Shown here piece by piece: positions 1-43,667 of a stretch of DNA of 43,667 nt; the first letter of the stretch is position 1; each line of letters starts with the position of its first letter. This DNA comes from Candidatus Kaiserbacteria bacterium (lineage in GTDB: Bacteria > Patescibacteriota > Minisyncoccia > Phycocordibacterales > UBA2100). Made by a program: the position numbers and the translations under genes. The stretch is from positions 1 to 43,667 of the forward strand of contig JAFAPB010000075.1 of the NCBI GenBank assembly GCA_019247335.1, in the 5' to 3' direction. A model generated the notes under the pieces. It was not told the origin of the DNA and made no database searches. It saw only the letters and a list, made by a program, of their open reading frames with translations.

Positions 1-451
1 CGACACGGCCCGTAATAGATGAAAGGATGGCGGTCAAAACGGACGCCCGCGCGACGGCGGGCAAAAGCGTACCCATGACGAGCATGAGCGATATCAAAGA
101 GACGGCGGCGGTCGCCAGACGCTTTCCTTTATATATCCTTCCGCGCAAACGTGTGCCGCGGCTTTCCTGTTTGGTGACTCTAATAGGCGTTTTCCTGGCC
201 TTTCGTGCCCAAAAAGGGTAGTGAAACCGGGGCTTTGCCGCCGATACCCTCTTTTATTGAGACTTATAGCCAGTTTTGGCCAATGGCACGATCGGTCTTT
301 CGGGAAAATGGCTCAAAACCTCCGTTTTTGAGCGCCTTCAGTAAGTATCGTGAAGTGCCACTGGTGCATTCACCCTACCCAAAGCCCCTTTCATAGTCAA
401 TTCATATTCGGATGGGCGAGTGGATAGCTTGTTTGTCAACTTTGTGCCTCG

Positions 452-544
452 GTGGCAGCGTTTGCCGGAAAACGCGATTCCGCTGCTGCGGAAATCGCTC
501 CATCCTCGACCGTCGTCTGTGGAGTTTCCGACAAACGCTGCCAC
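452..544. other. Nested stem-loop element in the ~450-nt gene-free region upstream of the helicase gene
   Basis: GTGGCAGCGTTTG (452-464) is the exact reverse complement of CAAACGCTGCCAC (532-544), extended by CGGAAA/TTTCCG. Inside it, GCGATTCCGC (474-483) pairs with GCGGAAATCGC (488-498) around a TGCT loop. Strand cannot be decided from the sequence. Confidence 0.4.
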
Positions 545-578
545 ACTCGCGGGTGAGGCCTGATGCTATAGTCTCGAA

Positions 579-2471
579 ATGAAATATCTCGAGGGACTCA
601 ACGAGCGGCAACGCGAGGCAGCCGAGTACCTCGAAGGCCCCTTGCTCATCGTCGCCGGCGCGGGCGCTGGTAAAACGAAGACGATCACCCATCGAATCGC
701 CCACATGATCGAAAAGGGGATCCCAGCTCGGCAGATCCTCGCTGTCACCTTTACGAATAAGGCGGCTGCCGAGATGCGAGATCGCGTGCGCGCGCTCGTT
801 CCGGAAGGCAAAGGGTTGCCGTTCGTGTCGACCTTCCACTCCCTCGGCGTGCGGCTGTTGCGCGAATTTCACGAAGAGGCGGGGCTTACCCGCGGATTCA
901 CGATCTGGGATCGCGACGACTCCGTCCGCGCGGTCAAAGCGGCGCTCGAAAAGCTCTCGATCGAGCAGTGGCCGCCGCGCAATATCCTCGGCACGATCTC
1001 GCGGCAAAAAGGCGACGGTGTCTCCGTGACGGAATACGCCGCACAAGCGCGAACATTCCGCGAAAATACGGTCGCGCAGGCGTGGGCACTCTACGAAAAA
1101 GCATTGCACGAAGAGGGAGCGCTCGATTTCGACGATCTGCTTTTCCGCACGCTCACGCTGCTTCGCTCATCAGAGAGAGAGCGCGCGCTTCTGCAGGGGC
1201 GCTGGCACTACATCACGATCGACGAATATCAGGATACGAACAAGGCGCAATATGAGATCGCCGCGATCCTCGCCGGAGAGCGCAAGAACATCTGTGTCGT
1301 CGGCGACACGGATCAGAATATTTACTCATGGCGCGGCGCGGACATCGCGCATCTTTTGCAGTTCGAGCTCGCGTTCCCCGGTACGAAAGTCGTTACGCTC
1401 GAACAGAACTACCGCTCGACCCGTACCATCCTTACCGCAGCCAACGGCGTGATCGAGAAAAATAAGCGCAGAAAGCCCAAGACGCTTTTCACGGATCAAG
1501 GGACGGGAGAGCCGATCGCGCTCTACGGCGGCGTGAATGAGATCGATGAAGCGTGGTTCATCGCGCAAGAAGCCGCGCGGCTCATCGAAACGGGTACGCC
1601 ACCCAAAGAGATCGCTGTTTTATATCGCGAGAATTTCCAATCGCGCGGCATCGAAGAGGCGATGTTGCACGCAGGCGTGCCGTACCGCGTCTTAGGCACG
1701 CGTTTCTTCGAGCGCAAAGAGGTGAAAGACACCTTGAGCTACTTGCGTGCAGCGATGAATACGAACGCGCGCGTCGATCTGCAGCGGATCGTCGGCGTCC
1801 CGCCGCGCGGGATCGGCAAGGTGACGCTTGAGAAAATGCTGGCCGGCCTCGACGCGGATCTTCCGGCGGGAGCACGGACGAAAGTCGTCGCATTTCGCGA
1901 GACGCTCGCGAAGATCGCGCATGCGATCAAGATCGTGCCGGCATCCGAAGCGGTGGCCGTCACGATCGAGGCTTCCGGCATGCAAACCCTCTACGAAAAA
2001 ACCGAAGAGGGGCGCGAGCGCCTCGAGAACATCCGTGAGCTGCAGAACTTCGCGACGCGCTACGACGACGAAGAGCCGCCGCAGGGGATCGAGCATCTCC
2101 TTGAGGAAGCGGCGCTGCAGAGCGACCAGGACCAGCTCGAAGATTCGCACAACGCCGTCTCGCTCATGACGATCCATGCGTCGAAGGGGCTCGAATTCGA
2201 TGCCGTCTTCGTAACGGGACTCGAGCAGGGGCTATTTCCTTCGATGCGCGAGAGCGACGATCGCGACGAGGAAGAAGAGCGCCGGCTGTTTTATGTCGCG
2301 ATCACGCGGGCGCGCACACGCCTGTATCTCACGTACGCGTCGCAGCGCCTGAAATACGGGTCACGAGAATTCACCGTACCGTCCGAATTCATCGACGATA
2401 TAGACGCGCGGCTCGTGCAGACCTTTGAGAGAAAACGATCGCTTTTGGATGACGAAGATGTTATTAGATAG
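579..2471 (+). CDS. pcrA: ATP-dependent DNA helicase, UvrD/PcrA/Rep superfamily 1
   Basis: 630-aa ORF with Walker A AGAGAGKTKT, DEYQDT motif II, QNYRST and C-terminal VAITRAR. An extended -10 TGCTATAGT (564-572) lies 6 nt before the ATG. Confidence 0.9.
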   Translation: MKYLEGLNERQREAAEYLEGPLLIVAGAGAGKTKTITHRIAHMIEKGIPARQILAVTFTNKAAAEMRDRVRALVPEGKGLPFVSTFHSLGVRLLREFHEEAGLTRGFTIWDRDDSVRAVKAALEKLSIEQWPPRNILGTISRQKGDGVSVTEYAAQARTFRENTVAQAWALYEKALHEEGALDFDDLLFRTLTLLRSSERERALLQGRWHYITIDEYQDTNKAQYEIAAILAGERKNICVVGDTDQNIYSWRGADIAHLLQFELAFPGTKVVTLEQNYRSTRTILTAANGVIEKNKRRKPKTLFTDQGTGEPIALYGGVNEIDEAWFIAQEAARLIETGTPPKEIAVLYRENFQSRGIEEAMLHAGVPYRVLGTRFFERKEVKDTLSYLRAAMNTNARVDLQRIVGVPPRGIGKVTLEKMLAGLDADLPAGARTKVVAFRETLAKIAHAIKIVPASEAVAVTIEASGMQTLYEKTEEGRERLENIRELQNFATRYDDEEPPQGIEHLLEEAALQSDQDQLEDSHNAVSLMTIHASKGLEFDAVFVTGLEQGLFPSMRESDDRDEEEERRLFYVAITRARTRLYLTYASQRLKYGSREFTVPSEFIDDIDARLVQTFERKRSLLDDEDVIR

Positions 2472-3248
2472 ATGATGAAGAAGACCGTCGCGCGGCTCGG
2501 ACAGCATTTTCTTATACATCGCTGGGCGGCGGCGAAGCTCGCACACGCAGCGATGCCAAAAGAAAATGAAACGATCGTCGAGATCGGTCCCGGCAAAGGC
2601 GTGCTCACGCGAGAATTACTCGCGCTCGGGAAGGTCATCGCGATCGAAAAAGATCCGTCGCTCGTTGCGTTCTTGCGCGATGCCTTTCAAGCCGAGATCG
2701 CTTCCGGACGACTCACGCTCATCGAAAGCGACGTGCGCGATGTTTCACCCGAGAAATTGCATCTTGAGCGATACGTCGTCGCTGCGAACATTCCGTATTA
2801 CATCACGGGTGAGATCATTCGCAGTTTTCTTGAGAGCGGTATGCCGCCGCGCGCGATGGCGCTTCTCGTGCAGAAAGAAGTCGCGCAGCGCATCGTAAGC
2901 GAAACGGAAAGCATCCTCTCCATTTCCGTCAAAGTGTACGGCACACCGAAACTGATCGCGAAAGTGTCGCGCACGCATTTTTCTCCGCCGCCCTCGGTCG
3001 ATTCCGCCATCCTGCTTATCGATTCTGTTTCGAAACGGTTCTTCAGCGATATCGCTGAAAAAGATTTCTTCACGCTGGTGCGTGCCGGATTCGCGTCGAA
3101 ACGCAAGACGATCTCCAATAACCTGGCGGCCGCATTCGGAAAAGAGCGCGCGCTCCGCGCGCTCGAGCGCGCCGGCATCGCCGCGAACGCGCGCGCGGAG
3201 ACGATCCATGCGGAGGGGTGGAAGGCGTTGGCGAAGGCGCTTGCTTGA
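2472..3248 (+). CDS. rsmA: 16S rRNA (adenine-N6)-dimethyltransferase RsmA/KsgA
   Basis: 258 aa with GQHFL, the SAM loop EIGPGKGVLT and NIPYYIT. The ATG abuts the helicase stop codon. Confidence 0.9.
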   Translation: MMKKTVARLGQHFLIHRWAAAKLAHAAMPKENETIVEIGPGKGVLTRELLALGKVIAIEKDPSLVAFLRDAFQAEIASGRLTLIESDVRDVSPEKLHLERYVVAANIPYYITGEIIRSFLESGMPPRAMALLVQKEVAQRIVSETESILSISVKVYGTPKLIAKVSRTHFSPPPSVDSAILLIDSVSKRFFSDIAEKDFFTLVRAGFASKRKTISNNLAAAFGKERALRALERAGIAANARAETIHAEGWKALAKALA

Positions 3249-3322
3249 AAGGAAAAATTTCGCGAGCCCGCCTCGGCATCGCGCCTGCTGGCGCGATATA
3301 CCTGCGGCCGAGCTCATCAGTG

Positions 3323-3350
3323 AAAAACAGTGCGCAGGCACTGTTTTTTT
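3323..3350. terminator. Bidirectional intrinsic terminator between convergent rsmA and 3349-3666
   Basis: AAAAA-CAGTGC-GCAG-GCACTG-TTTTTTT: a perfect 6-bp stem flanked by an A-run and a T-run. Confidence 0.6.
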
Positions 3351-3666
3351 ACTGTGAGCTCCCCATCATCGTGATATTGATGCCAGGGTAGACGATGATC
3401 GGCACGATCGAGACCAGGCAGTAGTACGGCGCGCCGGCGAGCCCGAGAAGCCATTGGCCGGAATGCGAGGGCGGTCCGAAGCGGTACGTCTGCGTACCGG
3501 GCGTCCAGATGTAGTCGCCGCCGACCGGCGGTCCCACGCGCGCCCAGATCGCGTTGTTGTAGCAGAAAACGATCTGTCCTATCTGCCCGCCGAACGGAAA
3601 CGCGTACGCGGCGAGTGGAAAAAGAAACGAGATCACGGCGGCGGCGAGTGCGGCGCGCATCGACAT
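3349..3666 (-). CDS. Small exported protein, unknown function
   Basis: 105 aa. N-terminal signal-like MSMRAALAAAVISFLFPLAAYA, two Cys and a C-terminal hydrophobic stretch. Its start codon is back-to-back with the 3665 ORF. Confidence 0.5.
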   Translation of the reverse strand: MSMRAALAAAVISFLFPLAAYAFPFGGQIGQIVFCYNNAIWARVGPPVGGDYIWTPGTQTYRFGPPSHSGQWLLGLAGAPYYCLVSIVPIIVYPGINITMMGSSQ

Positions 3667-4588
3667 GAGCGTATTGTATCATTCAAGGATGCCGAACGAG
3701 GCGCCGCGGCGCGCAATACTTTCGCATCCGTTCGCGATCCTCTGCGCGATCGCGATCATGCTTTTCCTTATCGGCGGCACGATCGTGATGAGTCGCACGC
3801 CGCATGCGATAAACGGCGCATCCGACGCCTGGGGGAGCAACGCAACGACGCTCATCAATCCGACCTCCTTCTCACCGTATTACCGCGACAACTCCGCCGT
3901 TGCGCCGCCGCTGTTCGGCGCGACGACGACCGGCACGATCCATATCTTTCATCCGCCGGCACCGCAAACGACGGTGCCGGCGCAGTCGAGCGACATGGAT
4001 TTCGACAATTTCCTCGCGCAGCTCATGCGCCCGGCCGCCGCACAGACGACGAGCACGGTGAATATCGACTCAAAGAACGCGTATTCGTTCATTCCCCAAG
4101 GATTCGTCAGCACATCGACGCAGAAAAAGCGGACGGCCGCACAAGACGCGCTTTATGAGTATGGCAACGTCGCAGGAACGATCGTCCGCTCGTTTGAGGA
4201 CGCCCATCCGGACGAAGTGCAGATCCTCGCGGCACAGGCTGCCGATCGCGGCAATGCATTGAAATCGCTCGCGCTTGCGAGCCTCGGCGACGATCTGACC
4301 GCTGCCGGGGCGCAATTAGCGGTGCTTCCGCACGTGCCCGATCAGGCGCGCGCGGCCAACGGGAACCTTGCACGGGACTACCAGATGATCGGGCAGAAGC
4401 TCAAAGCGATCGCGCTCGCTAAGAATGACGGCGAATTTCTCGCCGCGATCACGAGCTACAACGCTTCCGCGGACGGATTCACGCGCGATTATATAGCGCT
4501 TGCGACGATTTTCGCGGTCGCGGGGGTGTCATTCGATAAAACCGAAGGCGGCGCGGCATTCATGTTCTCGAACACCGGAAGTTTCTAA
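3665..4588 (+). CDS. Membrane-anchored protein, first gene of the T4SS-like operon (unknown function)
   Basis: 307 aa with one N-terminal TM (FAILCAIAIMLFLIGGTIVM). Its C-terminal helical region resembles that of the next ORF. An alternative start exists at 3689. Confidence 0.6.
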   Translation: MSVLYHSRMPNEAPRRAILSHPFAILCAIAIMLFLIGGTIVMSRTPHAINGASDAWGSNATTLINPTSFSPYYRDNSAVAPPLFGATTTGTIHIFHPPAPQTTVPAQSSDMDFDNFLAQLMRPAAAQTTSTVNIDSKNAYSFIPQGFVSTSTQKKRTAAQDALYEYGNVAGTIVRSFEDAHPDEVQILAAQAADRGNALKSLALASLGDDLTAAGAQLAVLPHVPDQARAANGNLARDYQMIGQKLKAIALAKNDGEFLAAITSYNASADGFTRDYIALATIFAVAGVSFDKTEGGAAFMFSNTGSF

Positions 4589-4648
4589 AAAGGGGCGAAA
4601 AATCTGGGGGAAAGCCGAAAAACGCGTCCGGTCGCACGCTATACTTGT

Positions 4649-5458
4649 ATGGTGCGCGCATACCGACACATACCGCTCACTCCGCTTACGATCGCCGCGC
4701 TCGGATCGATCGCGCTCTTGCTGTGCGTTGCGACGTACCGCGCCTACGCGATGATTCGCCCGGCGCCGCTTACTACCGTTGCCGCATCGTCAACGAGCCC
4801 GGTCGCAGAAGATAACGCAAGCTGGGAACAGGAGAAGCTGCTGCTCGGGCTCTCGACGTCGAGCGATCCGACCGCGGGAGACGCGATCGACATCATCGCG
4901 CCGCAGGTTTTGGCGCAGCTCATCGGCGAATATGCGGGGCTCCAGCAGTCCGGTACGTATTCCTCATCGACCGCAGCGGCCGCCGCAGCACAGATCGCGG
5001 CGAATGTGCGCGCCAACGTCTCGTACGAACCGGTAAGCGCATCGCAGATCAAGACGGATGCCGATAGTTCGTACGCGCGCATGATGAAATATCGCGATGA
5101 CATGCGCGTCGCGCTCCAGCCGCTTCTGCAGAACGACCGTGCGGAGTACGAGATCTACGGCAATTACGTCGCGACCGGCGACAAGAGCTACCTGCGCGAA
5201 CTCCAGACGGTAGCCGATCGCTATCACGATGCGGGCACCGCCGCAGCAGCTGTCACCGTGCCGGCGGACATCGTCGGAACGCATGCGGAGATCGTGAACG
5301 CGCTCCTTCGGTTTTCATCGACGCTCAACGCGATGGCGACGCATGCGGATGATCCGATCGCATCTGTTGCGCTCTTGCGCACGTACAACGACGCCGAGTC
5401 CGACGTCCTCAACTCTTTCGACAAGCTCGCGACCTATGAGCGATTGAAAACGCCATGA
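4649..5458 (+). CDS. Membrane-anchored protein, apparent paralogue of 3665-4588
   Basis: 269 aa with an N-terminal TM (LTIAALGSIALLLCVATY). The C-terminal pattern ..VP...L....D....YN....F...LAT.. is shared with the preceding ORF. Confidence 0.6.
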   Translation: MVRAYRHIPLTPLTIAALGSIALLLCVATYRAYAMIRPAPLTTVAASSTSPVAEDNASWEQEKLLLGLSTSSDPTAGDAIDIIAPQVLAQLIGEYAGLQQSGTYSSSTAAAAAAQIAANVRANVSYEPVSASQIKTDADSSYARMMKYRDDMRVALQPLLQNDRAEYEIYGNYVATGDKSYLRELQTVADRYHDAGTAAAAVTVPADIVGTHAEIVNALLRFSSTLNAMATHADDPIASVALLRTYNDAESDVLNSFDKLATYERLKTP

Positions 5459-7110
5459 GATACTTGCCCGCATTCTTCGTCGCGCTTCTTACGTGCCTCG
5501 TGCCGCTCGTCGGCTATGCGCAGGCGACGAACACGTCCGGATTCCAGCGCGAAGGCATCTTCGGCTGCAATGCGGGGCAATACGGCGGATCGCCCGGTAC
5601 GACAGCGGCGATCGGCGGGATCTACGTGCCCGTTAATGATGCGGCGGTCACCCTCAATACGGGCATCCTCGTCTATAAGGAGTGCGTGCTGCGCGGCGTC
5701 GTCGACCGCATCCGCGAAAACGTCACCTCCGCGACGGTCAAGGGCGGCACCGTCGCGTTCCTGACCGGCCGCACGACCGTTGATGCCAACGGCAACACGA
5801 TCCAGCAGCCGCTCTTCCCGGTGAATTTGCGGCAGGATCAGCTCGCGGAGAGCGATCGCATCGTCGCGCTCGACCTTAAGAACGGAACCTTCAACTCGCT
5901 CAACCCCGCATTCAAAGACACCGTGACGCGCGCCGTGGCACGCGGCTATTACCTCTCGACGCGACAGCCGCAGAGCGGCTACGGATGCGCGTATACCGAC
6001 GATGCTGCCGCGCTCAAAGGCAATCCGCAATCGGTGTGGACCGCGCTCGACGCGCTACAGAATCCCGCGTGCAGCCAGTATTGGGCGTATCAAGCGGCCA
6101 ACTCGAATGTGATGAATGACGCGGCGGACGCGGTGAACACGATGCTGAACAAACTCGAGTGGGCAGGCGGGATCTACGACGTCGCATCGGTCGATCAGAA
6201 CGGCGACGTCATCACAAAAACGCCGGGGCGGTTCGTCGGATCAAACGAAGAGCAATTGCTGCAGTCCGGGTTCCAGCAGCAGCAGAGCGCGAACGACATC
6301 GATCAGATGGTCGGGGCGCTCTTCTCCGGCATGTCGTCGCAGATCATCCGCGACAACCAGGGCCTCTCCGGGCTCATGCAGCCGGTAGGCTCGCAGCCCT
6401 CGTACCTCGACCAGGTGGCAGCAGAGAGCTCCGCCGGACTCCGCACCGCAACGGCCAACGCCGCGCTCGCCGTCCTCGCCGCGTCGCGTACGGTCGAAAA
6501 GGCATACAATGATACGTGGCGCTCGATCCAAAGCCAGGTCACGACCTCGGTCAATTCGCTCAAGAGCGCCGAGAACCAGTGCTGGACGAACATCATTCAA
6601 AAGGTGTGCACGGGCGCACCGAACTCCAACGGCTCGTGTACCGCGCCGAGCGGCGAGAATCTCAAGGTCTCGACATCCACCGTGTACTCGCAATCCGCGA
6701 TCGCGGGGTCGACGGCGCTTTCGGTCTCTTCGCAGGTCACGCAGAATATCGCCGCTTCCGACAACGCGCTTCGACTGTTCGATCAGCTCATCGCAGCCGT
6801 CACGAATACGTCCTCAACCGACGCGCAGCTGCTCGCGATCAAACAAGTAGATTCGCTCGTCGCGCAGGGACTCCTGCATACGCAGAAAGATCTTGACCAA
6901 GCGACCGCTGCACAAAAGGCAGTGCAGCAAGGCGCATCGACCGTCGTTTCTGACACGGTGAAGGCATGGGCCGGCGGCGGATCGGACGGAAGCGCCGACA
7001 TTGCGTGGAACGGCGTCTACCCGCCGAAGGCGAGCCAGGATGTCGTCGGCTGGTGCAATGCAAATAACGCGACGACCCAGCAGGGCTGGATCGCGAAATG
7101 GAAGATATGA
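5455..7110 (+). CDS. Secreted Q/A/S/T-rich protein, unknown function
   Basis: 551 aa with signal peptide MRYLPAFFVALLTCLVPLVGYAQA. Overlaps the upstream stop by 4 nt. Confidence 0.65.
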   Translation: MRYLPAFFVALLTCLVPLVGYAQATNTSGFQREGIFGCNAGQYGGSPGTTAAIGGIYVPVNDAAVTLNTGILVYKECVLRGVVDRIRENVTSATVKGGTVAFLTGRTTVDANGNTIQQPLFPVNLRQDQLAESDRIVALDLKNGTFNSLNPAFKDTVTRAVARGYYLSTRQPQSGYGCAYTDDAAALKGNPQSVWTALDALQNPACSQYWAYQAANSNVMNDAADAVNTMLNKLEWAGGIYDVASVDQNGDVITKTPGRFVGSNEEQLLQSGFQQQQSANDIDQMVGALFSGMSSQIIRDNQGLSGLMQPVGSQPSYLDQVAAESSAGLRTATANAALAVLAASRTVEKAYNDTWRSIQSQVTTSVNSLKSAENQCWTNIIQKVCTGAPNSNGSCTAPSGENLKVSTSTVYSQSAIAGSTALSVSSQVTQNIAASDNALRLFDQLIAAVTNTSSTDAQLLAIKQVDSLVAQGLLHTQKDLDQATAAQKAVQQGASTVVSDTVKAWAGGGSDGSADIAWNGVYPPKASQDVVGWCNANNATTQQGWIAKWKI

Positions 7111-9752
7111 CGATGAGTAACGCACGCAATGCAATAGGTACACGCCTGATGACCGCGGCGCTCTTGCTTGCCGTGATGTTCACGTCGTTTATCGCTGCGC
7201 CGATCGCGGAAGCGTCGAGTGTCTCGGGCAGTGCGGGCGCAACGACCGGAGCAACAGGTGCCGGTACGACCGGCGTAGCAGGCGCCGCCGGGACGAACCC
7301 GCAGCCAAAAGTGGAATTTGTCTGCCAGCTCGGCGGCGTCATCAAAAGCACGGATTTGAGCGGCTGCTTGCCGCTCTTTGCGTCGTGGCTCGGCTCGTGG
7401 TTTCTCACAATTGGCGGCGCGTTCCTTCGTATCACTGGCTACTTCTTCGACGCGCTCACGTATCACATCATCATTGCCTTTGCCTCAACGCTCGATTATT
7501 TGAAGATCACCGATGCGATCAACACCGGGTGGACGGTCTTCCGCGATCTCTCCAACATGCTCATCATCGGCATGTTTGTCTTTATCGCGATCTCGATCAT
7601 TCTTGGTCTCAAGGAATACGGACAGAAGCGGCTTATCGCCAACGTGCTCATCGTCGCGGTCTTGATTAACTTCAGTCTTCTCTTTACGAAGCTCATCATC
7701 GACTTTTCGAACTTCACCTCCTATCAGGTCTACACGAAAATGACGACGAATCCCGGCGGGGGACAATCGAGCTTCGACATCGCGGGCAGCTTCCTCGCGC
7801 CGATGGGCATTACAAGCATCTGGGATTCGAGCGGCCTCGTCACCGACCAGGTGCTGCAATCGACGCAGAGCGGCCTGCAGGCATTCGCCTTCGGGCTCGT
7901 CGGCGGCATCATGCTTACCATGGTCGCGGCGGTGCTCGCGTACGGCTGCTTTTTGATCATCGCGCGCGGCATACTCCTCATCTTTTTAATGCTGACGGGG
8001 CCACTCGCATTCGCGACCTATCTCATACCGAATTTTGCGAAGAGCGAATACGGTTGGAATAACTGGTGGAAGACGCTGATCAACAGCGCCGCTTTCGCGC
8101 CGCTGCTTATGATCTTTCTTGCGATCTCGCTCGCGATCGTAAACGCCGCCGGGACGGCCGCGCAGCAGCAGACGAAGATCTCGATGGGCGCGATCATCGC
8201 GAACCCTGCGCAACAGCTCACGCAAAACAGCAGCGCGTGGGTCACCATCATGGTCTACATGATCGGCACGGGACTCCTTTTCGTCTCGTTGCGACTCGCG
8301 AGCAAATTCGCCGGCACGATCAGCGGCCTCGCGACGCCCTCGACGCTCGCGCAAGGCGCGCTGAAGGTCGCGGCGTTCGCGCCGATCGGCGTCGGCGGGC
8401 CACTGCTCGGAACGATGCTGCAGGCTTCACGCGGCACGCGTGCGCTCGGCCGACTTGAGACAGCAAAACAGGATTTGAGCGCATCGCGCCAGAAGATGGG
8501 CACGATGTACGGCGACTTACAGGCCACGAAGGCCACGCACGGCGAGCGCTCGCCGCAGTACCGAGCCGCGCTCAAGGATTACAACAAACAGGTGAAAGCC
8601 ACCGTCAAGCTCGCGAAGAAGGCGGACAAGGCCGAAGAGGTCGCCCGCAAGGATTACAACGTCGCGGATACGGCGCCCGCGAAAGCGGTAGCAAAAGCGG
8701 TCGGCGTGCCCGAGCCGTTCACCGGACAGACGCCGAAAAAAGCGACCGGCGGCGTCCTCGGAAAGGTCGAGCGGCAAGCGAAAGAGGCGGAAAAGATCAC
8801 CAAGCGTCTCGAGCCGACCGCCGGCGACGAACAGGCGATCCAGGAAAAGCACCGACGCGAAGCGGAACGGCGCCACGAAGGGGAGCGCACCGCACTCAAC
8901 GAGCAGCTGCGCATCGCGCGCGCGACCCAAGACGGCATCAGGAAGCAGGCAGCGACCGACAAAGCGCGCCTCACGCAAGAGCAGGAACAGGCGAAGAAGG
9001 ATCGCGAGTCGCGCGCGGCCGAAGTCGACAAGATCGTGAAGGGCATTCAGCCGCGACATGAAGCCGCCGTCAAAGAAAAGGAAACGATCACCAAAGAAGT
9101 GCAGACGAATACCAAGGAGATAAACGAGCGCGCGAACAATCAGCAGGTCGAACTCGACCGCAAGATCGCGATCGAGACCAACCCAGCAGAGATCACGAAG
9201 CTCAAAGCGGAGAAGGAGACCGTCGAAGTGAAGCGCGGCGCGGAGCTCCGCACCGAGCAAGCGAAGATCCAGCGCGTCACCGCACAGGTCGAGCAGATCG
9301 AATCCGAGATCAAGCAAGCGCGCCAGCCGATCACGGATCTCGACGCGAAGATCGCACAAGCGAATACGCAGATCGAGAATCTCGACACGCAGGTCGCCAA
9401 CGCCGATCGCGATGTCAGACAAAAAGAGAACGCGCTCAAGCAGCTCGATCAGCAGATCCGTACGGAGGCGAAGGAAGCGGGCGACCGCGAGATCAACGCC
9501 ATGCATGCAGGTCTCGTCGACGCGGCGGCCGAAGCAGGTCGGCAGGTCGCCGAAAATCCGGCCGACCGGCCGTTCGTCGTCGACGAGGTCCGCAGCGCGT
9601 TCAAGAAGCGCACGAGCGCCGAAGGTCGCATGAAGCGATTCTTCCAGGATATGAATAAAGAGATCGGCACCGGAGAGCCGCCGCAGACGCCGTCATCGCC
9701 GATCTCGCCCACGCCGCCTCCGACACCGCCGTCGCCGCCACCCGCCCACTGA
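7098..9752 (+). CDS. Polytopic TrbL/VirB6-like membrane protein fused to a long charged coiled-coil and a Pro-rich tail
   Basis: 884 aa. Signal/TM, Gly-Thr-Ala tract, at least 6 hydrophobic helices (residues ~90-440), then ~400 aa rich in K/E/Q/A/R and a terminal PPQTPSSPISPTPPPTPPSPPPAH. The family call rests on topology and context, not on a search. Confidence 0.6.
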   Translation: MEDMTMSNARNAIGTRLMTAALLLAVMFTSFIAAPIAEASSVSGSAGATTGATGAGTTGVAGAAGTNPQPKVEFVCQLGGVIKSTDLSGCLPLFASWLGSWFLTIGGAFLRITGYFFDALTYHIIIAFASTLDYLKITDAINTGWTVFRDLSNMLIIGMFVFIAISIILGLKEYGQKRLIANVLIVAVLINFSLLFTKLIIDFSNFTSYQVYTKMTTNPGGGQSSFDIAGSFLAPMGITSIWDSSGLVTDQVLQSTQSGLQAFAFGLVGGIMLTMVAAVLAYGCFLIIARGILLIFLMLTGPLAFATYLIPNFAKSEYGWNNWWKTLINSAAFAPLLMIFLAISLAIVNAAGTAAQQQTKISMGAIIANPAQQLTQNSSAWVTIMVYMIGTGLLFVSLRLASKFAGTISGLATPSTLAQGALKVAAFAPIGVGGPLLGTMLQASRGTRALGRLETAKQDLSASRQKMGTMYGDLQATKATHGERSPQYRAALKDYNKQVKATVKLAKKADKAEEVARKDYNVADTAPAKAVAKAVGVPEPFTGQTPKKATGGVLGKVERQAKEAEKITKRLEPTAGDEQAIQEKHRREAERRHEGERTALNEQLRIARATQDGIRKQAATDKARLTQEQEQAKKDRESRAAEVDKIVKGIQPRHEAAVKEKETITKEVQTNTKEINERANNQQVELDRKIAIETNPAEITKLKAEKETVEVKRGAELRTEQAKIQRVTAQVEQIESEIKQARQPITDLDAKIAQANTQIENLDTQVANADRDVRQKENALKQLDQQIRTEAKEAGDREINAMHAGLVDAAAEAGRQVAENPADRPFVVDEVRSAFKKRTSAEGRMKRFFQDMNKEIGTGEPPQTPSSPISPTPPPTPPSPPPAH

Positions 9753-9753
9753 T

Positions 9754-10332
9754 ATGGATGACACGCAACTCGATCAAAAACTAAGTGAGCGATTCAAGTC
9801 GCTCCCGAAGATCGTGCAGGACGCGATCACGTCGGCGAGCGTCGAGCAACACCTGCGCGCGCTCGCCGAGACCCACAAGCTCCACATCGATCAGTGGGCG
9901 CTTCTTGAGAATGAGGTAATGCTGACTTTGCTCGGCTTCCAGAAGACGGAAGATCTTGCGGGCAACATCGCAAAGGAAGTGGGTATCGATGCGGAGGCTG
10001 CACGTGCGCTGGCAGATGACATCTCAAAGGTCGTTTTTGAACCAATCAGAGGCGAATTGGATCGCCGGCTCGATGCTCCCACGCAAAATCCGCTGCCTGG
10101 AGAGCCGATAGCGGAAACGCCTCATGAAGCCGCGCCGACCGCTCCTTCAGCGCCGATCGCGCCGTCGGCTCCGCAACTGGCGGCAACGCCCGTCGTCCCG
10201 GCGACTCCACCGTCGCCCGCACCCGAAAAAAAGGTTGAGCGCGCCCCAGTTTCACAGAATTATGCCGCGTCCATGCCGAGCCATGAGCGTACCGCGATAG
10301 AAGGAGACCCGTACCGCGAACAAATTGCATAA
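9754..10332 (+). CDS. Hypothetical protein with Pro/Ala-rich C-terminal half
   Basis: 192 aa, 1-nt spacer from the upstream gene, protein-like composition. Confidence 0.6.
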   Translation: MDDTQLDQKLSERFKSLPKIVQDAITSASVEQHLRALAETHKLHIDQWALLENEVMLTLLGFQKTEDLAGNIAKEVGIDAEAARALADDISKVVFEPIRGELDRRLDAPTQNPLPGEPIAETPHEAAPTAPSAPIAPSAPQLAATPVVPATPPSPAPEKKVERAPVSQNYAASMPSHERTAIEGDPYREQIA

Positions 10333-10372
10333 CAAACGCGGGCATCGCGCATCGCTTGATATACTGAAAGCG

Positions 10373-10870
10373 ATGCAGTTCCAGGTACCGCAGTTTATCG
10401 AAGTGGAAGACAAGATCTTCGGCCCCTTCACGTTTAAACAGTTCGTCTTCCTCGCCGGCGGCGCGGGCACCGCATATCTCCTGTGGCGCGCGCTGCCGCT
10501 TTTGGTCGCTGCACCGCTTATCGCGATCATCGCCGGAATGACGGTGGCACTGGCTTTCGTGCAGTACAACGGCCGCCCTTTCCTCCTCGCCGCGGAAACG
10601 GCGTTCTACTACCTCCTCCATAGCAAGCTCTACCTCTGGAACAACGTTCCCAAGAAAGTCGCGCCGAAAAAGGCCGCCGAGCAGCCGACCGCACAGGTAT
10701 ACATTCCGCATCTTTCTGATTCCCGCTTGCACGACCTCGCTTGGTCGCTCGACATCAAAGAACGTATCGCCGCGGGCGTCTCCTCCGAAGAAGACCGGGA
10801 AGCGCGCTCCGTGGTCGCGATACGCACGCCCGAGGAAATAATCGCCCACATGCAGGGCCGACACGCCTGA
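10373..10870 (+). CDS. PrgI-family (VirB3-like) T4SS membrane protein
   Basis: Begins MQFQVPQFIEVEDKIFGPFTFKQFVFLAGG followed by two TM helices, which is the hallmark N-terminus of PrgI-family proteins. The ATG at 10373 is preferred over the TTG at 10325. Confidence 0.6.
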   Translation: MQFQVPQFIEVEDKIFGPFTFKQFVFLAGGAGTAYLLWRALPLLVAAPLIAIIAGMTVALAFVQYNGRPFLLAAETAFYYLLHSKLYLWNNVPKKVAPKKAAEQPTAQVYIPHLSDSRLHDLAWSLDIKERIAAGVSSEEDREARSVVAIRTPEEIIAHMQGRHA

Positions 10871-10871
10871 T

Positions 10872-11537
10872 ATGCCGGAAACCACAGCCAATCCGCGCGC
10901 CAATACCCGCTCGACGCAGGAGTTCGTTCCCGTCGCTGAAGTGCGCGACGGCATCATCGTGATGAAGGACACGAGCCTGCGCGCTGTCCTCCTTGCGTCC
11001 TCTCTGAACTTCGCGCTCAAGTCGGAGGACGAGCAGACCGCGTTCATCGTGCAGTTCCAGAACTTTCTCAACTCGCTCGATTTTTCCGTGCAGATCTTCG
11101 TGCAGTCGCGCATGCTCGACATCCGTCCGTACGTCGCGACGCTCGAGGCGGCGTATAAAGAGCAGCTCGACGATCTCATGCGCGTGCAGATCCGGGAATA
11201 CATCGAATTCATCCGTAGCTTCACCGAGGCGGCGAACATCATGACGAAAAACTTTTTCGTCGTCGTGCCGTACACCCCGCCCGCGCTCACCAAAACCGGC
11301 GGCGCGCTCTCGCTCCTGTCGCTCGGCAAAGGCAGTGGCAGCGCGGATGAAGCGAACAAGACCTTTGAAGAACAGGTGACGCAGCTCGAGCAGCGCATCG
11401 CGATCGTGCAGCAAGGTCTCGTGCGCACCGGCGTGCGCACCGTGCAGCTCGGCACGGAAGAGGCGATCGAGCTTCTCTATAAGATGTTCAATCCGGGGGA
11501 AGAGGGGAAACCCATGCCCTTAAACGCACAACAATAG
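10872..11537 (+). CDS. T4SS-associated protein resembling the N-terminal domain of VirB4/TrsE-type ATPases
   Basis: 221 aa. The motif pattern VPVAEVRDGIIVMKDTSLRAVLLASSLNFALKSEDEQ..F..FLNSL...QI is typical of VirB4 N-termini from memory. No Walker motifs. 1-nt spacers on both sides. Confidence 0.4.
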   Translation: MPETTANPRANTRSTQEFVPVAEVRDGIIVMKDTSLRAVLLASSLNFALKSEDEQTAFIVQFQNFLNSLDFSVQIFVQSRMLDIRPYVATLEAAYKEQLDDLMRVQIREYIEFIRSFTEAANIMTKNFFVVVPYTPPALTKTGGALSLLSLGKGSGSADEANKTFEEQVTQLEQRIAIVQQGLVRTGVRTVQLGTEEAIELLYKMFNPGEEGKPMPLNAQQ

Positions 11538-11538
11538 T

Positions 11539-13476
11539 ATGGCGCTCACCGACCTGCTCCCGTTCGGCAAGAAAAAAACGGAGTCGCCCGAGGTCTTGCC
11601 GGTTTTGCCCGATGAGATCTACCGCACCGGCGTACTCGACCTGCAGGATGTCATCGCGCCGCACGCGCTCAAGATCACTTCGCACGAGCTCGACCTCGGC
11701 GAGAAGATCGCGCGCACGTTCTTCGTGATCTCATATCCGCGCTTTTTGACGACCGGCTGGTTCGCGCCGATCATCAACATGGACAAGGTGATCGATATCT
11801 CGATCTTCGTGCACCCGATGGACACCAACGAGATGCTGCGCAAGTTCCAGAAAAAGGTGGCGGAGATCCAGAGCCAGATCGCCTCGCGCGAGGAGAAAGG
11901 CATGGTGCGCGACCCGATGCTCGACACCGCCTACGGCGACCTCGAACAGCTGCGCGACAACCTCCAGCAGGCGCAGGAGAGAATTTTCGACGTGGGTCTC
12001 TATCTCACGCTCTACGGCGCGACGCGCGAAGAGATCGACAAGGTGGAAAGCGAGGTGCGCTCGATCCTCGAATCGCGCCTCGTCTATATCCGGCCGGCGC
12101 TCTTCCAGCAGGAGCAGGGCTTCCGCTCGGTCCTCCCGCTCGCGACAGACGAGCTCGGCGTACATACCAAGCTCAACTCCGCGCCGCTCTCCTCGATCTT
12201 TCCGTTCATCTCGTTCGACCTTACCTCGGATCGCGGCATTCTCTACGGCATCAACCGCCACAACTCTTCGCTCATTCTCTTCGATCGCTTCTCGCTCGAG
12301 AACTACAACAGCGTGACCTTCGCTAAATCCGGCGCCGGCAAATCCTACACGACCAAATTAGAGATCCTGCGCTCGCTTATGTTCGACACCGAGGTGATCG
12401 TGATCGACCCCGAACGCGAGTATGAATATCTCGCCGAGACGGTGGGCGGACGCTATTTCAATATCAGCCTCTCCTCCGAGCACCACATCAATCCGTTCGA
12501 TCTTCCGATCCCGCGCGAGGATGAGAATCCGTCGGACGTGCTCCGCAACAACATCATCACGCTCGTCGGCCTCTTCCGCATCATGCTCGGCGGACTCACG
12601 CCCGAGGAAGACGCGATCATCGACAAGGCGATCACCGAAACGTACGCGCTCAAAGACATCACGGCCGATGCGAACTTCGCCGCGGTCGAGCCGCCGCTGC
12701 TTTCCGACTTCGAGCTCGTGCTCTCCGGCATGGAAGGCTCCGAGAGCCTCGTGCAACGTCTTTCGAAATACACCAAGGGTACGTGGTCCGGCTTTATGAA
12801 TCGCCCGACCAACGTCGACATGAACAAAAAGCTCGTCGTCTTTTCCGTGCGCGACATGGAAGACGATCTGAAGCCGGTCGCGATGTACATCATCACGCAC
12901 CACATCTGGAATGTCGTGCGAAAAGAGCTCCGCAAGCGCCTCCTCGTCATCGACGAGGCATGGTGGATGATGAAGGCGCAGGACACCGCCTCCTTCCTCT
13001 TCGGCATCGCGAAGCGCGGCCGTAAATACTATCTCGGGCTCTCGACGATCACGCAGGACGTGAATGACTTTTTGACATCGCCGTACGGCACGGCGATGAT
13101 CACCAACTCGTCGATCCAGATGCTCCTGCGCCAATCGCCGACGTCCGTCGACTTGGTGCAGCAGACGTTCAAGCTCTCCGACGAAGAAAAATATCTGCTC
13201 CTCGAATCAGACGTCGGGGAAGGTATCTTCTTCGCGGGACTCAAGCACGTCGCGATAAAAGTGATCGCTTCCTACACGGAGGACCAGATCATCACATCCG
13301 ACCCCTCACAGATCCTCGCGATCAAAAAAGCGAAGCAAGAACTCGAAGCGGCGAACGAAGTGCCGACTCCGTTGCCGGAGCCGTCGCCCGCCGCGGCGGC
13401 GCCTGCCGCACCTGCCGCGCCTGCACCGGCGGCTGCCGCAATGAATCAACCCGAGCCGCCCGTGCCGAATATATGA
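11539..13476 (+). CDS. virB4: VirB4/TrbE/CagE-family T4SS ATPase
   Basis: 645 aa with Walker A FAKSGAGKSYTTK, Walker B RLLVIDEAWWMM and a C-terminal Ala/Pro-rich tail. Confidence 0.85.
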   Translation: MALTDLLPFGKKKTESPEVLPVLPDEIYRTGVLDLQDVIAPHALKITSHELDLGEKIARTFFVISYPRFLTTGWFAPIINMDKVIDISIFVHPMDTNEMLRKFQKKVAEIQSQIASREEKGMVRDPMLDTAYGDLEQLRDNLQQAQERIFDVGLYLTLYGATREEIDKVESEVRSILESRLVYIRPALFQQEQGFRSVLPLATDELGVHTKLNSAPLSSIFPFISFDLTSDRGILYGINRHNSSLILFDRFSLENYNSVTFAKSGAGKSYTTKLEILRSLMFDTEVIVIDPEREYEYLAETVGGRYFNISLSSEHHINPFDLPIPREDENPSDVLRNNIITLVGLFRIMLGGLTPEEDAIIDKAITETYALKDITADANFAAVEPPLLSDFELVLSGMEGSESLVQRLSKYTKGTWSGFMNRPTNVDMNKKLVVFSVRDMEDDLKPVAMYIITHHIWNVVRKELRKRLLVIDEAWWMMKAQDTASFLFGIAKRGRKYYLGLSTITQDVNDFLTSPYGTAMITNSSIQMLLRQSPTSVDLVQQTFKLSDEEKYLLLESDVGEGIFFAGLKHVAIKVIASYTEDQIITSDPSQILAIKKAKQELEAANEVPTPLPEPSPAAAAPAAPAAPAPAAAAMNQPEPPVPNI

Positions 13477-14516
13477 GACGTATCGCTTTGATCGCGCCGC
13501 TCGCGATACTCTTCTTCGCGGCGCCCGCTTTCGCACAACTCTCGCTCCCCGGCGGTGGGAACTCGCTCACGATCGGGATCGACCCTGTCGCACCGCGCCC
13601 CGGCGATCGAGTCGCGCTCTCACTTTCCACGTCTCTGTACGATCTGGATGCAAGCACGATCACCTGGCAGGTCAATGGCACGACGATCGCATCCGGTGTG
13701 GGCGTAAAAAATGCGTCATTTAGGGCCGGCGCCCTCGGATCCGCTGACGATATCAGCGTCGAGCTGGTCGACGGCGATGCGGTCGCCTCCGCCGAAACGC
13801 GTCTCACGCCCGCATCCGTCGATCTCTTGTGGGAATCCGATTCGTACGTGCCGCCGTTCTATCGCGGCCGCGCCTTGCCCACACCCGGTACGAGCATCCG
13901 ACTCTTCGCTATCCCATATCTCACAAAAACCGGCCGCACGTACGCCGCAGATCAGCTCATCTATACCTGGAAGGTGAACGGTGCGGTCGTCTCCTCGCTC
14001 TCCGGTCGCGGCAAAGCGAGCGCTCGCATTCCCGCGCCCGATCTTTTTGATCAAAAAACAGTGACGGTCGATGTCGCCTCACCCGATAAGAGCGTGGCGG
14101 CGAGCGCGAGCGTCACGATCTCGACCGGCGACCCTCTTGTGCGGCTCTATGAAGATCATCCGCTCTTCGGCGTAGAGTATTTCCGTGCGTTGCCGCCGAA
14201 TTTTTTCCTGAATGAGAGCGAAATGACCTTCATCGCGATACCGTATTTCGCAAAAGCTCAGCGGGGAAACAGCGCAAATCTTACGCACGAATGGCGCGTG
14301 AACGGCACGCCCGTCGCCGCTGCCGGCGACCGTACCGATGAGATCACCTTGAGCGCGGGAAACACCGGCGGGCTCGCGCACCTCGAGCTCTCGGTCGGCG
14401 ACCGCACGAACATCCTTTCGCAGGCCGCCGGTACCTGGGACATCACCTTCACGAAATCCGGCGGCGCGCCCGGCGCGACGTCGGGCGGCGCTTCGAGCCC
14501 GTTCGGCGACCATTGA
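13473..14516 (+). CDS. Secreted protein with three W-x-VNG beta-rich repeats
   Basis: 347 aa with signal peptide MRRIALIAPLAILFFAAPAFAQ and repeats ITWQVNGT / YTWKVNGA / HEWRVNGT. 4-nt overlap with virB4. Confidence 0.65.
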   Translation: MRRIALIAPLAILFFAAPAFAQLSLPGGGNSLTIGIDPVAPRPGDRVALSLSTSLYDLDASTITWQVNGTTIASGVGVKNASFRAGALGSADDISVELVDGDAVASAETRLTPASVDLLWESDSYVPPFYRGRALPTPGTSIRLFAIPYLTKTGRTYAADQLIYTWKVNGAVVSSLSGRGKASARIPAPDLFDQKTVTVDVASPDKSVAASASVTISTGDPLVRLYEDHPLFGVEYFRALPPNFFLNESEMTFIAIPYFAKAQRGNSANLTHEWRVNGTPVAAAGDRTDEITLSAGNTGGLAHLELSVGDRTNILSQAAGTWDITFTKSGGAPGATSGGASSPFGDH

Positions 14517-14517
14517 T

Positions 14518-15732
14518 ATGAATAATTTCTCGAGCGCAATTAAATTCTTCCTGGCGGCTGCGATCGTCATTATTCTCGGCGCGCTCCTCGGCTGGTACAC
14601 CTTCATTCATCGGCAGATCGCCGCGACGGATGCGGAGAGCAATGCGCGCGGCACTACTATTCCGACGTTCGGCGGGCAGACCGGCAGCATCAATGCGAAC
14701 ATAAGCGGCACCGCGGACACGGGAGAAGCGCCGCCCGGCAAAGCAGCGCCGCGCCTCTGGCATGTGACCAAAAACCCTGTCGCGGGCGACGGATTTGCAT
14801 CCGCGACCTCGACGATCTATTTCGCAGAACTTTCGAGCGGGAACGTGCTGATCGGCGATCCCTCCACGAGCGCCGTCGTGCGGCTCTCGAATACCCTGAT
14901 GCCCAAATCGTACGAAGCGCGCTTCGCGCCCGACGGATCCGTGATCCTGCGCTCGGTGGGCGAGAGCGGCGCCGTGCAGACCTACGCTGCACGGCTCGCC
15001 ACGTCGACCGAATCGGTCGATTCGACATCGACGCCGATGATGTTGAAGGGTTTGTATCTGCCGCAAGATATCCTCGAGATCACGACGGTCCCTGCTCTCA
15101 AGCTTTTGTATTTGATATCCGATAATGTGGGCGGGGCATCGCTGATCCAGTCCGATTGGTCGGGCGCGACGCAGAAGAAGCTCTTCTCATCACCGCTGCT
15201 TGAATGGCAGCTGCAGGTCTCTCCCGAGAACACCATCGTCCTCACGCAAAAGGCGGCCGACAATCTGCCCGGCTCCGCATATGCGCTCTCGGGTTCGACG
15301 CTCCGTCCGCTTGTCGAGAACGTGCCGGGACTCATCCTCCGCATCGGCAAAGGAGGCGCCATGCTCTACAGCTCGTCGAACGGCGCGCCTGATCTATACG
15401 CACAAGCGTCCGCGAGCGCGGCGCCGGTGCATCTGCCGATCCGCACCTCGGCCGATAAGTGCGTCTTTGCCGCCTCCGGGCTCACCGCGTACTGCGCCGT
15501 GCCGACGGCGAATCCGGGCGGTTACCTTTCGGCGCGCTTTCAGGGGACAGTGCATACGTCGGATTCCTGGTATCGCATCGATATGTCCGCCGGGACCGCG
15601 GAGAAATTCTTTACGCCTGACCCCTCGATCGCGCTCGACGTTGAGAATCCGCAGATCGATGCGAACGGGCTCTATCTCGCATTTCAAAACGGGGCGGATC
15701 GATCGCTCTGGATGCTCCGTATCATGCAATAG
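14518..15732 (+). CDS. Membrane-anchored extracytoplasmic protein, unknown function
   Basis: 404 aa with an N-terminal TM (FFLAAAIVIILGALLGWYTFI), then a beta-rich domain. Confidence 0.65.
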   Translation: MNNFSSAIKFFLAAAIVIILGALLGWYTFIHRQIAATDAESNARGTTIPTFGGQTGSINANISGTADTGEAPPGKAAPRLWHVTKNPVAGDGFASATSTIYFAELSSGNVLIGDPSTSAVVRLSNTLMPKSYEARFAPDGSVILRSVGESGAVQTYAARLATSTESVDSTSTPMMLKGLYLPQDILEITTVPALKLLYLISDNVGGASLIQSDWSGATQKKLFSSPLLEWQLQVSPENTIVLTQKAADNLPGSAYALSGSTLRPLVENVPGLILRIGKGGAMLYSSSNGAPDLYAQASASAAPVHLPIRTSADKCVFAASGLTAYCAVPTANPGGYLSARFQGTVHTSDSWYRIDMSAGTAEKFFTPDPSIALDVENPQIDANGLYLAFQNGADRSLWMLRIMQ

Positions 15733-15733
15733 T

Positions 15734-16300
15734 ATGTCTATGCGCGTACGAACACCGGTCGTTTCTCTCTGCCTTCTTGTTGTCATGTTGTTTCTCTTTG
15801 CCGGCGTCGCTCATGCCTCCGGCGCGGGTACCGGATGCACCAATCAATTCTGTCCGCTCGCGAATGTGAGCAATTCGCGACTCCAGGATATTTATTCCGG
15901 CACCGACCTCGCGAACTTCATCAGCAAGCTCTTCACCTTCGCGATATCGATCGGCGCGATCCTCGCGGTCCTGCGTCTCGGCTGGGCAGGGTACCTCTAC
16001 ATGACAACTGATAGCTGGGGATCAAAAGGGAAGGCGAAAGAGGTGATTGGCGACGTCGTCCTCGGCCTTCTCCTCCTCCTAAGCATCTGGATCATCCTCA
16101 AGCAGATCAATCCTGACATCTTGAAGCTCAACATTTTGAACCAAATTCAAAAAGTCGACGTGAGCAAGCAGGTCCCTGCCAATACCTCCGGCGCAGGCAC
16201 GGGGACAGGCGCCGGAACGGGCAGCGCAACGGGAACCGGCGGCGCGACAGGGACAGCGATGCCGTGCACTGATGCGCTCGGCAATGTGATTCCGTGCTAA
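15734..16300 (+). CDS. T4SS pilin-like protein (TrbC/VirB2-type topology)
   Basis: 188 aa from the ATG at 15734, in frame with the longer track ORF. Signal peptide, two hydrophobic helices (FISKLFTFAISIGAILAVL; VVLGLLLLLSIWIIL) and a C-terminal GAGTGTGAGTGSATGTGGATGT tract. Confidence 0.55.
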   Translation: MSMRVRTPVVSLCLLVVMLFLFAGVAHASGAGTGCTNQFCPLANVSNSRLQDIYSGTDLANFISKLFTFAISIGAILAVLRLGWAGYLYMTTDSWGSKGKAKEVIGDVVLGLLLLLSIWIILKQINPDILKLNILNQIQKVDVSKQVPANTSGAGTGTGAGTGSATGTGGATGTAMPCTDALGNVIPC

Positions 16301-16303
16301 CGG

Positions 16304-16768
16304 CTATTGCGCCGAGTATTTGATGACGACGCGGCGGCCGCGGCCTTCGCCTTGAGACTCCGTTTTAATATTCGGCTGATCCTGCAATGTCGTGTGGACG
16401 ATGAGTCGCTCGTACGCTGACATCGGCGTGAGCTCGACGTCGTATTGGAATGACCGCGCTCGCTCGGCCATCATGAGCGCTTTATTCTGGATATCCTTGA
16501 TGCGTTTCACCTGGTAGTCGTTCACGTCCACGAGAAAGCGCGGCTCCTCCTCGCCCTCTGCGGCGGGATGCTTCTTTTCGTAGATCTTCTTCACGAGCAT
16601 GTCGAGCGCGTAGATCGTATCGCCCCGTCCGCCGATCAGGATCGGCGCGGCCTCGGTCTGTATTGAAAAAATATGCTGGCCTGCCATTTCACTGTGGGAG
16701 ACGTCGGAGTAGGGGACGCCGAGGTTGTCGAGCAACTCCTTGACGATGGTCGTAACGGCAGCTTCCAT
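16304..16768 (-). CDS. jag: KH/R3H RNA-binding protein Jag/KhpB (short form)
   Basis: 154 aa with KH-like LIGGRGDTIYALD and R3H-like MSAYERLIVHTTL, in the conserved position downstream of yidC. Confidence 0.75.
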   Translation of the reverse strand: MEAAVTTIVKELLDNLGVPYSDVSHSEMAGQHIFSIQTEAAPILIGGRGDTIYALDMLVKKIYEKKHPAAEGEEEPRFLVDVNDYQVKRIKDIQNKALMMAERARSFQYDVELTPMSAYERLIVHTTLQDQPNIKTESQGEGRGRRVVIKYSAQ

Positions 16769-16811
16769 CCACCTTATGTACCATAGAATGAAGCACCGAC
16801 CAAACGAAGTG

Positions 16812-17549
16812 TTATTTTTCCGGATTGAAGCGCCTGCCGGCGAGGTATTCCTGGCCGATCATGAATAAGTTGCTCGTCGCCCAGTAGAGCGGTGCCGCCG
16901 CCGCGACCGTGTAGCCGATAAAGCCGACGATAAGAGGAAGCACGTACCGCGCCTGGAGATCAAAGCTCTTCGCCATTTCCGACGAGAACGACTGCTCCAC
17001 CGCTTCAATGGGCGTCTGCGACCCGCGCGGACCCATCGAGAGACGCGTATACGTCAGCTGGGCGAGCATCGCGATGAGCGCGAGCACGACCGAATGTCCC
17101 GCCATATTGATGAGGCCCAAAAATTCCATGTTGACGACCGGCGGCGCCGCGACGAATGTGTAGAGGTATTCCGTATGGACGACGGGGAAGCCGCCGCGCG
17201 CAAAGACCCAATAGAGCCCGAGGAGAATCGGTAACTGCACTAAAAGAAGCAGAAATCCGGCGAACGGGTGGATGTCGCGTTCGCGGTAGAGCGCGAGGAT
17301 CGCCTTGCTTTGCTCCTCGGGCTTATCCTTATATTTCTTCTTGATCTCTTCGATCTCGGGCGCGACGCGCTTCATGTCCATCTGCGCCTTGACCGCTCGC
17401 TTCGAGAGCGGCCAGAGAATGATGCGTACGATGAAGGTGACGATGATGACCGCGATACCGATATCGTGCGTCGGGATATGATCGACAAAAAAGACGAGCG
17501 CGTTGTAGATCGGCAGGTAAATGATCGCGTGGAAAGCGTGACCGATCAT
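16812..17549 (-). CDS. yidC: Membrane protein insertase YidC (short type)
   Basis: 245 aa, multi-TM, in rnpA-yidC-jag synteny. Confidence 0.85.
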   Translation of the reverse strand: MIGHAFHAIIYLPIYNALVFFVDHIPTHDIGIAVIIVTFIVRIILWPLSKRAVKAQMDMKRVAPEIEEIKKKYKDKPEEQSKAILALYRERDIHPFAGFLLLLVQLPILLGLYWVFARGGFPVVHTEYLYTFVAAPPVVNMEFLGLINMAGHSVVLALIAMLAQLTYTRLSMGPRGSQTPIEAVEQSFSSEMAKSFDLQARYVLPLIVGFIGYTVAAAAPLYWATSNLFMIGQEYLAGRRFNPEK

Positions 17550-17583
17550 AGATGCATCAGTATCGCCTACCTCCGGGATGCCA

Positions 17584-17901
17584 TCAAGCGGCTGCCCGCT
17601 TCATGAGCTGGGCGATCTCCGCGCGTATTTCGTCATTCGACGCTTTCGTCGATCCCGCTTTCGCGTAGATAACGTACGCGCCGGCGGGAAGCGCCGGAAG
17701 AAGCGGCAGGAGCGCCGCACGGACGCGGCGCTTCAGCTTCGTACGGTCGACCGCATGACGCGCGACCTTTTTAGATATGACGCAGGCGAGTGCGGCACGC
17801 GAAAACCGCGAGACCCCTATGGAAAAAAGCTGACCGTGCGTCTTTTGAGCGGGGGAGAGCGTTTTCAGCTCGCCGCTTGAGAGTCGATATCGTGCAGGCA
17901 T
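17584..17901 (-). CDS. rnpA: RNase P protein component
   Basis: 105 aa, basic, immediately downstream of rpmH. Confidence 0.8.
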   Translation of the reverse strand: MPARYRLSSGELKTLSPAQKTHGQLFSIGVSRFSRAALACVISKKVARHAVDRTKLKRRVRAALLPLLPALPAGAYVIYAKAGSTKASNDEIRAEIAQLMKRAAA

Positions 17902-17910
17902 GAACCTCCT

Positions 17911-18045
17911 TTACGCGGAGAGTCGCGCGCGGCCCTTTCGGCGGCGCCTTGTGAGCATTTTGCGGCCGCCGCGCGTCTTTGTTCGCACGATAAAACCGTG
18001 CGTCTTCGCGCGCTTCTTCTTTTTGGGCTGATACGTTCGTCGCAT
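17911..18045 (-). CDS. rpmH: 50S ribosomal protein L34
   Basis: 44 aa: [44 protein letters not shown]. The track ORF is trimmed to the internal ATG. TGGTATAGT lies 7 nt upstream of that ATG. Confidence 0.9.
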
Positions 18046-18212
18046 AAGCGGCACTATACCAGTGTTTCGGTATTTTGAAAGGCCGAAATGAGCGAGAAAA
18101 CGTATCCCCACGTTCTCCACAGCTTATAAACAGCGCGGGGAAATGAAGTTTGCGCTTCCCACAACGCCCGATGCGCGTATAATGACCAAGCTTTGATGCG
18201 CATGATGATTCT
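18046..18212. promoter_or_regulatory. rpmH-dnaA divergent promoter region with DnaA-box-like sites
   Basis: TTCTCCACA (18113-18121) matches 8/9 of TTATCCACA. TATAAT sits at 18178-18183 upstream of dnaA. Confidence 0.4.
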
Positions 18213-19562
18213 ATGATGACTAATCGGGAACTATGGCAAAATGCGCTCGTACAGATCGAACTCGGCACCTCTCAAGCCTCGTTCCGGACCTGGTTCAAGA
18301 ATACTGATGTCTCCAATCGCGACCAGGGCACCGTCCAGGTCGCCGTTCCGTCGAAGATCGTGAAGGAGTGGCTCCTCGAAAAGCATCACAAGCTGATCCT
18401 GAAAGCGCTCCGCTCGCTCGATCCTTCTATCCGAACGGTCGAATACGTCGTGCACCGCACGCAGCCGCGCGATGAGCGCCGTCCGCGCGTGCGCGAGAAT
18501 CAGGAGAACGCTTCGCTCGATCTCCAGGCGCTCTATATAGACAAGCGCGACAATCTGAATCCCCGATACACCTTCGAGACGTTCGTCGTCGGACCTTTCA
18601 ACGAGCTCGCGCATGCCGCCGCGAAGGCGATCATCGAGCGTCCCGGGCTTGTCTACAACCCGCTTTTCATCTACGGACAGACCGGGCACGGCAAGACGCA
18701 CTTGATCCAAGCGATCGGCAACTATTTCAAGAAATCACACGCCAATAAGAAGGTGCTCTACGTGACGAGCGAGCGCTTCGCGATCGATTACATCAATGCG
18801 GTGCGCGGAGGGCACGCGAACACGTTCAAGGATCAGTACCGACAGTACGACGTGCTCATCATGGACGACGTCCAGTTCATCGCGAACACGGAAAAGACCC
18901 AGGAAGAGCTCTTTCATCTCTTCAACGCCCTCCGAGACAACAACAAGCAGATCATTTTCTCGTCCGACAAGCACCCGATGCTCCTCCCCGGCTTTGAAGA
19001 CCGCCTCAAGGGGCGCTTCTCGGCCGGCATGATCGCGGAAATTCCCGAGCCGGATGTCGAATCGCGCCTCGCCATCATCCGCGCGAAGCTCGAGAGCCAT
19101 GGATTTTCGATCCCCGACGATATCACGCTCTACATCGCGGAGAATGTGCGCGGCAACATCCGTGAGCTCGAGGGAGTGTTGAACATGATCGTCTGCAAAT
19201 CGCAGTTGAAGGGAAAGACGATCTCGCTCGCCGACGTGCGTGCGCTCATCAAGCACAACGTAAAGCCCAACAAGGGTGTTTCGATCGACGAGGTCGTGCG
19301 CCGCATCGCGCAGTACTACGAGGTGCCGGAGAAGTCCATTTACGAAAAGACCCGCAAGAAGGAGGTCGTGAAGCCGCGGCAGATCATCATGTATGTCTTG
19401 CGTGAAGAATTCTCCGTCTCATATCCGTCGATCGGCGAAAAGCTCGGCGGACGCGATCATACGACGGTCATCCACTCGTGCGAGAAGATCAAAGAAGAGA
19501 TCAAGGGGAACAATTCGCTCGAGCAGGAACTCGATCATATTCGCGCACTCATACACGCATAA
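18213..19562 (+). CDS. dnaA: Chromosomal replication initiator DnaA
   Basis: 449 aa with Walker A GQTGHGKTHL, DDVQF and a C-terminal DNA-binding helix-turn-helix region. Confidence 0.95.
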   Translation: MMTNRELWQNALVQIELGTSQASFRTWFKNTDVSNRDQGTVQVAVPSKIVKEWLLEKHHKLILKALRSLDPSIRTVEYVVHRTQPRDERRPRVRENQENASLDLQALYIDKRDNLNPRYTFETFVVGPFNELAHAAAKAIIERPGLVYNPLFIYGQTGHGKTHLIQAIGNYFKKSHANKKVLYVTSERFAIDYINAVRGGHANTFKDQYRQYDVLIMDDVQFIANTEKTQEELFHLFNALRDNNKQIIFSSDKHPMLLPGFEDRLKGRFSAGMIAEIPEPDVESRLAIIRAKLESHGFSIPDDITLYIAENVRGNIRELEGVLNMIVCKSQLKGKTISLADVRALIKHNVKPNKGVSIDEVVRRIAQYYEVPEKSIYEKTRKKEVVKPRQIIMYVLREEFSVSYPSIGEKLGGRDHTTVIHSCEKIKEEIKGNNSLEQELDHIRALIHA

Positions 19563-19777
19563 GTATGTGTATAAGCAGTGCACAATCGGTAGAGATCGTG
19601 CGCGCGAAAACGGGGACAACTCCTCTTCATCATTTCTCCACAATTCAGACACCGGCTAACCGTCAGCTTTTCAACAGTGAGCGACATGGTAAAAAGTCAG
19701 TATATAAGCCGCAAAATCCATCTATACACGGTATCCACACCACTAGTAGTAGTAATAAGTTCTTTAATTAAAAATCT
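19563..19777. promoter_or_regulatory. Candidate oriC (dnaA-dnaN spacer)
   Basis: Three 8/9 DnaA boxes: TGTGTATAA (19566-19574, reverse orientation), TTCTCCACA (19634-19642) and GTATCCACA (19731-19739). An AT-rich tract at 19743-19777 could be the unwinding element. Confidence 0.6.
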
Positions 19778-20875
19778 ATGAAGATCGAGACAACAAAGGA
19801 AAATCTGCTTCGCCCTGTTTTGATCGCGGAGCGGGTCACCGGGAAAAAAGAATCCCTCCCGGTGCTTTCGTGTGTTGTTCTCGAAGCGGATGATGGGCTT
19901 CTTGTGCGAGCGACCAATCTTGAGGCAGGTATCGAAATAGGGATCGCCTGCGATGTCGCGCAAAAAGGTACCGTCGCGGTCCCCGCGTCGATACTCTCGC
20001 AAACACTTCGTTCGATCTCCGCCGACAAGATCAAGCTCACGTCCGAAGACGGGAATCTCCTCATCGAATCAAAGGGAACAAAGACGTTGATCAAATCGGT
20101 CCCACACGAAGAGTTTCCGCGACTCACCGCATCAAGTGACGGTAACGGTATTAAAATCGCGCGTGAGCGAATTTTACGCGCCATACAGGCAGTCTCATAC
20201 GCGGCGTCACCCTCGATGATCCGCCCCGATCTCGGCAGCATCTTTCTTTCCGCAAAAAACGACACGCTCATTTCCGTCGCGACCGATTCATTTCGCCTCG
20301 CCGAAAAAACATTGACCGGTACGGGATCGAAGATTCAGGGCGAGCTTCTGGTGCCCCTCAAGCACGCGCTCGAACTCGCTCACATCCTTGAGCATGTCGA
20401 TGACGAAATGGTGGATCTGCGCATCGACGACTCGCAGCTGATAGCCCGAGTCGGCGCCGCACGCTTTATCTCACGCGTCGTCGATGCTCAATTTCCGAAT
20501 TACAAGGAAATCATTCCGAAATCAGCGACGACCGAGGCGATCGTCCTCAAGAGCGATCTCGCCGAAATGCTTAGGAAGGCACGCGTTTTTTCCGGGAACG
20601 ACATGCATGTCGGACTCCATGTGTATCCGAAGAAGAAGGTATGCACCGCAACCGCGCGCTCGAATGACGTGGGCGAAATGTCCGACTCGATCGATGCGGC
20701 TCTCTCGGGCGAGGATATCGACATTAATTTCCACATCGGCTATCTCGCCGACTGCCTGTCGTCCATCGAATCTGATTCGGTCGTCCTGTCTTTCTCCGGC
20801 GCAGGAAAACCACTTGTCATCCGCGGCGTTGCGGACAAATCATTCATGTACCTCGTGATGCCACTCAATCGCTAG
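19778..20875 (+). CDS. dnaN: DNA polymerase III beta sliding clamp
   Basis: 365 aa, follows dnaA, typical three-domain length. Confidence 0.95.
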   Translation: MKIETTKENLLRPVLIAERVTGKKESLPVLSCVVLEADDGLLVRATNLEAGIEIGIACDVAQKGTVAVPASILSQTLRSISADKIKLTSEDGNLLIESKGTKTLIKSVPHEEFPRLTASSDGNGIKIARERILRAIQAVSYAASPSMIRPDLGSIFLSAKNDTLISVATDSFRLAEKTLTGTGSKIQGELLVPLKHALELAHILEHVDDEMVDLRIDDSQLIARVGAARFISRVVDAQFPNYKEIIPKSATTEAIVLKSDLAEMLRKARVFSGNDMHVGLHVYPKKKVCTATARSNDVGEMSDSIDAALSGEDIDINFHIGYLADCLSSIESDSVVLSFSGAGKPLVIRGVADKSFMYLVMPLNR

Positions 20876-20913
20876 CGGGTGAGAGGTAAAAGCGCCTTCA
20901 AGGCGCACTTTGG

Positions 20914-23364
20914 TTATTGGATCGTGATCGTTTCCTGGGCGCTTTCCGTGCCGGTGATCGTCTGCGCGGTCGCGCTGATGCTCGCAGGACCACGAATGAC
21001 CGGCGTGAAGGTGACGCCATACGGCGGCTGATTCGTTGAGCCGACGACCGTGCCGTTCACCGAGTAGGTAACCTGCGTCACGTTCTGTGGGTACGGATAG
21101 TACGAGGTGAGGAAGACCGCGACCCCGACGGGGCTCGCACTGCCCGCTTGCGGCGAGAGGATGCGGAATCCGGCGCCGCTTGAGGTCGGCGTCGTCGAGG
21201 TCCCGCTTCCGCCGGTCGGCTGCTCGCCGTTGAAGCCCTGGCCGGCCGCCCAGAGTTGCACCGGGTAATCCCAGTACGGGAACTGCACATCACCGCGAGA
21301 GTTGCCGCCGCCGCGCGGATTCGATTTGTTCACCCAATAGAGGATGTCGTGGATGCCCTGGCTCGGGCTCGTGTTCCACTGGCCTTTCAAAACCGGCGGG
21401 AGGGAGTCGTAATCCGGATCCGGCGCGGGCGGCACGAAATCATTAGCGGACGGATATTTTTGGATCGCCTGCGCCATGAAATCGTGCCACATCGGCGCAA
21501 TGATGAAGGCCGCGATCTTCTTCTGCATCGGCGTGTTGTTGTTATTTCCCGCCCACGCGCCGACGGAGATACCCGGCGTGTAACCGATCACCCACACATC
21601 GCGGAAGTCGTTGGTAGTACCCGTTTTATCGGCGACGTCATAACCGGGGAAATAGAGCGGCGAATTCGCACCGAATTCAGGAATACGCGCGTTGTTATCC
21701 GAGAGGACGTCATTCATGAGCCGCGCGATCTGCGGCTCAAGGACGCGCGTCGGCTGCGGCTCGTAGCTCTCAAGGACGCGGCCGTTCCTGTCTTCAACGC
21801 GCAAGATGCCGGTCGGCGGATTCTTGACGCCGTCGTTCGCGAAGACCGCATAGGCGCCTGTCATCTCAAGCAGATTCACTTCGCCGCCGCCGAGTACCAA
21901 GGTGAGGCCGTAGCGCGAGGCGTCGCCCAAGGTCGTGATACCCATGTCCTGCGCGGTCGAGATCGAATCTTGAATGCCGGCGAGGTAGAGCGTCTTGACG
22001 GCCGGAATGTTCTCAGAGATCGCGAGCGCATCGCGCAGCTTAATGGGGCCTTTGAACGAGCCGTCGAAGTTGCCCGGCGAGTAGCACGGCGGCGTGTCGT
22101 TCAGGTAATCCGAAGGCGCGCAGCGCGTCGAGAACTGCGTCGGCAGGTCGAAGACCACGGTATCCGGCGTGTAGCCCTTTTCAAATGCGGTCGCGTAGAC
22201 GAATGGCTTGAACGACGAGCCCGGCTGGCGATTCGCGAGCGCGACGTTCACCTTGCCGTCGATCGTATCGTCGAAGTAGCCGCGCGAGCCGACCATGGCG
22301 AGGATCTGTCCCGAAGACGGCTCGACCGCGACGAGGCCTTCGTTAGATGCATTGAACTGCCGTAGCATACCCGGCGAGAACTTTGCGACGGTCGCCTCGG
22401 CTTTCTCTTGCAGATCGTAGTCGAGCGTCGTGATCACCTTGAGACCGTCCTGGTTGACCGCATCGACGCCGTACTTATTTTCGAGGTATTCGCGAATGTA
22501 AAAGACGAAATGCGGCGCCTTGATGCCGGCCTCGGCCTCGTCCTTGAATTGCACCTGCTCGTCTTTCGCCTCCTGGTATTCATCGTCCGTGATCGCGCCG
22601 CTCTGTTTCATCTTGAGGAGGACGAGATTCTTGCGCTCATCGAGCGCGTCACGATGCGAGCCGTACGGCGAGTAGTACGTCGGCGCTTGTGGAAGCGCGG
22701 CGAGATATGCTGCCTGCGCGAGGTCGACGTCTTTCGCATCGACACCGAAGAAATATTGCGAGGCTTCCTGCACGCCGTAGATCGTGCCGCCGTAGGGGAT
22801 CTCATTCAAATATGTGTTCAATATCTGATCCTTCGAATAGACGCGTTCAAGGCGCATCGCGAGAATGATCTCCTGGATCTTGCGAGTGATCGTCTTGTCG
22901 CCGGTCAAGAGCGCGTTCTTTACGACCTGCTGCGTGATGGTCGAGCCGCCCTGCTGGTACGAGCCCGACGTAAGGTCCGCAAGGAGCGCGCGCAAGAAAG
23001 CGGTCGGTCGGAACCCGTGGTGCGAATAGAACTGCGCGTCTTCGATCGCGATCGTCGCTTTCTGGACGTAGGGGCTGATCTGGTCGAGCGGGACGGAGGT
23101 GCGACGTACGGTGCCGTGCACGTCGTAGAGGACGATATTACCGGTTCGGTCATAGATCTTGGTCGATTGCGCGACCGCGCGGCTTTCGAAATTATTGATC
23201 GCCGGGATCGGCATGACCGCCGCCCAGACGATCGCCGCGCCCACGGCGAAAAGGATGAAGGCAAGCACGCCCATCACCGCGAGCTTGAGCCATTCGGGCG
23301 CGCGAGAAACGAGCCGTTTGAGGCTGCGATACCAATGGTGCAACGGATTACTGCGCGTAGCCAA
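20914..23364 (-). CDS. Bifunctional class A penicillin-binding protein (PBP1A type) with C-terminal Ig-like extension
   Basis: 816 aa. Glycosyltransferase motifs EDAQFYSHHG, GGSTITQQ and RKIQE; transpeptidase motifs SSFKP (SxxK), SEN and KTGT. Confidence 0.9.
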   Translation of the reverse strand: MATRSNPLHHWYRSLKRLVSRAPEWLKLAVMGVLAFILFAVGAAIVWAAVMPIPAINNFESRAVAQSTKIYDRTGNIVLYDVHGTVRRTSVPLDQISPYVQKATIAIEDAQFYSHHGFRPTAFLRALLADLTSGSYQQGGSTITQQVVKNALLTGDKTITRKIQEIILAMRLERVYSKDQILNTYLNEIPYGGTIYGVQEASQYFFGVDAKDVDLAQAAYLAALPQAPTYYSPYGSHRDALDERKNLVLLKMKQSGAITDDEYQEAKDEQVQFKDEAEAGIKAPHFVFYIREYLENKYGVDAVNQDGLKVITTLDYDLQEKAEATVAKFSPGMLRQFNASNEGLVAVEPSSGQILAMVGSRGYFDDTIDGKVNVALANRQPGSSFKPFVYATAFEKGYTPDTVVFDLPTQFSTRCAPSDYLNDTPPCYSPGNFDGSFKGPIKLRDALAISENIPAVKTLYLAGIQDSISTAQDMGITTLGDASRYGLTLVLGGGEVNLLEMTGAYAVFANDGVKNPPTGILRVEDRNGRVLESYEPQPTRVLEPQIARLMNDVLSDNNARIPEFGANSPLYFPGYDVADKTGTTNDFRDVWVIGYTPGISVGAWAGNNNNTPMQKKIAAFIIAPMWHDFMAQAIQKYPSANDFVPPAPDPDYDSLPPVLKGQWNTSPSQGIHDILYWVNKSNPRGGGNSRGDVQFPYWDYPVQLWAAGQGFNGEQPTGGSGTSTTPTSSGAGFRILSPQAGSASPVGVAVFLTSYYPYPQNVTQVTYSVNGTVVGSTNQPPYGVTFTPVIRGPASISATAQTITGTESAQETITIQ

Positions 23365-23390
23365 AGTACGGCTTATTGTAGCGCAAAAGG

Positions 23391-23888
23391 CTACGCCGCG
23401 CGAAGCGGTGCGATGAATTCGCGCGCGCTCGCAAGATGCGTGATGCCGACGGCGATCGCATCGTACTCATCGTCGAGGCACTTCTCTTTCTCCATCGAAA
23501 CAAGCACGCGCACCATCGCGGCGATCTGTTTTTTATCGGCCTTGCCGTACCCCGCCGTCGCACTCTTCACTTCAGCGGGGGAATATTCGGAAAAGGGCAG
23601 CCCCGCGCTGCCGGCGAGCGCGATAATGGCGCCGCGCACTTCCGCGACCTTGAGCGCGGTCGTGCGATTCGCTTTGAAGTAGAGCTTCTCCATCGCGAGG
23701 CAGTCCGGCCGATGCGTGCGCAGCGCCGCTTCGCAGACCGCGAGGATTATTGCGAGCCGCTCCGGGAACGACGCGGAGGCGGGCGTTTCGATGCAGTCTG
23801 AATAGATGACGAGGTCGCGTTTCGGATTTTTTTCGAGGACGGCAATGCCGCACCGTCCGAAGCCGGGATCGATCGCGAGCACGCGCAT
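23391..23888 (-). CDS. ruvC: Holliday junction resolvase RuvC
   Basis: 165 aa from the internal ATG: MRVLAIDPGFGRCG..., with DEYDAIAVGITH near the C-terminus. The upstream part of the 229-aa track ORF is Arg-rich non-coding-looking sequence. Confidence 0.85.
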   Translation of the reverse strand: MRVLAIDPGFGRCGIAVLEKNPKRDLVIYSDCIETPASASFPERLAIILAVCEAALRTHRPDCLAMEKLYFKANRTTALKVAEVRGAIIALAGSAGLPFSEYSPAEVKSATAGYGKADKKQIAAMVRVLVSMEKEKCLDDEYDAIAVGITHLASAREFIAPLRAA

Positions 23889-23889
23889 A

Positions 23890-24033
23890 CTACTTGGCTT
23901 CCGCCTTGCCGAGGTCTTCGAAGCACGACATGCACAAATGCTTCTCCGCATTCGACCCCTCCGGCGTAAATACGATCGCGCCGCCGGACTCAAGCTCTTT
24001 CGAGCAGTTATCGCAGACGTTCTTCCCGTCCAT
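23890..24033 (-). CDS. 47-aa zinc-ribbon-like microprotein upstream of ruvC
   Basis: MDGKNVCDNCSKEL...HLCMSCFEDLGKAEAK carries two CxxC pairs. Its stop codon is 1 nt from the ruvC ATG. Confidence 0.5.
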   Translation of the reverse strand: MDGKNVCDNCSKELESGGAIVFTPEGSNAEKHLCMSCFEDLGKAEAK

Positions 24034-24103
24034 GCCAAAAGTATACACCCCAAAAGGAATGCCCGGCGGCGGCCGGGCATAGGTGGTTCGGATGCGGGCG
24101 TGT

Positions 24104-24406
24104 TCAGTACACGCAGAAGTCGCGGATGATGGCTGCCTGGGCCTCATCGGTCCAGCCCGCGAAGTCGCCCTCCGGGAGGCGGATATACGGCGTTCCCGGG
24201 ATGTTGTAGCGCGATGCGAAGCGGATGCTGCCGACGTCGACCGTCGCGTAGCTGATGCCTTGCTGCTTGAGGTACGCCTCGAGCGCGCGGCAGATGCTGC
24301 AGTCGTCGGCGCGCCAGATCGTCATCGGACTCCAGCATCGCGTCGCGGCCGCTGCATTGCCTGAAAGCGCGAGGGTAAGAGCGGTAGCGATAGTCATGGT
24401 ACGCAT
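24104..24406 (-). CDS. Exported glutaredoxin/thioredoxin-fold protein
   Basis: 100 aa with a signal-like N-terminus, active-site-like CSIC, and a Grx-like layout (..YATVDV.., ..IPGTPYI..). Confidence 0.55.
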   Translation of the reverse strand: MRTMTIATALTLALSGNAAAATRCWSPMTIWRADDCSICRALEAYLKQQGISYATVDVGSIRFASRYNIPGTPYIRLPEGDFAGWTDEAQAAIIRDFCVY

Positions 24407-24485
24407 TGGCGTACTCCTTCATTCATGAGGCTAATCGCACGATAAATCGCTACGCCGCGTTTGTATAGTCTTAGACGCGTTGGCG

Positions 24486-26918
24486 CTAATTCCCGTCGCT
24501 GCTGATGTGGAAACTGACACTTTGCGCGATATACGCGCCGGTCGCGCCGTCTTGCGCGCGCAAGTAGTAATTGCCGCTGGGGAGCGATGCTATGGGGCTG
24601 ATCGTAAGCGTTCCGGAGCCGCTGATCGCTGGGCTCGTGTAGCCAGAGAACTGCGCGCCGGTCGTGTTATTGATGAACACTACGCGCGTGTTTGCCGGCA
24701 TAAGGGTGTACGGCGCTGTCACCGTTTCGCCGCCGGGCGCGGCCGGTGAGACGCTGAGATCCGTGAAGTGCCCTCCGATGACCGTCACCGTAATTGATGC
24801 TGAAGTCGTGTGCCCTACGGCATCGGTCACAACATAGGTGACATGGTAGGTGTGCCCGCCGTCTGAAGATGTCGTATTCCCCGACCACGATCCGCTCAAT
24901 TGGTTTGCTATCCACGGATGTTGTGTCGCGTCCTCGTCGACTGTGGAGTACGAGGTTGCGCTGACAGCGTTGGTGGAAGACCATGCCACGCTTATAGGGT
25001 CGCCCACGTTCATCGTGAGATTTGTTTGGCCGTTGACGGTGAAAGTCGCGGTCGGCGCCGTATAGGTGAGGTGTATCTGCTGCTTGATGAGGTCACGATC
25101 GAGGCCGTCAGATCCGCCCCTATTGAGCGAGAAGTACAGATAAGGGTCTTGCCCTGATGTCGAGAAATTCGCGTCGGTGCTTGTTGGGTCGAGCAGGGTA
25201 GTGTAGTTCAGCGCGTCCGGAGTCGTCGTGAACGGCTTTGTCAGGAAGACGACCGGCGTACTCCAGTGTATGAGATCCTGCGAGAAGCTCAAGGCGGTAT
25301 TGCTCGCGGAGTCGAGGATTGCGACGTATGCGCCGAGATAAGTATTGTAGGTAACGCTCGTGAAGGGATCCGACGCGTAGACGGACACGTTCGGGTCGAA
25401 GAGGTATCCGCAGTCAGTTACCGAAAGCGTGCCCGACCAGCCGCTGCCGGTCCAGACCTGCCAAGAGGAACCTGCATCGAGATTCTGCGTACGCATGATG
25501 CATTCGCCACGGTTGCCGGAATTCGGCGGCGGGCTGATGTGGTAGTAAAAGGCGTAATAATATCCGTCACCTCCATGGATTATTTTGCCCGGGGAATCGC
25601 CGTAGACTGTTTGGAAGCCTTGCGCGCACGGACTCGACGAACTCCAGTTCGCCGGCACCCGCACTTTGTAGTCCGAGGGGAACGTGAAGTGAGCGCCACC
25701 GTCGGTCGATTTGGCGATATTCGTCGAGATGACGAATGCGTCCGCACCGCAGTGGTTATCGCCGACCGTCGTCGGGTACCACTCGTTGTGCGTGAGCGCG
25801 TACACATTTGTGCCATCAGTCGTATACGTGCTTACGACCCAGTTGTAATACTGCTGGTCCGCGAAATTCGTGTCCTTCGCGGATACCAATACTGAATTGC
25901 AGTCGTGTGCGATGAAACCGTTCAGCGTTGAGGAGTTGGTTCCGCGATAATTCGCGACGCCGTCGCCCGCGATAAGTGCGACGGTGCTGTTCGCAGTGCG
26001 GAACGCTGTCGCAGGCGAATCCGGAATATCGAACCCATTGATGCTTCCGTTCAAGAGACACTTATCGGTCGAATTGTTGTATACGGTATCCGCGTAGCCC
26101 GTACTTTGCACCTGCACGTTACCTGATGTGGCGCCCGTCGTGATATTCATGGGCATTGCTTGCGGCGTACGATTAATTTGCTTGTCCGGTCCGCCGCTCC
26201 CCGGATACGGATAGACGACGTACGCGTAAATCTTGTGGCTGTGGCCATTCTGCAAACTGCCCGGGAGCGTGTAGGTGAATCCGTGATTGTCGTTGCCACT
26301 CCCGATATTGAGCGCCGCGCCGAGTCCGGGCCGGTTCACATTCGCGGTCGCCGTGCCGAGATACGTGCCCGAGCCTTGCGGACCGTCCGCATAGAAGTTT
26401 ACCTGCATCGTTTGCGAGCCGTCCGCGAGATTCGCTGCCCAGCCCGACATGACGTTTTGGCTGATCCAGTCAGCCGAGCCAAGCAGATTGGGCGTTGCGA
26501 TCGCAGAAGCTGTCGTCGGCGAAGCGATCTGGTCCACTCCGCCGGCGCTTGGGTCTATGGTGTACGTATATATCGAATGCGCCTGCCCATCGTGCAGCCA
26601 AGAAGGCAGTGTGAATTGATAGCCGTGGTTGTCATTCCCATTACCGATACCGGGTAGAGCCGCGCCGAGGCCCGGCCTGTTCACATTCGCAGTCACGGCA
26701 CCGAGAAAGGTCCCTGTCCCGTAGGGGCCATTGGCATACACGTGCACCTGCAGCGTCTGCGACGGGCTCGTATAGTCCACGGCCCATCCATAGACCACAT
26801 TATTGATGACGCCGTCCGTCCGGCCTTGTACGGAATCAGCCGATGCGACGAGCGGGAATAAAAGCGCCGCGAAGGCGATGAGCGCGGCCGATAAAGAGAC
26901 CCGTGAAAGATAGTTCAT
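24486..26918 (-). CDS. Large secreted protein: N-terminal tandem repeat, BNR/Asp-box-containing central domain, C-terminal Ig-like domains
   Basis: 810 aa with a signal peptide. Two ~110-aa repeats (..GWAVDY..VHVYANGPYGTGTFLGAVTANVNRPGLGAAL..GNDNHGY / ..GWAANL..VNFYADGPQGSGTYLGTATANVNRPGLGAAL..GNDNHGF) and a STDGGAHF Asp-box. Confidence 0.8.
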   Translation of the reverse strand: MNYLSRVSLSAALIAFAALLFPLVASADSVQGRTDGVINNVVYGWAVDYTSPSQTLQVHVYANGPYGTGTFLGAVTANVNRPGLGAALPGIGNGNDNHGYQFTLPSWLHDGQAHSIYTYTIDPSAGGVDQIASPTTASAIATPNLLGSADWISQNVMSGWAANLADGSQTMQVNFYADGPQGSGTYLGTATANVNRPGLGAALNIGSGNDNHGFTYTLPGSLQNGHSHKIYAYVVYPYPGSGGPDKQINRTPQAMPMNITTGATSGNVQVQSTGYADTVYNNSTDKCLLNGSINGFDIPDSPATAFRTANSTVALIAGDGVANYRGTNSSTLNGFIAHDCNSVLVSAKDTNFADQQYYNWVVSTYTTDGTNVYALTHNEWYPTTVGDNHCGADAFVISTNIAKSTDGGAHFTFPSDYKVRVPANWSSSSPCAQGFQTVYGDSPGKIIHGGDGYYYAFYYHISPPPNSGNRGECIMRTQNLDAGSSWQVWTGSGWSGTLSVTDCGYLFDPNVSVYASDPFTSVTYNTYLGAYVAILDSASNTALSFSQDLIHWSTPVVFLTKPFTTTPDALNYTTLLDPTSTDANFSTSGQDPYLYFSLNRGGSDGLDRDLIKQQIHLTYTAPTATFTVNGQTNLTMNVGDPISVAWSSTNAVSATSYSTVDEDATQHPWIANQLSGSWSGNTTSSDGGHTYHVTYVVTDAVGHTTSASITVTVIGGHFTDLSVSPAAPGGETVTAPYTLMPANTRVVFINNTTGAQFSGYTSPAISGSGTLTISPIASLPSGNYYLRAQDGATGAYIAQSVSFHISSDGN

Positions 26919-26957
26919 ATGTCCTTATCATAAACCATCCGGCGCGAACAAAAGCGG

Positions 26958-27485
26958 TCAGGCTGCGTTTGTATAGACCTCCTCGACATCGTCGTGCCCG
27001 TCGATCTCTTCGAGAATTTCCATGAGCTTGGCATCGTCTTCCTCGGAGAGCGGTACCGTGGTCGAGGGCTCGTAGCCCTCGGCCGTTTTGGCGAATGCCC
27101 ACGCGGCAGAGCCGGGGGAGGCGAGTTCGAGTCCGTTCTCCGAGAGGAGATGTTTGATCTCCTGTGCAGTGCGATTTCTATTGTCGGTAAGCGCGTCGAT
27201 GAGGATCGCGGCGCCGCCAGGACCATACGTCTCATAGGTCACGCTCTCAAGCGCGGTGTCATTGGAGACGCCCTTCGCGACCGCGCGCTCGATCGTGTCT
27301 TTCGGCATGTTCGACTTTTTGGCGCGTTCGATCGCGGCACGCAGTCCCGGCGCGTTCACATCGCCCCCCGCTTTCTTGCTCTCGACTGAAATGCGTTTGC
27401 CGAGCTTGCCCCACAAATTGCTCTTTGCGGCATCTGCGGCACCCTTCTGCCGCTTGATCTGCGCCCATTTATTGTGTCCGGCCAT
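26958..27485 (-). CDS. yebC: YebC/PmpR-family transcriptional/translational regulator (short form)
   Basis: 175 aa from the internal ATG: MAGHNKWAQIKRQKG..., with TDNRNRT. TATACT lies 9 nt upstream of the ATG. Confidence 0.85.
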   Translation of the reverse strand: MAGHNKWAQIKRQKGAADAAKSNLWGKLGKRISVESKKAGGDVNAPGLRAAIERAKKSNMPKDTIERAVAKGVSNDTALESVTYETYGPGGAAILIDALTDNRNRTAQEIKHLLSENGLELASPGSAAWAFAKTAEGYEPSTTVPLSEEDDAKLMEILEEIDGHDDVEEVYTNAA

Positions 27486-27561
27486 AGCGCGTGCAGTATA
27501 AACCAAACGGTTATTCGAATGAACTCCTATCACGAGCGCCGGCGTATGCGAAAATAGTGTC

Positions 27562-27981
27562 ATGAAGATCCGCTACGTTGCCGCCGGGTTTGCCGTTCTT
27601 TTTTTCCTGGTGTGGATCACGACGCACGTGCCCGCGTTCAACGACGCGCGCGGGTACAACTTCGGCCTCTTCAAGATCGATCCCATCGACGACGTGGTGC
27701 ACCTCTTGACCGCGCTCATCGGATTTCTCGCCGCATGGCACGGCGCACGCTCTTCGCGCATCTTTCTCGTCGTCTTCGGCGCACTCTACGCGCTCGACGC
27801 CCTGACTGGCATGGTCTCGCAGCTCGGACTGCTCGATCTCTCGCTCATCCACAATACGCTCCTCGGTGAAACCATCCTCAATCCAAATTTCGGCATCGTG
27901 AATTGGCTCGTGAATATGCCGCATATCGTGATCTCCGCCGCGATGATCTACTCCGGCGTTTGGGGTTGGCGCCGCGGGTGA
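27562..27981 (+). CDS. Small polytopic membrane protein (DUF4383-like by recollection)
   Basis: 139 aa with four hydrophobic helices. Confidence 0.55.
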   Translation: MKIRYVAAGFAVLFFLVWITTHVPAFNDARGYNFGLFKIDPIDDVVHLLTALIGFLAAWHGARSSRIFLVVFGALYALDALTGMVSQLGLLDLSLIHNTLLGETILNPNFGIVNWLVNMPHIVISAAMIYSGVWGWRRG

Positions 27982-27982
27982 C

Positions 27983-29125
27983 ATGTATCAAGAGGGGATC
28001 ATAATACGCATCGTACGAAAGATCGCTCATGCGCTCGGCAGCCTCGCGCTCCTTGCCGTTTTTGTGAGCGCCATCATCTTCGTCATCGTCTTTACCTATA
28101 AGGATGAGGCCTGTGGCGCGGGGACATTTCCGCCGTATGTCGCGACGCCGACACCCCGCCTCCAGCTTGCTGAAGCGCAGGACTATATTCGCAGCGAAGA
28201 GACGACCTTCATCACCTTCCCCGAGTGGTACATCGTCTACAGCGCGCGCGAATACGCCGCCTACGTGAGCGACGGTAACCGGCCGAGCCATTTCCCGTAT
28301 TTCCGATCGATCGCGCAGTTCTGGTGCGGCTACGGCGCGGTGCATTCGTATACGAAAGTCGCGTATCCCAAGGACTTTTACGGTAATCTCGAAATTTTTA
28401 CGATCGGTGCGAGCTTTTCGGTACAGAATCTCCTGCAGGGCGTATACGAAAATACCATCGGTCGCGTGAGCGAATTCTTTGCATTCGACGAAACGACGCC
28501 GGAGGATGTCTTTGCCCAAAAAACAGCCGTTGATTACGCGGCATTTCTCGATGTAACGCCGTGGTATCGCTATCCCTTCTTCGGCAAAATCGACGAGCTC
28601 TGGAAAACCGTGCCCGCTCGCGGACCGCACATGGTCCGCAAATGGGAACGGCGCTTCTACCTCACCGCGCTCTATAGCGTTGAGGGCCTCTGGAGCAAAG
28701 TGATCGCGAAGGCGACGGGCGATATCTACGCGCCCGCGACGGTCCAGGAAAAAATGCTAGTCGCGGCGCCGCTCCCGCCCACGCTCGCGAGCGATACGCG
28801 CATTCGTATCGACAAAGATCTCGGCGACGACACTGCGATTATCATCGTGCCGCGCTATCAGGAATTCACTGACATCGTCGAGAAATTCGCAGCCGCACAT
28901 GCGCCGATCCTCGATATCGCCGGTACGCGTCAGATACTGACGACCGCATTTTCTCCCGCGGCGATGCATTATGATCTCCCGGGGACGCTGCTGTTCACGG
29001 AGCAGGTCCTCACGGATCCTGCACGAGAGCGGCTTGGCATCGTCGTACCGGTCAGCGACCTTGAGACATGGGTGCGCGCGGCGTCTTCGAGCGGTCTCAC
29101 CATCGAACATATCTATGATTTCTAA
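27983..29125 (+). CDS. Membrane-anchored hypothetical protein
   Basis: 380 aa with an N-terminal TM (LGSLALLAVFVSAIIFVIVF) and protein-like composition. Confidence 0.65.
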   Translation: MYQEGIIIRIVRKIAHALGSLALLAVFVSAIIFVIVFTYKDEACGAGTFPPYVATPTPRLQLAEAQDYIRSEETTFITFPEWYIVYSAREYAAYVSDGNRPSHFPYFRSIAQFWCGYGAVHSYTKVAYPKDFYGNLEIFTIGASFSVQNLLQGVYENTIGRVSEFFAFDETTPEDVFAQKTAVDYAAFLDVTPWYRYPFFGKIDELWKTVPARGPHMVRKWERRFYLTALYSVEGLWSKVIAKATGDIYAPATVQEKMLVAAPLPPTLASDTRIRIDKDLGDDTAIIIVPRYQEFTDIVEKFAAAHAPILDIAGTRQILTTAFSPAAMHYDLPGTLLFTEQVLTDPARERLGIVVPVSDLETWVRAASSSGLTIEHIYDF

Positions 29126-30143
29126 AATCCTCCGCTGGTTTTTGTACGCGCTCCTCGCGACCCTTGTCGCACTCGCACTCCTTGGAGAGTTCTTTTATCT
29201 CGCCGCAGAGCGGCGGGAAATCGCCGACAATCATACTGCTGCGCCCGCGTACGGCCGCTTCGTGAAAGCGGGCGACGTGAATCTCTACATTCAGGAATGG
29301 GGACCGTCGACCGGCACGCCGATCGTGCTTGTGCACGCGGCCGGTGGCTGGAGCGGTGTTTGGCAGACAACGGGCGAGGCGCTCGCCGCGCATGGCTATC
29401 ACGTGATCGCGCCGGACATGCCGCCGCTCGGATTTTCGGATCGGCCGGACTCGCCGCGCTATTCGCGTGCCGATCAAGCGGCGCGGCTCGTCGCGCTTCT
29501 CGATGCGCTCAAGATACCGCGCGCCGTTTTTGTGGGGCATTCATTCGGCGCTCGCGCGGTCGCGGAGGTCGCGATTAATAATCCCGATCGCGTCTCCGGC
29601 ATTGTCTTCGTCGACGCGGCGCTCGGCCTCCAGAGTACGAGCTCGCCGCTTCTCGCCGATATCCTCGCGCCGAAAATAATACGGCGCGCGATCACGGCGG
29701 CGACGCTCTCGAATCCCGCATTTACTAAAACGCTCCTCGATAAATTTGTGGCAAATCCCGACACCGCAACTCCGGAGTGGGTGAGTATCTACCAGGCGGC
29801 ACTCAATGTGAAAGGAACAACGAACGCAACCGCGGATTGGCTGCCAACGCTCGTCGCCGAGCAGGGCCAGTTCAAGAGCAAGGATCCGGCAAATTATCGC
29901 GCGATCAAAGCGCCGACTCTGATCCTGTGGGGCGAGGCGGATAGCGTGACGCCGATTTCGCAAGGCAGATTCCTCGAATCGCTTATCAAAGGCGCGCAGT
30001 TCCAGAGTATTCCGGCCGTCGGCCACCTGCCACCGATCGAAGTCACGAAAGAATTCGACGACGCGCTCCTGAAGTTCCTCGATACGCACAAAACGCTTCT
30101 CGCCAAAGGCGCCGCCTGCGCGCCCGGCGTCATGTGCAGCTGA
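29115..30143 (+). CDS. Membrane-anchored alpha/beta-fold hydrolase
   Basis: Internal ATG gives MISKILRWFLYALLATLVALALL. Contains HAAGGW, the nucleophile elbow GHSFGA and a C-terminal VGHLPP. Confidence 0.8.
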   Translation: MISKILRWFLYALLATLVALALLGEFFYLAAERREIADNHTAAPAYGRFVKAGDVNLYIQEWGPSTGTPIVLVHAAGGWSGVWQTTGEALAAHGYHVIAPDMPPLGFSDRPDSPRYSRADQAARLVALLDALKIPRAVFVGHSFGARAVAEVAINNPDRVSGIVFVDAALGLQSTSSPLLADILAPKIIRRAITAATLSNPAFTKTLLDKFVANPDTATPEWVSIYQAALNVKGTTNATADWLPTLVAEQGQFKSKDPANYRAIKAPTLILWGEADSVTPISQGRFLESLIKGAQFQSIPAVGHLPPIEVTKEFDDALLKFLDTHKTLLAKGAACAPGVMCS

Positions 30144-31736
30144 TCACGCGCCGTACGTCTCGTACCACGTGTTCGTAAAAAGATTCTGCGGGTCGATCGC
30201 TTTTTTGTACGAGAAAAATGCGTCGATATTCGGATATGCCGCCTCCAATTGCGCCTTCGAATAGTAGAGCTGATACGGCAGGAAAAATTTGCCGCCCTCC
30301 TTGTGCGCCGCATCGATCAGCTCCTCCGTTACTTTTTTCATCTTCGCATTGCCCGCATTGTCGGTTTTTTGATTCAAATACAAGACGACCGAGAACGCGT
30401 CCTGCGGCGCGTAGTTGAGCGCGATATTTTCTTTGTGCACGACGCGGATCGAGACGTTCAGTACGTTCGCATTATTTTTTTGGAAGATCGTCTTCATGTC
30501 AGCGATAAATGGGAGGATGTTCGCGCGCGGGATGAAATATTCGTGCAGGATGTCGGTATCATCGACCAGATCATTCTTCAGATACGGCACGCTGTCGTGC
30601 ATGGGCTCGTTGCGCGAGACGAGGCAGCCCTCGCCGCTTTTCTGCGCGTCGTTGCGCGAGATCTCACAGCTCTCTAGTTTCGGCTCGATATATTTTTCGC
30701 TCCACCACTTCAAGGTCGCGGGGATAGGGCCGAGCTTTGCGAGGTTGATGGTGAGGCGCCGCAGCGGGATCGAAGAAACTTCGTGCAACGGAGGCGATTT
30801 GAGGGGATCGAGATCGGTTTTTGTGTAGGTGTAGAGGATGGCCTCATCTAATAGAGAGCTCGGCGCGGTCGAGAGATGCGCATAGAAGAGCCCGATATCG
30901 GGTTTTTTCTCAATTTGCGCCCACGCGGCAGGGAAATCGTTCGTCTGGATCGTCTGGCGGCCTGATTGATAGATCACATTGTCGACCACGTCGATCTTGG
31001 CATCGAGAATGACGCCGAAAAGCCCGTACCCGCCGACGATGTGCCGGAAGAGCTCCGCATTTTCGCTGGGCGAGACGGTCGTGATCTCGCCCGAGGGGAG
31101 CATGACACGCATCGAGCGAATGGTGTCGGCGACCGAGCCGGCCTGGTGATCCATGCCATGCGCGTTGACCGAGATCGAGCCGCCGACGGTGAAGATGTCG
31201 GTCGATTGCATCGCCTTCACCGCAAAGCGCGGATGCAGATAATTCTGGATGTCGTGCCACGTCGCGCCGCTCTGCACGGTCAGGATTTTCGTATCGGCAT
31301 TCACGCTCATCGATTTGTAGTCGCGCATGTCGACGACGAGCGCATCTTTGGCGAATGCCTGGCCGCCCTGGCTGTGCCGCACGCCCGCGATCGATACATG
31401 CAGTCCGTGCGCCTTGGCGAACGAAAGCGCGCGCGAAATATCCGCCTCGCTCTTCACGCTCACCATTCCGTAGATCGCCGTACGATCGAGACAGCTTGAA
31501 TCGTTGATGGTGCCGCCGCGCTGCTCCCAATCGAGCGCGGGATCGAACGCCGTGTTTTTCATATCCGGCACCGCCTCGCCGGGGTTGAGCGGGGGACAGT
31601 CCTTCTCGCCGACGGGCCCGGCGGCATAGTAAATGACCTTCTTGATGAGGAATCCGATGATCAAAAGGAGGATCGCGAGCGTGATCACGAGCTTCCGCGA
31701 AAATCGGCGCGCCTTGCGGACCAGCTTTTGAGCCAT
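30144..31736 (-). CDS. Membrane-anchored FAD-binding (PCMH-type) oxidoreductase
   Basis: N-terminal TM, then an FAD_binding_4-like region (ISIAGVRHSQGGQ, GGSISVNAHG). The ATG at 31736 has TACAAT 6 nt upstream; an alternative GTG is at 31772. Confidence 0.8.
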   Translation of the reverse strand: MAQKLVRKARRFSRKLVITLAILLLIIGFLIKKVIYYAAGPVGEKDCPPLNPGEAVPDMKNTAFDPALDWEQRGGTINDSSCLDRTAIYGMVSVKSEADISRALSFAKAHGLHVSIAGVRHSQGGQAFAKDALVVDMRDYKSMSVNADTKILTVQSGATWHDIQNYLHPRFAVKAMQSTDIFTVGGSISVNAHGMDHQAGSVADTIRSMRVMLPSGEITTVSPSENAELFRHIVGGYGLFGVILDAKIDVVDNVIYQSGRQTIQTNDFPAAWAQIEKKPDIGLFYAHLSTAPSSLLDEAILYTYTKTDLDPLKSPPLHEVSSIPLRRLTINLAKLGPIPATLKWWSEKYIEPKLESCEISRNDAQKSGEGCLVSRNEPMHDSVPYLKNDLVDDTDILHEYFIPRANILPFIADMKTIFQKNNANVLNVSIRVVHKENIALNYAPQDAFSVVLYLNQKTDNAGNAKMKKVTEELIDAAHKEGGKFFLPYQLYYSKAQLEAAYPNIDAFFSYKKAIDPQNLFTNTWYETYGA

Positions 31737-31850
31737 GTATTTATTGTATCGCCTATCCACAGTTCTATACACGACTAATCCCCGCGATATCCACCGTTTT
31801 AGACGATTTTTGTAAAACGGCTGTCAAGTGAAGATGAGTACTATTTGAAG

Positions 31851-32083
31851 TCCGACCACTTTACCGTGCGTCGGCGGGATACGGGACGGGCGAAAGCCCC
31901 GACAGGATCCCAATTCCCTGAGTCTACGGAGCCATGCGCCCGGGACATTGCGGGAATCGTCGGTCGGAGCATTGGATTTGAATGCACCAGCGGCGGGAGG
32001 AGATGACATCAAGCACCGTTGCGCCTTCGAAGACTCATAACGATCGAAAGCAGAAGCCGCCTCTTGGGGCGGCTTCTGTCTTT
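31851..32083 (+). ncRNA. Structured-RNA candidate, family member 1 (unknown family)
   Basis: Closing helix TCCGACC (31851-57) / GGTCGGA (31962-68). Box CTTTACCGTGCGTCGG (31859-74). GAAA-tetraloop hairpin at 31888-99. Conserved 27-nt block at 31949-75. 11-bp hairpin at 32051-78. No credible ORF. Confidence 0.45.
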
Positions 32084-32092
32084 ACCGTGCGT
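32080..32092 (+). repeat. Orphan copy of the 13-nt RNA box CTTTACCGTGCGT
   Basis: Identical 13-mers at 31859-31871, 32080-32092 and 32251-32263. This copy sits directly after the first hairpin and marks the left edge of the AT-rich block. Confidence 0.7.
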
Positions 32093-32132
32093 TACTTCGC
32101 ATTGTATAGACGTATTTTTCGCAAAAGCGAGT

Positions 32133-32168
32133 TATGCACATATTTGTGCACAGCTCTATGCACATGAT
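32133..32168. promoter_or_regulatory. Three 12-nt-phased TGCACA sites (operator/iteron-like)
   Basis: TATGCACATATT | TGTGCACAGCTC | TATGCACATGAT. The centre unit contains the perfect palindrome TGTGCACA. Confidence 0.35.
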
Positions 32169-32243
32169 TTCCAAACGTTATCCCCGAAAAAATCGTTTTC
32201 GCGCAAAATGCGCGCGCAAATCGCACTTTTATACTCTTCCTAT

Positions 32244-32486
32244 CGATGCGCTTTACCGTGCGTCGGTCGGTCCAAGGGTCCCGCAGCAATGCGACTTCCT
32301 AAGGATCAGTTCCCAGGATCTAATGCAAGGCGAAAGCCTTGCGGACGGTGCGGGAATAGGCGGCGAGAGCATCGGGTTCGTGTGGGCGAAGCGGGGAGAT
32401 CATATCAAGACGACTCGCGCTCACGAAACGAAACATAATCGCCGTAAACACAAAAGCCTCCCTCGCGGAGGCTTTTGTGTTGTGGG
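32244..32486 (+). ncRNA. Structured-RNA candidate, family member 2 (unknown family)
   Basis: TATACT at 32230-35. Closing helix CGATGC (32244-49) / GCATCG (32369-74). The same box at 32251-66. GCAA-tetraloop hairpin at 32282-93. Second GAAA hairpin at 32275-92 of the next line block (GCAAGGC-GAAA-GCCTTGC). 27-nt block at 32349-75. 14-bp hairpin at 32448-80 followed by TTTTGTGTTGT. Confidence 0.45.
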
Positions 32487-32535
32487 CGCTTAACTCTTTG
32501 CATGTCGCCATAAAATATATGATGATATCGTAACT

Positions 32536-33564
32536 ATGGCTGTTAATAACCTAGCCATGCTCGAAGAATATAAGAGTTTGCAGCTTCTATATGCTGACTT
32601 CGCTGAACGCCTGAAATCAATAGCAAAAGATATTCTTGACCTGAACGAGATAAATATCGTGTCGATTGAAGCTCGTGCAAAATCCACAGACAGTCTAAAA
32701 AGCAAAATCGAAGCACGAAGTGAAACGTTACAAGAACTAGTTGATATTAAGGATCTCGCGGGCGTTAGAGTTATTGCGTTGACCCGAGCTGATGCCGAAA
32801 AGATTGAAGAACAGCTCAGTGCTTGCTTTGATGTTGAGGAGAGTACGGACGAGGGTGCGCATGAGCTCGACAAAATAGGCTACAGATCAAAGCACCTCGT
32901 AGTCTCGTTACCAAATGAACGGTGTGCGCTACCCGAGTATAAAAAATTTAAAGGACTTAAAGCTGAACTACAAATCAGAACGGTACTTGAGCATGCATGG
33001 GCACAAATCGGCCATGATCAGGTTTACAAGCAGAGCTCAGTATTGCCGGAAGAAATACGTCGCGATTTTAATCTACTCGCTGGTCTATTAGAAATAGCCG
33101 ATAAACAATTCAGCCGACTAACCGGTGAAATATCGCGACAAGAAAAAAATGTTGCTCAAAAAACACGGCAGGGCGACCTTAATATCCCGATCGACTCCAT
33201 ATCATTACGCGGTTTCCTAAGCGAAAAATTCAAGGGACTTTCAAATCTTGATCCCCGATTTGGCCCGCAAGATAACATGGCAGAGGAAATCATCTCGGAA
33301 CTCAAGGCCATGGGCATAAACACTCTCCAGGATTTGAATTCCGTAATCCCAGAGGACTACAAGGAGAAAGCGCAGGCGTTAAAAGAATATAATAATTTTT
33401 GTGGAATAACTCGAGATATCATGATCATTCACGACGCAAAAAAATATTTTGAAGGTCCGTGGAAAAATAAATGGGCCTGGGGTAGAGATGAGGGACACAT
33501 ACTGTCCTTCTATGGTATTGATCGCAATGAATTAGCTAAGAAATATCAGGATCTTGAGTCTTAA
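32536..33564 (+). CDS. Stand-alone RelA/SpoT-homologue nucleotide pyrophosphokinase (small alarmone synthetase-like; toxSAS/CapRel-like candidate)
   Basis: 342 aa. Ordered synthetase motifs ARAKSTDSLKSK, DLAGVRV, GYRSKH and ELQIRTVLEHAWAQIGHDQVYK. No HD hydrolase domain. ~150-aa C-terminal extension. Markedly lower GC than the flanks (38% in the first 60 nt, counted by hand). Confidence 0.85.
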   Translation: MAVNNLAMLEEYKSLQLLYADFAERLKSIAKDILDLNEINIVSIEARAKSTDSLKSKIEARSETLQELVDIKDLAGVRVIALTRADAEKIEEQLSACFDVEESTDEGAHELDKIGYRSKHLVVSLPNERCALPEYKKFKGLKAELQIRTVLEHAWAQIGHDQVYKQSSVLPEEIRRDFNLLAGLLEIADKQFSRLTGEISRQEKNVAQKTRQGDLNIPIDSISLRGFLSEKFKGLSNLDPRFGPQDNMAEEIISELKAMGINTLQDLNSVIPEDYKEKAQALKEYNNFCGITRDIMIIHDAKKYFEGPWKNKWAWGRDEGHILSFYGIDRNELAKKYQDLES

Positions 33565-33582
33565 AAATCTTGATCTTCAAGA

Positions 33583-33660
33583 CTAAAGAAGCTTAGGCTT
33601 ATCTTCAGGTACTGAAATGCCGATGTGTTCGTAGTCTTTTTGGTGACAATACGGCCGCAT
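33583..33660 (-). pseudogene. Frameshifted remnant of a ruvB 3' end
   Basis: 33619-33656 aligns to ruvB 34667-34705 with 34 of 39 columns identical and one 1-nt indel. The minus-strand reading retains ..YEHIG...LL-stop, as in the real RuvB C-terminus (..KKGYEHIGAEPPKGQTQLL). Confidence 0.6.
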
Positions 33661-33669
33661 AAATAGTGC

Positions 33670-33695
33670 GCCCGGCGAGGGTGGCCTCGCCGGGC
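33670..33695 (-). terminator. Hairpin downstream of the HExxH gene
   Basis: GCCCGGCGAGG-GTGG-CCTCGCCGGGC, an 11-bp stem. The minus-strand tail GCACTATTTAT is only moderately T-rich. Confidence 0.45.
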
Positions 33696-33701
33696 TGGTT
33701 G

Positions 33702-34586
33702 CTACGCGACCGCTTCGATCGCGGCTGCGACTTCGGCCTCAATGTCGCAGGTGAGCAGTGCGGCTGCGAGCATCGAGAGTTCATCGCGGCCAGCGGCGCC
33801 GATGGATTGCATGATCGACTCGATCTTCGCGGCGCGGAAGCGTTCGACCCACGTGCGCTCCATCAGGATGTCCGTCGCGTCGAAGTACGCGCCATACAGA
33901 TCCTTCCAGACCTGCGCGTGGTCGTCTTCGATGTCGCCGAGCCGCTTCACGAGCGCACGCGCGAGCCATACGGCTTTGCGATACAGCGCCCACTCGGCGT
34001 CGGCCTCGATCTGCTTGAAGTACTCGGCGATCAGATCAGGATCGGCGAACGTCGGATCGAAGTTCAGATACTCGCGCATCACCTCGCGGGCGAAGCACTC
34101 GGTGAAACCTTCGCTCAAGAAGAAGTTCGATCCGGCGATCCAGGGTTCTTCCGGCTGGAACCATTTCGGGAAGTCCATGCCGATGTACTTGTAGAAGCCG
34201 CAGATCTCCATGGTGAACTTCACTTCGATGCCGTGCACCCGCGTGGTGCGTGGCTCAAAGGTCCGCGTCTTTGCGATCTTGTGCACCCGCTCGTGGATCA
34301 CGAGATTGAGCACGATGAGATCATGCGGCGCGCCCTGTTCGACGCGTTCGTCGATGCCGGGAGTCAGCAGCCGGTACCCGTCTGGTTGGGCATAGCCCGA
34401 GATCAGCCGCCCCGTGCGTTTGTCGATCACTCGCTGTGTATCGAGATAGGCGCGCTCGCTCGGAAAACGTCCGAAGTCGAGCTCGTAGCGCCGCTCGACG
34501 ACGTGGTACGCACGGAGGAGCTTGTCCTCGTCGATGCGCTCAAGAACTGCGCGCAGCCTGTCGAGACTACTTAGAGGTCCAGTCAT
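33702..34586 (-). CDS. Hypothetical protein with an HExxH (HERVH) motif
   Basis: 294 aa from the ATG at 34586 (GGGGG 6 nt upstream); an alternative TTG is at 34622. Balanced amino-acid composition, unlike the antisense 33666-34574 ORF. Motif LVIHERVHKI. Confidence 0.6.
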   Translation of the reverse strand: MTGPLSSLDRLRAVLERIDEDKLLRAYHVVERRYELDFGRFPSERAYLDTQRVIDKRTGRLISGYAQPDGYRLLTPGIDERVEQGAPHDLIVLNLVIHERVHKIAKTRTFEPRTTRVHGIEVKFTMEICGFYKYIGMDFPKWFQPEEPWIAGSNFFLSEGFTECFAREVMREYLNFDPTFADPDLIAEYFKQIEADAEWALYRKAVWLARALVKRLGDIEDDHAQVWKDLYGAYFDATDILMERTWVERFRAAKIESIMQSIGAAGRDELSMLAAALLTCDIEAEVAAAIEAVA

Positions 34587-34630
34587 TGATACCCCCACAT
34601 TGCTGCGCGGGATTATGCGCAATTATCGAT

Positions 34631-35635
34631 TTAAAGCAATTGCGTCTGACCTTTCGGCGGCTCGGCGCCGATGTGCTCGTAGCCCTTTTTGGTGACGATT
34701 CGGCCCCGCGGCGTGCGTTCGAGGAGGCCCACCTGCATAAGGTACGGCTCGTGGACTTCTTCGATAGTCGCTTCTTCTTCGGAGAGCGATGCGGCGATCG
34801 TCTTTAAACCGACGGGGCCGCCATTAAATTTCTCGACGAGGATCGTGAGAATGTCGCGGTCGATCTGATTGAGCCCGATCTCATCGATCTCGAGAAGCGC
34901 GAGCGCTTTTTTCACGGTCTTGATGTCGAGCTTCTCGCTGTTGACCTCCGCAAAGTCGCGCGCGCGTTTCAATAGATAATTCGCGGTGCGCGGCGTCGCG
35001 CGCGAGCGGCGCGAAATTTCCATGAGCGAGTCCTTGTCAATATCGATGCCGAGAATTTTTGCGGAGCGGCGGAGTATCTCCGCGATCTCTTCAACGCTGT
35101 AGTACTGCAATCGGAACGTGCCGCCCGAAAATCGCGAGCGAAGCGGCGCAGAGAGGAGCGAGATACGCGTCGTCGCGGCGATGAGCGTGAAGGGCGGGAG
35201 TTCGAGCTGCACGGTGCGCGCGCTCGGCCCTTTGCCGATCACGATATCAAGTACGCCTGCTTCCATCGCGGGGTAGAGGACCTCTTCGATCGTGCGATTC
35301 AAGCGATGGATCTCGTCGATAAAGAGCACGTCACCCGGCGTGAGGTTGGTGAGGATGGAGGCGAGGTCGCCCACGCGCTCGACGGCTGGCCCTGAGGTGG
35401 TGCGGAGATTGGCGCCAAGCTCTTTGGCGATGAGGTGCGAGAGCGTCGTTTTGCCCAATCCTGGAGGGCCGTAGAGCAGCACGTGCTCGGGCTGGTGATT
35501 CCTGCCTTTGGCTGCGGTGAGGAGAATACGAAGGTTCTCTTTAATAGAAGGTTGGCCGATGTAGTCGGCCCACTCGGTCGGGCGAAGGGCTTGATCGAGG
35601 CTGCGGGGGCTTTTTTCTATCGAGGGTTCGGTCAT
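34631..35635 (-). CDS. ruvB: Holliday junction branch-migration ATPase RuvB
   Basis: 334 aa from the internal ATG (MTEPSIEKSPRSLDQALRPTEWADYIGQ). Walker A GPPGLGKTTL, Walker B IDEIHRL. Confidence 0.95.
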   Translation of the reverse strand: MTEPSIEKSPRSLDQALRPTEWADYIGQPSIKENLRILLTAAKGRNHQPEHVLLYGPPGLGKTTLSHLIAKELGANLRTTSGPAVERVGDLASILTNLTPGDVLFIDEIHRLNRTIEEVLYPAMEAGVLDIVIGKGPSARTVQLELPPFTLIAATTRISLLSAPLRSRFSGGTFRLQYYSVEEIAEILRRSAKILGIDIDKDSLMEISRRSRATPRTANYLLKRARDFAEVNSEKLDIKTVKKALALLEIDEIGLNQIDRDILTILVEKFNGGPVGLKTIAASLSEEEATIEEVHEPYLMQVGLLERTPRGRIVTKKGYEHIGAEPPKGQTQLL

Positions 35636-35678
35636 AAAAACGGGCTTTTTGGCACGCCGGGGCGGGGCAAAAAGGCGC

Positions 35679-35706
35679 TTGACAATTAGGTATAATATGC
35701 TATACT
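35679..35706 (+). promoter_or_regulatory. Near-consensus sigma70-type promoter facing away from ruvB
   Basis: TTGACA (35679-84), 16 nt, TATACT (35701-06). The -10 context TATACTCT..CCTA is also present upstream of RNA member 2. Confidence 0.55.
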
Positions 35707-35711
35707 CTCTA

Positions 35712-35938
35712 CCTAGAAAGCGGGTAATGCCGCTTTTTCTATTTGAGAGACGCACAGCTTCGGGCGATCGCGACTTTTCCGAGGACGGCGGCGGGATGCC
35801 GCCTCGTGCAGCATTGCTGCCCCTATCCTTAGGATCTAGTAGCAACTTTTCCAACAAAGGATCGCCCGAAAGTGTGCGCCTCCAGCTAATTCGAAACATA
35901 ACACCCGATTGCAGGCACGCAATCGGGTTTTGTGGTTT
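35712..35938 (+). ncRNA. Structured-RNA candidate, family member 3 (unknown family)
   Basis: 11-bp closing helix TTCGGGCGATC (35759-69) / GATCGCCCGAA (35860-70). Box variant CTTTTCCGAGGACGGCGGCGGGAT. Hairpin GCAGC-ATT-GCTGC (35808-20). AGGATC at 35831-36. CATAA. Terminator CCCGATTGC/GCAATCGGG (35904-27) followed by TTTTGTGGTTT. Confidence 0.5.
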
Positions 35939-35949
35939 AAAAATTCGTC

Positions 35950-35987
35950 AATAAAAGAAAAGCGGGCGCCGGCAGAGCCGTCGCCCG
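35950..35987 (-). terminator. Intrinsic terminator of the 35994-36272 gene
   Basis: CGGGCG (35963-68) / CGCCCG (35982-87) with an inner CGG/CCG extension, followed on the minus strand by TTTTCTTTTATT. Confidence 0.6.
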
Positions 35988-35993
35988 TCTTTG

Positions 35994-36272
35994 TCACCGA
36001 GGCCTCCGCTCTCGGTGATCTTGCAGGAATGCCGCCACGATGTATGCGGCGACGCCGAGAAGAACGCCGAAGCCGAGCGCCATGCCGATCTCGGCGATGA
36101 GTTTCCGCGCGACTATCGGCGTGATGTCGGTGACATCACAGCAGACGAGCAAGGTCGACCCGCTCGTGAGCAACATCTCGACCTTCGCCACCGATCGCCA
36201 GAGCGAGAAGTTCTTGGCGACTGTGCTCGTGAGCATCGCGGTGACGAGCGCAAGCGCTATGAGCGTGTCCAT
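35994..36272 (-). CDS. Small membrane protein, unknown function
   Basis: 92 aa with 2-3 hydrophobic helices. A strong SD, GAGGAGG (36280-86), lies 7 nt upstream of the ATG. Confidence 0.6.
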   Translation of the reverse strand: MDTLIALALVTAMLTSTVAKNFSLWRSVAKVEMLLTSGSTLLVCCDVTDITPIVARKLIAEIGMALGFGVLLGVAAYIVAAFLQDHRERRPR

Positions 36273-36328
36273 GGCACTTCCTCCTCACGAGGCCGCGTAT
36301 GTTCCCACCAGCGATCGCGTAGTGCCCC

Positions 36329-36661
36329 CTAGAGGAAGATCGAATCGCTCGGTGCGCGCGCGAATCCGGAGGCCACGGCTTCCTCGAACGTGATGCCGAG
36401 CCGCCGCATCGCTTCGTGGAACGATATGCCGCGGCCTTCCTTGATCGCCGTCTCGACGGCATCGCGACTTTCGGTGTCGAGCGCGTATGCTGTTTCGAGC
36501 GTGGCGATAACGCACCATTTCGGGTTAGACACGCGGTATGGCATGCGATACAAGATCGGCTTCCAAAGCGGTCGCTTGATCGCCAAGTGCGCGTTGATGC
36601 CGTGAACGATCCGCTGTTCGGCCAGATCGTAGTCAGCCTTGGGAATCCATCTCTCGGTCAT
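36329..36661 (-). CDS. Hypothetical protein
   Basis: 110 aa with SD-like GGGGAGAA upstream and protein-like composition. Confidence 0.55.
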   Translation of the reverse strand: MTERWIPKADYDLAEQRIVHGINAHLAIKRPLWKPILYRMPYRVSNPKWCVIATLETAYALDTESRDAVETAIKEGRGISFHEAMRRLGITFEEAVASGFARAPSDSIFL

Positions 36662-36718
36662 TGAGTTCTCCCCACAGTGCTGCAGAGAGCCTCGCTGAAA
36701 GCGGGAAGATAGTCAAGC

Positions 36719-36751
36719 ATAAAAATTTCGGGCGCCGATCGCTCGGCGCCC
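36719..36751 (-). terminator. Intrinsic terminator of the 36787-37122 gene
   Basis: GGGCGCCGA-TCGC-TCGGCGCCC (36730-51), a 9-bp stem, followed on the minus strand by GAAATTTTTAT. Confidence 0.55.
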
Positions 36752-36786
36752 GCCTTCCTCTCCCTCGTTGTTCATTGGCGTGGAAA

Positions 36787-37122
36787 TCAGCGGTGCAGCG
36801 CCTGATAGCGGGCGACCACTTCGCGGGCGACTCGGGTGAGCGTTTTCCCGCTGACGTGGTCGTCCCAGTAGAAGCCGAACAGAACCCGCTGCTCGGGCTC
36901 AAGTTCGGCCGCCGCAGTCGACCAGTCCCTGCCGGAGACAAGGGCCAGCTTGCAGCACGTGTCGCTCTCGATGTTGAGAATCGTCACATCGACGTTCATC
37001 ACCGCTTCGTGACCGTAACGCATCACGCAGTAGAGCAGGCCCATCAAAAGCCGCATCCGGGCCGTCTCTTCTTCAGCCATTTGCCGATCCAATTCGGCTT
37101 CGCGCCGTTCGACGGTTGACAT
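36787..37122 (-). CDS. Hypothetical protein
   Basis: 111 aa with a strong SD, GAGGAGGG (37129-36), 6 nt upstream of the ATG. The opposite-strand ORF 36661-37119 is Arg-rich and looks like an antisense shadow. Confidence 0.6.
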   Translation of the reverse strand: MSTVERREAELDRQMAEEETARMRLLMGLLYCVMRYGHEAVMNVDVTILNIESDTCCKLALVSGRDWSTAAAELEPEQRVLFGFYWDDHVSGKTLTRVAREVVARYQALHR

Positions 37123-37207
37123 TCACGTCCCTCCTCAGGTTTCGTCGGCGCCGAAAGGGTATTCCCATTCCGACTGTAGAGAGTAGTAGCGCTGTCGCGA
37201 CAAACGG

Positions 37208-37924
37208 TCAAGCTTTCGGTCGTTTCAGCACGAGTGACCTCCACCTTAAGGAAAATCGCGCGGTCGCGCGCCTTGCGCGGAGGCCGAGTGCGAATTTGTA
37301 CGCCGGTCCGCAATAAAATCCCCAGGCGAGCGCGAAAAGGTATTCCTGCACGGGAATGTTGAATAGGTAAGAATCGCTTCGTATAAAATCGTGCATCACG
37401 CTCGGGTAGAGCGGTAAGAGCCAACCGCGATACGCAACAAAGACGATCGCGAGGGTGAGCAATGCAGAACTCACGGCATTCGCCCAGAGTTCCGGTCGCA
37501 CAATGAGATGCAGCGTTCCAAGCACAAGCAGCAGCACTGCGCCGTACATAATACTGTTAGCATGGAATGCGAGCGTGCCGATGAAAAAGGCCGCGAACCC
37601 GGCAGCGAGCAGCGCGGCCCATATAAATAGATGACGCGCAGTCCGTTCAGTGCCGCGATTACGCAAGAACGCATCGTGGATCACGCTGGCAAGTCCGCCG
37701 AGGAAGAAGCAGTACATAACGTCTTCGAATCCAAATCCGCGAAAGATCGGGAGGGCGTATTCAGGCGCGAAATAGTCGCGTGCAATGATCGGCTCAAGTA
37801 TCGAAAAAAGCGTCAAGATCAGCGATGTGACAAGAAGTTCCCGACGCACGTCGGCGCGAAAAACGAAAATCAGCATCCAGAGGACGGCAAAGAAGAGATC
37901 CAACGTGAGGTAGGCGTATTCCAT
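37208..37924 (-). CDS. Polytopic membrane protein resembling lycopene-cyclase-domain (CrtYc/Yd-type) proteins
   Basis: 238 aa from MEYAYLTLDLFF. About 7 TM helices in two halves, each with an acidic motif (GFEDVMY; PVQEYLF). Its ATG overlaps the pilB stop (ATGA). The family call is from memory. Confidence 0.5.
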   Translation of the reverse strand: MEYAYLTLDLFFAVLWMLIFVFRADVRRELLVTSLILTLFSILEPIIARDYFAPEYALPIFRGFGFEDVMYCFFLGGLASVIHDAFLRNRGTERTARHLFIWAALLAAGFAAFFIGTLAFHANSIMYGAVLLLVLGTLHLIVRPELWANAVSSALLTLAIVFVAYRGWLLPLYPSVMHDFIRSDSYLFNIPVQEYLFALAWGFYCGPAYKFALGLRARRATARFSLRWRSLVLKRPKA

Positions 37925-39621
37925 CAGCGTGCGATGGTCGAGAGCATGACCTCGTCGGTGAGGTCGACGACGCGCGAGAGCTCGTCGAGCGAGGTGACGC
38001 CTTGCAATACTTTGACGGCGCCGTCCTGCGCCATGCGGCGGATGTTCTGATGCTTCGCGGCGGCCCAGATGTCGCGCTCGGAAGAGGTGTGGCGCACGCA
38101 CTCTTCGATCTCGCGGTCCATGAGAATGACCTCGACGACCGCGATGCGGCCTTTGTAGCCGATGCCGCCGCACTTCTCGCAGCCTTTGGGCAGCCACATC
38201 GTGTCGCGATTCTGCGGCAGCTCGTCCTCGTGCGGGATCTTGTTGAGCAATATCTCCATCGTCTTTTTATTTTCGCCTTCGATGACCGCGCTCTGCCTGC
38301 AATTGGGACAGAGGCGGCGGACGAGGCGCTGCGCCATCGCGACCGTGACGGCTGCGCCGAGAATGTCGGCATTCACGCCCATGTCGATGAGGCGAGGGAA
38401 GGTGCCGGCCGCGTCGTTGGTGTGGAGCGTGGAGAAAACGAGGTGACCGGTGAGCGATGCGTGCACCGCCGTCGACGCCACTTCCGCGTCGCGGATCTCG
38501 CCGACCATGATCACGTCCGGGTCTTGGCGGAGGGTGGAGCGCAGTCCCTGCGCGAATGTGTAATCTTTTGATACTTGCGTCTGCACGATGCCCGAGAGGT
38601 GATATTCGATCGGGTCTTCGATCGTAACGATCTTGATGCCCGGCTCGTTGACCTGGCTCAAGAATGCGTAGAGCGTCGTCGTTTTACCGGAGCCAGTCGG
38701 TCCGGTGTTGAGAATCATGCCGTTGGGCTTTGCGATCTCGTGATGGAAAATATCCATGAGATATTTGTCGAAGCCGAGCGCTTCCATCGGAAGACCGATC
38801 GTCGATGGATCGAGAATACGCATCACGATCGTCTCGGCATACGCGCCAGGGAGCACGCTCGCGCGTATTTCGATCTCTTTGCCGCCGATCACGATCGAGA
38901 AGCGTCCGTCTTGTGCGGCATTTTTCACGTTGAGCTTGAGGCCGGAGAGCAGTTTCAAGCGCGAAGAGATGAGCGCGTACGTGGGGCCGTCGAACATCAA
39001 GACTTCAACGAGCACGCCGTCTAAGCGGTAGCGCATGCGCACGCCCGCTTCCTCCGGCTCCATGTGTACGTCGGATGCGCCAAGCGAGAGCGCGCCGGCC
39101 ATCACGACTTCAAGCACACGCGAGATGCGGTGCGTGTCTTTGGACCCGGCATGAGAGGCGATCTCGGTCTTCACGTCGTTGAGCGTCTTCAGTTTCGAGA
39201 TCATTTCCTGGATGGTCTCGTTGGAGAGCGTGAGGATGCCCGCTTCGGTCTCGGTCGCATATGAAATATCGTGGTAACGATCCCACGCATGCTCGAGCGA
39301 AGCGAGGGAGACCATGAATTTGCGTACCGTGTAGCCGAGCTTTTCGATATTCGTGATTATCTGAAGCGATTCGGGGCGCTCGGGCGCGCGCATCGCGATC
39401 CAGATCTGCTTATTGATTTTATGGAATGCCGCGACTTCGGCGCGGCGGGCGTCTTCCTCGACGATGAGGCGCAGCGCATCGGTATCGATCGCCTTGGAGG
39501 TGAGGTCGGTGTAGTCGACACCGTACTTTTGGGAGAGGATCTGGGCCAATTGCTCCTCCTCGCGGGCGCGCAGCTCATGCAGGCGCTCGTCCTGCTTTTT
39601 CTCGTTGAACTGCGTCGCCAT
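37924..39621 (-). CDS. pilB: Type II/IV secretion-family ATPase (PilB/GspE type)
   Basis: 565 aa with Walker A GPTGSGKTTT, VGEIRD, and the tetracysteine CPNC...CEKC motif. Confidence 0.9.
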   Translation of the reverse strand: MATQFNEKKQDERLHELRAREEEQLAQILSQKYGVDYTDLTSKAIDTDALRLIVEEDARRAEVAAFHKINKQIWIAMRAPERPESLQIITNIEKLGYTVRKFMVSLASLEHAWDRYHDISYATETEAGILTLSNETIQEMISKLKTLNDVKTEIASHAGSKDTHRISRVLEVVMAGALSLGASDVHMEPEEAGVRMRYRLDGVLVEVLMFDGPTYALISSRLKLLSGLKLNVKNAAQDGRFSIVIGGKEIEIRASVLPGAYAETIVMRILDPSTIGLPMEALGFDKYLMDIFHHEIAKPNGMILNTGPTGSGKTTTLYAFLSQVNEPGIKIVTIEDPIEYHLSGIVQTQVSKDYTFAQGLRSTLRQDPDVIMVGEIRDAEVASTAVHASLTGHLVFSTLHTNDAAGTFPRLIDMGVNADILGAAVTVAMAQRLVRRLCPNCRQSAVIEGENKKTMEILLNKIPHEDELPQNRDTMWLPKGCEKCGGIGYKGRIAVVEVILMDREIEECVRHTSSERDIWAAAKHQNIRRMAQDGAVKVLQGVTSLDELSRVVDLTDEVMLSTIAR

Positions 39622-39789
39622 CTATCCAGTGTACCGCACCTTTCCGCTCCGGAGCGGTGCTACACTTTCATAATGGTACGAGAAAGCTGGCGACCTGGCG
39701 CAGATCGTGAACGCATACAGCGCAATGCTCCGAATGAAGGAGCGGGTAGTGGTGGTAGCGCGACGGACGCAGGGATAGATCAGAACCGC

Positions 39790-42699
39790 ATGGAAAAGGC
39801 ATTCGCGGCGTTTGAACGATTTCAAACCACGAGTCCAACTGGCGAGAAGTGGGCAATAAAGCCGGGCGCGATGTTATGCGCGGCAGCAGCCGAAGGCTAT
39901 CTCCATACAGCGGCGGAGAAGCAGAACTTTTATTCTAGGCTTTTGGCAGACCGTAAAATTGAAAGAGCTGATATTCCGCGTGAGATCGTCGCGGTGATCG
40001 CGCCTGCCGAAGCGCCACCCGGTGCCGCAAAAGCTGAGGCGCGCGCTGCCGATCGACCAGCTCCGGCGCCTGCGGAACCGGAAGTTCCGCCTGCAGCGCC
40101 TGCGGCGACTCCTAAAGCAGAACCGGCCGCCGCAGCTCCTAAAGCGGAAGCAGCTCCAGCCAAAGCAGGGAAGGAGCCTGTTAAAAGTTTGGCGGATCTC
40201 AAGCGTGCGCTCGCCGGCGAGCCTGAAGCAAAGCCGGAAGAGAAACTTACGAAAAAACAGCGCGAGCCGCACGAGCGTAGGGCTGCAGAACTTGCTCGCG
40301 CCATACCTATAGAAGGAAAACCGGACGATGCCGAAGGTCTCGCTGAAGCGCTCATTGATTATGCGACGCGGCGCGTCCGATCGAATGCCGCAGAAGCGCT
40401 CGTAAAAGCCGCAGAAAAAGTCGCGGTAACCGACTTGGTGCAATTCCAAAAGCTGACTGGTCTTATAGAAGGCGAAATGGCGGCAAAAGGGGTGCATCTC
40501 GTCGGCGGATTCCATCGTCCTGATCAGCCCGACGCAAAACCTGCAGAAACCATGACTGAGGCTGAACTGCTCGCGGGGCTGGAGGGATTAGCGGCAGCGC
40601 AAGACGAAGCGAGGCGCGCGGAACAGCTGCAGCCGCTGAGTCGCGCGTCCATCATCAAAGTAAAGAGCGCGATCGCGGGGTTCGACGGCATGGTGGGTAG
40701 CATGCTTGCCTCGGCTGCGGCTGCCAACATGGCCGAAGGGGCCGAACCGAACGAACGCGCTGCATTTTATCGAGAACTTGTGAACACTGGGCGCCTCGAA
40801 CGCAATGACGTACCAAAAGATGTTGTTTTAGATATTGATGCCGGAAAGCCTGTCGCGAGCGCCCCGGCCAACGCCCCGGCGAATGTTGACCAGAGTGATG
40901 GCAATGAGGATATTCGAGAAGGACTTGCTGCACTTGCCGCGCTTGATTTATCGGGACTCGGCACGCCTTCGGCGGGTCCGGATGCGGATGACGCAGCTAA
41001 GAAAGCAGCGCCGAAAGCAGCGCCGAAAGCGGCATCAAAGGCGGCCAAAAAGAAAACTGCCGGGGCACCAAAAGCCGCACCCAAAGGTCCCGACGCTAAG
41101 AGCGCAGAAGTATTCGCTAATGATTATTTGGCGACTTTGCCCGATAACTTCCAGCGCGCGATCGCCAAGGCACAGGAAATGATCGGCGACGGCCACACGC
41201 GAAAAGAGGATAGGCTGGGTATGGCTTCGCGCGGACTCATCGGCAATGCGGAGTGGCCAGCATTCAGGACCGCCGCGGAAGAATATGAACGAATTCTTGC
41301 TGAAAAGGGCAATAGTGCGGCGCCCAAAAACGCCCCAAAAAACGCGCCGGCGCCAAAAACCGAATCTGCGGAAGAAAAAGCTGCTCGAGCCGAGCGCATA
41401 AAAGTTTCTCTAGAAATTTTCAATACAAGAGTCGTCGAGAATGGTGCGGATCCGACAATCATGTTCCAACTGATCGGACAAGCTTTGCCAAAACGGGACT
41501 GGGACGAGTACATCCAGGCACTTGAAAATGAAGGTATTCATGTAAACGGCAACAAGATCGAAGATGCGCCACCATTGGTCTCGCTCGGTTCAACCGAAGA
41601 AGACGTCAAAAAAATACTCGGCGAGCCCGACGGACATGTCGCTCCGAATTTGAAGAGCAAGGCTCCGACGCCGTTCTGGCGGTTGCGGGGATGCGCGCTT
41701 GTTTTAGATAAAGACGGCCCGGAAGATCCGACAGTTGTCATGCGCGTCAATGAGGGTGCTCGCCACCGTTTCTTGAATGGCTGGCATGTCTATGAAAATG
41801 GAAATTTCCGTAAGCTCGAGAACGGGCAAATCGACGAGATATATACGAAGCGTGGGGAAGCAGAGGAACGACAGCGGGCCGAGGGCCAGCCTATGAATAA
41901 TGATGAATACGACAAGAAACGCCGACGCGAACGTCGCGCGGCGTCGAAGCGCACTACCGTACGACCGGAAGATATTCCGGAGCGCGTGAAGGGGTCAGGG
42001 CGTCGAGAGAGGAATGAGCGAGACGAGCGCGGGGAAGGTGGGGAACGGCGCGAAGGTACAGAGGGACGGGAGGCCCGCCGCAATGCGGAGCAAGCGTACG
42101 ATCATTTCCTGCGAAATTGGGACCACACCAAAGAAGGCACCGCATACGCGTTCGCAAAGGCTATCGAAGGCGCGAACGACAAAGATATTCATCGCGTCAT
42201 CGATCGTATTCATAGCTTGGGAAAAAATTATCCGCACCGCGAAGTTTTGCAGCGGATCTATGATCGCATACGCGACGGCGAGCGATTTGATGAACCGCGA
42301 AGTGAGCGTCGACGAGAAAGCCGCGGCGAACGAGGCCGCGATCGGGAGCGTGGTCGCGATCGACAGCGCGACAACGAAAACAATGACCGTCCATTCGAAA
42401 AAATAATCGACGATATTCTCGATGATGTGGAAGAAGGGAACTCGCTTCGAAAGGCGTATTTTGATAACACGCGCGGTATGCGCGGCCGACGCCTCCGTCG
42501 CTTCACGGAAGAATTGAAAAAAGAGCGGGACATTGATAAAGAGGAGCTCGAGGATGTTCTTTATGATGACAATAGGCTCAAGCGGCACGACGATGATGAA
42601 GATGGGGGCGGTGGCCGCGGTGGAGGCGGTCGCGAGGGAGGCGAGCGCCGCGAAGGCAGAGGGCGACAGTCGCTTGAGGACGCGCTCAAGGATATCTAG
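39790..42699 (+). CDS. ~970-aa highly charged, low-complexity protein (Ala/Pro/Lys/Glu-rich; Arg/Glu/Gly-rich tail)
   Basis: In-frame continuation of track ORF 39271-42699, whose first 350 nt are antisense to pilB. Candidate starts are 39790 (MEKAFAAFERF) or 39673. Contains an internal ~50-aa repeat, a KAAPKAAPKAASKAAKKK tract, and RGERGRDRERGRDRQRD and GGGGRGGGGREGGERREGRGR tracts. Confidence 0.7.
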   Translation: MEKAFAAFERFQTTSPTGEKWAIKPGAMLCAAAAEGYLHTAAEKQNFYSRLLADRKIERADIPREIVAVIAPAEAPPGAAKAEARAADRPAPAPAEPEVPPAAPAATPKAEPAAAAPKAEAAPAKAGKEPVKSLADLKRALAGEPEAKPEEKLTKKQREPHERRAAELARAIPIEGKPDDAEGLAEALIDYATRRVRSNAAEALVKAAEKVAVTDLVQFQKLTGLIEGEMAAKGVHLVGGFHRPDQPDAKPAETMTEAELLAGLEGLAAAQDEARRAEQLQPLSRASIIKVKSAIAGFDGMVGSMLASAAAANMAEGAEPNERAAFYRELVNTGRLERNDVPKDVVLDIDAGKPVASAPANAPANVDQSDGNEDIREGLAALAALDLSGLGTPSAGPDADDAAKKAAPKAAPKAASKAAKKKTAGAPKAAPKGPDAKSAEVFANDYLATLPDNFQRAIAKAQEMIGDGHTRKEDRLGMASRGLIGNAEWPAFRTAAEEYERILAEKGNSAAPKNAPKNAPAPKTESAEEKAARAERIKVSLEIFNTRVVENGADPTIMFQLIGQALPKRDWDEYIQALENEGIHVNGNKIEDAPPLVSLGSTEEDVKKILGEPDGHVAPNLKSKAPTPFWRLRGCALVLDKDGPEDPTVVMRVNEGARHRFLNGWHVYENGNFRKLENGQIDEIYTKRGEAEERQRAEGQPMNNDEYDKKRRRERRAASKRTTVRPEDIPERVKGSGRRERNERDERGEGGERREGTEGREARRNAEQAYDHFLRNWDHTKEGTAYAFAKAIEGANDKDIHRVIDRIHSLGKNYPHREVLQRIYDRIRDGERFDEPRSERRRESRGERGRDRERGRDRQRDNENNDRPFEKIIDDILDDVEEGNSLRKAYFDNTRGMRGRRLRRFTEELKKERDIDKEELEDVLYDDNRLKRHDDDEDGGGGRGGGGREGGERREGRGRQSLEDALKDI

Positions 42700-42720
42700 C
42701 ATTTTTGCTATGCTGCCGCC

Positions 42721-43158
42721 ATGGCGCGGACGCACAATATAAAGGAATTCAATGCGGAGGCGGCGCGCTTTGCCGCGACGCTCAAAAAAGGACAGGCGGC
42801 CACGATCGTTGCCCTCTTGGGCGAACTCGGCGCTGGGAAGACCTCGTTTACCCAGGCGATCGCCAAATATTTCGGTATCGATGAAACTCTCGCGAGCCCC
42901 ACATTCGTGATCGAGAAGATCTATGAGGCAAAAAGCGGCCCGTTTACGCGACTGATACATATAGACGCGTACCGGCTGGAGAAAGCGCGAGATCTCGAGG
43001 TCCTCGGTTGGGACGAGATAGTCGCCGATGCCCAAAATGTCATACTGCTGGAATGGCCGGAAAAAGTGCCCGGATTGGTACCCAAAGGCGCAAAAACCGT
43101 CTCGATAACATTGCTTGAAGGAGAGACCCGCGAATTTACCTATGGCGAAAAAAACTGA
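42721..43158 (+). CDS. tsaE: tRNA t6A37 biosynthesis ATPase TsaE
   Basis: 145 aa with P-loop GELGAGKTSF, SPTF and HIDAYR. Confidence 0.85.
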   Translation: MARTHNIKEFNAEAARFAATLKKGQAATIVALLGELGAGKTSFTQAIAKYFGIDETLASPTFVIEKIYEAKSGPFTRLIHIDAYRLEKARDLEVLGWDEIVADAQNVILLEWPEKVPGLVPKGAKTVSITLLEGETREFTYGEKN

Positions 43159-43667
43159 AGCGAAGCCCAAGAAAAAAGTCGAGAAGAAAAAGATGCGCGT
43201 CGTCCTGCTTGATTCGCACGCGATCCTCCATCGCGCGTATCACGCGCTGCCGGATTTTTCATCGAGCCGCGGCGAGCCGACCGGCGCGCTCTATGGGCTT
43301 ATCCTGATGCTGCTGAAAATTGTCGACGATCTGAAGCCTGATTACGTGATCGCGGCGCGCGACCTGCCGGGCAAGACAGTGCGGCATGAGCAGTTCGAGG
43401 CGTACAAAGCGAAGCGCGCGAAGGTGGAAGACGCGCTCATCGTGCAGCTCGAGAAGGCGCCGCGCGTATTCGAAGCTTTCGGCATTCCGGTCTACGAGTA
43501 TCCCGGCTACGAGGCAGACGACGTGCTTGGCACCATCGTTAAAAAACTTGCCGGGCGGAGCGATCTCGAGGTCATTATCGCGACGGGGGACATGGACACA
43601 CTGCAGCTCGTCGATGACAACGTGAAGGTCTTCACCCTTCGCAAGGGACTCTCCGATACCGTGCTCT
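43142..43667 (+). CDS. polA: DNA polymerase I, 5'-3' exonuclease domain (partial, runs off the window)
   Basis: Hand translation of the frame starting at 43142 gives MAKKTEAKPKKKVEKKKMRVVLLDSHAILHRAYHALP...GYEADDVLGT...TGDMDTLQL. An alternative start is at 43193. This ORF is not in the track because no stop is reached. Confidence 0.8.
   Translation, partial: MAKKTEAKPKKKVEKKKMRVVLLDSHAILHRAYHALPDFSSSRGEPTGALYGLILMLLKIVDDLKPDYVIAARDLPGKTVRHEQFEAYKAKRAKVEDALIVQLEKAPRVFEAFGIPVYEYPGYEADDVLGTIVKKLAGRSDLEVIIATGDMDTLQLVDDNVKVFTLRKGLSDTVL

Follow-up and report, generated by a model that had tools for sequence, protein, structure and literature searches.

Relaxase-less type IV secretion systems (T4SSs) derived from the MPF-FATA type are known from Paceibacteria, in which TrsD, PrgI, VirB6 and a VirB2-like pilin are encoded near dnaA, dnaN, rnpA, ksgA and rpmH (PMC12102498); a review covers the same ground (PMC12857230). 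Most Patescibacteria genomes also have VirD4 homologues, which are not linked to virB4 (PMC12102498). In Southlakia epibionticum, the T4SS and pilin genes are essential, and the locus (SEML1_0004–0019) adjoins the replication origin (PMC10633639). A 2026 preprint describes tubular structures at a host interface that are possibly T4SS pili.

Here we describe an intact copy of this relaxase-less cluster of Patescibacteria beside the replication origin of a Kaiserbacteria genome. The window, that is, the whole stretch of DNA analysed, is a contig of 43,667 nucleotides (43.7 kb), and its sequence is present only in DNA runs of a metagenome from rock. The locus is a typical example of an already published machine (2023–2025; Quinonero-Coronel 2025, Wang 2023): it has a patescibacterial MPF-FATA VirB4, a TrsD-like ORF and a PrgI/VirB3 protein directly upstream of virB4, a pilin near virB4, and a dnaA context with no relaxase in the contig. 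The present analysis adds a triple-Ig protein that is secreted, a TolB-like propeller anchored in the membrane and a cytoplasmic DPYRE-tailed protein, together with two more families (O2 and O3) that are conserved class-wide at the profile level. The analysis documents gene content and homologies, synteny and conservation, folds predicted for O9 and O10, and a contig in which no mobility genes were seen; the roles of the accessory proteins in assembly, the formation of a pilus and a function in host interaction are inferred. The features are as follows.

2472–3248, plus strand: rsmA/ksgA, the upstream flank (PF00398, 5e-49)
3349–3666, minus strand: small secreted protein of 103–105 aa, at a conserved position, divergent from the operon
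3665–16300, plus strand: operon of 11 tightly packed ORFs, all intact
3665–4588, plus strand: O1, bitopic membrane protein with an N-terminal transmembrane helix (segment 23–41) and a helical ectodomain
4649–5458, plus strand: O2, bitopic membrane protein (transmembrane segment 10–28), Paceibacteria-wide at the profile level
5455–7110, plus strand: O3, large secreted Cys-containing protein (signal-like segment 4–22), class-wide at the profile level
7098–9752, plus strand: O4, extended VirB6-like polytopic protein (transmembrane scan and orthologue matches)
9754–10332, plus strand: O5, cytoplasmic protein (alignment; no transmembrane segment)
10325–10870, plus strand: O6, PrgI/VirB3-like membrane protein (PF12666)
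10872–11537, plus strand: O7, TrsD-like, the VirB4 N-terminal domain as a separate ORF (NCBIfam matches)
11539–13476, plus strand: O8, VirB4 ATPase of the MPF-FATA type (NF045971, PF19044, Walker motifs)
13473–14516, plus strand: O9, secreted protein with three tandem Ig-like domains (AlphaFold, Foldseek, profile)
14518–15732, plus strand: O10, membrane-anchored TolB-like beta-propeller with an N-terminal transmembrane helix and linker (AlphaFold, Foldseek)
15734–16300, plus strand: O11, VirB2/TrbC-type pilin, short form (PF18895; transmembrane scan)
16304–18120, minus strand: jag (16304–16768), yidC (16812–17549), rnpA (17584–17901) and rpmH (within 17911–18120) (Pfam R3H, 60KD_IMP, Ribonuclease_P and Ribosomal_L34)
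18213–20875, plus strand: origin region with dnaA (18213–19562; Pfam Bac_DnaA, 2.1e-64) and dnaN (19778–20875)

The initial annotation had counted twelve plus-strand ORFs; eleven lie on the plus strand, and a twelfth gene within 3349–16300 does exist but is on the minus strand (3349–3666). All eight of the junctions given there are exact (5455/5458, 7098/7110, 9752/9754, 10870/10872, 11537/11539, 13473/13476, 14516/14518 and 15732/15734), and the flanks it named (rsmA, jag, yidC, rnpA, rpmH and dnaA) are borne out by Pfam, as is dnaN. The operon ends 1.9 kb from dnaA.

O8, previously called a VirB4 ATPase with Walker A and B motifs (here AKSGAGKS and LLVIDE), matches the NCBIfam CD1110 family (NF045971) at 1.5e-107 and 360.7 bits, above the cut-off of 325, and PF19044 at 1.1e-24. 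Its closest proteins (best 120 matches) and all 80 genome loci are from Kaiserbacteria, Paceibacterota or Parcubacteria. The CD1110 model is split between two ORFs in a complementary manner, with positions 5–117 in O7 and 185–733 in O8. O7 also matches the NCBIfam families VirB4_plasma (1.3e-9) and TrsD (9.5e-6), and was found in 78 of the 80 loci at 48–84% identity. This protein is one of eight that had been described as exported or membrane-anchored and without a recognizable family; it is instead a cytoplasmic homologue of TrsD and the VirB4 N-domain. The PrgI/VirB3-like assignment of O6 is upheld by a match to PF12666 (PrgI; 1.6e-10, 41.8 bits, cut-off 27), and reading of the sequence places its likely true start at the ATG at position 10373 (MQFQVPQFIEVEDKI).

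The order uvrD–rsmA–operon–jag–yidC–dnaA–dnaN–PBP1 is kept across 80 species-level Paceibacteria relatives, and the close relatives are all Kaiserbacteria or Paceibacterota. Among relatives with enough flanking sequence, dnaA (58 of 61) and yidC (59 of 61) lie downstream of virB4 and rsmA lies upstream (47 of 54), which answers the question of synteny next to dnaA that was raised at the outset. VirB4 identity is 74–94% in the 80 species, and its conservation surpasses that of DnaA at all 60 loci compared (median identity in near and far relatives, respectively: VirB4, 89% and 77%; DnaA, 84% and 55%; DnaN, 65% and 39%; YidC, 60% and 40%). The fact that gene order is kept and that VirB4 exceeds DnaA in conservation points to vertical inheritance under strong constraint rather than to a mobile element. 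As the initial annotation had stated, the GC content of the operon (0.59–0.62) matches that of the chromosome (0.54–0.61 elsewhere). Its statement that relaxase, VirD4-type coupling protein, integrase and att repeats are missing was borne out by searches of the 43.7-kb contig, which gave only short imperfect repeats and no tRNA; the extra ORFs sampled in relatives contained no mobility genes either. The description of the cluster as lacking any DNA-processing genes holds for the contig. For the coupling protein, absence likewise refers to the contig, because VirD4 homologues in most Patescibacteria genomes lie apart from virB4 (PMC12102498).

It might be supposed that the cluster is an ICE, or the decaying transfer module of one, which sits near the origin by chance. 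The best curated VirB4 matches are indeed to conjugation families (CD1110 of CTn2, Mycoplasma ICE Mbov_0397 and TraC), and the TrsD–TrsE split is known from staphylococcal conjugative plasmids. However, the same housekeeping flanks in 80 species, the conservation of VirB4 beyond that of DnaA, the native GC content, the intactness of every ORF, and the lack of an integrase, relaxase and T4CP in the contig and in the sampled extra ORFs of relatives, as well as of a tRNA and att repeats in the contig, make this reading extremely improbable, and we regard it as close to refuted already. Housekeeping synteny, VirB4 conservation, native GC and the absence of mobility genes from the sequences searched together support the initial reading of the cluster as an apparatus domesticated on the chromosome and not a conjugative element, a conclusion that was already drawn by Quinonero-Coronel et al. 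2025 (PMC12102498).

The VirB6-like protein and the pilin are recognizable to different degrees. The transmembrane scan of O4 gave a signal or transmembrane segment and five further transmembrane segments; the protein also has about 480 aa of charged coiled coil and a tail rich in Pro. The earlier TrbL/VirB6-like assignment was not reproduced for the protein of the window itself, which has no Pfam TrbL match; it stands transitively, as 6 of 40 O4 orthologues match PF04610 (TrbL/VirB6; best 6e-5), and by topology. Matches to the tail were of the coiled-coil type only. Judged by orthologues and topology, six hydrophobic segments followed by a long hydrophilic tail would fit an ‘extended VirB6’. 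The pilin assignment of O11 was confirmed by PF18895 (2.7e-7, 31 bits, cut-off 26.6), a signal peptide and two transmembrane helices, which are followed by a Gly/Thr-rich, Cys-ended tail. Its orthologues in relatives are often 380–580 aa in length and have additional domains, for example an S8 subtilase or VanY.

The remaining proteins are accessory. O1 is a Kaiserbacteria-specific paralogue of O2: the two align over the C-terminal 140 aa (hhalign probability 96%, E = 2.6e-9), and O1 also aligns with the distant O2 family (E = 2.2e-15). From the N-terminal alignment, its true start is probably at 3689. O2 has no PDB sequence match and belongs to no known family, and it aligns with the same-position family of distant loci (hhalign probability 99.9%, E = 5e-34). 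O3, a candidate surface or adhesin subunit, corresponds in the same way to a distant same-position family (probability 100%, E = 1.1e-55) and has no match in PDB or Pfam. In one member of that distant family, an F5/8 type C galactose-binding domain is present (2.7e-12). O5 had also been listed among the exported or membrane proteins, and has neither a transmembrane segment nor a signal peptide. Its N-domain (about 105 aa) is helical and is joined by a disordered linker rich in Pro to a C-terminal DPYRE peptide that does not vary; the protein has no match in Pfam or PDB. The O5 family numbers 9,041 representatives at E ≤ 1e-3; a DPYRE-like tail ends 121 of its 150 best members, and many have two or three N-domains.

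Structure prediction, which had been proposed for the unassigned ORFs, gave folds for O9 and O10 (pLDDT about 90). The O9 model (pLDDT 90.4) is a triple Ig that retrieved Ig arrays at 1e-8 in Foldseek; its profile matches phage Hoc Ig domains (2.6e-5), and the protein was found in 76 of 80 loci. The O10 model (pLDDT 89.2) has a helix at residues 3–43 and a propeller for which Foldseek returned propellers including TolB, and profile comparison with TolB gave 5.3e-5. The minus-strand gene at 3349–3666 (called with a start at 3660 and 103 aa) encodes a signal peptide and a C-terminal hydrophobic segment, and is at the same position in 17 Kaiserbacteria loci (identity 52–72%). The protein has no match in Pfam or NCBIfam; at least 201 clusters, all named ‘hypothetical’, lack a Pfam domain. 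Neither a VirB1 peptidoglycan hydrolase nor an NTF2-type VirB8 was recognized in the window.

We consider it highly probable that the cluster is a monoderm (MPF-FATA-derived) machine, with contact-dependent host exchange as its likeliest job. The VirB4 ATPase (O8) and the separate N-domain (O7) would dock at the membrane through PrgI/VirB3 (O6) and the putative extended VirB6 channel (O4), with the cytoplasmic DPYRE-tailed O5 probably acting as an adaptor at the ATPase. VirB4 would most likely pull the VirB2-type pilin (O11) out of the membrane and polymerize it to form a conduit resembling a pilus. The wall-spanning and surface part probably consists of six or seven further conserved proteins, among them O2, its paralogue O1, O3, O9 and O10. 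The conservation of the pilin, the surface exposure of most accessory proteins (O3, the Ig array of O9 and the propeller of O10), and the lectin-type and enzyme domains on O3-family and pilin orthologues of relatives could also describe an organelle, a VirB2-type pilus with surface adhesins, that only holds the cell on its host and transports nothing. We find that highly improbable, as the retention of a putative VirB6 channel and the extreme conservation of VirB4 and TrsD suggest more than pilus assembly, and type IV pili already serve Patescibacteria for adhesion (PMC12857230; PMC10633639), with a PilB ATPase encoded in the window.

On this reading the machine does not serve the transfer of a mobile element, and its task would most likely be exchange with the host cell on which the bacterium depends. 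We base this function on analogy, because S. epibionticum cannot grow epibiotically without the homologous genes. A need for the machine in host-dependent growth, known for S. epibionticum only, is suggested here by conservation exceeding that of DnaA. What is exchanged may be nucleic acid and not protein, through DNA or RNA uptake in the style of ComB or Ced, or through chromosomal DNA transfer with a coupling ATPase encoded elsewhere. Patescibacteria lack nucleotide synthesis, VirD4 homologues have been detected in 2,918 genomes and mostly lie at a distance from virB4 (PMC12102498), a 2026 preprint connects VirB4 with host-RNA feeding through phylogenetic co-occurrence, and the operon has a weak match to the archaeal DNA importers CedB and CedD. 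That match, however, falls far short of the cut-offs (CedB, 30.3 bits against 700; CedD, 12.1 against 600) and covers the P-loop region only; no CedB/CedD-type component scored as a family member, nor did any ComB-type component. Competence in S. epibionticum depends on ComEC, whose deletion leaves viability unaffected, whereas the T4SS is essential; the unlinked T4CP is non-essential (PMC12102498; PMC12857230). The operon itself has no recognizable nuclease, relaxase or DNA-binding component, and we consider transport of nucleic acid unlikely.

Comparison with mobile systems places the locus apart from them. O8 matches the Mycoplasma ICE Mbov_0397 VirB4 at 1.9e-75, below the curated cut-off, and the best match of O7 (1.3e-9) is to the N-terminal section of that model (again below its curated cut-off); O11 resembles the Mbov_0395 pilin-like family too weakly (E = 0.014) for this to be taken as a finding. 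Unlike this locus, the Mycoplasma genes are part of a mobile element that has a DDE transposase of its own. With the monoderm MPF-FATA conjugative T4SSs (TrsC–TrsD–TrsE of pGO1/pSK41, PrgH–PrgI–PrgJ of pCF10 and Clostridioides CTn2 CD1110), the cluster shares the VirB4 family, above the CD1110 cut-off, a PrgI/VirB3 protein and the lack of an outer-membrane core, and it has a candidate VirB6 analogue; as in pGO1, the N-domain is a separate TrsD protein. It differs from them in being chromosome-fixed and vertically inherited, in that the contig showed no relaxase, T4CP, VirB1 hydrolase or VirB8-like protein, and in having a VirB2-type pilin, a component that is generally missing from Gram-positive systems.

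The closest systems are those of the Patescibacteria. Compared with the S. epibionticum locus, there is one short pilin here rather than a six-gene pilin array, and counterparts of the lysozyme-like (SEML1_0006) and NTF2/VirB8-like (SEML1_0012) proteins were not recognized. The DPYRE-tailed protein, the anchored propeller and the O2 and O3 families are class-wide parts that are not named in the Patescibacteria T4SS literature that we found. In both loci, an exported Ig-like protein is encoded downstream of VirB4 (SEML1_0005 there, O9 here). As in other T4SSs of the clade (PMC12102498; SEML1_0004–0019, PMC10633639), the cluster lies on the chromosome close to the origin with no relaxase in its vicinity, has the order PrgI–TrsD–VirB4, a candidate VirB6-like protein and a VirB2-like pilin, and, like the T4SS of Paceibacteria, has dnaA, dnaN, rnpA, ksgA and rpmH as its neighbours.

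The 43,667-bp contig has a GC content of about 59% and carries 11 co-oriented plus-strand ORFs in the interval from rsmA (2472-3248) to jag (minus strand, 16304-16768). The packed run of ORFs described in the initial annotation is present and all of the junctions listed there are exact; its count of 12 falls to 11, and the gene at 3349-3666 lies on the minus strand.

ORFs of the T4SS-like operon
O1, 3665-4588, plus strand: bitopic protein
O2, 4649-5458, plus strand: bitopic protein
O3, 5455-7110, plus strand: large secreted protein
O4, 7098-9752, plus strand: VirB6-like protein (probable)
O5, 9754-10332, plus strand: DPYRE protein
O6, 10325-10870, plus strand: PrgI/VirB3
O7, 10872-11537, plus strand: TrsD-like protein
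O8, 11539-13476, plus strand: VirB4 ATPase
O9, 13473-14516, plus strand: predicted triple-Ig protein
O10, 14518-15732, plus strand: predicted membrane-anchored propeller
O11, 15734-16300, plus strand: VirB2-type pilin

The operon is followed by jag, yidC, rnpA and rpmH, all on the minus strand, and then by dnaA and dnaN. Only 3 nt separate the plus-strand pilin stop codon from that of jag on the minus strand (16300-16304), which leaves no intergenic space for a terminator. A promoter scan found no sigma-70-like sites at the 5′ or 3′ end of the operon, and a search for RNA-seq evidence turned up two runs only, both of DNA (a rock metagenome and a root metagenome).

Profile searches establish the core of the apparatus. 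O8 is a VirB4 ATPase: it exceeds the curated cut-off of the NCBIfam CD1110 family (NF045971; 1.5e-107, 360.7 bits, cut-off 325), has further matches to Mbov_0397, TraC, VirB4_CagE and the Pfam family P-loop_TraG (1.1e-24), and contains both Walker A (AKSGAGKS) and Walker B (LLVIDE) motifs. O6 matches PrgI/VirB3 (PF12666; 41.8 bits, cut-off 27), and O11, which has a signal peptide and two hydrophobic helices, matches a VirB2-type pilin family (PF18895; 31 bits, cut-off 26.6). All three assignments had been proposed from the sequence by the initial annotation and hold above the respective cut-offs. On the CD1110 model, O7 covers positions 5-117 and O8 positions 185-733 only, and O7 additionally aligns with the TrsD/TraD family; the two are therefore complementary parts of a VirB4 that is split into a TrsD-like ORF and an ATPase. 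The alternative that O7 is a duplicated N-domain preceding a full-length VirB4 was rejected, as O8 has no N-terminal domain (185-733 only).

O4 is the candidate for the TrbL/VirB6-like protein proposed by the initial annotation. The protein itself gives no TrbL/VirB6 match, but such a match is obtained with 6 of 40 orthologues (best 6e-5), and its topology, in which a hydrophilic coiled-coil tail of approximately 480 amino acids comes after six hydrophobic segments, fits the ‘extended VirB6’ class (review PMC12857230). O4 is thus probably an extended VirB6. Gly/Thr/Ala-rich tracts occur past its signal peptide (7213-7300) and at the C terminus of the pilin (16175-16260).

The other six proteins (O1, O2, O3, O5, O9 and O10) have at most sub-threshold chance matches in Pfam and NCBIfam, and profile searches of PDB sequences with O3, O4, O5 and the distant O3 and O2 families returned only coiled-coil or calmodulin-like noise. 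BLAST traces O1-O3 through roughly the 20 closest genomes only, and profile comparison goes further. In distant loci, the position of O3 is taken by a large secreted protein homologous to it (hhalign, E = 1.1e-55 at 100% probability), and the bitopic protein of around 295 amino acids that precedes this O3 counterpart is a homologue of O2 (E = 5e-34). O1 and O2 are paralogues (E = 2.6e-9 and 2.2e-15). Structure predictions cover O9 and O10. O9 is predicted to consist of a signal peptide and three tandem Ig-like domains (AlphaFold, pLDDT 90.4), and its profile matches phage Hoc Ig domains (2.6e-5). In the O10 prediction (pLDDT 89.2), a long membrane helix at the N terminus is joined by a disordered linker to a beta-propeller, and the O10 profile matches TolB (5.3e-5).

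O5 has no transmembrane segment. Its conserved N-domain of about 105 amino acids is connected by a proline-rich disordered linker to a C-terminal DPYRE peptide that is invariant. A full HMMER search found at least 9,041 cluster representatives of this family (50% identity clusters, E ≤ 1e-3). A DPYRE-like tail is present in 121 of the best 150 representatives, and many members (300-450 amino acids) have two or three tandem N-domains. No Pfam model matched the family, and the searchable literature yielded only irrelevant papers and no mention of a DPYRE motif in a T4SS context.

Database relatives of this VirB4 number more than 8,000; identity in the top 120 is 85-94%, and those with a name all belong to Kaiserbacteria, Paceibacterota or Patescibacteria. 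A scan using one genome per species retrieved 80 VirB4 loci (74-94% identity), labelled Kaiser-, Nomura-, Taylor-, Campbell- and Adlerbacteria. Searching these with all genes of the window (tblastn) showed that the order uvrD-rsmA-operon-jag-yidC-dnaA-dnaN-PBP1 is kept almost everywhere. Counting only loci with enough sequence, 58 of 61 have dnaA and 59 of 61 have yidC on the downstream side, and 47 of 54 have rsmA upstream, which bears out synteny next to dnaA, a check that the initial annotation had suggested. VirB4 is more conserved than DnaA at every locus compared (60 out of 60).

Median identity to the window, near and far relatives
VirB4: near 89%, far 77%
TrsD-like protein: near 78%, far 60%
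DnaA: near 84%, far 55%
DnaN: near 65%, far 39%
YidC: near 60%, far 40%

The retained synteny and the conservation of VirB4 above that of DnaA indicate that the operon is vertically inherited under very strong purifying selection. This is the opposite of what is expected of an integrative and conjugative element (ICE), and no mobility genes were found on the contig; we therefore reject that reading. No tRNA, integrase, relaxase or coupling ATPase was found in the 43,667 bp, the only direct repeats near the cluster are short, imperfect ones, and the GC content of the operon (0.59-0.62) is the same as that of its flanks. The rest of the contig is housekeeping, including UvrD/PcrA helicase, PBP1A, RuvC, YebC, RuvB and PilB. 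The earlier proposal of a domesticated apparatus rather than a conjugative element, with chromosome-like GC and no relaxase, VirD4-type coupling protein or integrase in the window, is accordingly upheld.

Three large ORFs elsewhere on the contig have no Pfam or NCBIfam family: 24486-26918 (minus strand, 810 amino acids), 27983-29125 (plus strand, 380 amino acids) and 39271-42699 (plus strand, 1,142 amino acids). The last, which has only a sub-threshold T2SSF-like stretch, adjoins a lone PilB ATPase gene (37924-39621) that in turn adjoins a gene for a lycopene-cyclase-domain-like membrane protein (37208-38197).

Conservation of the accessory genes at the profile level defines a class-wide core of ten genes, O2 to O11. 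At the end of the cluster, the Kaiserbacteria group has the order Ig-propeller-pilin (21 loci), and the remaining Paceibacteria have Ig-pilin-propeller (32 loci). Pilin orthologues are often 380-580 amino acids long, and that of the window is a short form. One is fused to an S8 subtilase domain (L038:13293-15035), an ORF at the pilin position of another locus has a VanY domain (L078:12870-14111), and one O3-family protein includes a lectin domain of F5/8 type C (discoidin-type, galactose-binding; L064:3444-5894). On the basis of these domains, surface subunits appear to be modular across Paceibacteria. Many distant loci have an additional ORF of 160-290 amino acids immediately 3′ of virB4; against Pfam, these gave one weak PT-TG match only (L028).

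The minus-strand gene at 3349-3666, located between rsmA and the operon and divergent from O1, encodes a protein of 103-105 amino acids with a signal peptide. Seventeen related genomes have it in the same place (52-72% identity, median 67%), a conservation that exceeds that of the majority of accessory T4SS genes; its relatives number at least 201, every one annotated as hypothetical. Searches of Pfam and NCBIfam returned sub-threshold chance matches at most. The longest ORFs of this gene and O1 overlap in CATG (3664-3667); with the probable true starts at 3660 and 3689, respectively, the divergent spacer is 28 nt, and it is equally tight in relatives (for example, 22 nt in L003). So short a spacer implies promoters within coding sequence or leaderless transcripts. 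A perfect hairpin with an A-run and a T-run at its sides (3323-3350; CAGTGC-GCAG-GCACTG), read from the sequence and missing from the list of the consensus scan, separates the small gene from the convergent rsmA and looks like a bidirectional terminator.

Patescibacteria, which are host-dependent, account for much of bacterial diversity, and no T4SS other than theirs is known to be required for growth of the cell that encodes it. Gene content, homology, two predicted folds, synteny and constraint were obtained directly, and from here on we infer how the parts cooperate. VirB4, TrsD and PrgI would form a membrane-associated motor and VirB6 (O4) the channel. Polymerized pilin would provide a pilus-like conduit, a wall-spanning or surface part would consist of O2, O3, O9 and O10, and the tethered DPYRE peptide of O5 may let this protein serve as an adaptor in the cytoplasm. 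By analogy, the function is likely to be contact-dependent exchange with the host cell. That the apparatus takes up nucleic acid seems improbable to us; in its favour, a VirD4-like gene is present in most Patescibacteria (PMC12102498), and a 2026 preprint links VirB4 with host-RNA feeding.

The accessory proteins are obvious targets for learning what the machine transports. By sequence, five families of the ten-gene core are without a relative in Pfam, NCBIfam or the PDB. We raise, as a tentative and rather doubtful proposal, that the Paceibacteria T4SS is a structurally distinct subtype with a fixed core (O2, O3, extended VirB6, DPYRE protein, PrgI, TrsD, VirB4, triple-Ig protein, propeller and pilin), in which these five families replace VirB8, VirB1 and coupling functions and the DPYRE protein docks on VirB4/TrsD as a substrate adaptor or substrate.

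A survey of 3,035 Patescibacteria genomes (Quinonero-Coronel et al. 2025, PMC12102498) placed their VirB4 in a monophyletic clade nested in MPF-FATA, with TrsD as its commonest partner, alongside PrgI/VirB3, VirB6 and VirB2-like pilins; there were hardly any relaxases, VirD4 homologues were mostly unlinked to virB4, and the Paceibacteria cluster lay near dnaA, dnaN, rnpA, ksgA and rpmH. In Southlakia epibionticum, T4SS and pilin genes are essential for epibiotic growth by Tn-seq, and the system is without coupling and relaxase proteins (Wang et al. 2023, PMC10633639). A 2025 review treats Patescibacteria T4SSs as pilus-forming monoderm T4SSs (PMC12857230). As these reports describe the same system, the initial interpretation was correct but already published: the locus is an already known system and no new kind. 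It provides a clean Kaiserbacteria example, puts numbers on the constraint (throughout the class, VirB4 is conserved more strongly than DnaA) and adds fold or family assignments for accessory genes left grey by published surveys. The S. epibionticum locus differs in encoding SEML1_0006 (three lysozyme-like domains) and SEML1_0012 (NTF2-like); no VirB1-type hydrolase or NTF2/VirB8-type protein was recognized within the window. The division of VirB4 between O7 and O8 is shared with pGO1, in which a TrsD-like ORF is likewise separate from the ATPase.

Follow-up and report, generated by a model that had tools for sequence, protein, structure and literature searches.

The question raised by this locus is what two similar, apparently non-coding units represent when they are found directly upstream of a gene of the RelA/SpoT type. 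In the preliminary description of the window (the whole stretch of 43,667 nucleotides of DNA that was analysed), they were presented as a tandem pair of structured-RNA candidates, each with its own terminal hairpin, and two functional readings were put forward, namely tandem riboswitch-like leaders or an RNA-terminator-toxin arrangement of the type III toxin-antitoxin kind. Both readings tie the RNAs to the neighbouring gene, and the answer proposed here is that the RNAs stand apart from it.

Two homologous units are present on the plus strand, unit 1 at ~31850..32083 and unit 2 at 32242..32486, with limits that agree with those first described, and all the sequence blocks listed for them were found again. 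The units are ~230 nt each, lie 392 nt apart and are ~55% identical. The block CTTTACCGTGCGTCGG reads the same in both units (31859-74 and 32251-66); a further 13-nt copy of this motif at 32080-92 had been overlooked. The hairpins GGGC-GAAA-GCCC and CGCA-GCAA-TGCG, described as one tetraloop hairpin on different stems, do occupy one alignment position (helix P2a), the blocks AGGATC...TTCCC and CATAA can be read in both units (as regards presence, not coordinates), the 27-nt block matches at 21/27 positions by manual count (36 nt at 75% in the repeat search), and GGAGATGACATCAAG and GGAGATCATATCAAG stand as they had been reported. Regarding the terminal hairpins, both were found, one with 11-bp arms that are 100% complementary and the other at 85%, and the extra hairpin GCAAGGC-GAAA-GCCTTGC (32325-42) corresponds to helix P3a of unit 2. 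Some corrections are nonetheless needed. The RelA/SpoT gene starts 55 nt past the second terminator rather than 50 nt, and the long-range helix thought to close each unit (TCCGACC/GGTCGGA; CGATGC/GCATCG) was rejected: the registers differ between the two pairings, compensatory change was seen in 0 pairs among 23 sequences with shuffles doing as well, and the same 5' strand forms instead the local hairpin P1, with 98% of cells paired.

When a profile of 23 family members was run against the window, unit 2 was returned at E=3.8e-53 and unit 1 at E=6e-38, with no third match elsewhere in the window; the similarity of the two units is far beyond chance. Unit 2 is an orthologue-like copy with ~71% identity to other genomes, forming 82% of the model pairs and reaching a fold z-score of -6.0. 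Unit 1 is a divergent paralogue, with 55-58% identity to every other member, unit 2 included, and forms 66% of the model pairs.

The RNA is ~215-235 nt long and is composed of a 5' hairpin P1, whose loop and 3' strand are invariant, the arms P2 (with P2a) and P3 (with P3a), a long P4 whose internal loops are conserved and whose GGAGAU..AUC apex is invariant, and a terminator hairpin; GNRA tetraloops cap two of the three arms P2-P4. In unit 1, on the plus strand, P1 spans 31850-75, P2 31877-911 (P2a with its GAAA loop at 31888-900), P3 31913-57, P4 31960-32047 and the terminator hairpin 32049-83. The corresponding elements of unit 2, on the same strand, are P1 at 32242-67, P2 at 32269-307 (P2a with a GCAA loop), P3 at 32309-57 (P3a with its GAAA loop at 32325-43), P4 at 32360-445 and the terminator at 32447-81, followed by a U-rich tail. 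Over 83 pairs and 23 sequences, 88.4% of cells are paired against 35-41% with the partners slid, both-sided change occurs in 48/83 pairs, and the covariation score of 0.313, against 0.06-0.09, was reached by 0/500 shuffles. Single-sequence folds each reproduce the same arms, and this multi-arm fold is well supported. The strand is fixed as plus because the fold contains many G-U pairs. Large insertions are confined to P4 (loci L027 and L035), and the second copy in locus L004 is a natural mini-variant without the P4 extension.

A single ORF recurs in the family (MRFTVRR...); it is basic, ranges from 13 to 83 aa, begins at an ATG inside P1 and is absent from unit 1. A coding role was rejected, the ORF length being variable and its substitutions following stem compensation. 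Although GGAGAU looks like a ribosome-binding site, only in unit 1 does an ATG come after it. Pairing of the P1 loop with the CCGUAAAC linker as a pseudoknot was likewise discarded, since the loop is invariant while the linker varies. That the units are non-coding, plus-strand and structured, with terminal hairpins, is supported by the fold, strand and Rfam analyses.

The search for homologues in CPR and metagenomic sequences, which had been suggested at the outset, recovered ~26 distinct members, all of them from Kaiserbacteria-type CPR genomes and metagenomes, and in pattern scans the RNA appeared only in Kaiserbacteria/Patescibacteria genomes and groundwater-type metagenomes. The statement that the units match no catalogued RNA family holds, with 0 Rfam 15 matches in the window; at E up to 10, the unit region and locus L023 gave only terminator-like sub-threshold matches to Rfam 15, and in 20 homologous loci the single match was an unrelated tRNA. 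Viral contigs, phages and plasmids contain no match to the RNA family, and a phage or plasmid origin was rejected on this ground. The housekeeping RNAs (RNase P RNA, tmRNA, SRP RNA and 6S RNA) were also rejected, for there is no Rfam match and the ARAGORN scan for tRNA and tmRNA returned none. In other words, the two units are copies of a lineage-restricted structured RNA gene absent from Rfam 15.

In the genomes examined, the RNA usually sits in a variable spacer between yebC, upstream and divergent in ~21 loci, and ruvB, downstream and convergent in ~20, and the whole pilB-to-jag block is syntenic. On its 3' side lies either ruvB in convergent orientation or cargo that varies between loci, examples being a Fic protein, an ORF of 388 aa whose N-terminal part is hydrophobic and a small ORF resembling YggT (assigned by reading the sequence). 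The neighbouring 810-aa and 294-aa ORFs were considered as RNA-guided proteins and set aside, as they matched neither a family nor a PDB entry. The RNA is missing from the syntenic block in L044, L047 and L051-53 (ruvB and yebC abut in L044 and L051-53) and is duplicated in the window; tandem copies arose in two genomes. This patchy occurrence marks the RNA as accessory and makes a housekeeping particle unlikely.

A TAnnnT hexamer (TAGTAT, TATACT, TATAGT, TATAAT) stands 6-8 nt before P1 in every homologous locus. In the window, the -10-like hexamers on the plus strand are TACTAT at 31840..31845 for unit 1 and TATACT at 32230..32235 for unit 2, from which transcription would start at ~31851 and ~32242, respectively. 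Judging from these elements, each of the copies probably has a promoter of its own and ends at its own hairpin terminator; a simple sigma-70 and terminator scan flagged neither unit. Some 65-100 nt upstream of the RNA, predicted DnaA boxes form the same array TTATCCACAgctCTATCCACTcgaAATCCAC in 22/24 loci, for a background of 0.02 boxes per 100 nt, and a box is found downstream in 20/21 loci in the same single orientation as the upstream ones. By these counts, the putative DnaA-box cluster holds a conserved position relative to the predicted promoter. The DnaA-box-like array upstream of unit 1 (31753..31795, plus strand) opens with CTATCCACA at 31753 (1 mismatch) and continues with weaker boxes in a ~12-nt phase, and the cluster between the units (32132..32186, plus strand) comprises TTATGCACA at 32132, the inverted TGTGCACAG at 32145, CTATGCACA at 32156 and TTATCCCCG at 32178. 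Boxes of the same type flank dnaA, from which the RNA locus is always 6-14 kb away. Rather than the RNA promoter, the boxes could serve neighbouring genes or DnaA titration. The locus itself was rejected as oriC, a role for which the dnaA-dnaN region, at a distance of 12-14 kb, is better suited; the GC skew follows gene strand only.

Past the terminator, a 9-nt copy TACCGTGCG of the P1 loop and 3' strand recurs, and a -10 box that is conserved on the minus strand stands beside it. The 5' and 3' copies of this 9-mer, TACCGTGCR, are identical in 23/23 family RNAs holding both, and the only covarying genome, L046, carries a G-to-A change in both. The box reads TAC[A/T]AT, 12-16 nt from the motif, in 20/21 loci and TACACT in the remaining one. 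In the window, the motif is present as a third copy, CTTTACCGTGCGT (32080..32092, plus strand), directly past terminator 1, where it duplicates the P1 loop and 3' strand; unit 2 is without the downstream motif and -10 module, and inserted DNA begins there. This arrangement suggests a convergent antisense RNA of ~55-60 nt with a 5' seed that pairs with P1. Next to unit 1, it is predicted on the minus strand at 32038..32106, with a -10 box TACAAT at 32106..32101, a start at ~32094, an end at ~32038, the 5' seed UAACGCACGGUAAAG and a bidirectional hairpin common with unit 1 (32078..32051). In most loci, the predicted antisense RNA consists of an unpaired seed and a strong hairpin, and the seed-to-P1 duplexes amount to -19 to -24 kcal/mol versus -11 to -17 kcal/mol for the P1 hairpin.

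The downstream hexamer can also be read as a weaker plus-strand -10 box (TATAGT, or CATTGT in several loci). As a plus-strand promoter (TTTACC-N17-TATAGT), the module was rejected: conservation fails at the -35 and at the first base of the -10, the module is not followed by any conserved product on the plus strand, and the minus-strand TACAAT/TACTAT fits 20/21 loci. Separately, P1 can be paired with rpmH and rnpA mRNA (ACGCACGG, codons for T-H-G) in the window and two other RNA-bearing genomes; this target was dismissed in view of the small sample, the lack of conservation of the rnpA site and the lack of co-variation in L046.

The best explanation overall, to which a probability of roughly 70% is given, is that the window carries a non-coding RNA gene, free-standing and restricted to one lineage, in two paralogous copies, and no RelA/SpoT leader. 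It builds on the homology, fold, strand, gene context and flanking motifs of the units and on the absent link to RelA/SpoT, and is extended by putative promoters, DnaA control, an antisense RNA and action in trans. Each copy would have its own -10 promoter with an upstream DnaA-box array and its own hairpin terminator, RNA synthesis would be tied to DnaA, i.e. to replication status, and the large RNA may act in trans as a folded RNA or an RNA-protein particle. The minus-strand -10 box just past the terminator would drive a convergent antisense RNA of 55-60 nt, whose 5' seed (ACGCACGGUAA) would pair with the P1 loop and 3' strand, in the window possibly with those of both copies, and this pairing would control the stability or conformation of the large RNA. 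The RelA/SpoT gene would be cargo that landed in the variable spacer beside the RNA.

The seed may be disputed on the ground that the TTACCGTGCG repeat is a DNA site, either the operator of a regulator that binds the early transcribed region and the region past the terminator, or a recombination site acting as a hotspot for cassette gain and tandem duplication. Both motif copies are invariant, and the double change in L046 is equally predicted by a shared DNA-binding protein; a ~95-nt cassette lies between duplicated TTACCG in L021 and L022, the downstream cargo is highly variable, tandem copies occur in two genomes, and unit 2 lost the module exactly at the start of foreign DNA. However, the intergenic parts of the loci contain no further copy of the motif, a linked recombinase gene is lacking, and a DNA site would not account for the minus-strand -10 box and hairpin with their strict placement. 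In addition, changes in the P1 5' strand preserve pairing with the invariant 3' strand (as in unit 1), so the 5' motif copy is at least also an RNA element. A DNA site in place of an RNA seed is considered unlikely.

Much less probable still is that DnaA boxes, RNA and antisense RNA form a replication-control module, that is a relic or accessory origin with a ColE1-type RNA-primed or RNA-regulated mechanism. In its favour, DnaA boxes stand on both sides in one orientation, the contact of the sense RNA with its antisense partner would be made at the loop of a 5' hairpin, and the element is accessory and patchy in a variable region. Against it, a canonical origin region, dnaA-dnaN, exists at a distance of 12-14 kb and has boxes of its own, there is neither a Rep gene, nor a clear AT-rich unwinding element, nor a GC-skew change at 32 kb, and no plasmid or phage relative was found.

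As for the gene that gave rise to the original readings (32536..33564, plus strand), it carries a RelA/SpoT domain (Pfam RelA_SpoT, 8e-17; PADLOC candidate PDC-S33, 8e-18), and its product is similar to two small alarmone synthetases of solved structure, YjbM and YwaC. Its GC content is 47-50% compared with ~59% in the surroundings, and a frameshifted remnant of the ruvB 3' end lies just beyond it on the minus strand (33619..33658), ~85% identical by manual count to 34651-34690 with a 1-nt deletion; read in this way, the remnant marks the apparent old right edge of the RelA/SpoT insert. With tblastn, the protein from the window matched the window alone among the RNA loci L001-L036, and the gene tables of the later loci L045, L046 and L049/50 contain no RelA_SpoT domain. 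Conversely, for the closest homologues of the gene (45-48% identity), the 11-191 nt of spacer in front of them contain no RNA homologue, and homologues of the gene are found by themselves in housekeeping surroundings, following gyrA or rpsI. A candidate promoter TTAACT-N15-TAAAAT, read from the sequence, precedes the gene in the window. By composition and gene context, the RelA/SpoT gene is evidently recent neighbouring cargo in a low-GC insert, apart from the RNA system, and with no RelA/SpoT gene beside the RNA at other loci, both functional readings that tied the RNAs to it lose their footing.

According to the first of these readings, tandem riboswitch-like leaders would sense a ligand, e.g. 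(p)ppGpp, and govern whether transcription continues into the RelA/SpoT gene. The RNAs are on the strand of the gene, the terminator of unit 2 ends shortly before the start codon, and a complex fold with GNRA loops is aptamer-like. On the other hand, no downstream gene is constant, convergent ruvB being the most frequent; the consensus fold and each of the single-sequence folds keep the terminator stem apart from P4, and no conserved antiterminator is apparent from them; each unit has its own -10 box, as the RelA/SpoT gene would have its own promoter; and no ykkC-type or other riboswitch was matched at E up to 10. The gene context in the genomes compared already contradicts the leader reading, which is highly improbable. 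A type III toxin-antitoxin-like locus, in which a repeated RNA antitoxin and a terminator would precede a toxic small alarmone synthetase, is likewise already contradicted as judged from sequence comparison, and its probability is close to negligible: the order of RNA repeats, terminator and gene would fit, the protein matches a PADLOC candidate defence family and some RelA/SpoT-type enzymes are known toxins, but the units are long, well separated and only about half identical instead of short (~30-40 nt) near-identical repeats, no short tandem repeats were seen at the RNA locus in the repeat search of the window, the protein is no RNase of the ToxN/AbiQ, CptN or TenpN type, and RNA and gene, the latter with solitary homologues, never occur together elsewhere in the loci and homologues examined.

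With the free-standing RNA gene as the preferred reading, the closest likeness is to orphan complex-folded RNAs, such as raiA-motif RNA, OLE and ROOL, which are likewise encoded by free-standing genes equipped with a promoter and a terminator (predicted here) and show several helices, GNRA tetraloops, strong covariation and a lineage-restricted distribution. The present family differs by the lack of any sequence or structure match to them (Rfam 15), by its smaller size (~220 nt), by its restriction to Kaiserbacteria-type CPR bacteria, by the DnaA-box arrays on its flanks and by its apparent pairing with a predicted convergent antisense RNA. The latter trait recalls ColE1 RNA II/RNA I, R1 CopT/CopA and the type I toxin-antitoxin txpA/RatA, where transcription is convergent or overlapping with a bidirectional terminator (predicted here), and where a short partner has an unpaired seed that complements the loop of a hairpin in the larger RNA; the common P1 loop variants UUUA and CUUA fit the YUNR U-turn pattern of loops. 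In contrast to these systems, the predicted partner is encoded at the 3' end and yet its seed would target the 5' hairpin in trans, and the large RNA has no conserved peptide and is not beside a replication gene. A type I toxin-antitoxin was rejected, for the larger RNA holds no conserved small hydrophobic peptide ORF. The box arrays of the TTATCCACA consensus type, intergenic, near the origin and beside promoters, resemble the DnaA-box clusters of B. subtilis and datA and DARS of E. coli, except that the arrays, here predicted from sequence, bracket a structured RNA gene. With tandem riboswitches and type III toxin-antitoxin loci, what is shared is a series of RNA elements and terminators upstream of a same-strand gene, and what differs is the lack of a conserved association with the downstream gene, of a switching platform and of short, near-identical repeats.

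Beyond this family, the locus is a cautionary case: a RelA/SpoT gene lying next to the RNA in a single genome prompted the leader and toxin-antitoxin readings, whereas the comparative context shows the gene to be cargo in a variable spacer. To our knowledge, few regulatory RNAs have been characterised in CPR/Patescibacteria, with their tiny genomes, and multi-arm RNAs of ~220 nt with GNRA tetraloops have elsewhere proved to be ribozymes, riboswitches or particle scaffolds. The DnaA-box bracket near the origin and the probable antisense partner offer concrete, testable handles. As a tentative and rather doubtful extension, the RNA, its antisense partner and the DnaA arrays might form one origin-proximal, DnaA-controlled RNA switch of CPR bacteria, with a protein-binding or catalytic effector whose level or conformation would be set by the small RNA at P1, both promoters being DnaA-gated. 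If so, a cellular process or replication control would be coupled to initiation status in very small genomes.

The two homologous units at 31850-32083 and 32242-32486 (both plus strand) belong to a structured RNA family that is new to Rfam. Sequence reading of 31500-32900, pairwise alignment and a repeat search all recover the ordered blocks listed in the preliminary description, namely the 16-mer CTTTACCGTGCGTCGG (at 31859 and 32251), the GAAA hairpin of one unit and the GCAA hairpin of the other at equal offset, the TGCGGGAAT...GAGCA box (21/27 positions identical), GGAGAT..ATCAAG, CATAA and the two terminal GC-rich hairpins. The preliminary description overlooked a third copy of the first block (13 nt, 32080-32092), directly 3' of the first terminal hairpin. 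The failure to match these blocks to any known family was borne out, as Rfam 15 gave no match at gathering thresholds over the whole window or at the RNA in 20 homologous loci, and only terminator-like noise in the unit region with E up to 10. A pattern built from two blocks and searched in species-representative genomes hit genuine homologues in five of them, each a Kaiserbacteria or Patescibacteria metagenome-assembled genome, and gave four chance matches as well, three of them within coding sequence. A looser pattern retrieved 27 metagenome loci, all genuine except four (three distinct sequences), and three further variants (L045, L046 and L049) came from loci retrieved via YebC homologues; viral contigs, phage records and plasmids yielded no RNA homologue.

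RNAalifold on seven and then 23 sequences, as well as single-sequence folds, agree on one architecture: a 5' hairpin P1 (10 bp, loop (C)UUUACC), an arm P2 whose inner hairpin P2a is capped by GAAA or GCAA, P3 (GUUCCC/GGGAAY) whose inner hairpin P3a bears a GNRA-type tetraloop (GCAA, GAAA) in most members, a long arm P4 (base CGGCYA/UAGCCG) with large conserved internal loops (GAGCA..., ...CCGAAAU) and the invariant apex GGAGAU-CRU-AUC, and a terminator hairpin 3' of P4. In an 83-pair model, 88.4% of alignment cells are paired vs. 35-41% once the partners are shifted by 1-3 columns, both partners change in 48 pairs, and the covariation score is 0.313 vs. 0.06-0.09, a value that none of 500 shuffles reached; the model, being derived from family members, is somewhat favoured by this test but the margin is still large. 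The structured-RNA call was right; the proposed long-range closing helix is not supported, as compensatory change is absent and registers differ between the two units. The abundance of G-U pairs fixes the plus strand, and insertions (in homologues L027 and L035) are confined to the inside of P4. The only recurrent ORF begins at an ATG within P1, ranges in length between 13 and 83 aa and shows substitutions that track stem compensation; the RNA is therefore non-coding.

Judged by sequence, unit 2 is the orthologue-like copy, with ~71% identity to the copies of other genomes, 82% of model pairs formed and a fold far better than that of shuffled sequence (z = -6.0). Unit 1 has diverged furthest in the family (55-58% identity to every member, unit 2 included); it forms 66% of model pairs in the 23-sequence alignment, its fold is modestly better than shuffled sequence (z = -2.2), and its P1 is kept by a different 5' strand pairing with the invariant 3' strand. 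No further copy was found in the window. A tandem second copy also occurs in one other genome, L004 (identical to L030), where it is shortened (L004:6399-6580, minus); lacking the whole P4 extension, invariant GGAGAU apex included, and keeping P1-P3 and the P4 base, it is a natural deletion mini-variant.

Regarding gene context, tblastn of the window's proteins against the loci collected to that point (L045, L046 and L049 were found separately) placed a convergent RuvB downstream of the RNA in ~20 loci and a divergent 176-aa YebC upstream in ~21. The longer loci share the block pilB, ruvB, variable spacer, yebC, ruvC, penicillin-binding protein, dnaN, dnaA, rpmH, rnpA, yidC and jag, and the window carries this pilB-to-jag block too. 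The RNA lies in the spacer between ruvB and yebC, on the strand opposite to both, beside a Fic protein (L013, L049), a 388-aa ORF whose N-terminal part is hydrophobic (L011), Usg and DoxX genes (L045, L046) or, in the window, an FAD oxidase, a hydrolase, RelA/SpoT and a 294-aa ORF. The absence of the RNA from L047, which also has Usg and DoxX, and from L044 and L051-53, where gaps of just 51 and 10 nt separate ruvB from yebC, makes it an accessory element of patchy occurrence. Members of the YebC/TACO1 family are typically ~240 aa long; the homologue in the window (26958-27563, minus) is of the 175-176 aa found in Kaiserbacteria, and in most RNA-bearing loci yebC and the RNA are transcribed away from each other, with the DnaA-box array in between. 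Between yebC and ruvC, which in related genomes retrieved via YebC homologues are adjacent or separated by small ORFs only, the window holds an 810-aa ORF (24486-26918, minus) with no Pfam, NCBIfam, PADLOC or PDB sequence match. Next to the origin, a run of ORFs mostly without Pfam match (3454-16300, plus), with a TraG-like P-loop ATPase at 11539-13476, may be a type IV secretion or conjugation-like cluster; in related loci, T4SS-pilin-like genes lie beside jag.

A TAnnnT hexamer stands 6-8 nt 5' of P1, and three DnaA-box-like 9-mers in 12-nt phase (TTATCCACAgctCTATCCACTcgaAATCCAC) lie ~65-100 nt upstream of P1. DnaA boxes (≤1 mismatch) occur, in one orientation throughout, in 22/24 upstream and 20/21 downstream flanking windows, the background frequency being 0.02 per 100 nt. 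The window's dnaA is bordered by boxes of this type too, and in every case 6-14 kb separate the RNA locus from dnaA. The locus itself is probably not oriC, because the dnaA-dnaN region is a better candidate and there is no GC-skew signal at 32 kb. The probable oriC is the classical origin neighbourhood at 16304-20875 (jag, yidC, rnpA and rpmH, minus; dnaA and dnaN, plus), with DnaA boxes at 18113, 19566, 19634 and 19731, 12-14 kb from the RNA locus. Between the units, a simple scan detected two terminator-like hairpins (32133-32220, minus) inside the DnaA-box/promoter region, one built from inverted DnaA-box-like repeats.

Directly 3' of the terminator, or after an insertion, a conserved module combines TACCGTGCG(T), a duplicate of the P1 loop and 3' strand, with ATTGTA or ATAGTA 12-16 nt beyond and CTTATCC(A/C)CA ~24 nt beyond this hexamer; in the window, it follows only unit 1. 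On the minus strand the hexamer reads TACAAT or TACTAT in 20/21 loci and TACACT in the remaining one; the plus-strand reading (CATTGT in several loci) makes a poorer -10 box. A transcript from the predicted minus-strand start, ~7 nt downstream of the hexamer and usually an A, would hold ACGCACGGUAA in its first ~15 nt, then the shared bidirectional hairpin and a U-rich stretch, giving a predicted antisense RNA of 55-60 nt. The predicted seed is complementary to UUACCGUGCGU in P1, with predicted duplexes of -19 to -24 kcal/mol vs. -11 to -17 kcal/mol for the P1 hairpin. The 5' and 3' copies of the 9-mer TACCGTGCR agree across the 23 family RNAs holding both, and both are TACCGTGCA in L046. These features tentatively suggest, at a little under even odds, a convergent antisense partner for the large RNA, and the one predicted from the unit 1 module could address both units. 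The repeated motif as a site for a DNA-binding protein recognising both copies, or as a recombination site, would each explain part of these data.

In L021:1215-1310 and L022:1705-1800 (approximate; L022 = L026), a ~95-nt cassette immediately 3' of the RNA terminator is bounded by duplicated TTACCG, its insertion leaving a complete seed beside the new hairpin. Bearing two covarying hairpins and a conserved CCGAGCCGAGGAGTYGGAAA, without Rfam match at gathering thresholds and absent from the window, this cassette may represent either a further small RNA or a miniature mobile element. The P1 10-mer ACCGTGCGTC also occurs antisense inside rnpA and rpmH of the window (17833-17842 and 17995-18004, codons K-T-H-G); rpmH contains ACGCACGG in two other RNA-bearing genomes (L046, L049) and not in the RNA-lacking L047/48 or L051/53, which in so small a sample may be coincidence.

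As for the downstream RelA/SpoT gene (32536-33564, plus), the observation and structured-RNA call of the preliminary description stand, but the functional link to this gene is not supported. Among the RNA loci covered by tblastn, RelA/SpoT occurred in the window only, in a region of 47-50% GC vs. ~59% nearby. Its best homologues, of only 45-48% identity, follow gyrA, rpsI or a 191-nt spacer, and no RNA homologue was found beside them; the RelA/SpoT protein itself is similar to small alarmone synthetases and to a candidate defence family of PADLOC. Directly after its stop codon lies a frameshifted remnant of the ruvB 3' end (33619-33658, minus), ~85% identical by manual count to the intact ruvB end at 34651-34690, so the RelA/SpoT gene once abutted ruvB; a later event would have put the 294-aa ORF (33702-34586, minus; no family or PDB match) between the two. 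Neither of the two readings drawn from this arrangement, tandem leaders or a type III toxin-antitoxin locus, stands up: gene association is not conserved, no switching platform is apparent, the repeats are both long and diverged, and the RelA/SpoT protein is no enzyme of the ToxN type.

Any specific effector function for the large RNA would be more conjectural still than its antisense partner. The core reading, with a probability of roughly 0.8-0.85, is that of a free-standing, accessory and probably DnaA-linked structured RNA gene, duplicated in the window, to which the best reading likely adds the predicted convergent antisense partner.

What the first reader, a model, noticed from the sequence alone, without database searches (positions are those of the whole stretch)
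32536..33564. Stand-alone RelA/SpoT-homologue with a C-terminal extension and no partner ORF: candidate toxSAS or fused CapRel-like defence protein
The ORF has the full synthetase-type motif series (ARAKSTDSLKSK, DLAGVRV, GYRSKH, ELQIRTVLEHAWAQIGHDQVYK). It has no HD hydrolase, TGS or ACT regions, and it carries about 150 further residues with no motif I recognise. Stand-alone SAS enzymes on foreign DNA include toxSAS toxins, some of which pyrophosphorylate tRNA, and CapRel, in which a C-terminal domain acts as a built-in antitoxin and phage sensor (established knowledge). No small adjacent protein antitoxin gene is visible here. Upstream is a structured RNA followed by a terminator, and downstream the next feature is convergent. 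The control element would therefore have to be the C-terminal domain or the RNA.
Basis: partly seen in the sequence, partly recalled or inferred. Interest (0 to 1): 0.65.

Follow-up and report, generated by a model that had tools for sequence, protein, structure and literature searches.

The report
Lone alarmone-synthetase gene with new tail domain
A tiny-genome (Kaiserbacteria) bacterium has picked up a single foreign gene for a RelA/SpoT-type pyrophosphate-transferring enzyme fused to a previously undescribed C-terminal domain. The gene belongs to a large, uncharacterised family often carried by prophages and plasmids. It is not a CapRel and not a housekeeping RelQ/RelP.

Summary
Window 32536-33564 (+) is an intact 342-aa ORF with a complete RelA/SpoT synthetase domain and no HD, TGS or ACT region. 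It carries a separately folding C-terminal domain (CTD) of about 130 aa that matches no family or known fold. It has no partner gene.

The gene sits in a 42% GC block of about 1.1 kb within a 58% GC core chromosome near dnaA, dnaN and ruvB. In the nearest relative found, the upstream RNA gene lies directly beside ruvB and there is no such block. The RNA is therefore resident and is not a dedicated antitoxin.

The protein belongs to a large family of fusions of the same length, about 990 clusters at E<=1e-30. Relatives occur in 79 viral contigs, at two cargo sites of P2-like prophages, and on plasmids. No neighbouring gene is conserved across lineages.

The CapRel reading fails as membership. 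Only the catalytic domain aligns, the CTD is unrelated to the pseudo-zinc-finger, there is no YxxY motif, and the protein is acidic (pI 5.3 against 9.5).

The RelQ/RelP reading also fails: 62 bits against a 320-bit cut-off, and a separate clade in the tree.

The best reading is a self-contained, CTD-gated alarmone synthetase of an accessory, probably conflict-related family. Function is untested.

The parts
32536..33564 (+). SAS-CTD gene, 342 aa, 39 kDa, pI 5.3
   Evidence: ORF; Pfam RelA_SpoT; AF2 model pLDDT 88.7, pTM 0.70; mass and pI
32536..33168 (+). N-terminal helix, SYNTH catalytic domain and long linker helix (residues 1-211). Catalytic D73, G-loop Y116 and E144 are intact.
   Evidence: Alignment to RelQ/RelP structures; Foldseek against RelQ 5dec, TM-score normalised to the target 0.81; invariant columns; helix 172-211
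33169..33561 (+). C-terminal domain (residues 212-342). Compact and mostly helical, with an ELxxxGIxTLxxL helix-hairpin-helix-like motif at about residues 255-270. No known fold.
   Evidence: AF2 on the CTD alone, pLDDT 91, pTM 0.86; no Foldseek hit in PDB or BFVD; only sub-threshold Pfam hits to HhH-type families; consensus
32497..33580 (.). Low-GC (about 42%) inserted block that holds only the SAS gene. It has 39 nt upstream and about 16 nt downstream of the ORF.
   Evidence: Composition. Homology to relative L015 stops at 32496 and resumes in the ruvB-end remnant. The right-hand boundary at about 33580 is my own reading of the sequence.
32490..32516 (+). Weak promoter candidate TTAACT-15 nt-TAAAAT, 20 nt before the ATG. 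There is no Shine-Dalgarno sequence.
   Evidence: Read from the sequence. The consensus scan reports no + strand promoter.
32235..32492 (+). Resident structured RNA gene with terminator. It is a neighbour, not part of the SAS unit.
   Evidence: Fold z = -5.35; 72% identical homologue in L015 beside ruvB without the SAS gene; no Rfam family
33619..33658 (-). Degenerate duplicate of the ruvB 3' end (the true copy is at 34667-34705). It marks the right edge of the SAS block and the left edge of a second insertion.
   Evidence: Direct repeats D4 and D5 with a 1-nt indel; alignment to L015 ruvB

Best explanation
The gene encodes a self-contained, regulated small alarmone synthetase of an uncharacterised, horizontally mobile family. 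The N-terminal SYNTH domain is catalytically competent. It most likely transfers pyrophosphate from ATP to a purine nucleotide, giving (p)ppGpp or (p)ppApp, rather than to tRNA. A long helix links it to a private C-terminal domain, which acts as the built-in regulatory or sensor module. That module would keep the enzyme off until a trigger is bound, possibly a phage component or nucleic acid recognised through the helix-hairpin-helix-like motif. Once on, alarmone synthesis and ATP/GTP consumption would arrest growth, as in an abortive-infection or stress-arrest response. Shown here: the ORF, the intact active site, the two-domain architecture, the foreign origin, the absence of any partner, the mobility of the family and the modularity of the CTD. 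Inferred: the substrate, the gating role of the CTD, toxicity and any defence role.
For: All SYNTH residues are intact and conserved across the family. The H-x3-YK acceptor-side motif of RelQ/RelP and the long RSHs is retained, and CapRel lacks it. The protein is acidic (pI 5.27, net -11), and 89% of 244 family members have pI below 7. tRNA-modifying CapRel-SJ46 has pI 9.48, net +18. The published argument is that tRNA-targeting toxSAS need basic surfaces while RelP/RelQ are acidic there (bioRxiv 10.1101/2021.04.30.441581; PMC11782079). The CTD is an independent, confident fold. Across the family the NTD stays at 37-40% identity while the CTD falls to 12-17%, which indicates swapped or diversifying tails on one enzyme core. 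Foreign origin: 42% GC against 58%, and the gene is absent from the RNA-ruvB spacer of relative L015. The gene has lower GC than its flanks in all 6 homologue loci tested. Mobile carriage: PHROG 9640 at E 5e-56; 79 IMG/VR contigs; 14 related contigs in which, where the neighbours were scanned (L121), it lies between P2 gpV/W/J and gpS/gpR; a P2-like prophage tail-fibre/gpU site next to a putative AbiC; plasmids and a Vibrio filamentous phage. No neighbour family is shared across lineages. No stand-alone CTD homologue was found. One homologue lies next to an HD_4 small alarmone hydrolase. There are published precedents for a SYNTH + helical linker + CTD effector in phage defence: GRel/Pag1B makes pppGpp (bioRxiv 10.64898/2026.04.06.716658), and CapRel is a fused system (PMC9712102).
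Against: There are no experimental data for any family member. The window's own clade of 11 sequences contains no viral member. Its loci look like housekeeping neighbourhoods, for example rpsI-grpE, gyrA and ddl. The window is core chromosome with no defence island. The AF2 inter-domain geometry is only moderately confident (pTM 0.70; linker pLDDT 63-82) and no PAE was available, so CTD docking on the active site is not shown. Published work states that no sequence signature separates tRNA-using from nucleotide-using toxSAS, so the substrate call rests on charge and one motif. The HhH-like motif has only sub-threshold support. No transcription data exist, since only two DNA runs hold the sequence.
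Confidence: 0.45

Rival explanations
1. It is a benign, horizontally acquired signalling SAS. It would give a reduced CPR cell a (p)ppGpp stress response, with the CTD serving for oligomerisation or for binding a cellular cue. It would be neither a toxin nor a defence protein.
For: The SYNTH domain is closest in sequence and fold to RelQ/RelP and the acceptor motif is retained. The clade-mates sit among housekeeping genes, one between rpsI and grpE-dnaK-dnaJ on the same strand. No defence genes lie nearby. The protein is acidic like RelP/RelQ.
Against: It fails the RelQ equivalog cut-off (62 bits against 320) and lies in a separate starred clade. It is absent from the syntenic site of the nearest relative. 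Its composition is foreign here and in every homologue locus tested. Sister clades are prophage cargo. The CTD varies far more than the enzyme core.
Confidence: 0.25
2. It is a CapRel-type fused toxin-antitoxin. The CTD would block the ATP site until a phage protein binds, and the enzyme would then pyrophosphorylate tRNA CCA ends and stop translation.
For: It is a single ORF of similar length (342 aa against 373 aa) with no partner. Foldseek aligns CapRel 7ztb over about 340 columns at E 1e-6. The QHAWA-type motif is shared with CapRel. Relatives are carried on prophages.
Against: The TM-score is only 0.40 with rmsd 18 A. hhalign covers SYNTH only. The CTD profile scores 0.2% probability against CapRel, and the CTD model finds no PDB match, CapRel included. 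There is no YxxY motif. The pI is 5.3 against 9.5. PDB profile E-values are 1e-26 for RelQ and 3.7e-8 for CapRel.
Confidence: 0.12
3. It is an effector that needs an unlinked activator or antitoxin encoded elsewhere in the genome. This would be PANGU-like (a nucleoid protein binds the CTD and breaks an inactive tetramer), or a distant hydrolase would neutralise it.
For: The architecture matches GRel/Pag1B: SYNTH, helical linker, then CTD, with a mildly acidic CTD (net -5, pI 5.05). Some relatives have strongly acidic CTDs of -16 to -21. One relative neighbours an HD_4 hydrolase, and NUDIX genes lie within 1-2 kb in two loci.
Against: No NdpA/YejK, HD_4 or NUDIX protein turned up among the window's 35 predicted proteins. 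The alignment-wide Pfam list was cut at 25 of 39 families, and the ten proteins scanned individually showed none. None was seen next to the 12 annotated homologue loci, apart from those noted. CTD charge is not consistently acidic across the family. The rest of the genome could not be searched.
Confidence: 0.1
4. It is a silent or decaying passenger gene with no function in this host.
For: It has foreign codon usage (GC3 0.40), no clear promoter or Shine-Dalgarno sequence, and no RNA data. A gene caller missed it.
Against: The ORF is full length with every conserved residue intact. It is identical in a second public assembly of the same DNA and in a short contig of another metagenome.
Confidence: 0.06

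Closest known systems
GRel / Pag1B, effector of type I PANGU (bioRxiv 10.64898/2026.04.06.716658)
   Same: A RelA/SpoT SYNTH domain, an alpha-helical linker and a C-terminal domain of otherwise unknown fold, in a protein of about 37-39 kDa. It is a nucleotide (pppGpp) producing anti-phage effector and lacks the basic tRNA pocket.
   Different: Pag1B works with an adjacent YejK/NdpA-type nucleoid protein. No such gene was seen in the window or in the homologue loci examined. Sequence membership in GRel could not be tested because no reference sequence was at hand.
CapRel-SJ46, fused toxSAS toxin-antitoxin (PMC9712102; PDB 7ZTB)
   Same: A single-ORF SAS with a C-terminal regulatory extension, no partner gene, prophage carriage, and a variable C-terminus on a conserved enzyme.
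   Different: Only the catalytic core is homologous (23% identity). The CTD here is helical and is not a pseudo-zinc-finger. There is no YxxY motif. This protein is acidic whereas CapRel is basic. The likely substrate differs: nucleotide here, tRNA for CapRel.
RelQ / RelP (YjbM, YwaC) housekeeping small alarmone synthetases (PDB 5DEC, 5F2V, 6FGK, 6EWZ)
   Same: These are the closest catalytic domains by sequence (profile E 1e-26) and by fold (TM-score normalised to the target 0.8). They share the acceptor-side motif and an acidic character.
   Different: RelQ and RelP are about 210 aa with no CTD. This protein fails the equivalog cut-off, forms a separate clade, has foreign composition and shows no conserved synteny.
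PHROG 9640 and PADLOC candidate PDC-S33
   Same: PHROG 9640 (365-position profile, unknown function) matches residues 8-293 at E 5e-56, so phage-borne members of the same family exist. PDC-S33 is a 349-position candidate defence protein that matches the SYNTH part.
   Different: Neither has a known function. PDC-S33 matches only 125 profile positions, all within the catalytic domain.

Membership tests
RSH superfamily, synthetase (SYNTH) domain | Pfam PF04607 above the gathering score, with catalytic Asp, G-loop Tyr and catalytic Glu | tested here: met
   62 bits against a cut-off of 27. D73, Y116 and E144 align to the RelQ catalytic residues and are invariant in the family.
RelQ (YjbM) housekeeping SAS | NCBIfam equivalog NF053588 above its cut-off | tested here: not met
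   62.2 bits against a cut-off of 320
RelQ/RelP housekeeping SAS | Falls inside the RelQ/RelP clade, and has the ~210-aa single-domain architecture | tested here: not met
   RelQ and RelP form their own starred clade on a long branch. The window lies in a different starred clade of 11. It carries an extra 130-aa domain.
RelQ/RelP housekeeping SAS | Conserved synteny and vertical inheritance in relatives | tested here: not met
   Absent next to ruvB in L014 and L015 (RuvB 84-86% identical). L015 has the RNA directly beside ruvB. GC is 42% against 58%.
Fused CapRel toxSAS | C-terminal pseudo-zinc-finger antitoxin domain homologous to ATcapRel/Gp30 | tested here: not met
   CTD profile against CapRel-SJ46: probability 0.2%. 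CTD model against the PDB: best E 5, with CapRel not among the hits.
Fused CapRel toxSAS | Conserved YxxY motif that occludes the ATP site | tested here: not met
   No YxxY anywhere in the 342 aa
Fused CapRel toxSAS | toxSYNTH of the CapRel/PhRel lineage | tested here: inconclusive
   Homologous at superfamily level only: hhalign probability 96.7%, 23% identity, residues 43-207. The PDB profile gives E 3.7e-8 against 1e-26 for RelQ. CapRel is a very long branch in the tree.
Fused CapRel toxSAS | Basic surface for tRNA binding; tRNA pyrophosphorylation | tested here: not met
   pI 5.27, net -11, against CapRel pI 9.48, net +18. Enzymatic activity cannot be tested with these tools.
Bicistronic toxSAS TA (FaRel2, PhRel2, PhRel, FaRel) | Adjacent, often overlapping antitoxin gene conserved with the toxin | tested here: not met
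   No credible adjacent ORF. No neighbour family is shared across 83 homologue loci.
PANGU type I (Pag1A + GRel/Pag1B) | Adjacent YejK/NdpA-type nucleoid-associated protein gene | tested here: not met
   No NA37/NdpA hit appears in the Pfam results returned for the window's predicted proteins (the alignment-wide list was cut at 25 of 39 families; ten proteins were scanned individually). None appears in the Pfam-annotated homologue loci.
PANGU type I (Pag1A + GRel/Pag1B) | SYNTH + helical linker + C-terminal acidic DNA-mimic domain | tested here: inconclusive
   The architecture matches. The CTD is only mildly acidic here (net -5), and across the family it ranges from +8 to -21. Surface electrostatics could not be computed.
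GRel SAS subfamily | Sequence membership (subfamily HMM of Jimmy et al. 2020) | not testable with these tools
   The subfamily HMMs and datasets are not held. PDB 9UFP did not appear among the hits.
PHROG 9640 | Significant match over most of the profile | tested here: met
   E 5.2e-56, protein residues 8-293 on profile positions 7-306 of 365

The most novel reading that the evidence does not exclude
The family is a new class of single-chain, alarmone-based abortive-infection or stress switch. A previously undescribed helical domain with a helix-hairpin-helix-like motif would directly sense a trigger, such as phage nucleic acid or protein, and unlock a RelQ-like (p)ppGpp/(p)ppApp synthetase with no partner protein. 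Its spread into Kaiserbacteria and Nomurabacteria would be one of the few immune or growth-arrest effectors known in CPR bacteria.
Probability: 0.2. Interest if true: 0.7.

Novelty: new variant of a known kind. Interest (0 to 1): 0.5.

Why it matters
Two regulated SAS effectors with C-terminal modules have been worked out: CapRel, which has a built-in antitoxin and targets tRNA, and GRel/Pag1B, which has an external activator and makes pppGpp. This family would be a third solution: a RelQ-like core with its own new-fold tail and no partner. It is abundant (about 990 clusters at 50% identity) and recurrent at prophage cargo sites, yet it has no assigned function. It is also a clean example of a one-gene horizontal acquisition in a CPR genome, a group whose defence and stress-signalling repertoire is poorly known. 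Automated gene calling missed the gene in a public assembly, so such genes may be under-counted.

Tried and rejected
1. Upstream RNA as antitoxin or control element: rejected. A 72% identical copy lies beside ruvB in relative L015, which has no SAS gene. No Rfam family matches; the only hits are terminator look-alikes.

2. A tRNA or tmRNA integration site: none found.

3. A stand-alone CTD homologue, which would indicate a split TA ancestor. The region search found nothing. The CTD-profile search returned only the window's own miscalled 95-aa fragment. Sensitivity is limited by the word index.

4. Pseudogene suspicion raised by that 95-aa call: rejected. The contig is 100% identical to the window over 12,335 nt.

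5. Fold match for the CTD: none in the PDB or BFVD. AlphaFold DB was not available.

6. Population polymorphism or an empty insertion site in reads: no joints were seen. Only assembled contigs of two DNA runs were available.

7. Enrichment at prophage ends: weak, with 32% in the outer tenth of the contig against 20% expected. I did not rely on it.

8. Subfamily naming through the supplements of Jimmy et al. 2020: the supplements are not held. "PDC-S33" appears in no paper.

10. Sigma-70 promoter scan: no + strand site was reported. Only a near-match with a 15-nt spacer exists.
Full report
**Observation**

Window 32536-33564 (+) is an intact ATG-initiated ORF of 342 aa, 39 kDa, pI 5.27. Pfam finds only RelA_SpoT (PF04607, residues 47-167, E 8e-17) and no HD, TGS or ACT region.

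In a 43-sequence family alignment R47, K49, D73, G115, Y116, S118, H120, E144, Q146, R148, H160 and K165 are invariant, and Y164 is at least 90% conserved. These residues align with the ATP-binding, Mg2+ (Asp), G-loop (Tyr) and catalytic (Glu) positions of RelQ and RelP.

AlphaFold2 with that alignment gives pLDDT 88.7 and pTM 0.70. The model has an N-terminal helix, the SYNTH alpha/beta core, a long helix at residues 172-211, and then a mostly helical C-terminal domain. Predicted alone, residues 205-342 fold with pLDDT 91 and pTM 0.86. The CTD is therefore an autonomous domain and not a disordered tail.

**Local context**

The gene is 42.4% GC (GC3 0.40) in a 58.2% GC window whose neighbouring genes have GC3 of 0.70-0.79.

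RuvB identifies the organism as a Kaiserbacteria-type CPR bacterium. The best matches, at 84-86% identity, are L014 and L015, and L015 is titled Candidatus Kaiserbacteria.

In L015 a 72% identical homologue of the structured RNA at window ~32235-32492 lies directly after ruvB. None of the SAS gene, the 306-aa downstream gene, the FAD oxidase or the hydrolase is within 6 kb of ruvB in L015.

Homology with L015 stops at window 32496 and resumes in a degenerate copy of the ruvB 3' end at 33619-33658. That copy is a direct repeat of 34667-34705 with a 1-nt indel.

Relative to L015, two blocks of about 1 kb therefore lie between the RNA gene and ruvB:
- The low-GC block at ~32497-33580 holds only the SAS gene, with 39 nt upstream and about 16 nt downstream. 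The right-hand boundary is my own reading of the sequence.
- A host-like-GC block holds a 306-aa gene of unknown family and is bracketed by the ruvB-end repeats.

No integrase, transposase, tRNA or tmRNA gene is associated with either block.

The window as a whole is core, origin-proximal chromosome. It carries uvrD, ksgA, dnaA, dnaN, yidC, tsaE, ruvC, yebC, ruvB, a penicillin-binding protein and a pilus ATPase, and has no recognised defence island. The only PADLOC hits are generic UvrD-helicase matches and a weak mad8 match.

**The upstream RNA**

The RNA is real and strongly structured (z = -5.35) and ends in a terminator hairpin. It matches no Rfam family. It is resident DNA in a relative that has no SAS gene, so it is not a dedicated control element for the gene. 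This agrees with an earlier follow-up note on this genome, and I checked the point independently.

**The family**

An exhaustive HMMER scan finds 7,704 representatives at E<=1e-3 and 988 at E<=1e-30. Most of the 150 listed are 340-380 aa and match over nearly the whole length. The best identity to the window protein is only 48-49%.

The window protein itself is missing from the protein collection. In the identical 12.3-kb ENA contig the ORF was not called, and three fragments were called instead.

In a SYNTH-domain tree the window falls in a starred clade of 11 sequences (SH-aLRT 99). That clade includes a Candidatus Nomurabacteria protein.

Across the wider family the N-terminal part stays at 37-40% identity to the window protein, while the CTD drops to 12-17%. 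At least three CTD types are visible. One enzyme core thus carries diverged or exchanged tails.

**Genomic contexts of relatives**

Twelve loci with gene annotation show no conserved neighbour. A local clustering of 1,747 neighbouring ORFs from 83 loci finds only lineage-specific synteny.

The gene has lower GC than its flanks in all six loci tested, by 3 to 16 points.

Carriage on mobile elements is frequent:
- PHROG 9640, E 5e-56.
- 79 IMG/VR contigs.
- 14 related contigs share synteny; in L121, where the neighbours were scanned, the gene lies on the opposite strand between P2-type gpV/gpW/gpJ and gpS/gpR.
- A Providencia P2-like prophage, where it lies between the tail-fibre assembly gene and gpU, next to a putative AbiC.
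- A B. cereus megaplasmid and other plasmids.
- A Vibrio filamentous phage.

Other neighbourhoods have a defence or mobile flavour, with PIN_12 plus a type I RM methylase, or a Schlafen-like gene plus IS1595. One Paenibacillus homologue is convergent with an HD_4 small alarmone hydrolase.

The window's own clade has no viral member in my sample, and its loci look like housekeeping neighbourhoods.

**Comparison with known SAS types**

*RelQ/RelP.* These are the best PDB matches by sequence (E 1e-13 for the single sequence, 1e-26 for the profile) and by fold (Foldseek TM-score normalised to the target of about 0.8), but only for the catalytic half. The NCBIfam YjbM equivalog scores 62 bits against a cut-off of 320. 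RelQ and RelP form their own clade. Membership is rejected.

*CapRel-SJ46.* I fetched it from phage SJ46.
- The family profile aligns with residues 75-249 of CapRel only (query residues 43-207, 23% identity, probability 96.7%).
- The CTD profile has no similarity to CapRel (probability 0.2%).
- The confident CTD model finds nothing in the PDB (best E 5) or BFVD (best E 2.2).
- The whole-model Foldseek alignment to 7ZTB has a TM-score of 0.40 and rmsd of 18 A.
- There is no YxxY motif.
- The charge is opposite: pI 5.27, net -11, against pI 9.48, net +18. Of 244 family members, 89% are acidic.

Membership in CapRel is rejected. A CapRel-like logic, with a built-in regulator, remains possible.

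*GRel/Pag1B of PANGU.* A 2026 preprint describes a toxSAS with a SYNTH domain, a helical linker and a CTD of unknown fold. It is inert as a tetramer and is activated by an adjacent YejK/NdpA-type nucleoid protein to make pppGpp. This is the closest architectural analogue. However, no NdpA-type gene was seen in the window or in the annotated homologue loci. The window-wide Pfam list was cut at 25 of 39 families, and ten further proteins were scanned individually. The CTD here is only mildly acidic. Sequence membership could not be tested.

*PADLOC.* The candidate PDC-S33 matches only the catalytic domain, in all 43 family members.

**Likely mechanism**

Shown:
- A competent pyrophosphokinase active site.
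- An autonomous C-terminal domain joined to it by a long helix.
- No partner gene.
- Horizontal origin.
- A family-wide pattern of a conserved core with a variable tail.

Inferred:
- The acceptor is a purine nucleotide. The H-x3-YK motif of nucleotide-using RSHs is retained and CapRel lacks it. The protein is also acidic. Published work links tRNA use to basic surfaces, and alarmone synthesis to a basic acceptor pocket on otherwise acidic RelP/RelQ. The same literature warns that no clean sequence signature exists, so this step is the weakest.
- The CTD gates activity, either by docking on the enzyme or by controlling oligomerisation. It responds to a trigger.
- Its most conserved stretch, E-L-x3-G-I-x-T-L-x2-L-x3-I-P, looks like a helix-hairpin-helix. 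It draws only sub-threshold Pfam hits to HhH-type families: RAD51D_N at E 0.14, DUF4332 at 0.17, Cdd1 at 0.14 and RecG_wedge at 3e-4 in one member. Nucleic-acid binding is a lead and not a result.

The outcome of activation would be alarmone synthesis with ATP/GTP drain, followed by growth arrest.

I put 0.45 on this overall reading. The defence-specific part is somewhat lower.

**Rivals**

| Rival | Confidence |
|---|---|
| Benign acquired signalling SAS | 0.25 |
| True CapRel-like tRNA toxin | 0.12 |
| Effector needing an unlinked partner | 0.10 |
| Silent passenger | 0.06 |

**Limits**

- The whole-genome tools were shut. I could not ask whether this genome has other RSH, hydrolase or NdpA genes.
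- No PAE or coordinates were returned, so autoinhibitory docking could not be examined.
- No RNA runs hold the locus.
- The two DNA runs show the insertion, with no empty-site variant.

**Verdict**

The CapRel label, the tRNA-toxin expectation and the RNA-control idea are not supported.

I class it as a new variant of a known kind, namely a SAS effector with a regulatory tail. Interest is moderate.

Noticed in passing
window 33619-33658 and 34667-34705; gene 33702-34622 (-): A 306-aa gene with host-like GC (61%), no Pfam, NCBIfam or PADLOC family and an HExxH-like motif sits between ruvB and a frameshifted 38-nt duplicate of the ruvB 3' end. It is absent next to ruvB in relatives L014 and L015. 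It looks like a second, separate one-gene insertion that brought or regenerated the ruvB terminus.
   Followed up: partly
L096 (ENA contig k141_356006) = window 23998-36332: In a public assembly 100% identical to the window, the gene caller did not call the 342-aa SAS ORF. It called 41-, 58- and 95-aa fragments instead. Low-GC foreign genes in high-GC CPR genomes may be systematically missed.
   Followed up: yes
window 31851-32492 and L015 7027-7289: The structured RNA upstream (fold z = -5.35) has a partial second copy about 400 nt upstream (36-nt repeat at 31943 and 32343; 16-nt repeat CTTTACCGTGCGTCGG at 31859, 32080 and 32251) and a homologue in a Kaiserbacteria relative. It has no Rfam family.
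   Followed up: partly
L099 7157-7702 (Paenibacillus catalpae): A family member (P0026, strongly acidic CTD) is convergent with a 181-aa HD_4/HD protein, that is, a small alarmone hydrolase. This could be a SAS/SAH pair.
   Followed up: no
L001 8296-8847; L004 6939-7433: NUDIX hydrolase genes lie 1-2 kb downstream of two of the closest homologues. This may be coincidence or a nucleotide-clearing partner.
   Followed up: no
L123 4774-4971; also L124, L125, L167, L174: In one prophage lineage a conserved 65-81-aa ORF lies immediately upstream of the SAS homologue on the same strand. In L123 it overlaps the SAS start by 4 nt, a TA-like arrangement that the window lacks.
   Followed up: partly
L102 4850-6004: In a Candidatus Angelobacter contig a 384-aa gene with no Pfam family overlaps the start of the SAS homologue (CTD type b) by 4 nt. 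A Schlafen-like gene and IS1595 are nearby.
   Followed up: no
window 34631-35899 (-): The longest ruvB ORF carries an N-terminal extension of about 90 aa before the RuvB_N domain (which starts at residue 105). The public gene call uses a shorter 334-aa product, so the true start is probably internal.
   Followed up: no

Follow-up and report, generated by a model that had tools for sequence, protein, structure and literature searches.

Several classes of structured bacterial RNA offer points of comparison for the locus described here. The nearest in outline is 6S RNA (ssrS; RF00013 together with lineage-specific families). Diverged 6S RNAs can escape the general model, and 6S-Flavo stands as a separate Rfam family. 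SRP RNA is recognized by a conserved apical domain IV, in which a GNRA tetraloop is accompanied by flanking conserved internal loops. A further group consists of the orphan RNAs raiA motif, OLE and ROOL which, like the RNA discussed here, were defined through comparative genomics, are lineage-restricted, and had no known function at the time of their discovery.

Here, we focus on an RNA encoded next to ruvB in a 43,667-nucleotide stretch of DNA from a Candidatus Kaiserbacteria bacterium (hereafter the window). There is very little doubt that it is a real RNA gene belonging to a ruvB-linked family. This family is uncatalogued. Rfam 15 (4227 families) gave no match on the whole window at the gathering score, and at E<=10 the regions 35500-36100 and 31600-32600 as well as five relatives returned only chance matches to terminator hairpins. 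A search of the literature found nothing on the ruvB-linked RNA, and the one match obtained with "6S RNA" and Patescibacteria was irrelevant. In the Rfam scans the RNA matched neither the raiA motif nor OLE nor ROOL in sequence or structure; compared with OLE or ROOL, it is also smaller and less complex. The strict linkage to ruvB is unusual beside these orphan RNAs.

The RNA has a predicted transcription unit of its own on the plus strand. The promoter (35679-35706) comprises a -35 hexamer TTGACA (35679-35684), a 16-nt spacer ending in TATGC that provides an extended -10, and a -10 hexamer TATACT (35701-35706); 11 of the 12 consensus positions are matched in addition to the TG extension. An earlier note, made from the sequence, had pointed to this near-consensus promoter, and it is indeed the single sigma-70-like site on either strand in the 800 nt from 35400 to 36200, where shuffled sequences contain a mean of 0.2 sites. 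A promoter of the form TTGAC(A/T)-N16-18-..ATGC-TAnAnT is kept in all 15 aligned orthologous loci, and a near-consensus promoter was found in every ruvB-linked RNA locus examined. From its position we infer a start site at approximately 35713.

Close to this start lies a 5' hairpin, P0 (AGAAAGCGG-GUAAUG-CCGCUUUUU; 35715-35738, plus strand), which is followed by a U-rich linker (35739-35745). The presence of a hairpin and a T-run directly after the predicted start had raised the concern that the real 5' end might be elsewhere. The hairpin is present as described, but the concern about the 5' end was not upheld: a hairpin recurs at this position in about 12 of the 15 orthologues with different stems (GCGG/CCGC, GCCGAG/CUCGGC, GCGC/GCGC or UCCCGC/GCGGGA), and P0 is therefore a conserved part of the RNA and not an accident. 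Since some loci (L085, L096) have only a weak U-run, P0 is read as a 5' stabilizing hairpin, with an attenuator as the alternative. P0 and the five U that follow it could also end most transcripts early, a possibility that we counted against our main explanation.

The unit closes with a canonical terminator (ACCCGATTGC/GCAATCGGGT, then TTTGTGGTTT; 35903-35928, plus strand), which lies about 200 nt after the promoter and has a U-rich tail, just as had been noted. When the A-rich and U-rich flanks are included, the arms of the terminator reach 19 nt (35894-35912 / 35919-35937). The complete 3' module (35893-35938, plus strand) is composed of an A-rich box GAAACAUAACA, a stem CCCGAUUGC/GCAAUCGGG, and a tail UUUUGUGGUUU; the string GAAACATAA, previously remarked on for its place just before the terminator, is found at 35893-35901 and again at 32430-32438. 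The A-rich box is the pairing partner of the U-rich tail, and its complement supplies such a tail on the opposite strand, so the module is a bidirectional terminator; a terminator was in fact called here on both strands. The stem, the A-rich box and the tail are all conserved in orthologues. There the convergent gene is pilB, with which the bidirectional terminator is shared.

The divergent neighbor of the RNA is the DNA-repair gene ruvB (34631-35635, minus strand; RuvB_N 4.5e-71, RuvB_C, AAA_lid_4), whose product is 82-91% identical to proteins from Candidatus Kaiserbacteria MAGs. The ruvB start codon is 44 nt from the -35 hexamer of the RNA and 107 nt from the RNA core. Other genes in the window include jag-yidC-rnpA, dnaA-dnaN, yebC and pilB, while a tRNA or tmRNA was found nowhere in the window. 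Relatives share the gene order pilB, ruvB, yebC, ruvC, with 300-450 nt separating pilB from ruvB and a variable segment between ruvB and yebC. In the window, three small minus-strand genes lie between the RNA and pilB, and a low-GC RelA/SpoT gene and others lie between ruvB and yebC. The coding-like open reading frames 3' of the RNA (35994-36272, 36329-36661 and 36787-37122; GC3 0.77-0.82) are all on the minus strand, in line with the earlier statement that no plus-strand gene follows, and the open reading frame that spans the RNA itself has a flat codon-position GC. With its own promoter and terminator, its orientation divergent from ruvB, and no same-strand gene after it, the RNA is a stand-alone structured RNA and not a leader, as first proposed.

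The 234-nt transcript folds at -101.5 kcal/mol compared to -69.7 +/- 3.9 kcal/mol for shuffled sequences (z = -8.1), and none of the 200 shuffles folds as well. In this fold, P1 is a closing helix of about 23 bp that opens into a tight three-way junction, from which a long P2/P3 arm and the small hairpin P4 extend. P1 closes a core of about 140 nt, and in most orthologues the core measures 128-147 nt. The two strands of P1 are found at 35746-35769 and 35860-35883 on the plus strand, with 23-nt arms (35747-35769 / 35860-35882) that are 87% complementary. The 11-bp closing helix originally described (35759-35769 / 35860-35870) is the inner part of these longer arms. Among the 21 pairs counted in P1, 16 are compensatory, and 89.5% of the cells are paired. 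The 5' strand of P2, GCGAC (35770-35774, plus strand), pairs with GUAGC (35839-35843) and closes the junction. Three of the five P2 pairs change on both sides, with 96% paired over 15 sequences, and one pair appears eight times as AU and eight times as GC among 20 sequences. Since P2 closes the center, the core forms a tight three-way junction between P1, the P2/P3 arm and P4.

In the P3 arm (35778-35834, plus strand), UCCGAGGA (35778-35785) pairs with UCCUUAGGA (35826-35834), and 9 of its 16 pairs show compensatory change. The tip of this arm is formed in the window by two small hairpins (at about 35787-35803 and at 35808-35820), the second of which is the GCAGC-ATT-GCTGC hairpin that had been reported; the CCTTAGGATC motif is likewise present in the sequence as stated. 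This tip is variable, being deleted in 9 of the 15 orthologues and carrying an insertion of about 95 nt in L097, and it is dispensable. The 3' strand of P2 continues into an invariant junction sequence (35839-35845, plus strand), GCAAC (35842-35846), which runs into P4 and is the same in 15 of 15 sequences. P4 itself is a small hairpin, CUUUU-CCAA-CAAAG (35846-35859, plus strand), with five pairs, two of them compensatory, and 96% paired; it is also found in the diverged loci L003-L007. Few nucleotides are unpaired or invariant, namely GCAAC before P4, AGGAcG and AUCCU in P3 (both near-invariant), and AU at the end of P1.

Covariation strongly supports this predicted fold. In an alignment of 15 distinct Kaiserbacteria-type sequences (A5), 91.7% of the cells form standard pairs compared to 36-44% (about 41%) in slid controls. 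Pairs that change on both sides number 34 of 51, against 18.6 +/- 2.5 in shuffles, and all five covariation measures lie above all 500 shuffles. A MAFFT alignment of 20 sequences agrees on P1-P3 and yields a still higher number of compensatory pairs. The strand is equally clear: model scores are 73-155 bits in the forward direction and at most 37 bits in the reverse, and G-U cells outnumber A-C cells (69 versus 28). Together with the promoter and the terminator, these scores and the G-U excess place the RNA on the plus strand. The plus-strand signals, the forward scores and the G-U cells also exclude the possibility, which the earlier note had itself raised, that the region is merely the ruvB promoter and 5' UTR, that is, only a ruvB leader.

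The arrangement at ruvB is widely kept. Each of the 15 distinct Kaiserbacteria-like loci aligned carries the RNA immediately upstream of ruvB and on the opposite strand, with diverged forms in six more Paceibacteria loci; the same arrangement is seen at ruvB in L001-L007, L069 and L081-L100. In the closest relatives in the genome collection, L002 and L001, a diverged copy with the same kind of promoter occupies the equivalent position and points the same way; its closing helix keeps its pairing despite a changed sequence. The window and these two genome-collection relatives, three sequences in all, served to build a narrow covariance model (R1). When applied to 20 further Kaiserbacteria loci, which were fetched via 12 RuvB proteins and lie outside the training set, it found exactly one copy per locus in 20 of 20, each on the strand opposite ruvB, 30-280 nt upstream, and scoring 73-115 bits. 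Thus, the suggestion to look for homologues beside ruvB in relatives had a strongly positive outcome. The window itself (35742-35887) scores 138.5 bits with R1 and 132.6 bits with a broad model, R3, although it is within both training sets.

More distant loci were also recovered. In L003-L007, whose RuvB proteins are 68-72% identical, the copies are diverged, with a closing helix AUCUCUAAGCAAU/AUUGCUUAGAGAU, and retain AGGAC, UAUCCU and the CUU..AAG hairpin; R3 gives them 61-91 bits. On 73 other ruvB loci (Firmicutes, Proteobacteria, Chloroflexi and other CPR), only two matches of R3 reached E<=1, both of them marginal and non-significant. The match in L069 (14.8 bits) is in the right place and on the right strand, and by eye it is a copy with promoter, closing helix and terminator. 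The other, in L013 (18 bits, E 0.13), covers 40 nt on the ruvB strand. A similar-looking element was noticed by eye in L012. There is one copy per locus, and the linkage to ruvB survives in the window, where three genes are inserted between the RNA and pilB. The RNA is vertically inherited and locked to ruvB.

Transcript data come from a relative. A peat metatranscriptome contains a 152-nt contig that is 97% identical to L006:3739-3890, and it corresponds exactly to the P1-closed RNA core, with the flanking genes unmatched. This contig is about the length of a read, of low depth and strandless, and it weakly suggests expression in L006. In a second run (X5), the contig also covers the promoter and upstream DNA of the relative and is uninformative on transcription. 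Neither X4 nor X5 covers the window; the runs that do hold the window are DNA, and RNA runs holding its own sequence were not found.

What might such an RNA do? The explanation we prefer joins two parts, an independent structured RNA gene of about 225 nt in an uncatalogued Paceibacteria family and a trans-acting, protein-binding mode of action, and taken jointly we consider it moderately likely. The RNA would be made constitutively and at a high level, and it would be stabilized by P0, P1 and the terminator hairpin. It would then use the junction and the lower P3 loop to bind a protein in trans, as a scaffold or a decoy. Considered separately, the assignment as a trans-acting protein binder is a tentative one, to which our analysis gives somewhat less than even weight. 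The most likely partner would be the RNA polymerase holoenzyme, in a 6S-like sequestration for which the weak, G-U-rich, 5-bp P2 must open; even so, we regard RNA polymerase as a doubtful candidate. Observations that speak against its binding are the closed junction formed by the covarying P2, the small size of the internal loops, and the fact that the Rfam 6S models were unmatched at E<=10. A related proposal, which we can put forward only tentatively, is that the RNA represents a new Paceibacteria-type housekeeping class, and not a diverged 6S, SRP, RNase P or Y RNA, in which it would serve as an RNA subunit or a decoy via its closed junction.

A true but highly diverged 6S RNA, that is, an open-promoter mimic that binds the sigma-70-type holoenzyme and templates product RNAs, is an unlikely alternative. 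The two RNAs are similar in size and share a housekeeping-type promoter, one gene copy per locus and broad vertical conservation. The core of 130-170 nt is rod-like, with a long closing stem, an irregularity in the middle that has a hairpin on its 3' side, and a terminal stem whose tip tolerates both deletion and insertion; the strong promoter and the class-wide conservation of a gene present once per locus fit 6S RNA as well. When the expected rod is looked for, it is found: P1 has about 23 bp and P2 plus P3 about 21-25 bp, and stacking between them is likely. The large open bubble of 6S RNA, however, is not there, as P2 closes the center and the remaining loops are 1-5 nt. What would be the bubble is closed by a covarying helix that leaves only internal loops of 3-5 nt, and Rfam gave no 6S-type match even at E<=10 on the locus or on five relatives. 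The ruvB-linked RNA further differs from 6S RNA in its 5' hairpin and its own intrinsic terminator. Because the open bubble is replaced by a closed three-way junction supported by covariation, we do not file the RNA as 6S.

The constant company of ruvB raises a different question. This tight linkage could point to a local role in cis instead, in which the locus would regulate ruvB: either the strong divergent promoter or the presence of an RNA gene across the upstream transcription of the ruvB strand would set ruvB expression. Possible means are occlusion of a promoter, coupling through supercoiling and antisense pairing to read-through transcripts, and the fold would serve mainly for stability or termination. 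Several features are in keeping with such a regulator. The head-to-head linkage is found in every locus seen, even where the linkage to pilB is broken; the -35 hexamer is just 44 nt from the ruvB start codon; a conserved GC-rich hairpin (35645-35674) lies between the two starts; and a separate sigma-70-like promoter for ruvB was undetected in 35400-36200. Since no separate promoter was detected, the ruvB promoter may overlap the RNA gene. That overlap alone would freeze the linkage with no functional tie and may be a trivial cause of the fixed head-to-head position; alternatively, the position may reflect an interplay between the promoters. A purely local regulator of this kind leaves unexplained the junction fold of about 140 nt, its 34 covarying pairs, and the invariant unpaired nucleotides, all on the strand opposite ruvB. 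We find a locus-bound regulator of ruvB improbable.

We give still less credence to a base-pairing sRNA that would act on mRNAs through a single-stranded seed, either in the U-rich linker after P0 or in the box before the terminator. The layout of promoter, structured body, terminator hairpin and U tail is typical of such RNAs, and the AAC(A/G)AUA(A/G)CACCC box is conserved. However, the box pairs with the U-rich tail and forms the U tract of the bidirectional terminator on the other strand, and its conservation is explained by this role. Sites complementary to it occur in the window at chance level (3 versus 3.4 expected), with no enrichment, and the most conserved nucleotides are inside the junction and P3 and not in a free seed. 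The conserved 3' box was rejected as an sRNA seed for these reasons.

The remaining alternative concerns ancestry. Two tandem RNAs (31848-32082 and 32240-32486, plus strand) lie 3.5 kb from the ruvB-linked RNA, and the earlier note had taken all three as members of one family. They represent a second, likewise uncatalogued type, of which 13 copies were found in Kaiserbacteria, all of them between ruvB and yebC and on the same strand as the ruvB-linked RNA. The hallmark of the tandem type is an invariant UUUACCGUGCGUC, which is present in all 13 copies and supplies both the loop and the 3' strand of a 5' hairpin; this hairpin is followed by P2, which varies, and by two further helices, UUCCC/GGGAA and CGGC/GCCG, and there is no conserved closing helix. 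The two types come from the same lineage and have a similar length and the same style of promoter and terminator, but the ruvB-linked family is far more widely distributed. A replication origin around the tandem RNAs was considered but dropped: the dnaA-dnaN genes lie 12 kb from them, and DnaA-box-like words in the window show no more than marginal enrichment (18 versus 11.8 expected, with 5 of 100 shuffles reaching 18).

Searches in both directions kept the two types apart. A covariance model of the tandem type (R2), made from its 13 copies and run with the filters off, gives the two tandem copies 87.6 and 71.6 bits and has no match at 35.7 kb (E<=10). R1 (filters off) and R3 match only 35742-35887, besides terminator hairpins at E of about 1. 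Profile HMMs (nhmmer) of each type did not find the other at E<=100, and blastn gave no match between the ruvB-linked and the tandem RNAs. With the failure of these cross-searches and the difference in architecture, the claim of a third family member falls, and the ruvB-linked RNA is probably outside the tandem-RNA family.

The claim had drawn on a variant "family box" and several small shared motifs. In the ruvB-linked RNA, the look-alike box is CTTTTCCGAGGACGGCGGCGGGAT at 35774-35797 (also read as CUUUUCCGAGGACG). This stretch covers a variable linker together with the covarying 5' strand of P3, and its sequence has changed in almost all orthologues, where CUUUGCCAAGG, CUUCCUCGAGG, UUCUAUCGAGG and so on are found in its position. 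Homology of the box was rejected, as it is an invariant hairpin in the tandem type and a variable linker and covarying strand in the ruvB-linked RNA. Similarly, orthologues of one or both RNA types lack GCAGCA(A/U)UGC, CCU(A/U)AGGAUC and GAAACAUAA. The box and the small motifs can thus be seen in this genome, but their meaning was not confirmed because they are not conserved in orthologues of either type; judging by these comparisons, the remaining shared strings are chance resemblances in this genome.

What could be left is a remote relationship, with the ruvB-linked RNA and the RNAs in the ruvB-yebC spacer derived from one ancestor and diverged beyond detection by models, and we see a slim chance of this. 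Both are units of about 230 nt from promoter to terminator, on the same strand and flanking ruvB on either side. In this genome they have in common the strings CGAU.GCG.CUUU.CCG, GGCGGGAU, GCAGCA(A/U)UGC and UCCU(A/U)AGGAUC.AGU, as well as CGAAACAUAA and UUUUGUG tails, and a CC-N-AGGR / YCCU-NN-GG helix surrounds a small hairpin both in the ruvB-linked RNA and in three tandem-type copies. Yet the shared strings are unconserved in the orthologues of either type, the covariance-model (filters off) and profile HMM searches fail both ways with blastn silent, and the box belongs to an invariant hairpin (loop and one strand) in the tandem type but to a variable linker and a covarying strand in the ruvB-linked RNA. 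In addition, the closing helix of at least 21 bp in the ruvB-linked RNA has no conserved counterpart in the tandem type.

Two further candidates are ruled out: SRP (4.5S) RNA, since the tip of the arm is the most variable part and there is no Rfam SRP match, and a leader or riboswitch, since the terminator is followed by convergent minus-strand genes and, in relatives, by the convergent pilB.

The annotation of this region is corrected by these results, with two different RNA families, and not one family of three members, flanking ruvB. If the tentative reading as a new housekeeping class is true, ruvB of Kaiserbacteria is bracketed by two unrelated, uncatalogued, structured RNA genes, and in one version of it the RNA would regulate RNA polymerase or the recombination machinery, binding in a manner unlike the open bubble of 6S RNA. 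The ultra-small bacteria of the CPR/Patescibacteria account for a substantial part of bacterial diversity, and with genomes of about 1 Mb they have shed much of their regulatory machinery. As a near-consensus promoter and a fold kept by dozens of compensatory changes are maintained in such reduced genomes, the RNA likely does something central. The identity of its partner would extend the short list of broadly conserved bacterial RNAs, and it could reveal how transcription or recombination is regulated in CPR bacteria.

Downstream of the terminator of the tandem-type RNA, the second uncatalogued RNA type, which lies in the ruvB-yebC spacer, most loci carry an extra copy of the box, the invariant sequence that otherwise forms the loop and 3' strand of this RNA's 5' hairpin. 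This second copy, (U)UACCGUGCGU, directly follows the terminator; it spans 32080-32092 in the window and is found just past the terminator in ten other ruvB loci (L001, L002, L081, L083, L085, L086, L088, L093, L096, and L099). Roughly 10-17 nt beyond it lies ATTGTATA, followed a further ~30-40 nt downstream by TTATCCCCA. The region could be a promoter directed at the 3' end of ruvB, with TTTACC as the -35 and TGTATA as the -10 element. The second box could also be a leftover of tandem duplication, or it could serve as an alternative pairing partner for the 5' strand of the RNA.

The AT-rich spacer separating the two tandem RNAs of the window contains three DnaA-box-like words, TTATGCACA, TTGTGCACA, and CTATGCACA, at 32132-32164 with 12-nt spacing. 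The dnaA-dnaN genes lie 12 kb away (18213-20875), and in L081 and L098 the ruvB-yebC segment contains small ORFs with a Bac_DnaA_C domain. This segment is a hot spot of variable cargo across L081-L099 and in the window (27562-34622), with genes for DoxX, YggT-like, SLFN/AlbA_2 ATPase, Usg, and methyltransferase proteins alongside large unknown ORFs. The window's own cargo includes a low-GC gene with a RelA/SpoT domain (32536-33564), an FAD-linked oxidase, and others.

On the other side of ruvB, the stretch from its start codon to the -35 hexamer of the divergent ruvB-linked RNA contains a GC-rich hairpin whose arms are extended by A/U (CTTTTTGGCACGCC/GGCGGGGCAAAAAG, 35645-35674). Counterparts with differing stems are present in L081, L083, L084, and L088. 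The hairpin may form the stem-loop at the 5' end of the ruvB mRNA, or it may insulate the divergent units from each other. No sigma-70-like promoter for ruvB was detected on the minus strand of 35400-36200; on that strand, two terminator-like hairpins lie upstream of ruvB, one with TTTTCTTTT (35963-35987) and one at 35928-35903.

In most relatives, the end of pilB abuts the terminator of the ruvB-linked RNA. In the window, the two are separated by an insertion of three small ORFs that look coding (35994-37122, minus strand; 92, 110, and 111 aa), and the two of these ORFs searched (35994-36272 and 36329-36661) gave no Pfam match.

Within the ruvB-linked RNA itself, the orthologue in L097/L098 (2629-2853) has a ~95-nt insertion in the P3 tip, which shows that the P3 apex is dispensable for the function of the family. 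Numerous soil-metagenome contigs from DNA sequencing run X2 match this RNA at 80-95% identity with a summed depth of >200, the matches being confined to the 5' region of P3 (35760-35830) and to the terminator (35900-35950). These matches suggest that soil harbours many related Kaiserbacteria-type copies.
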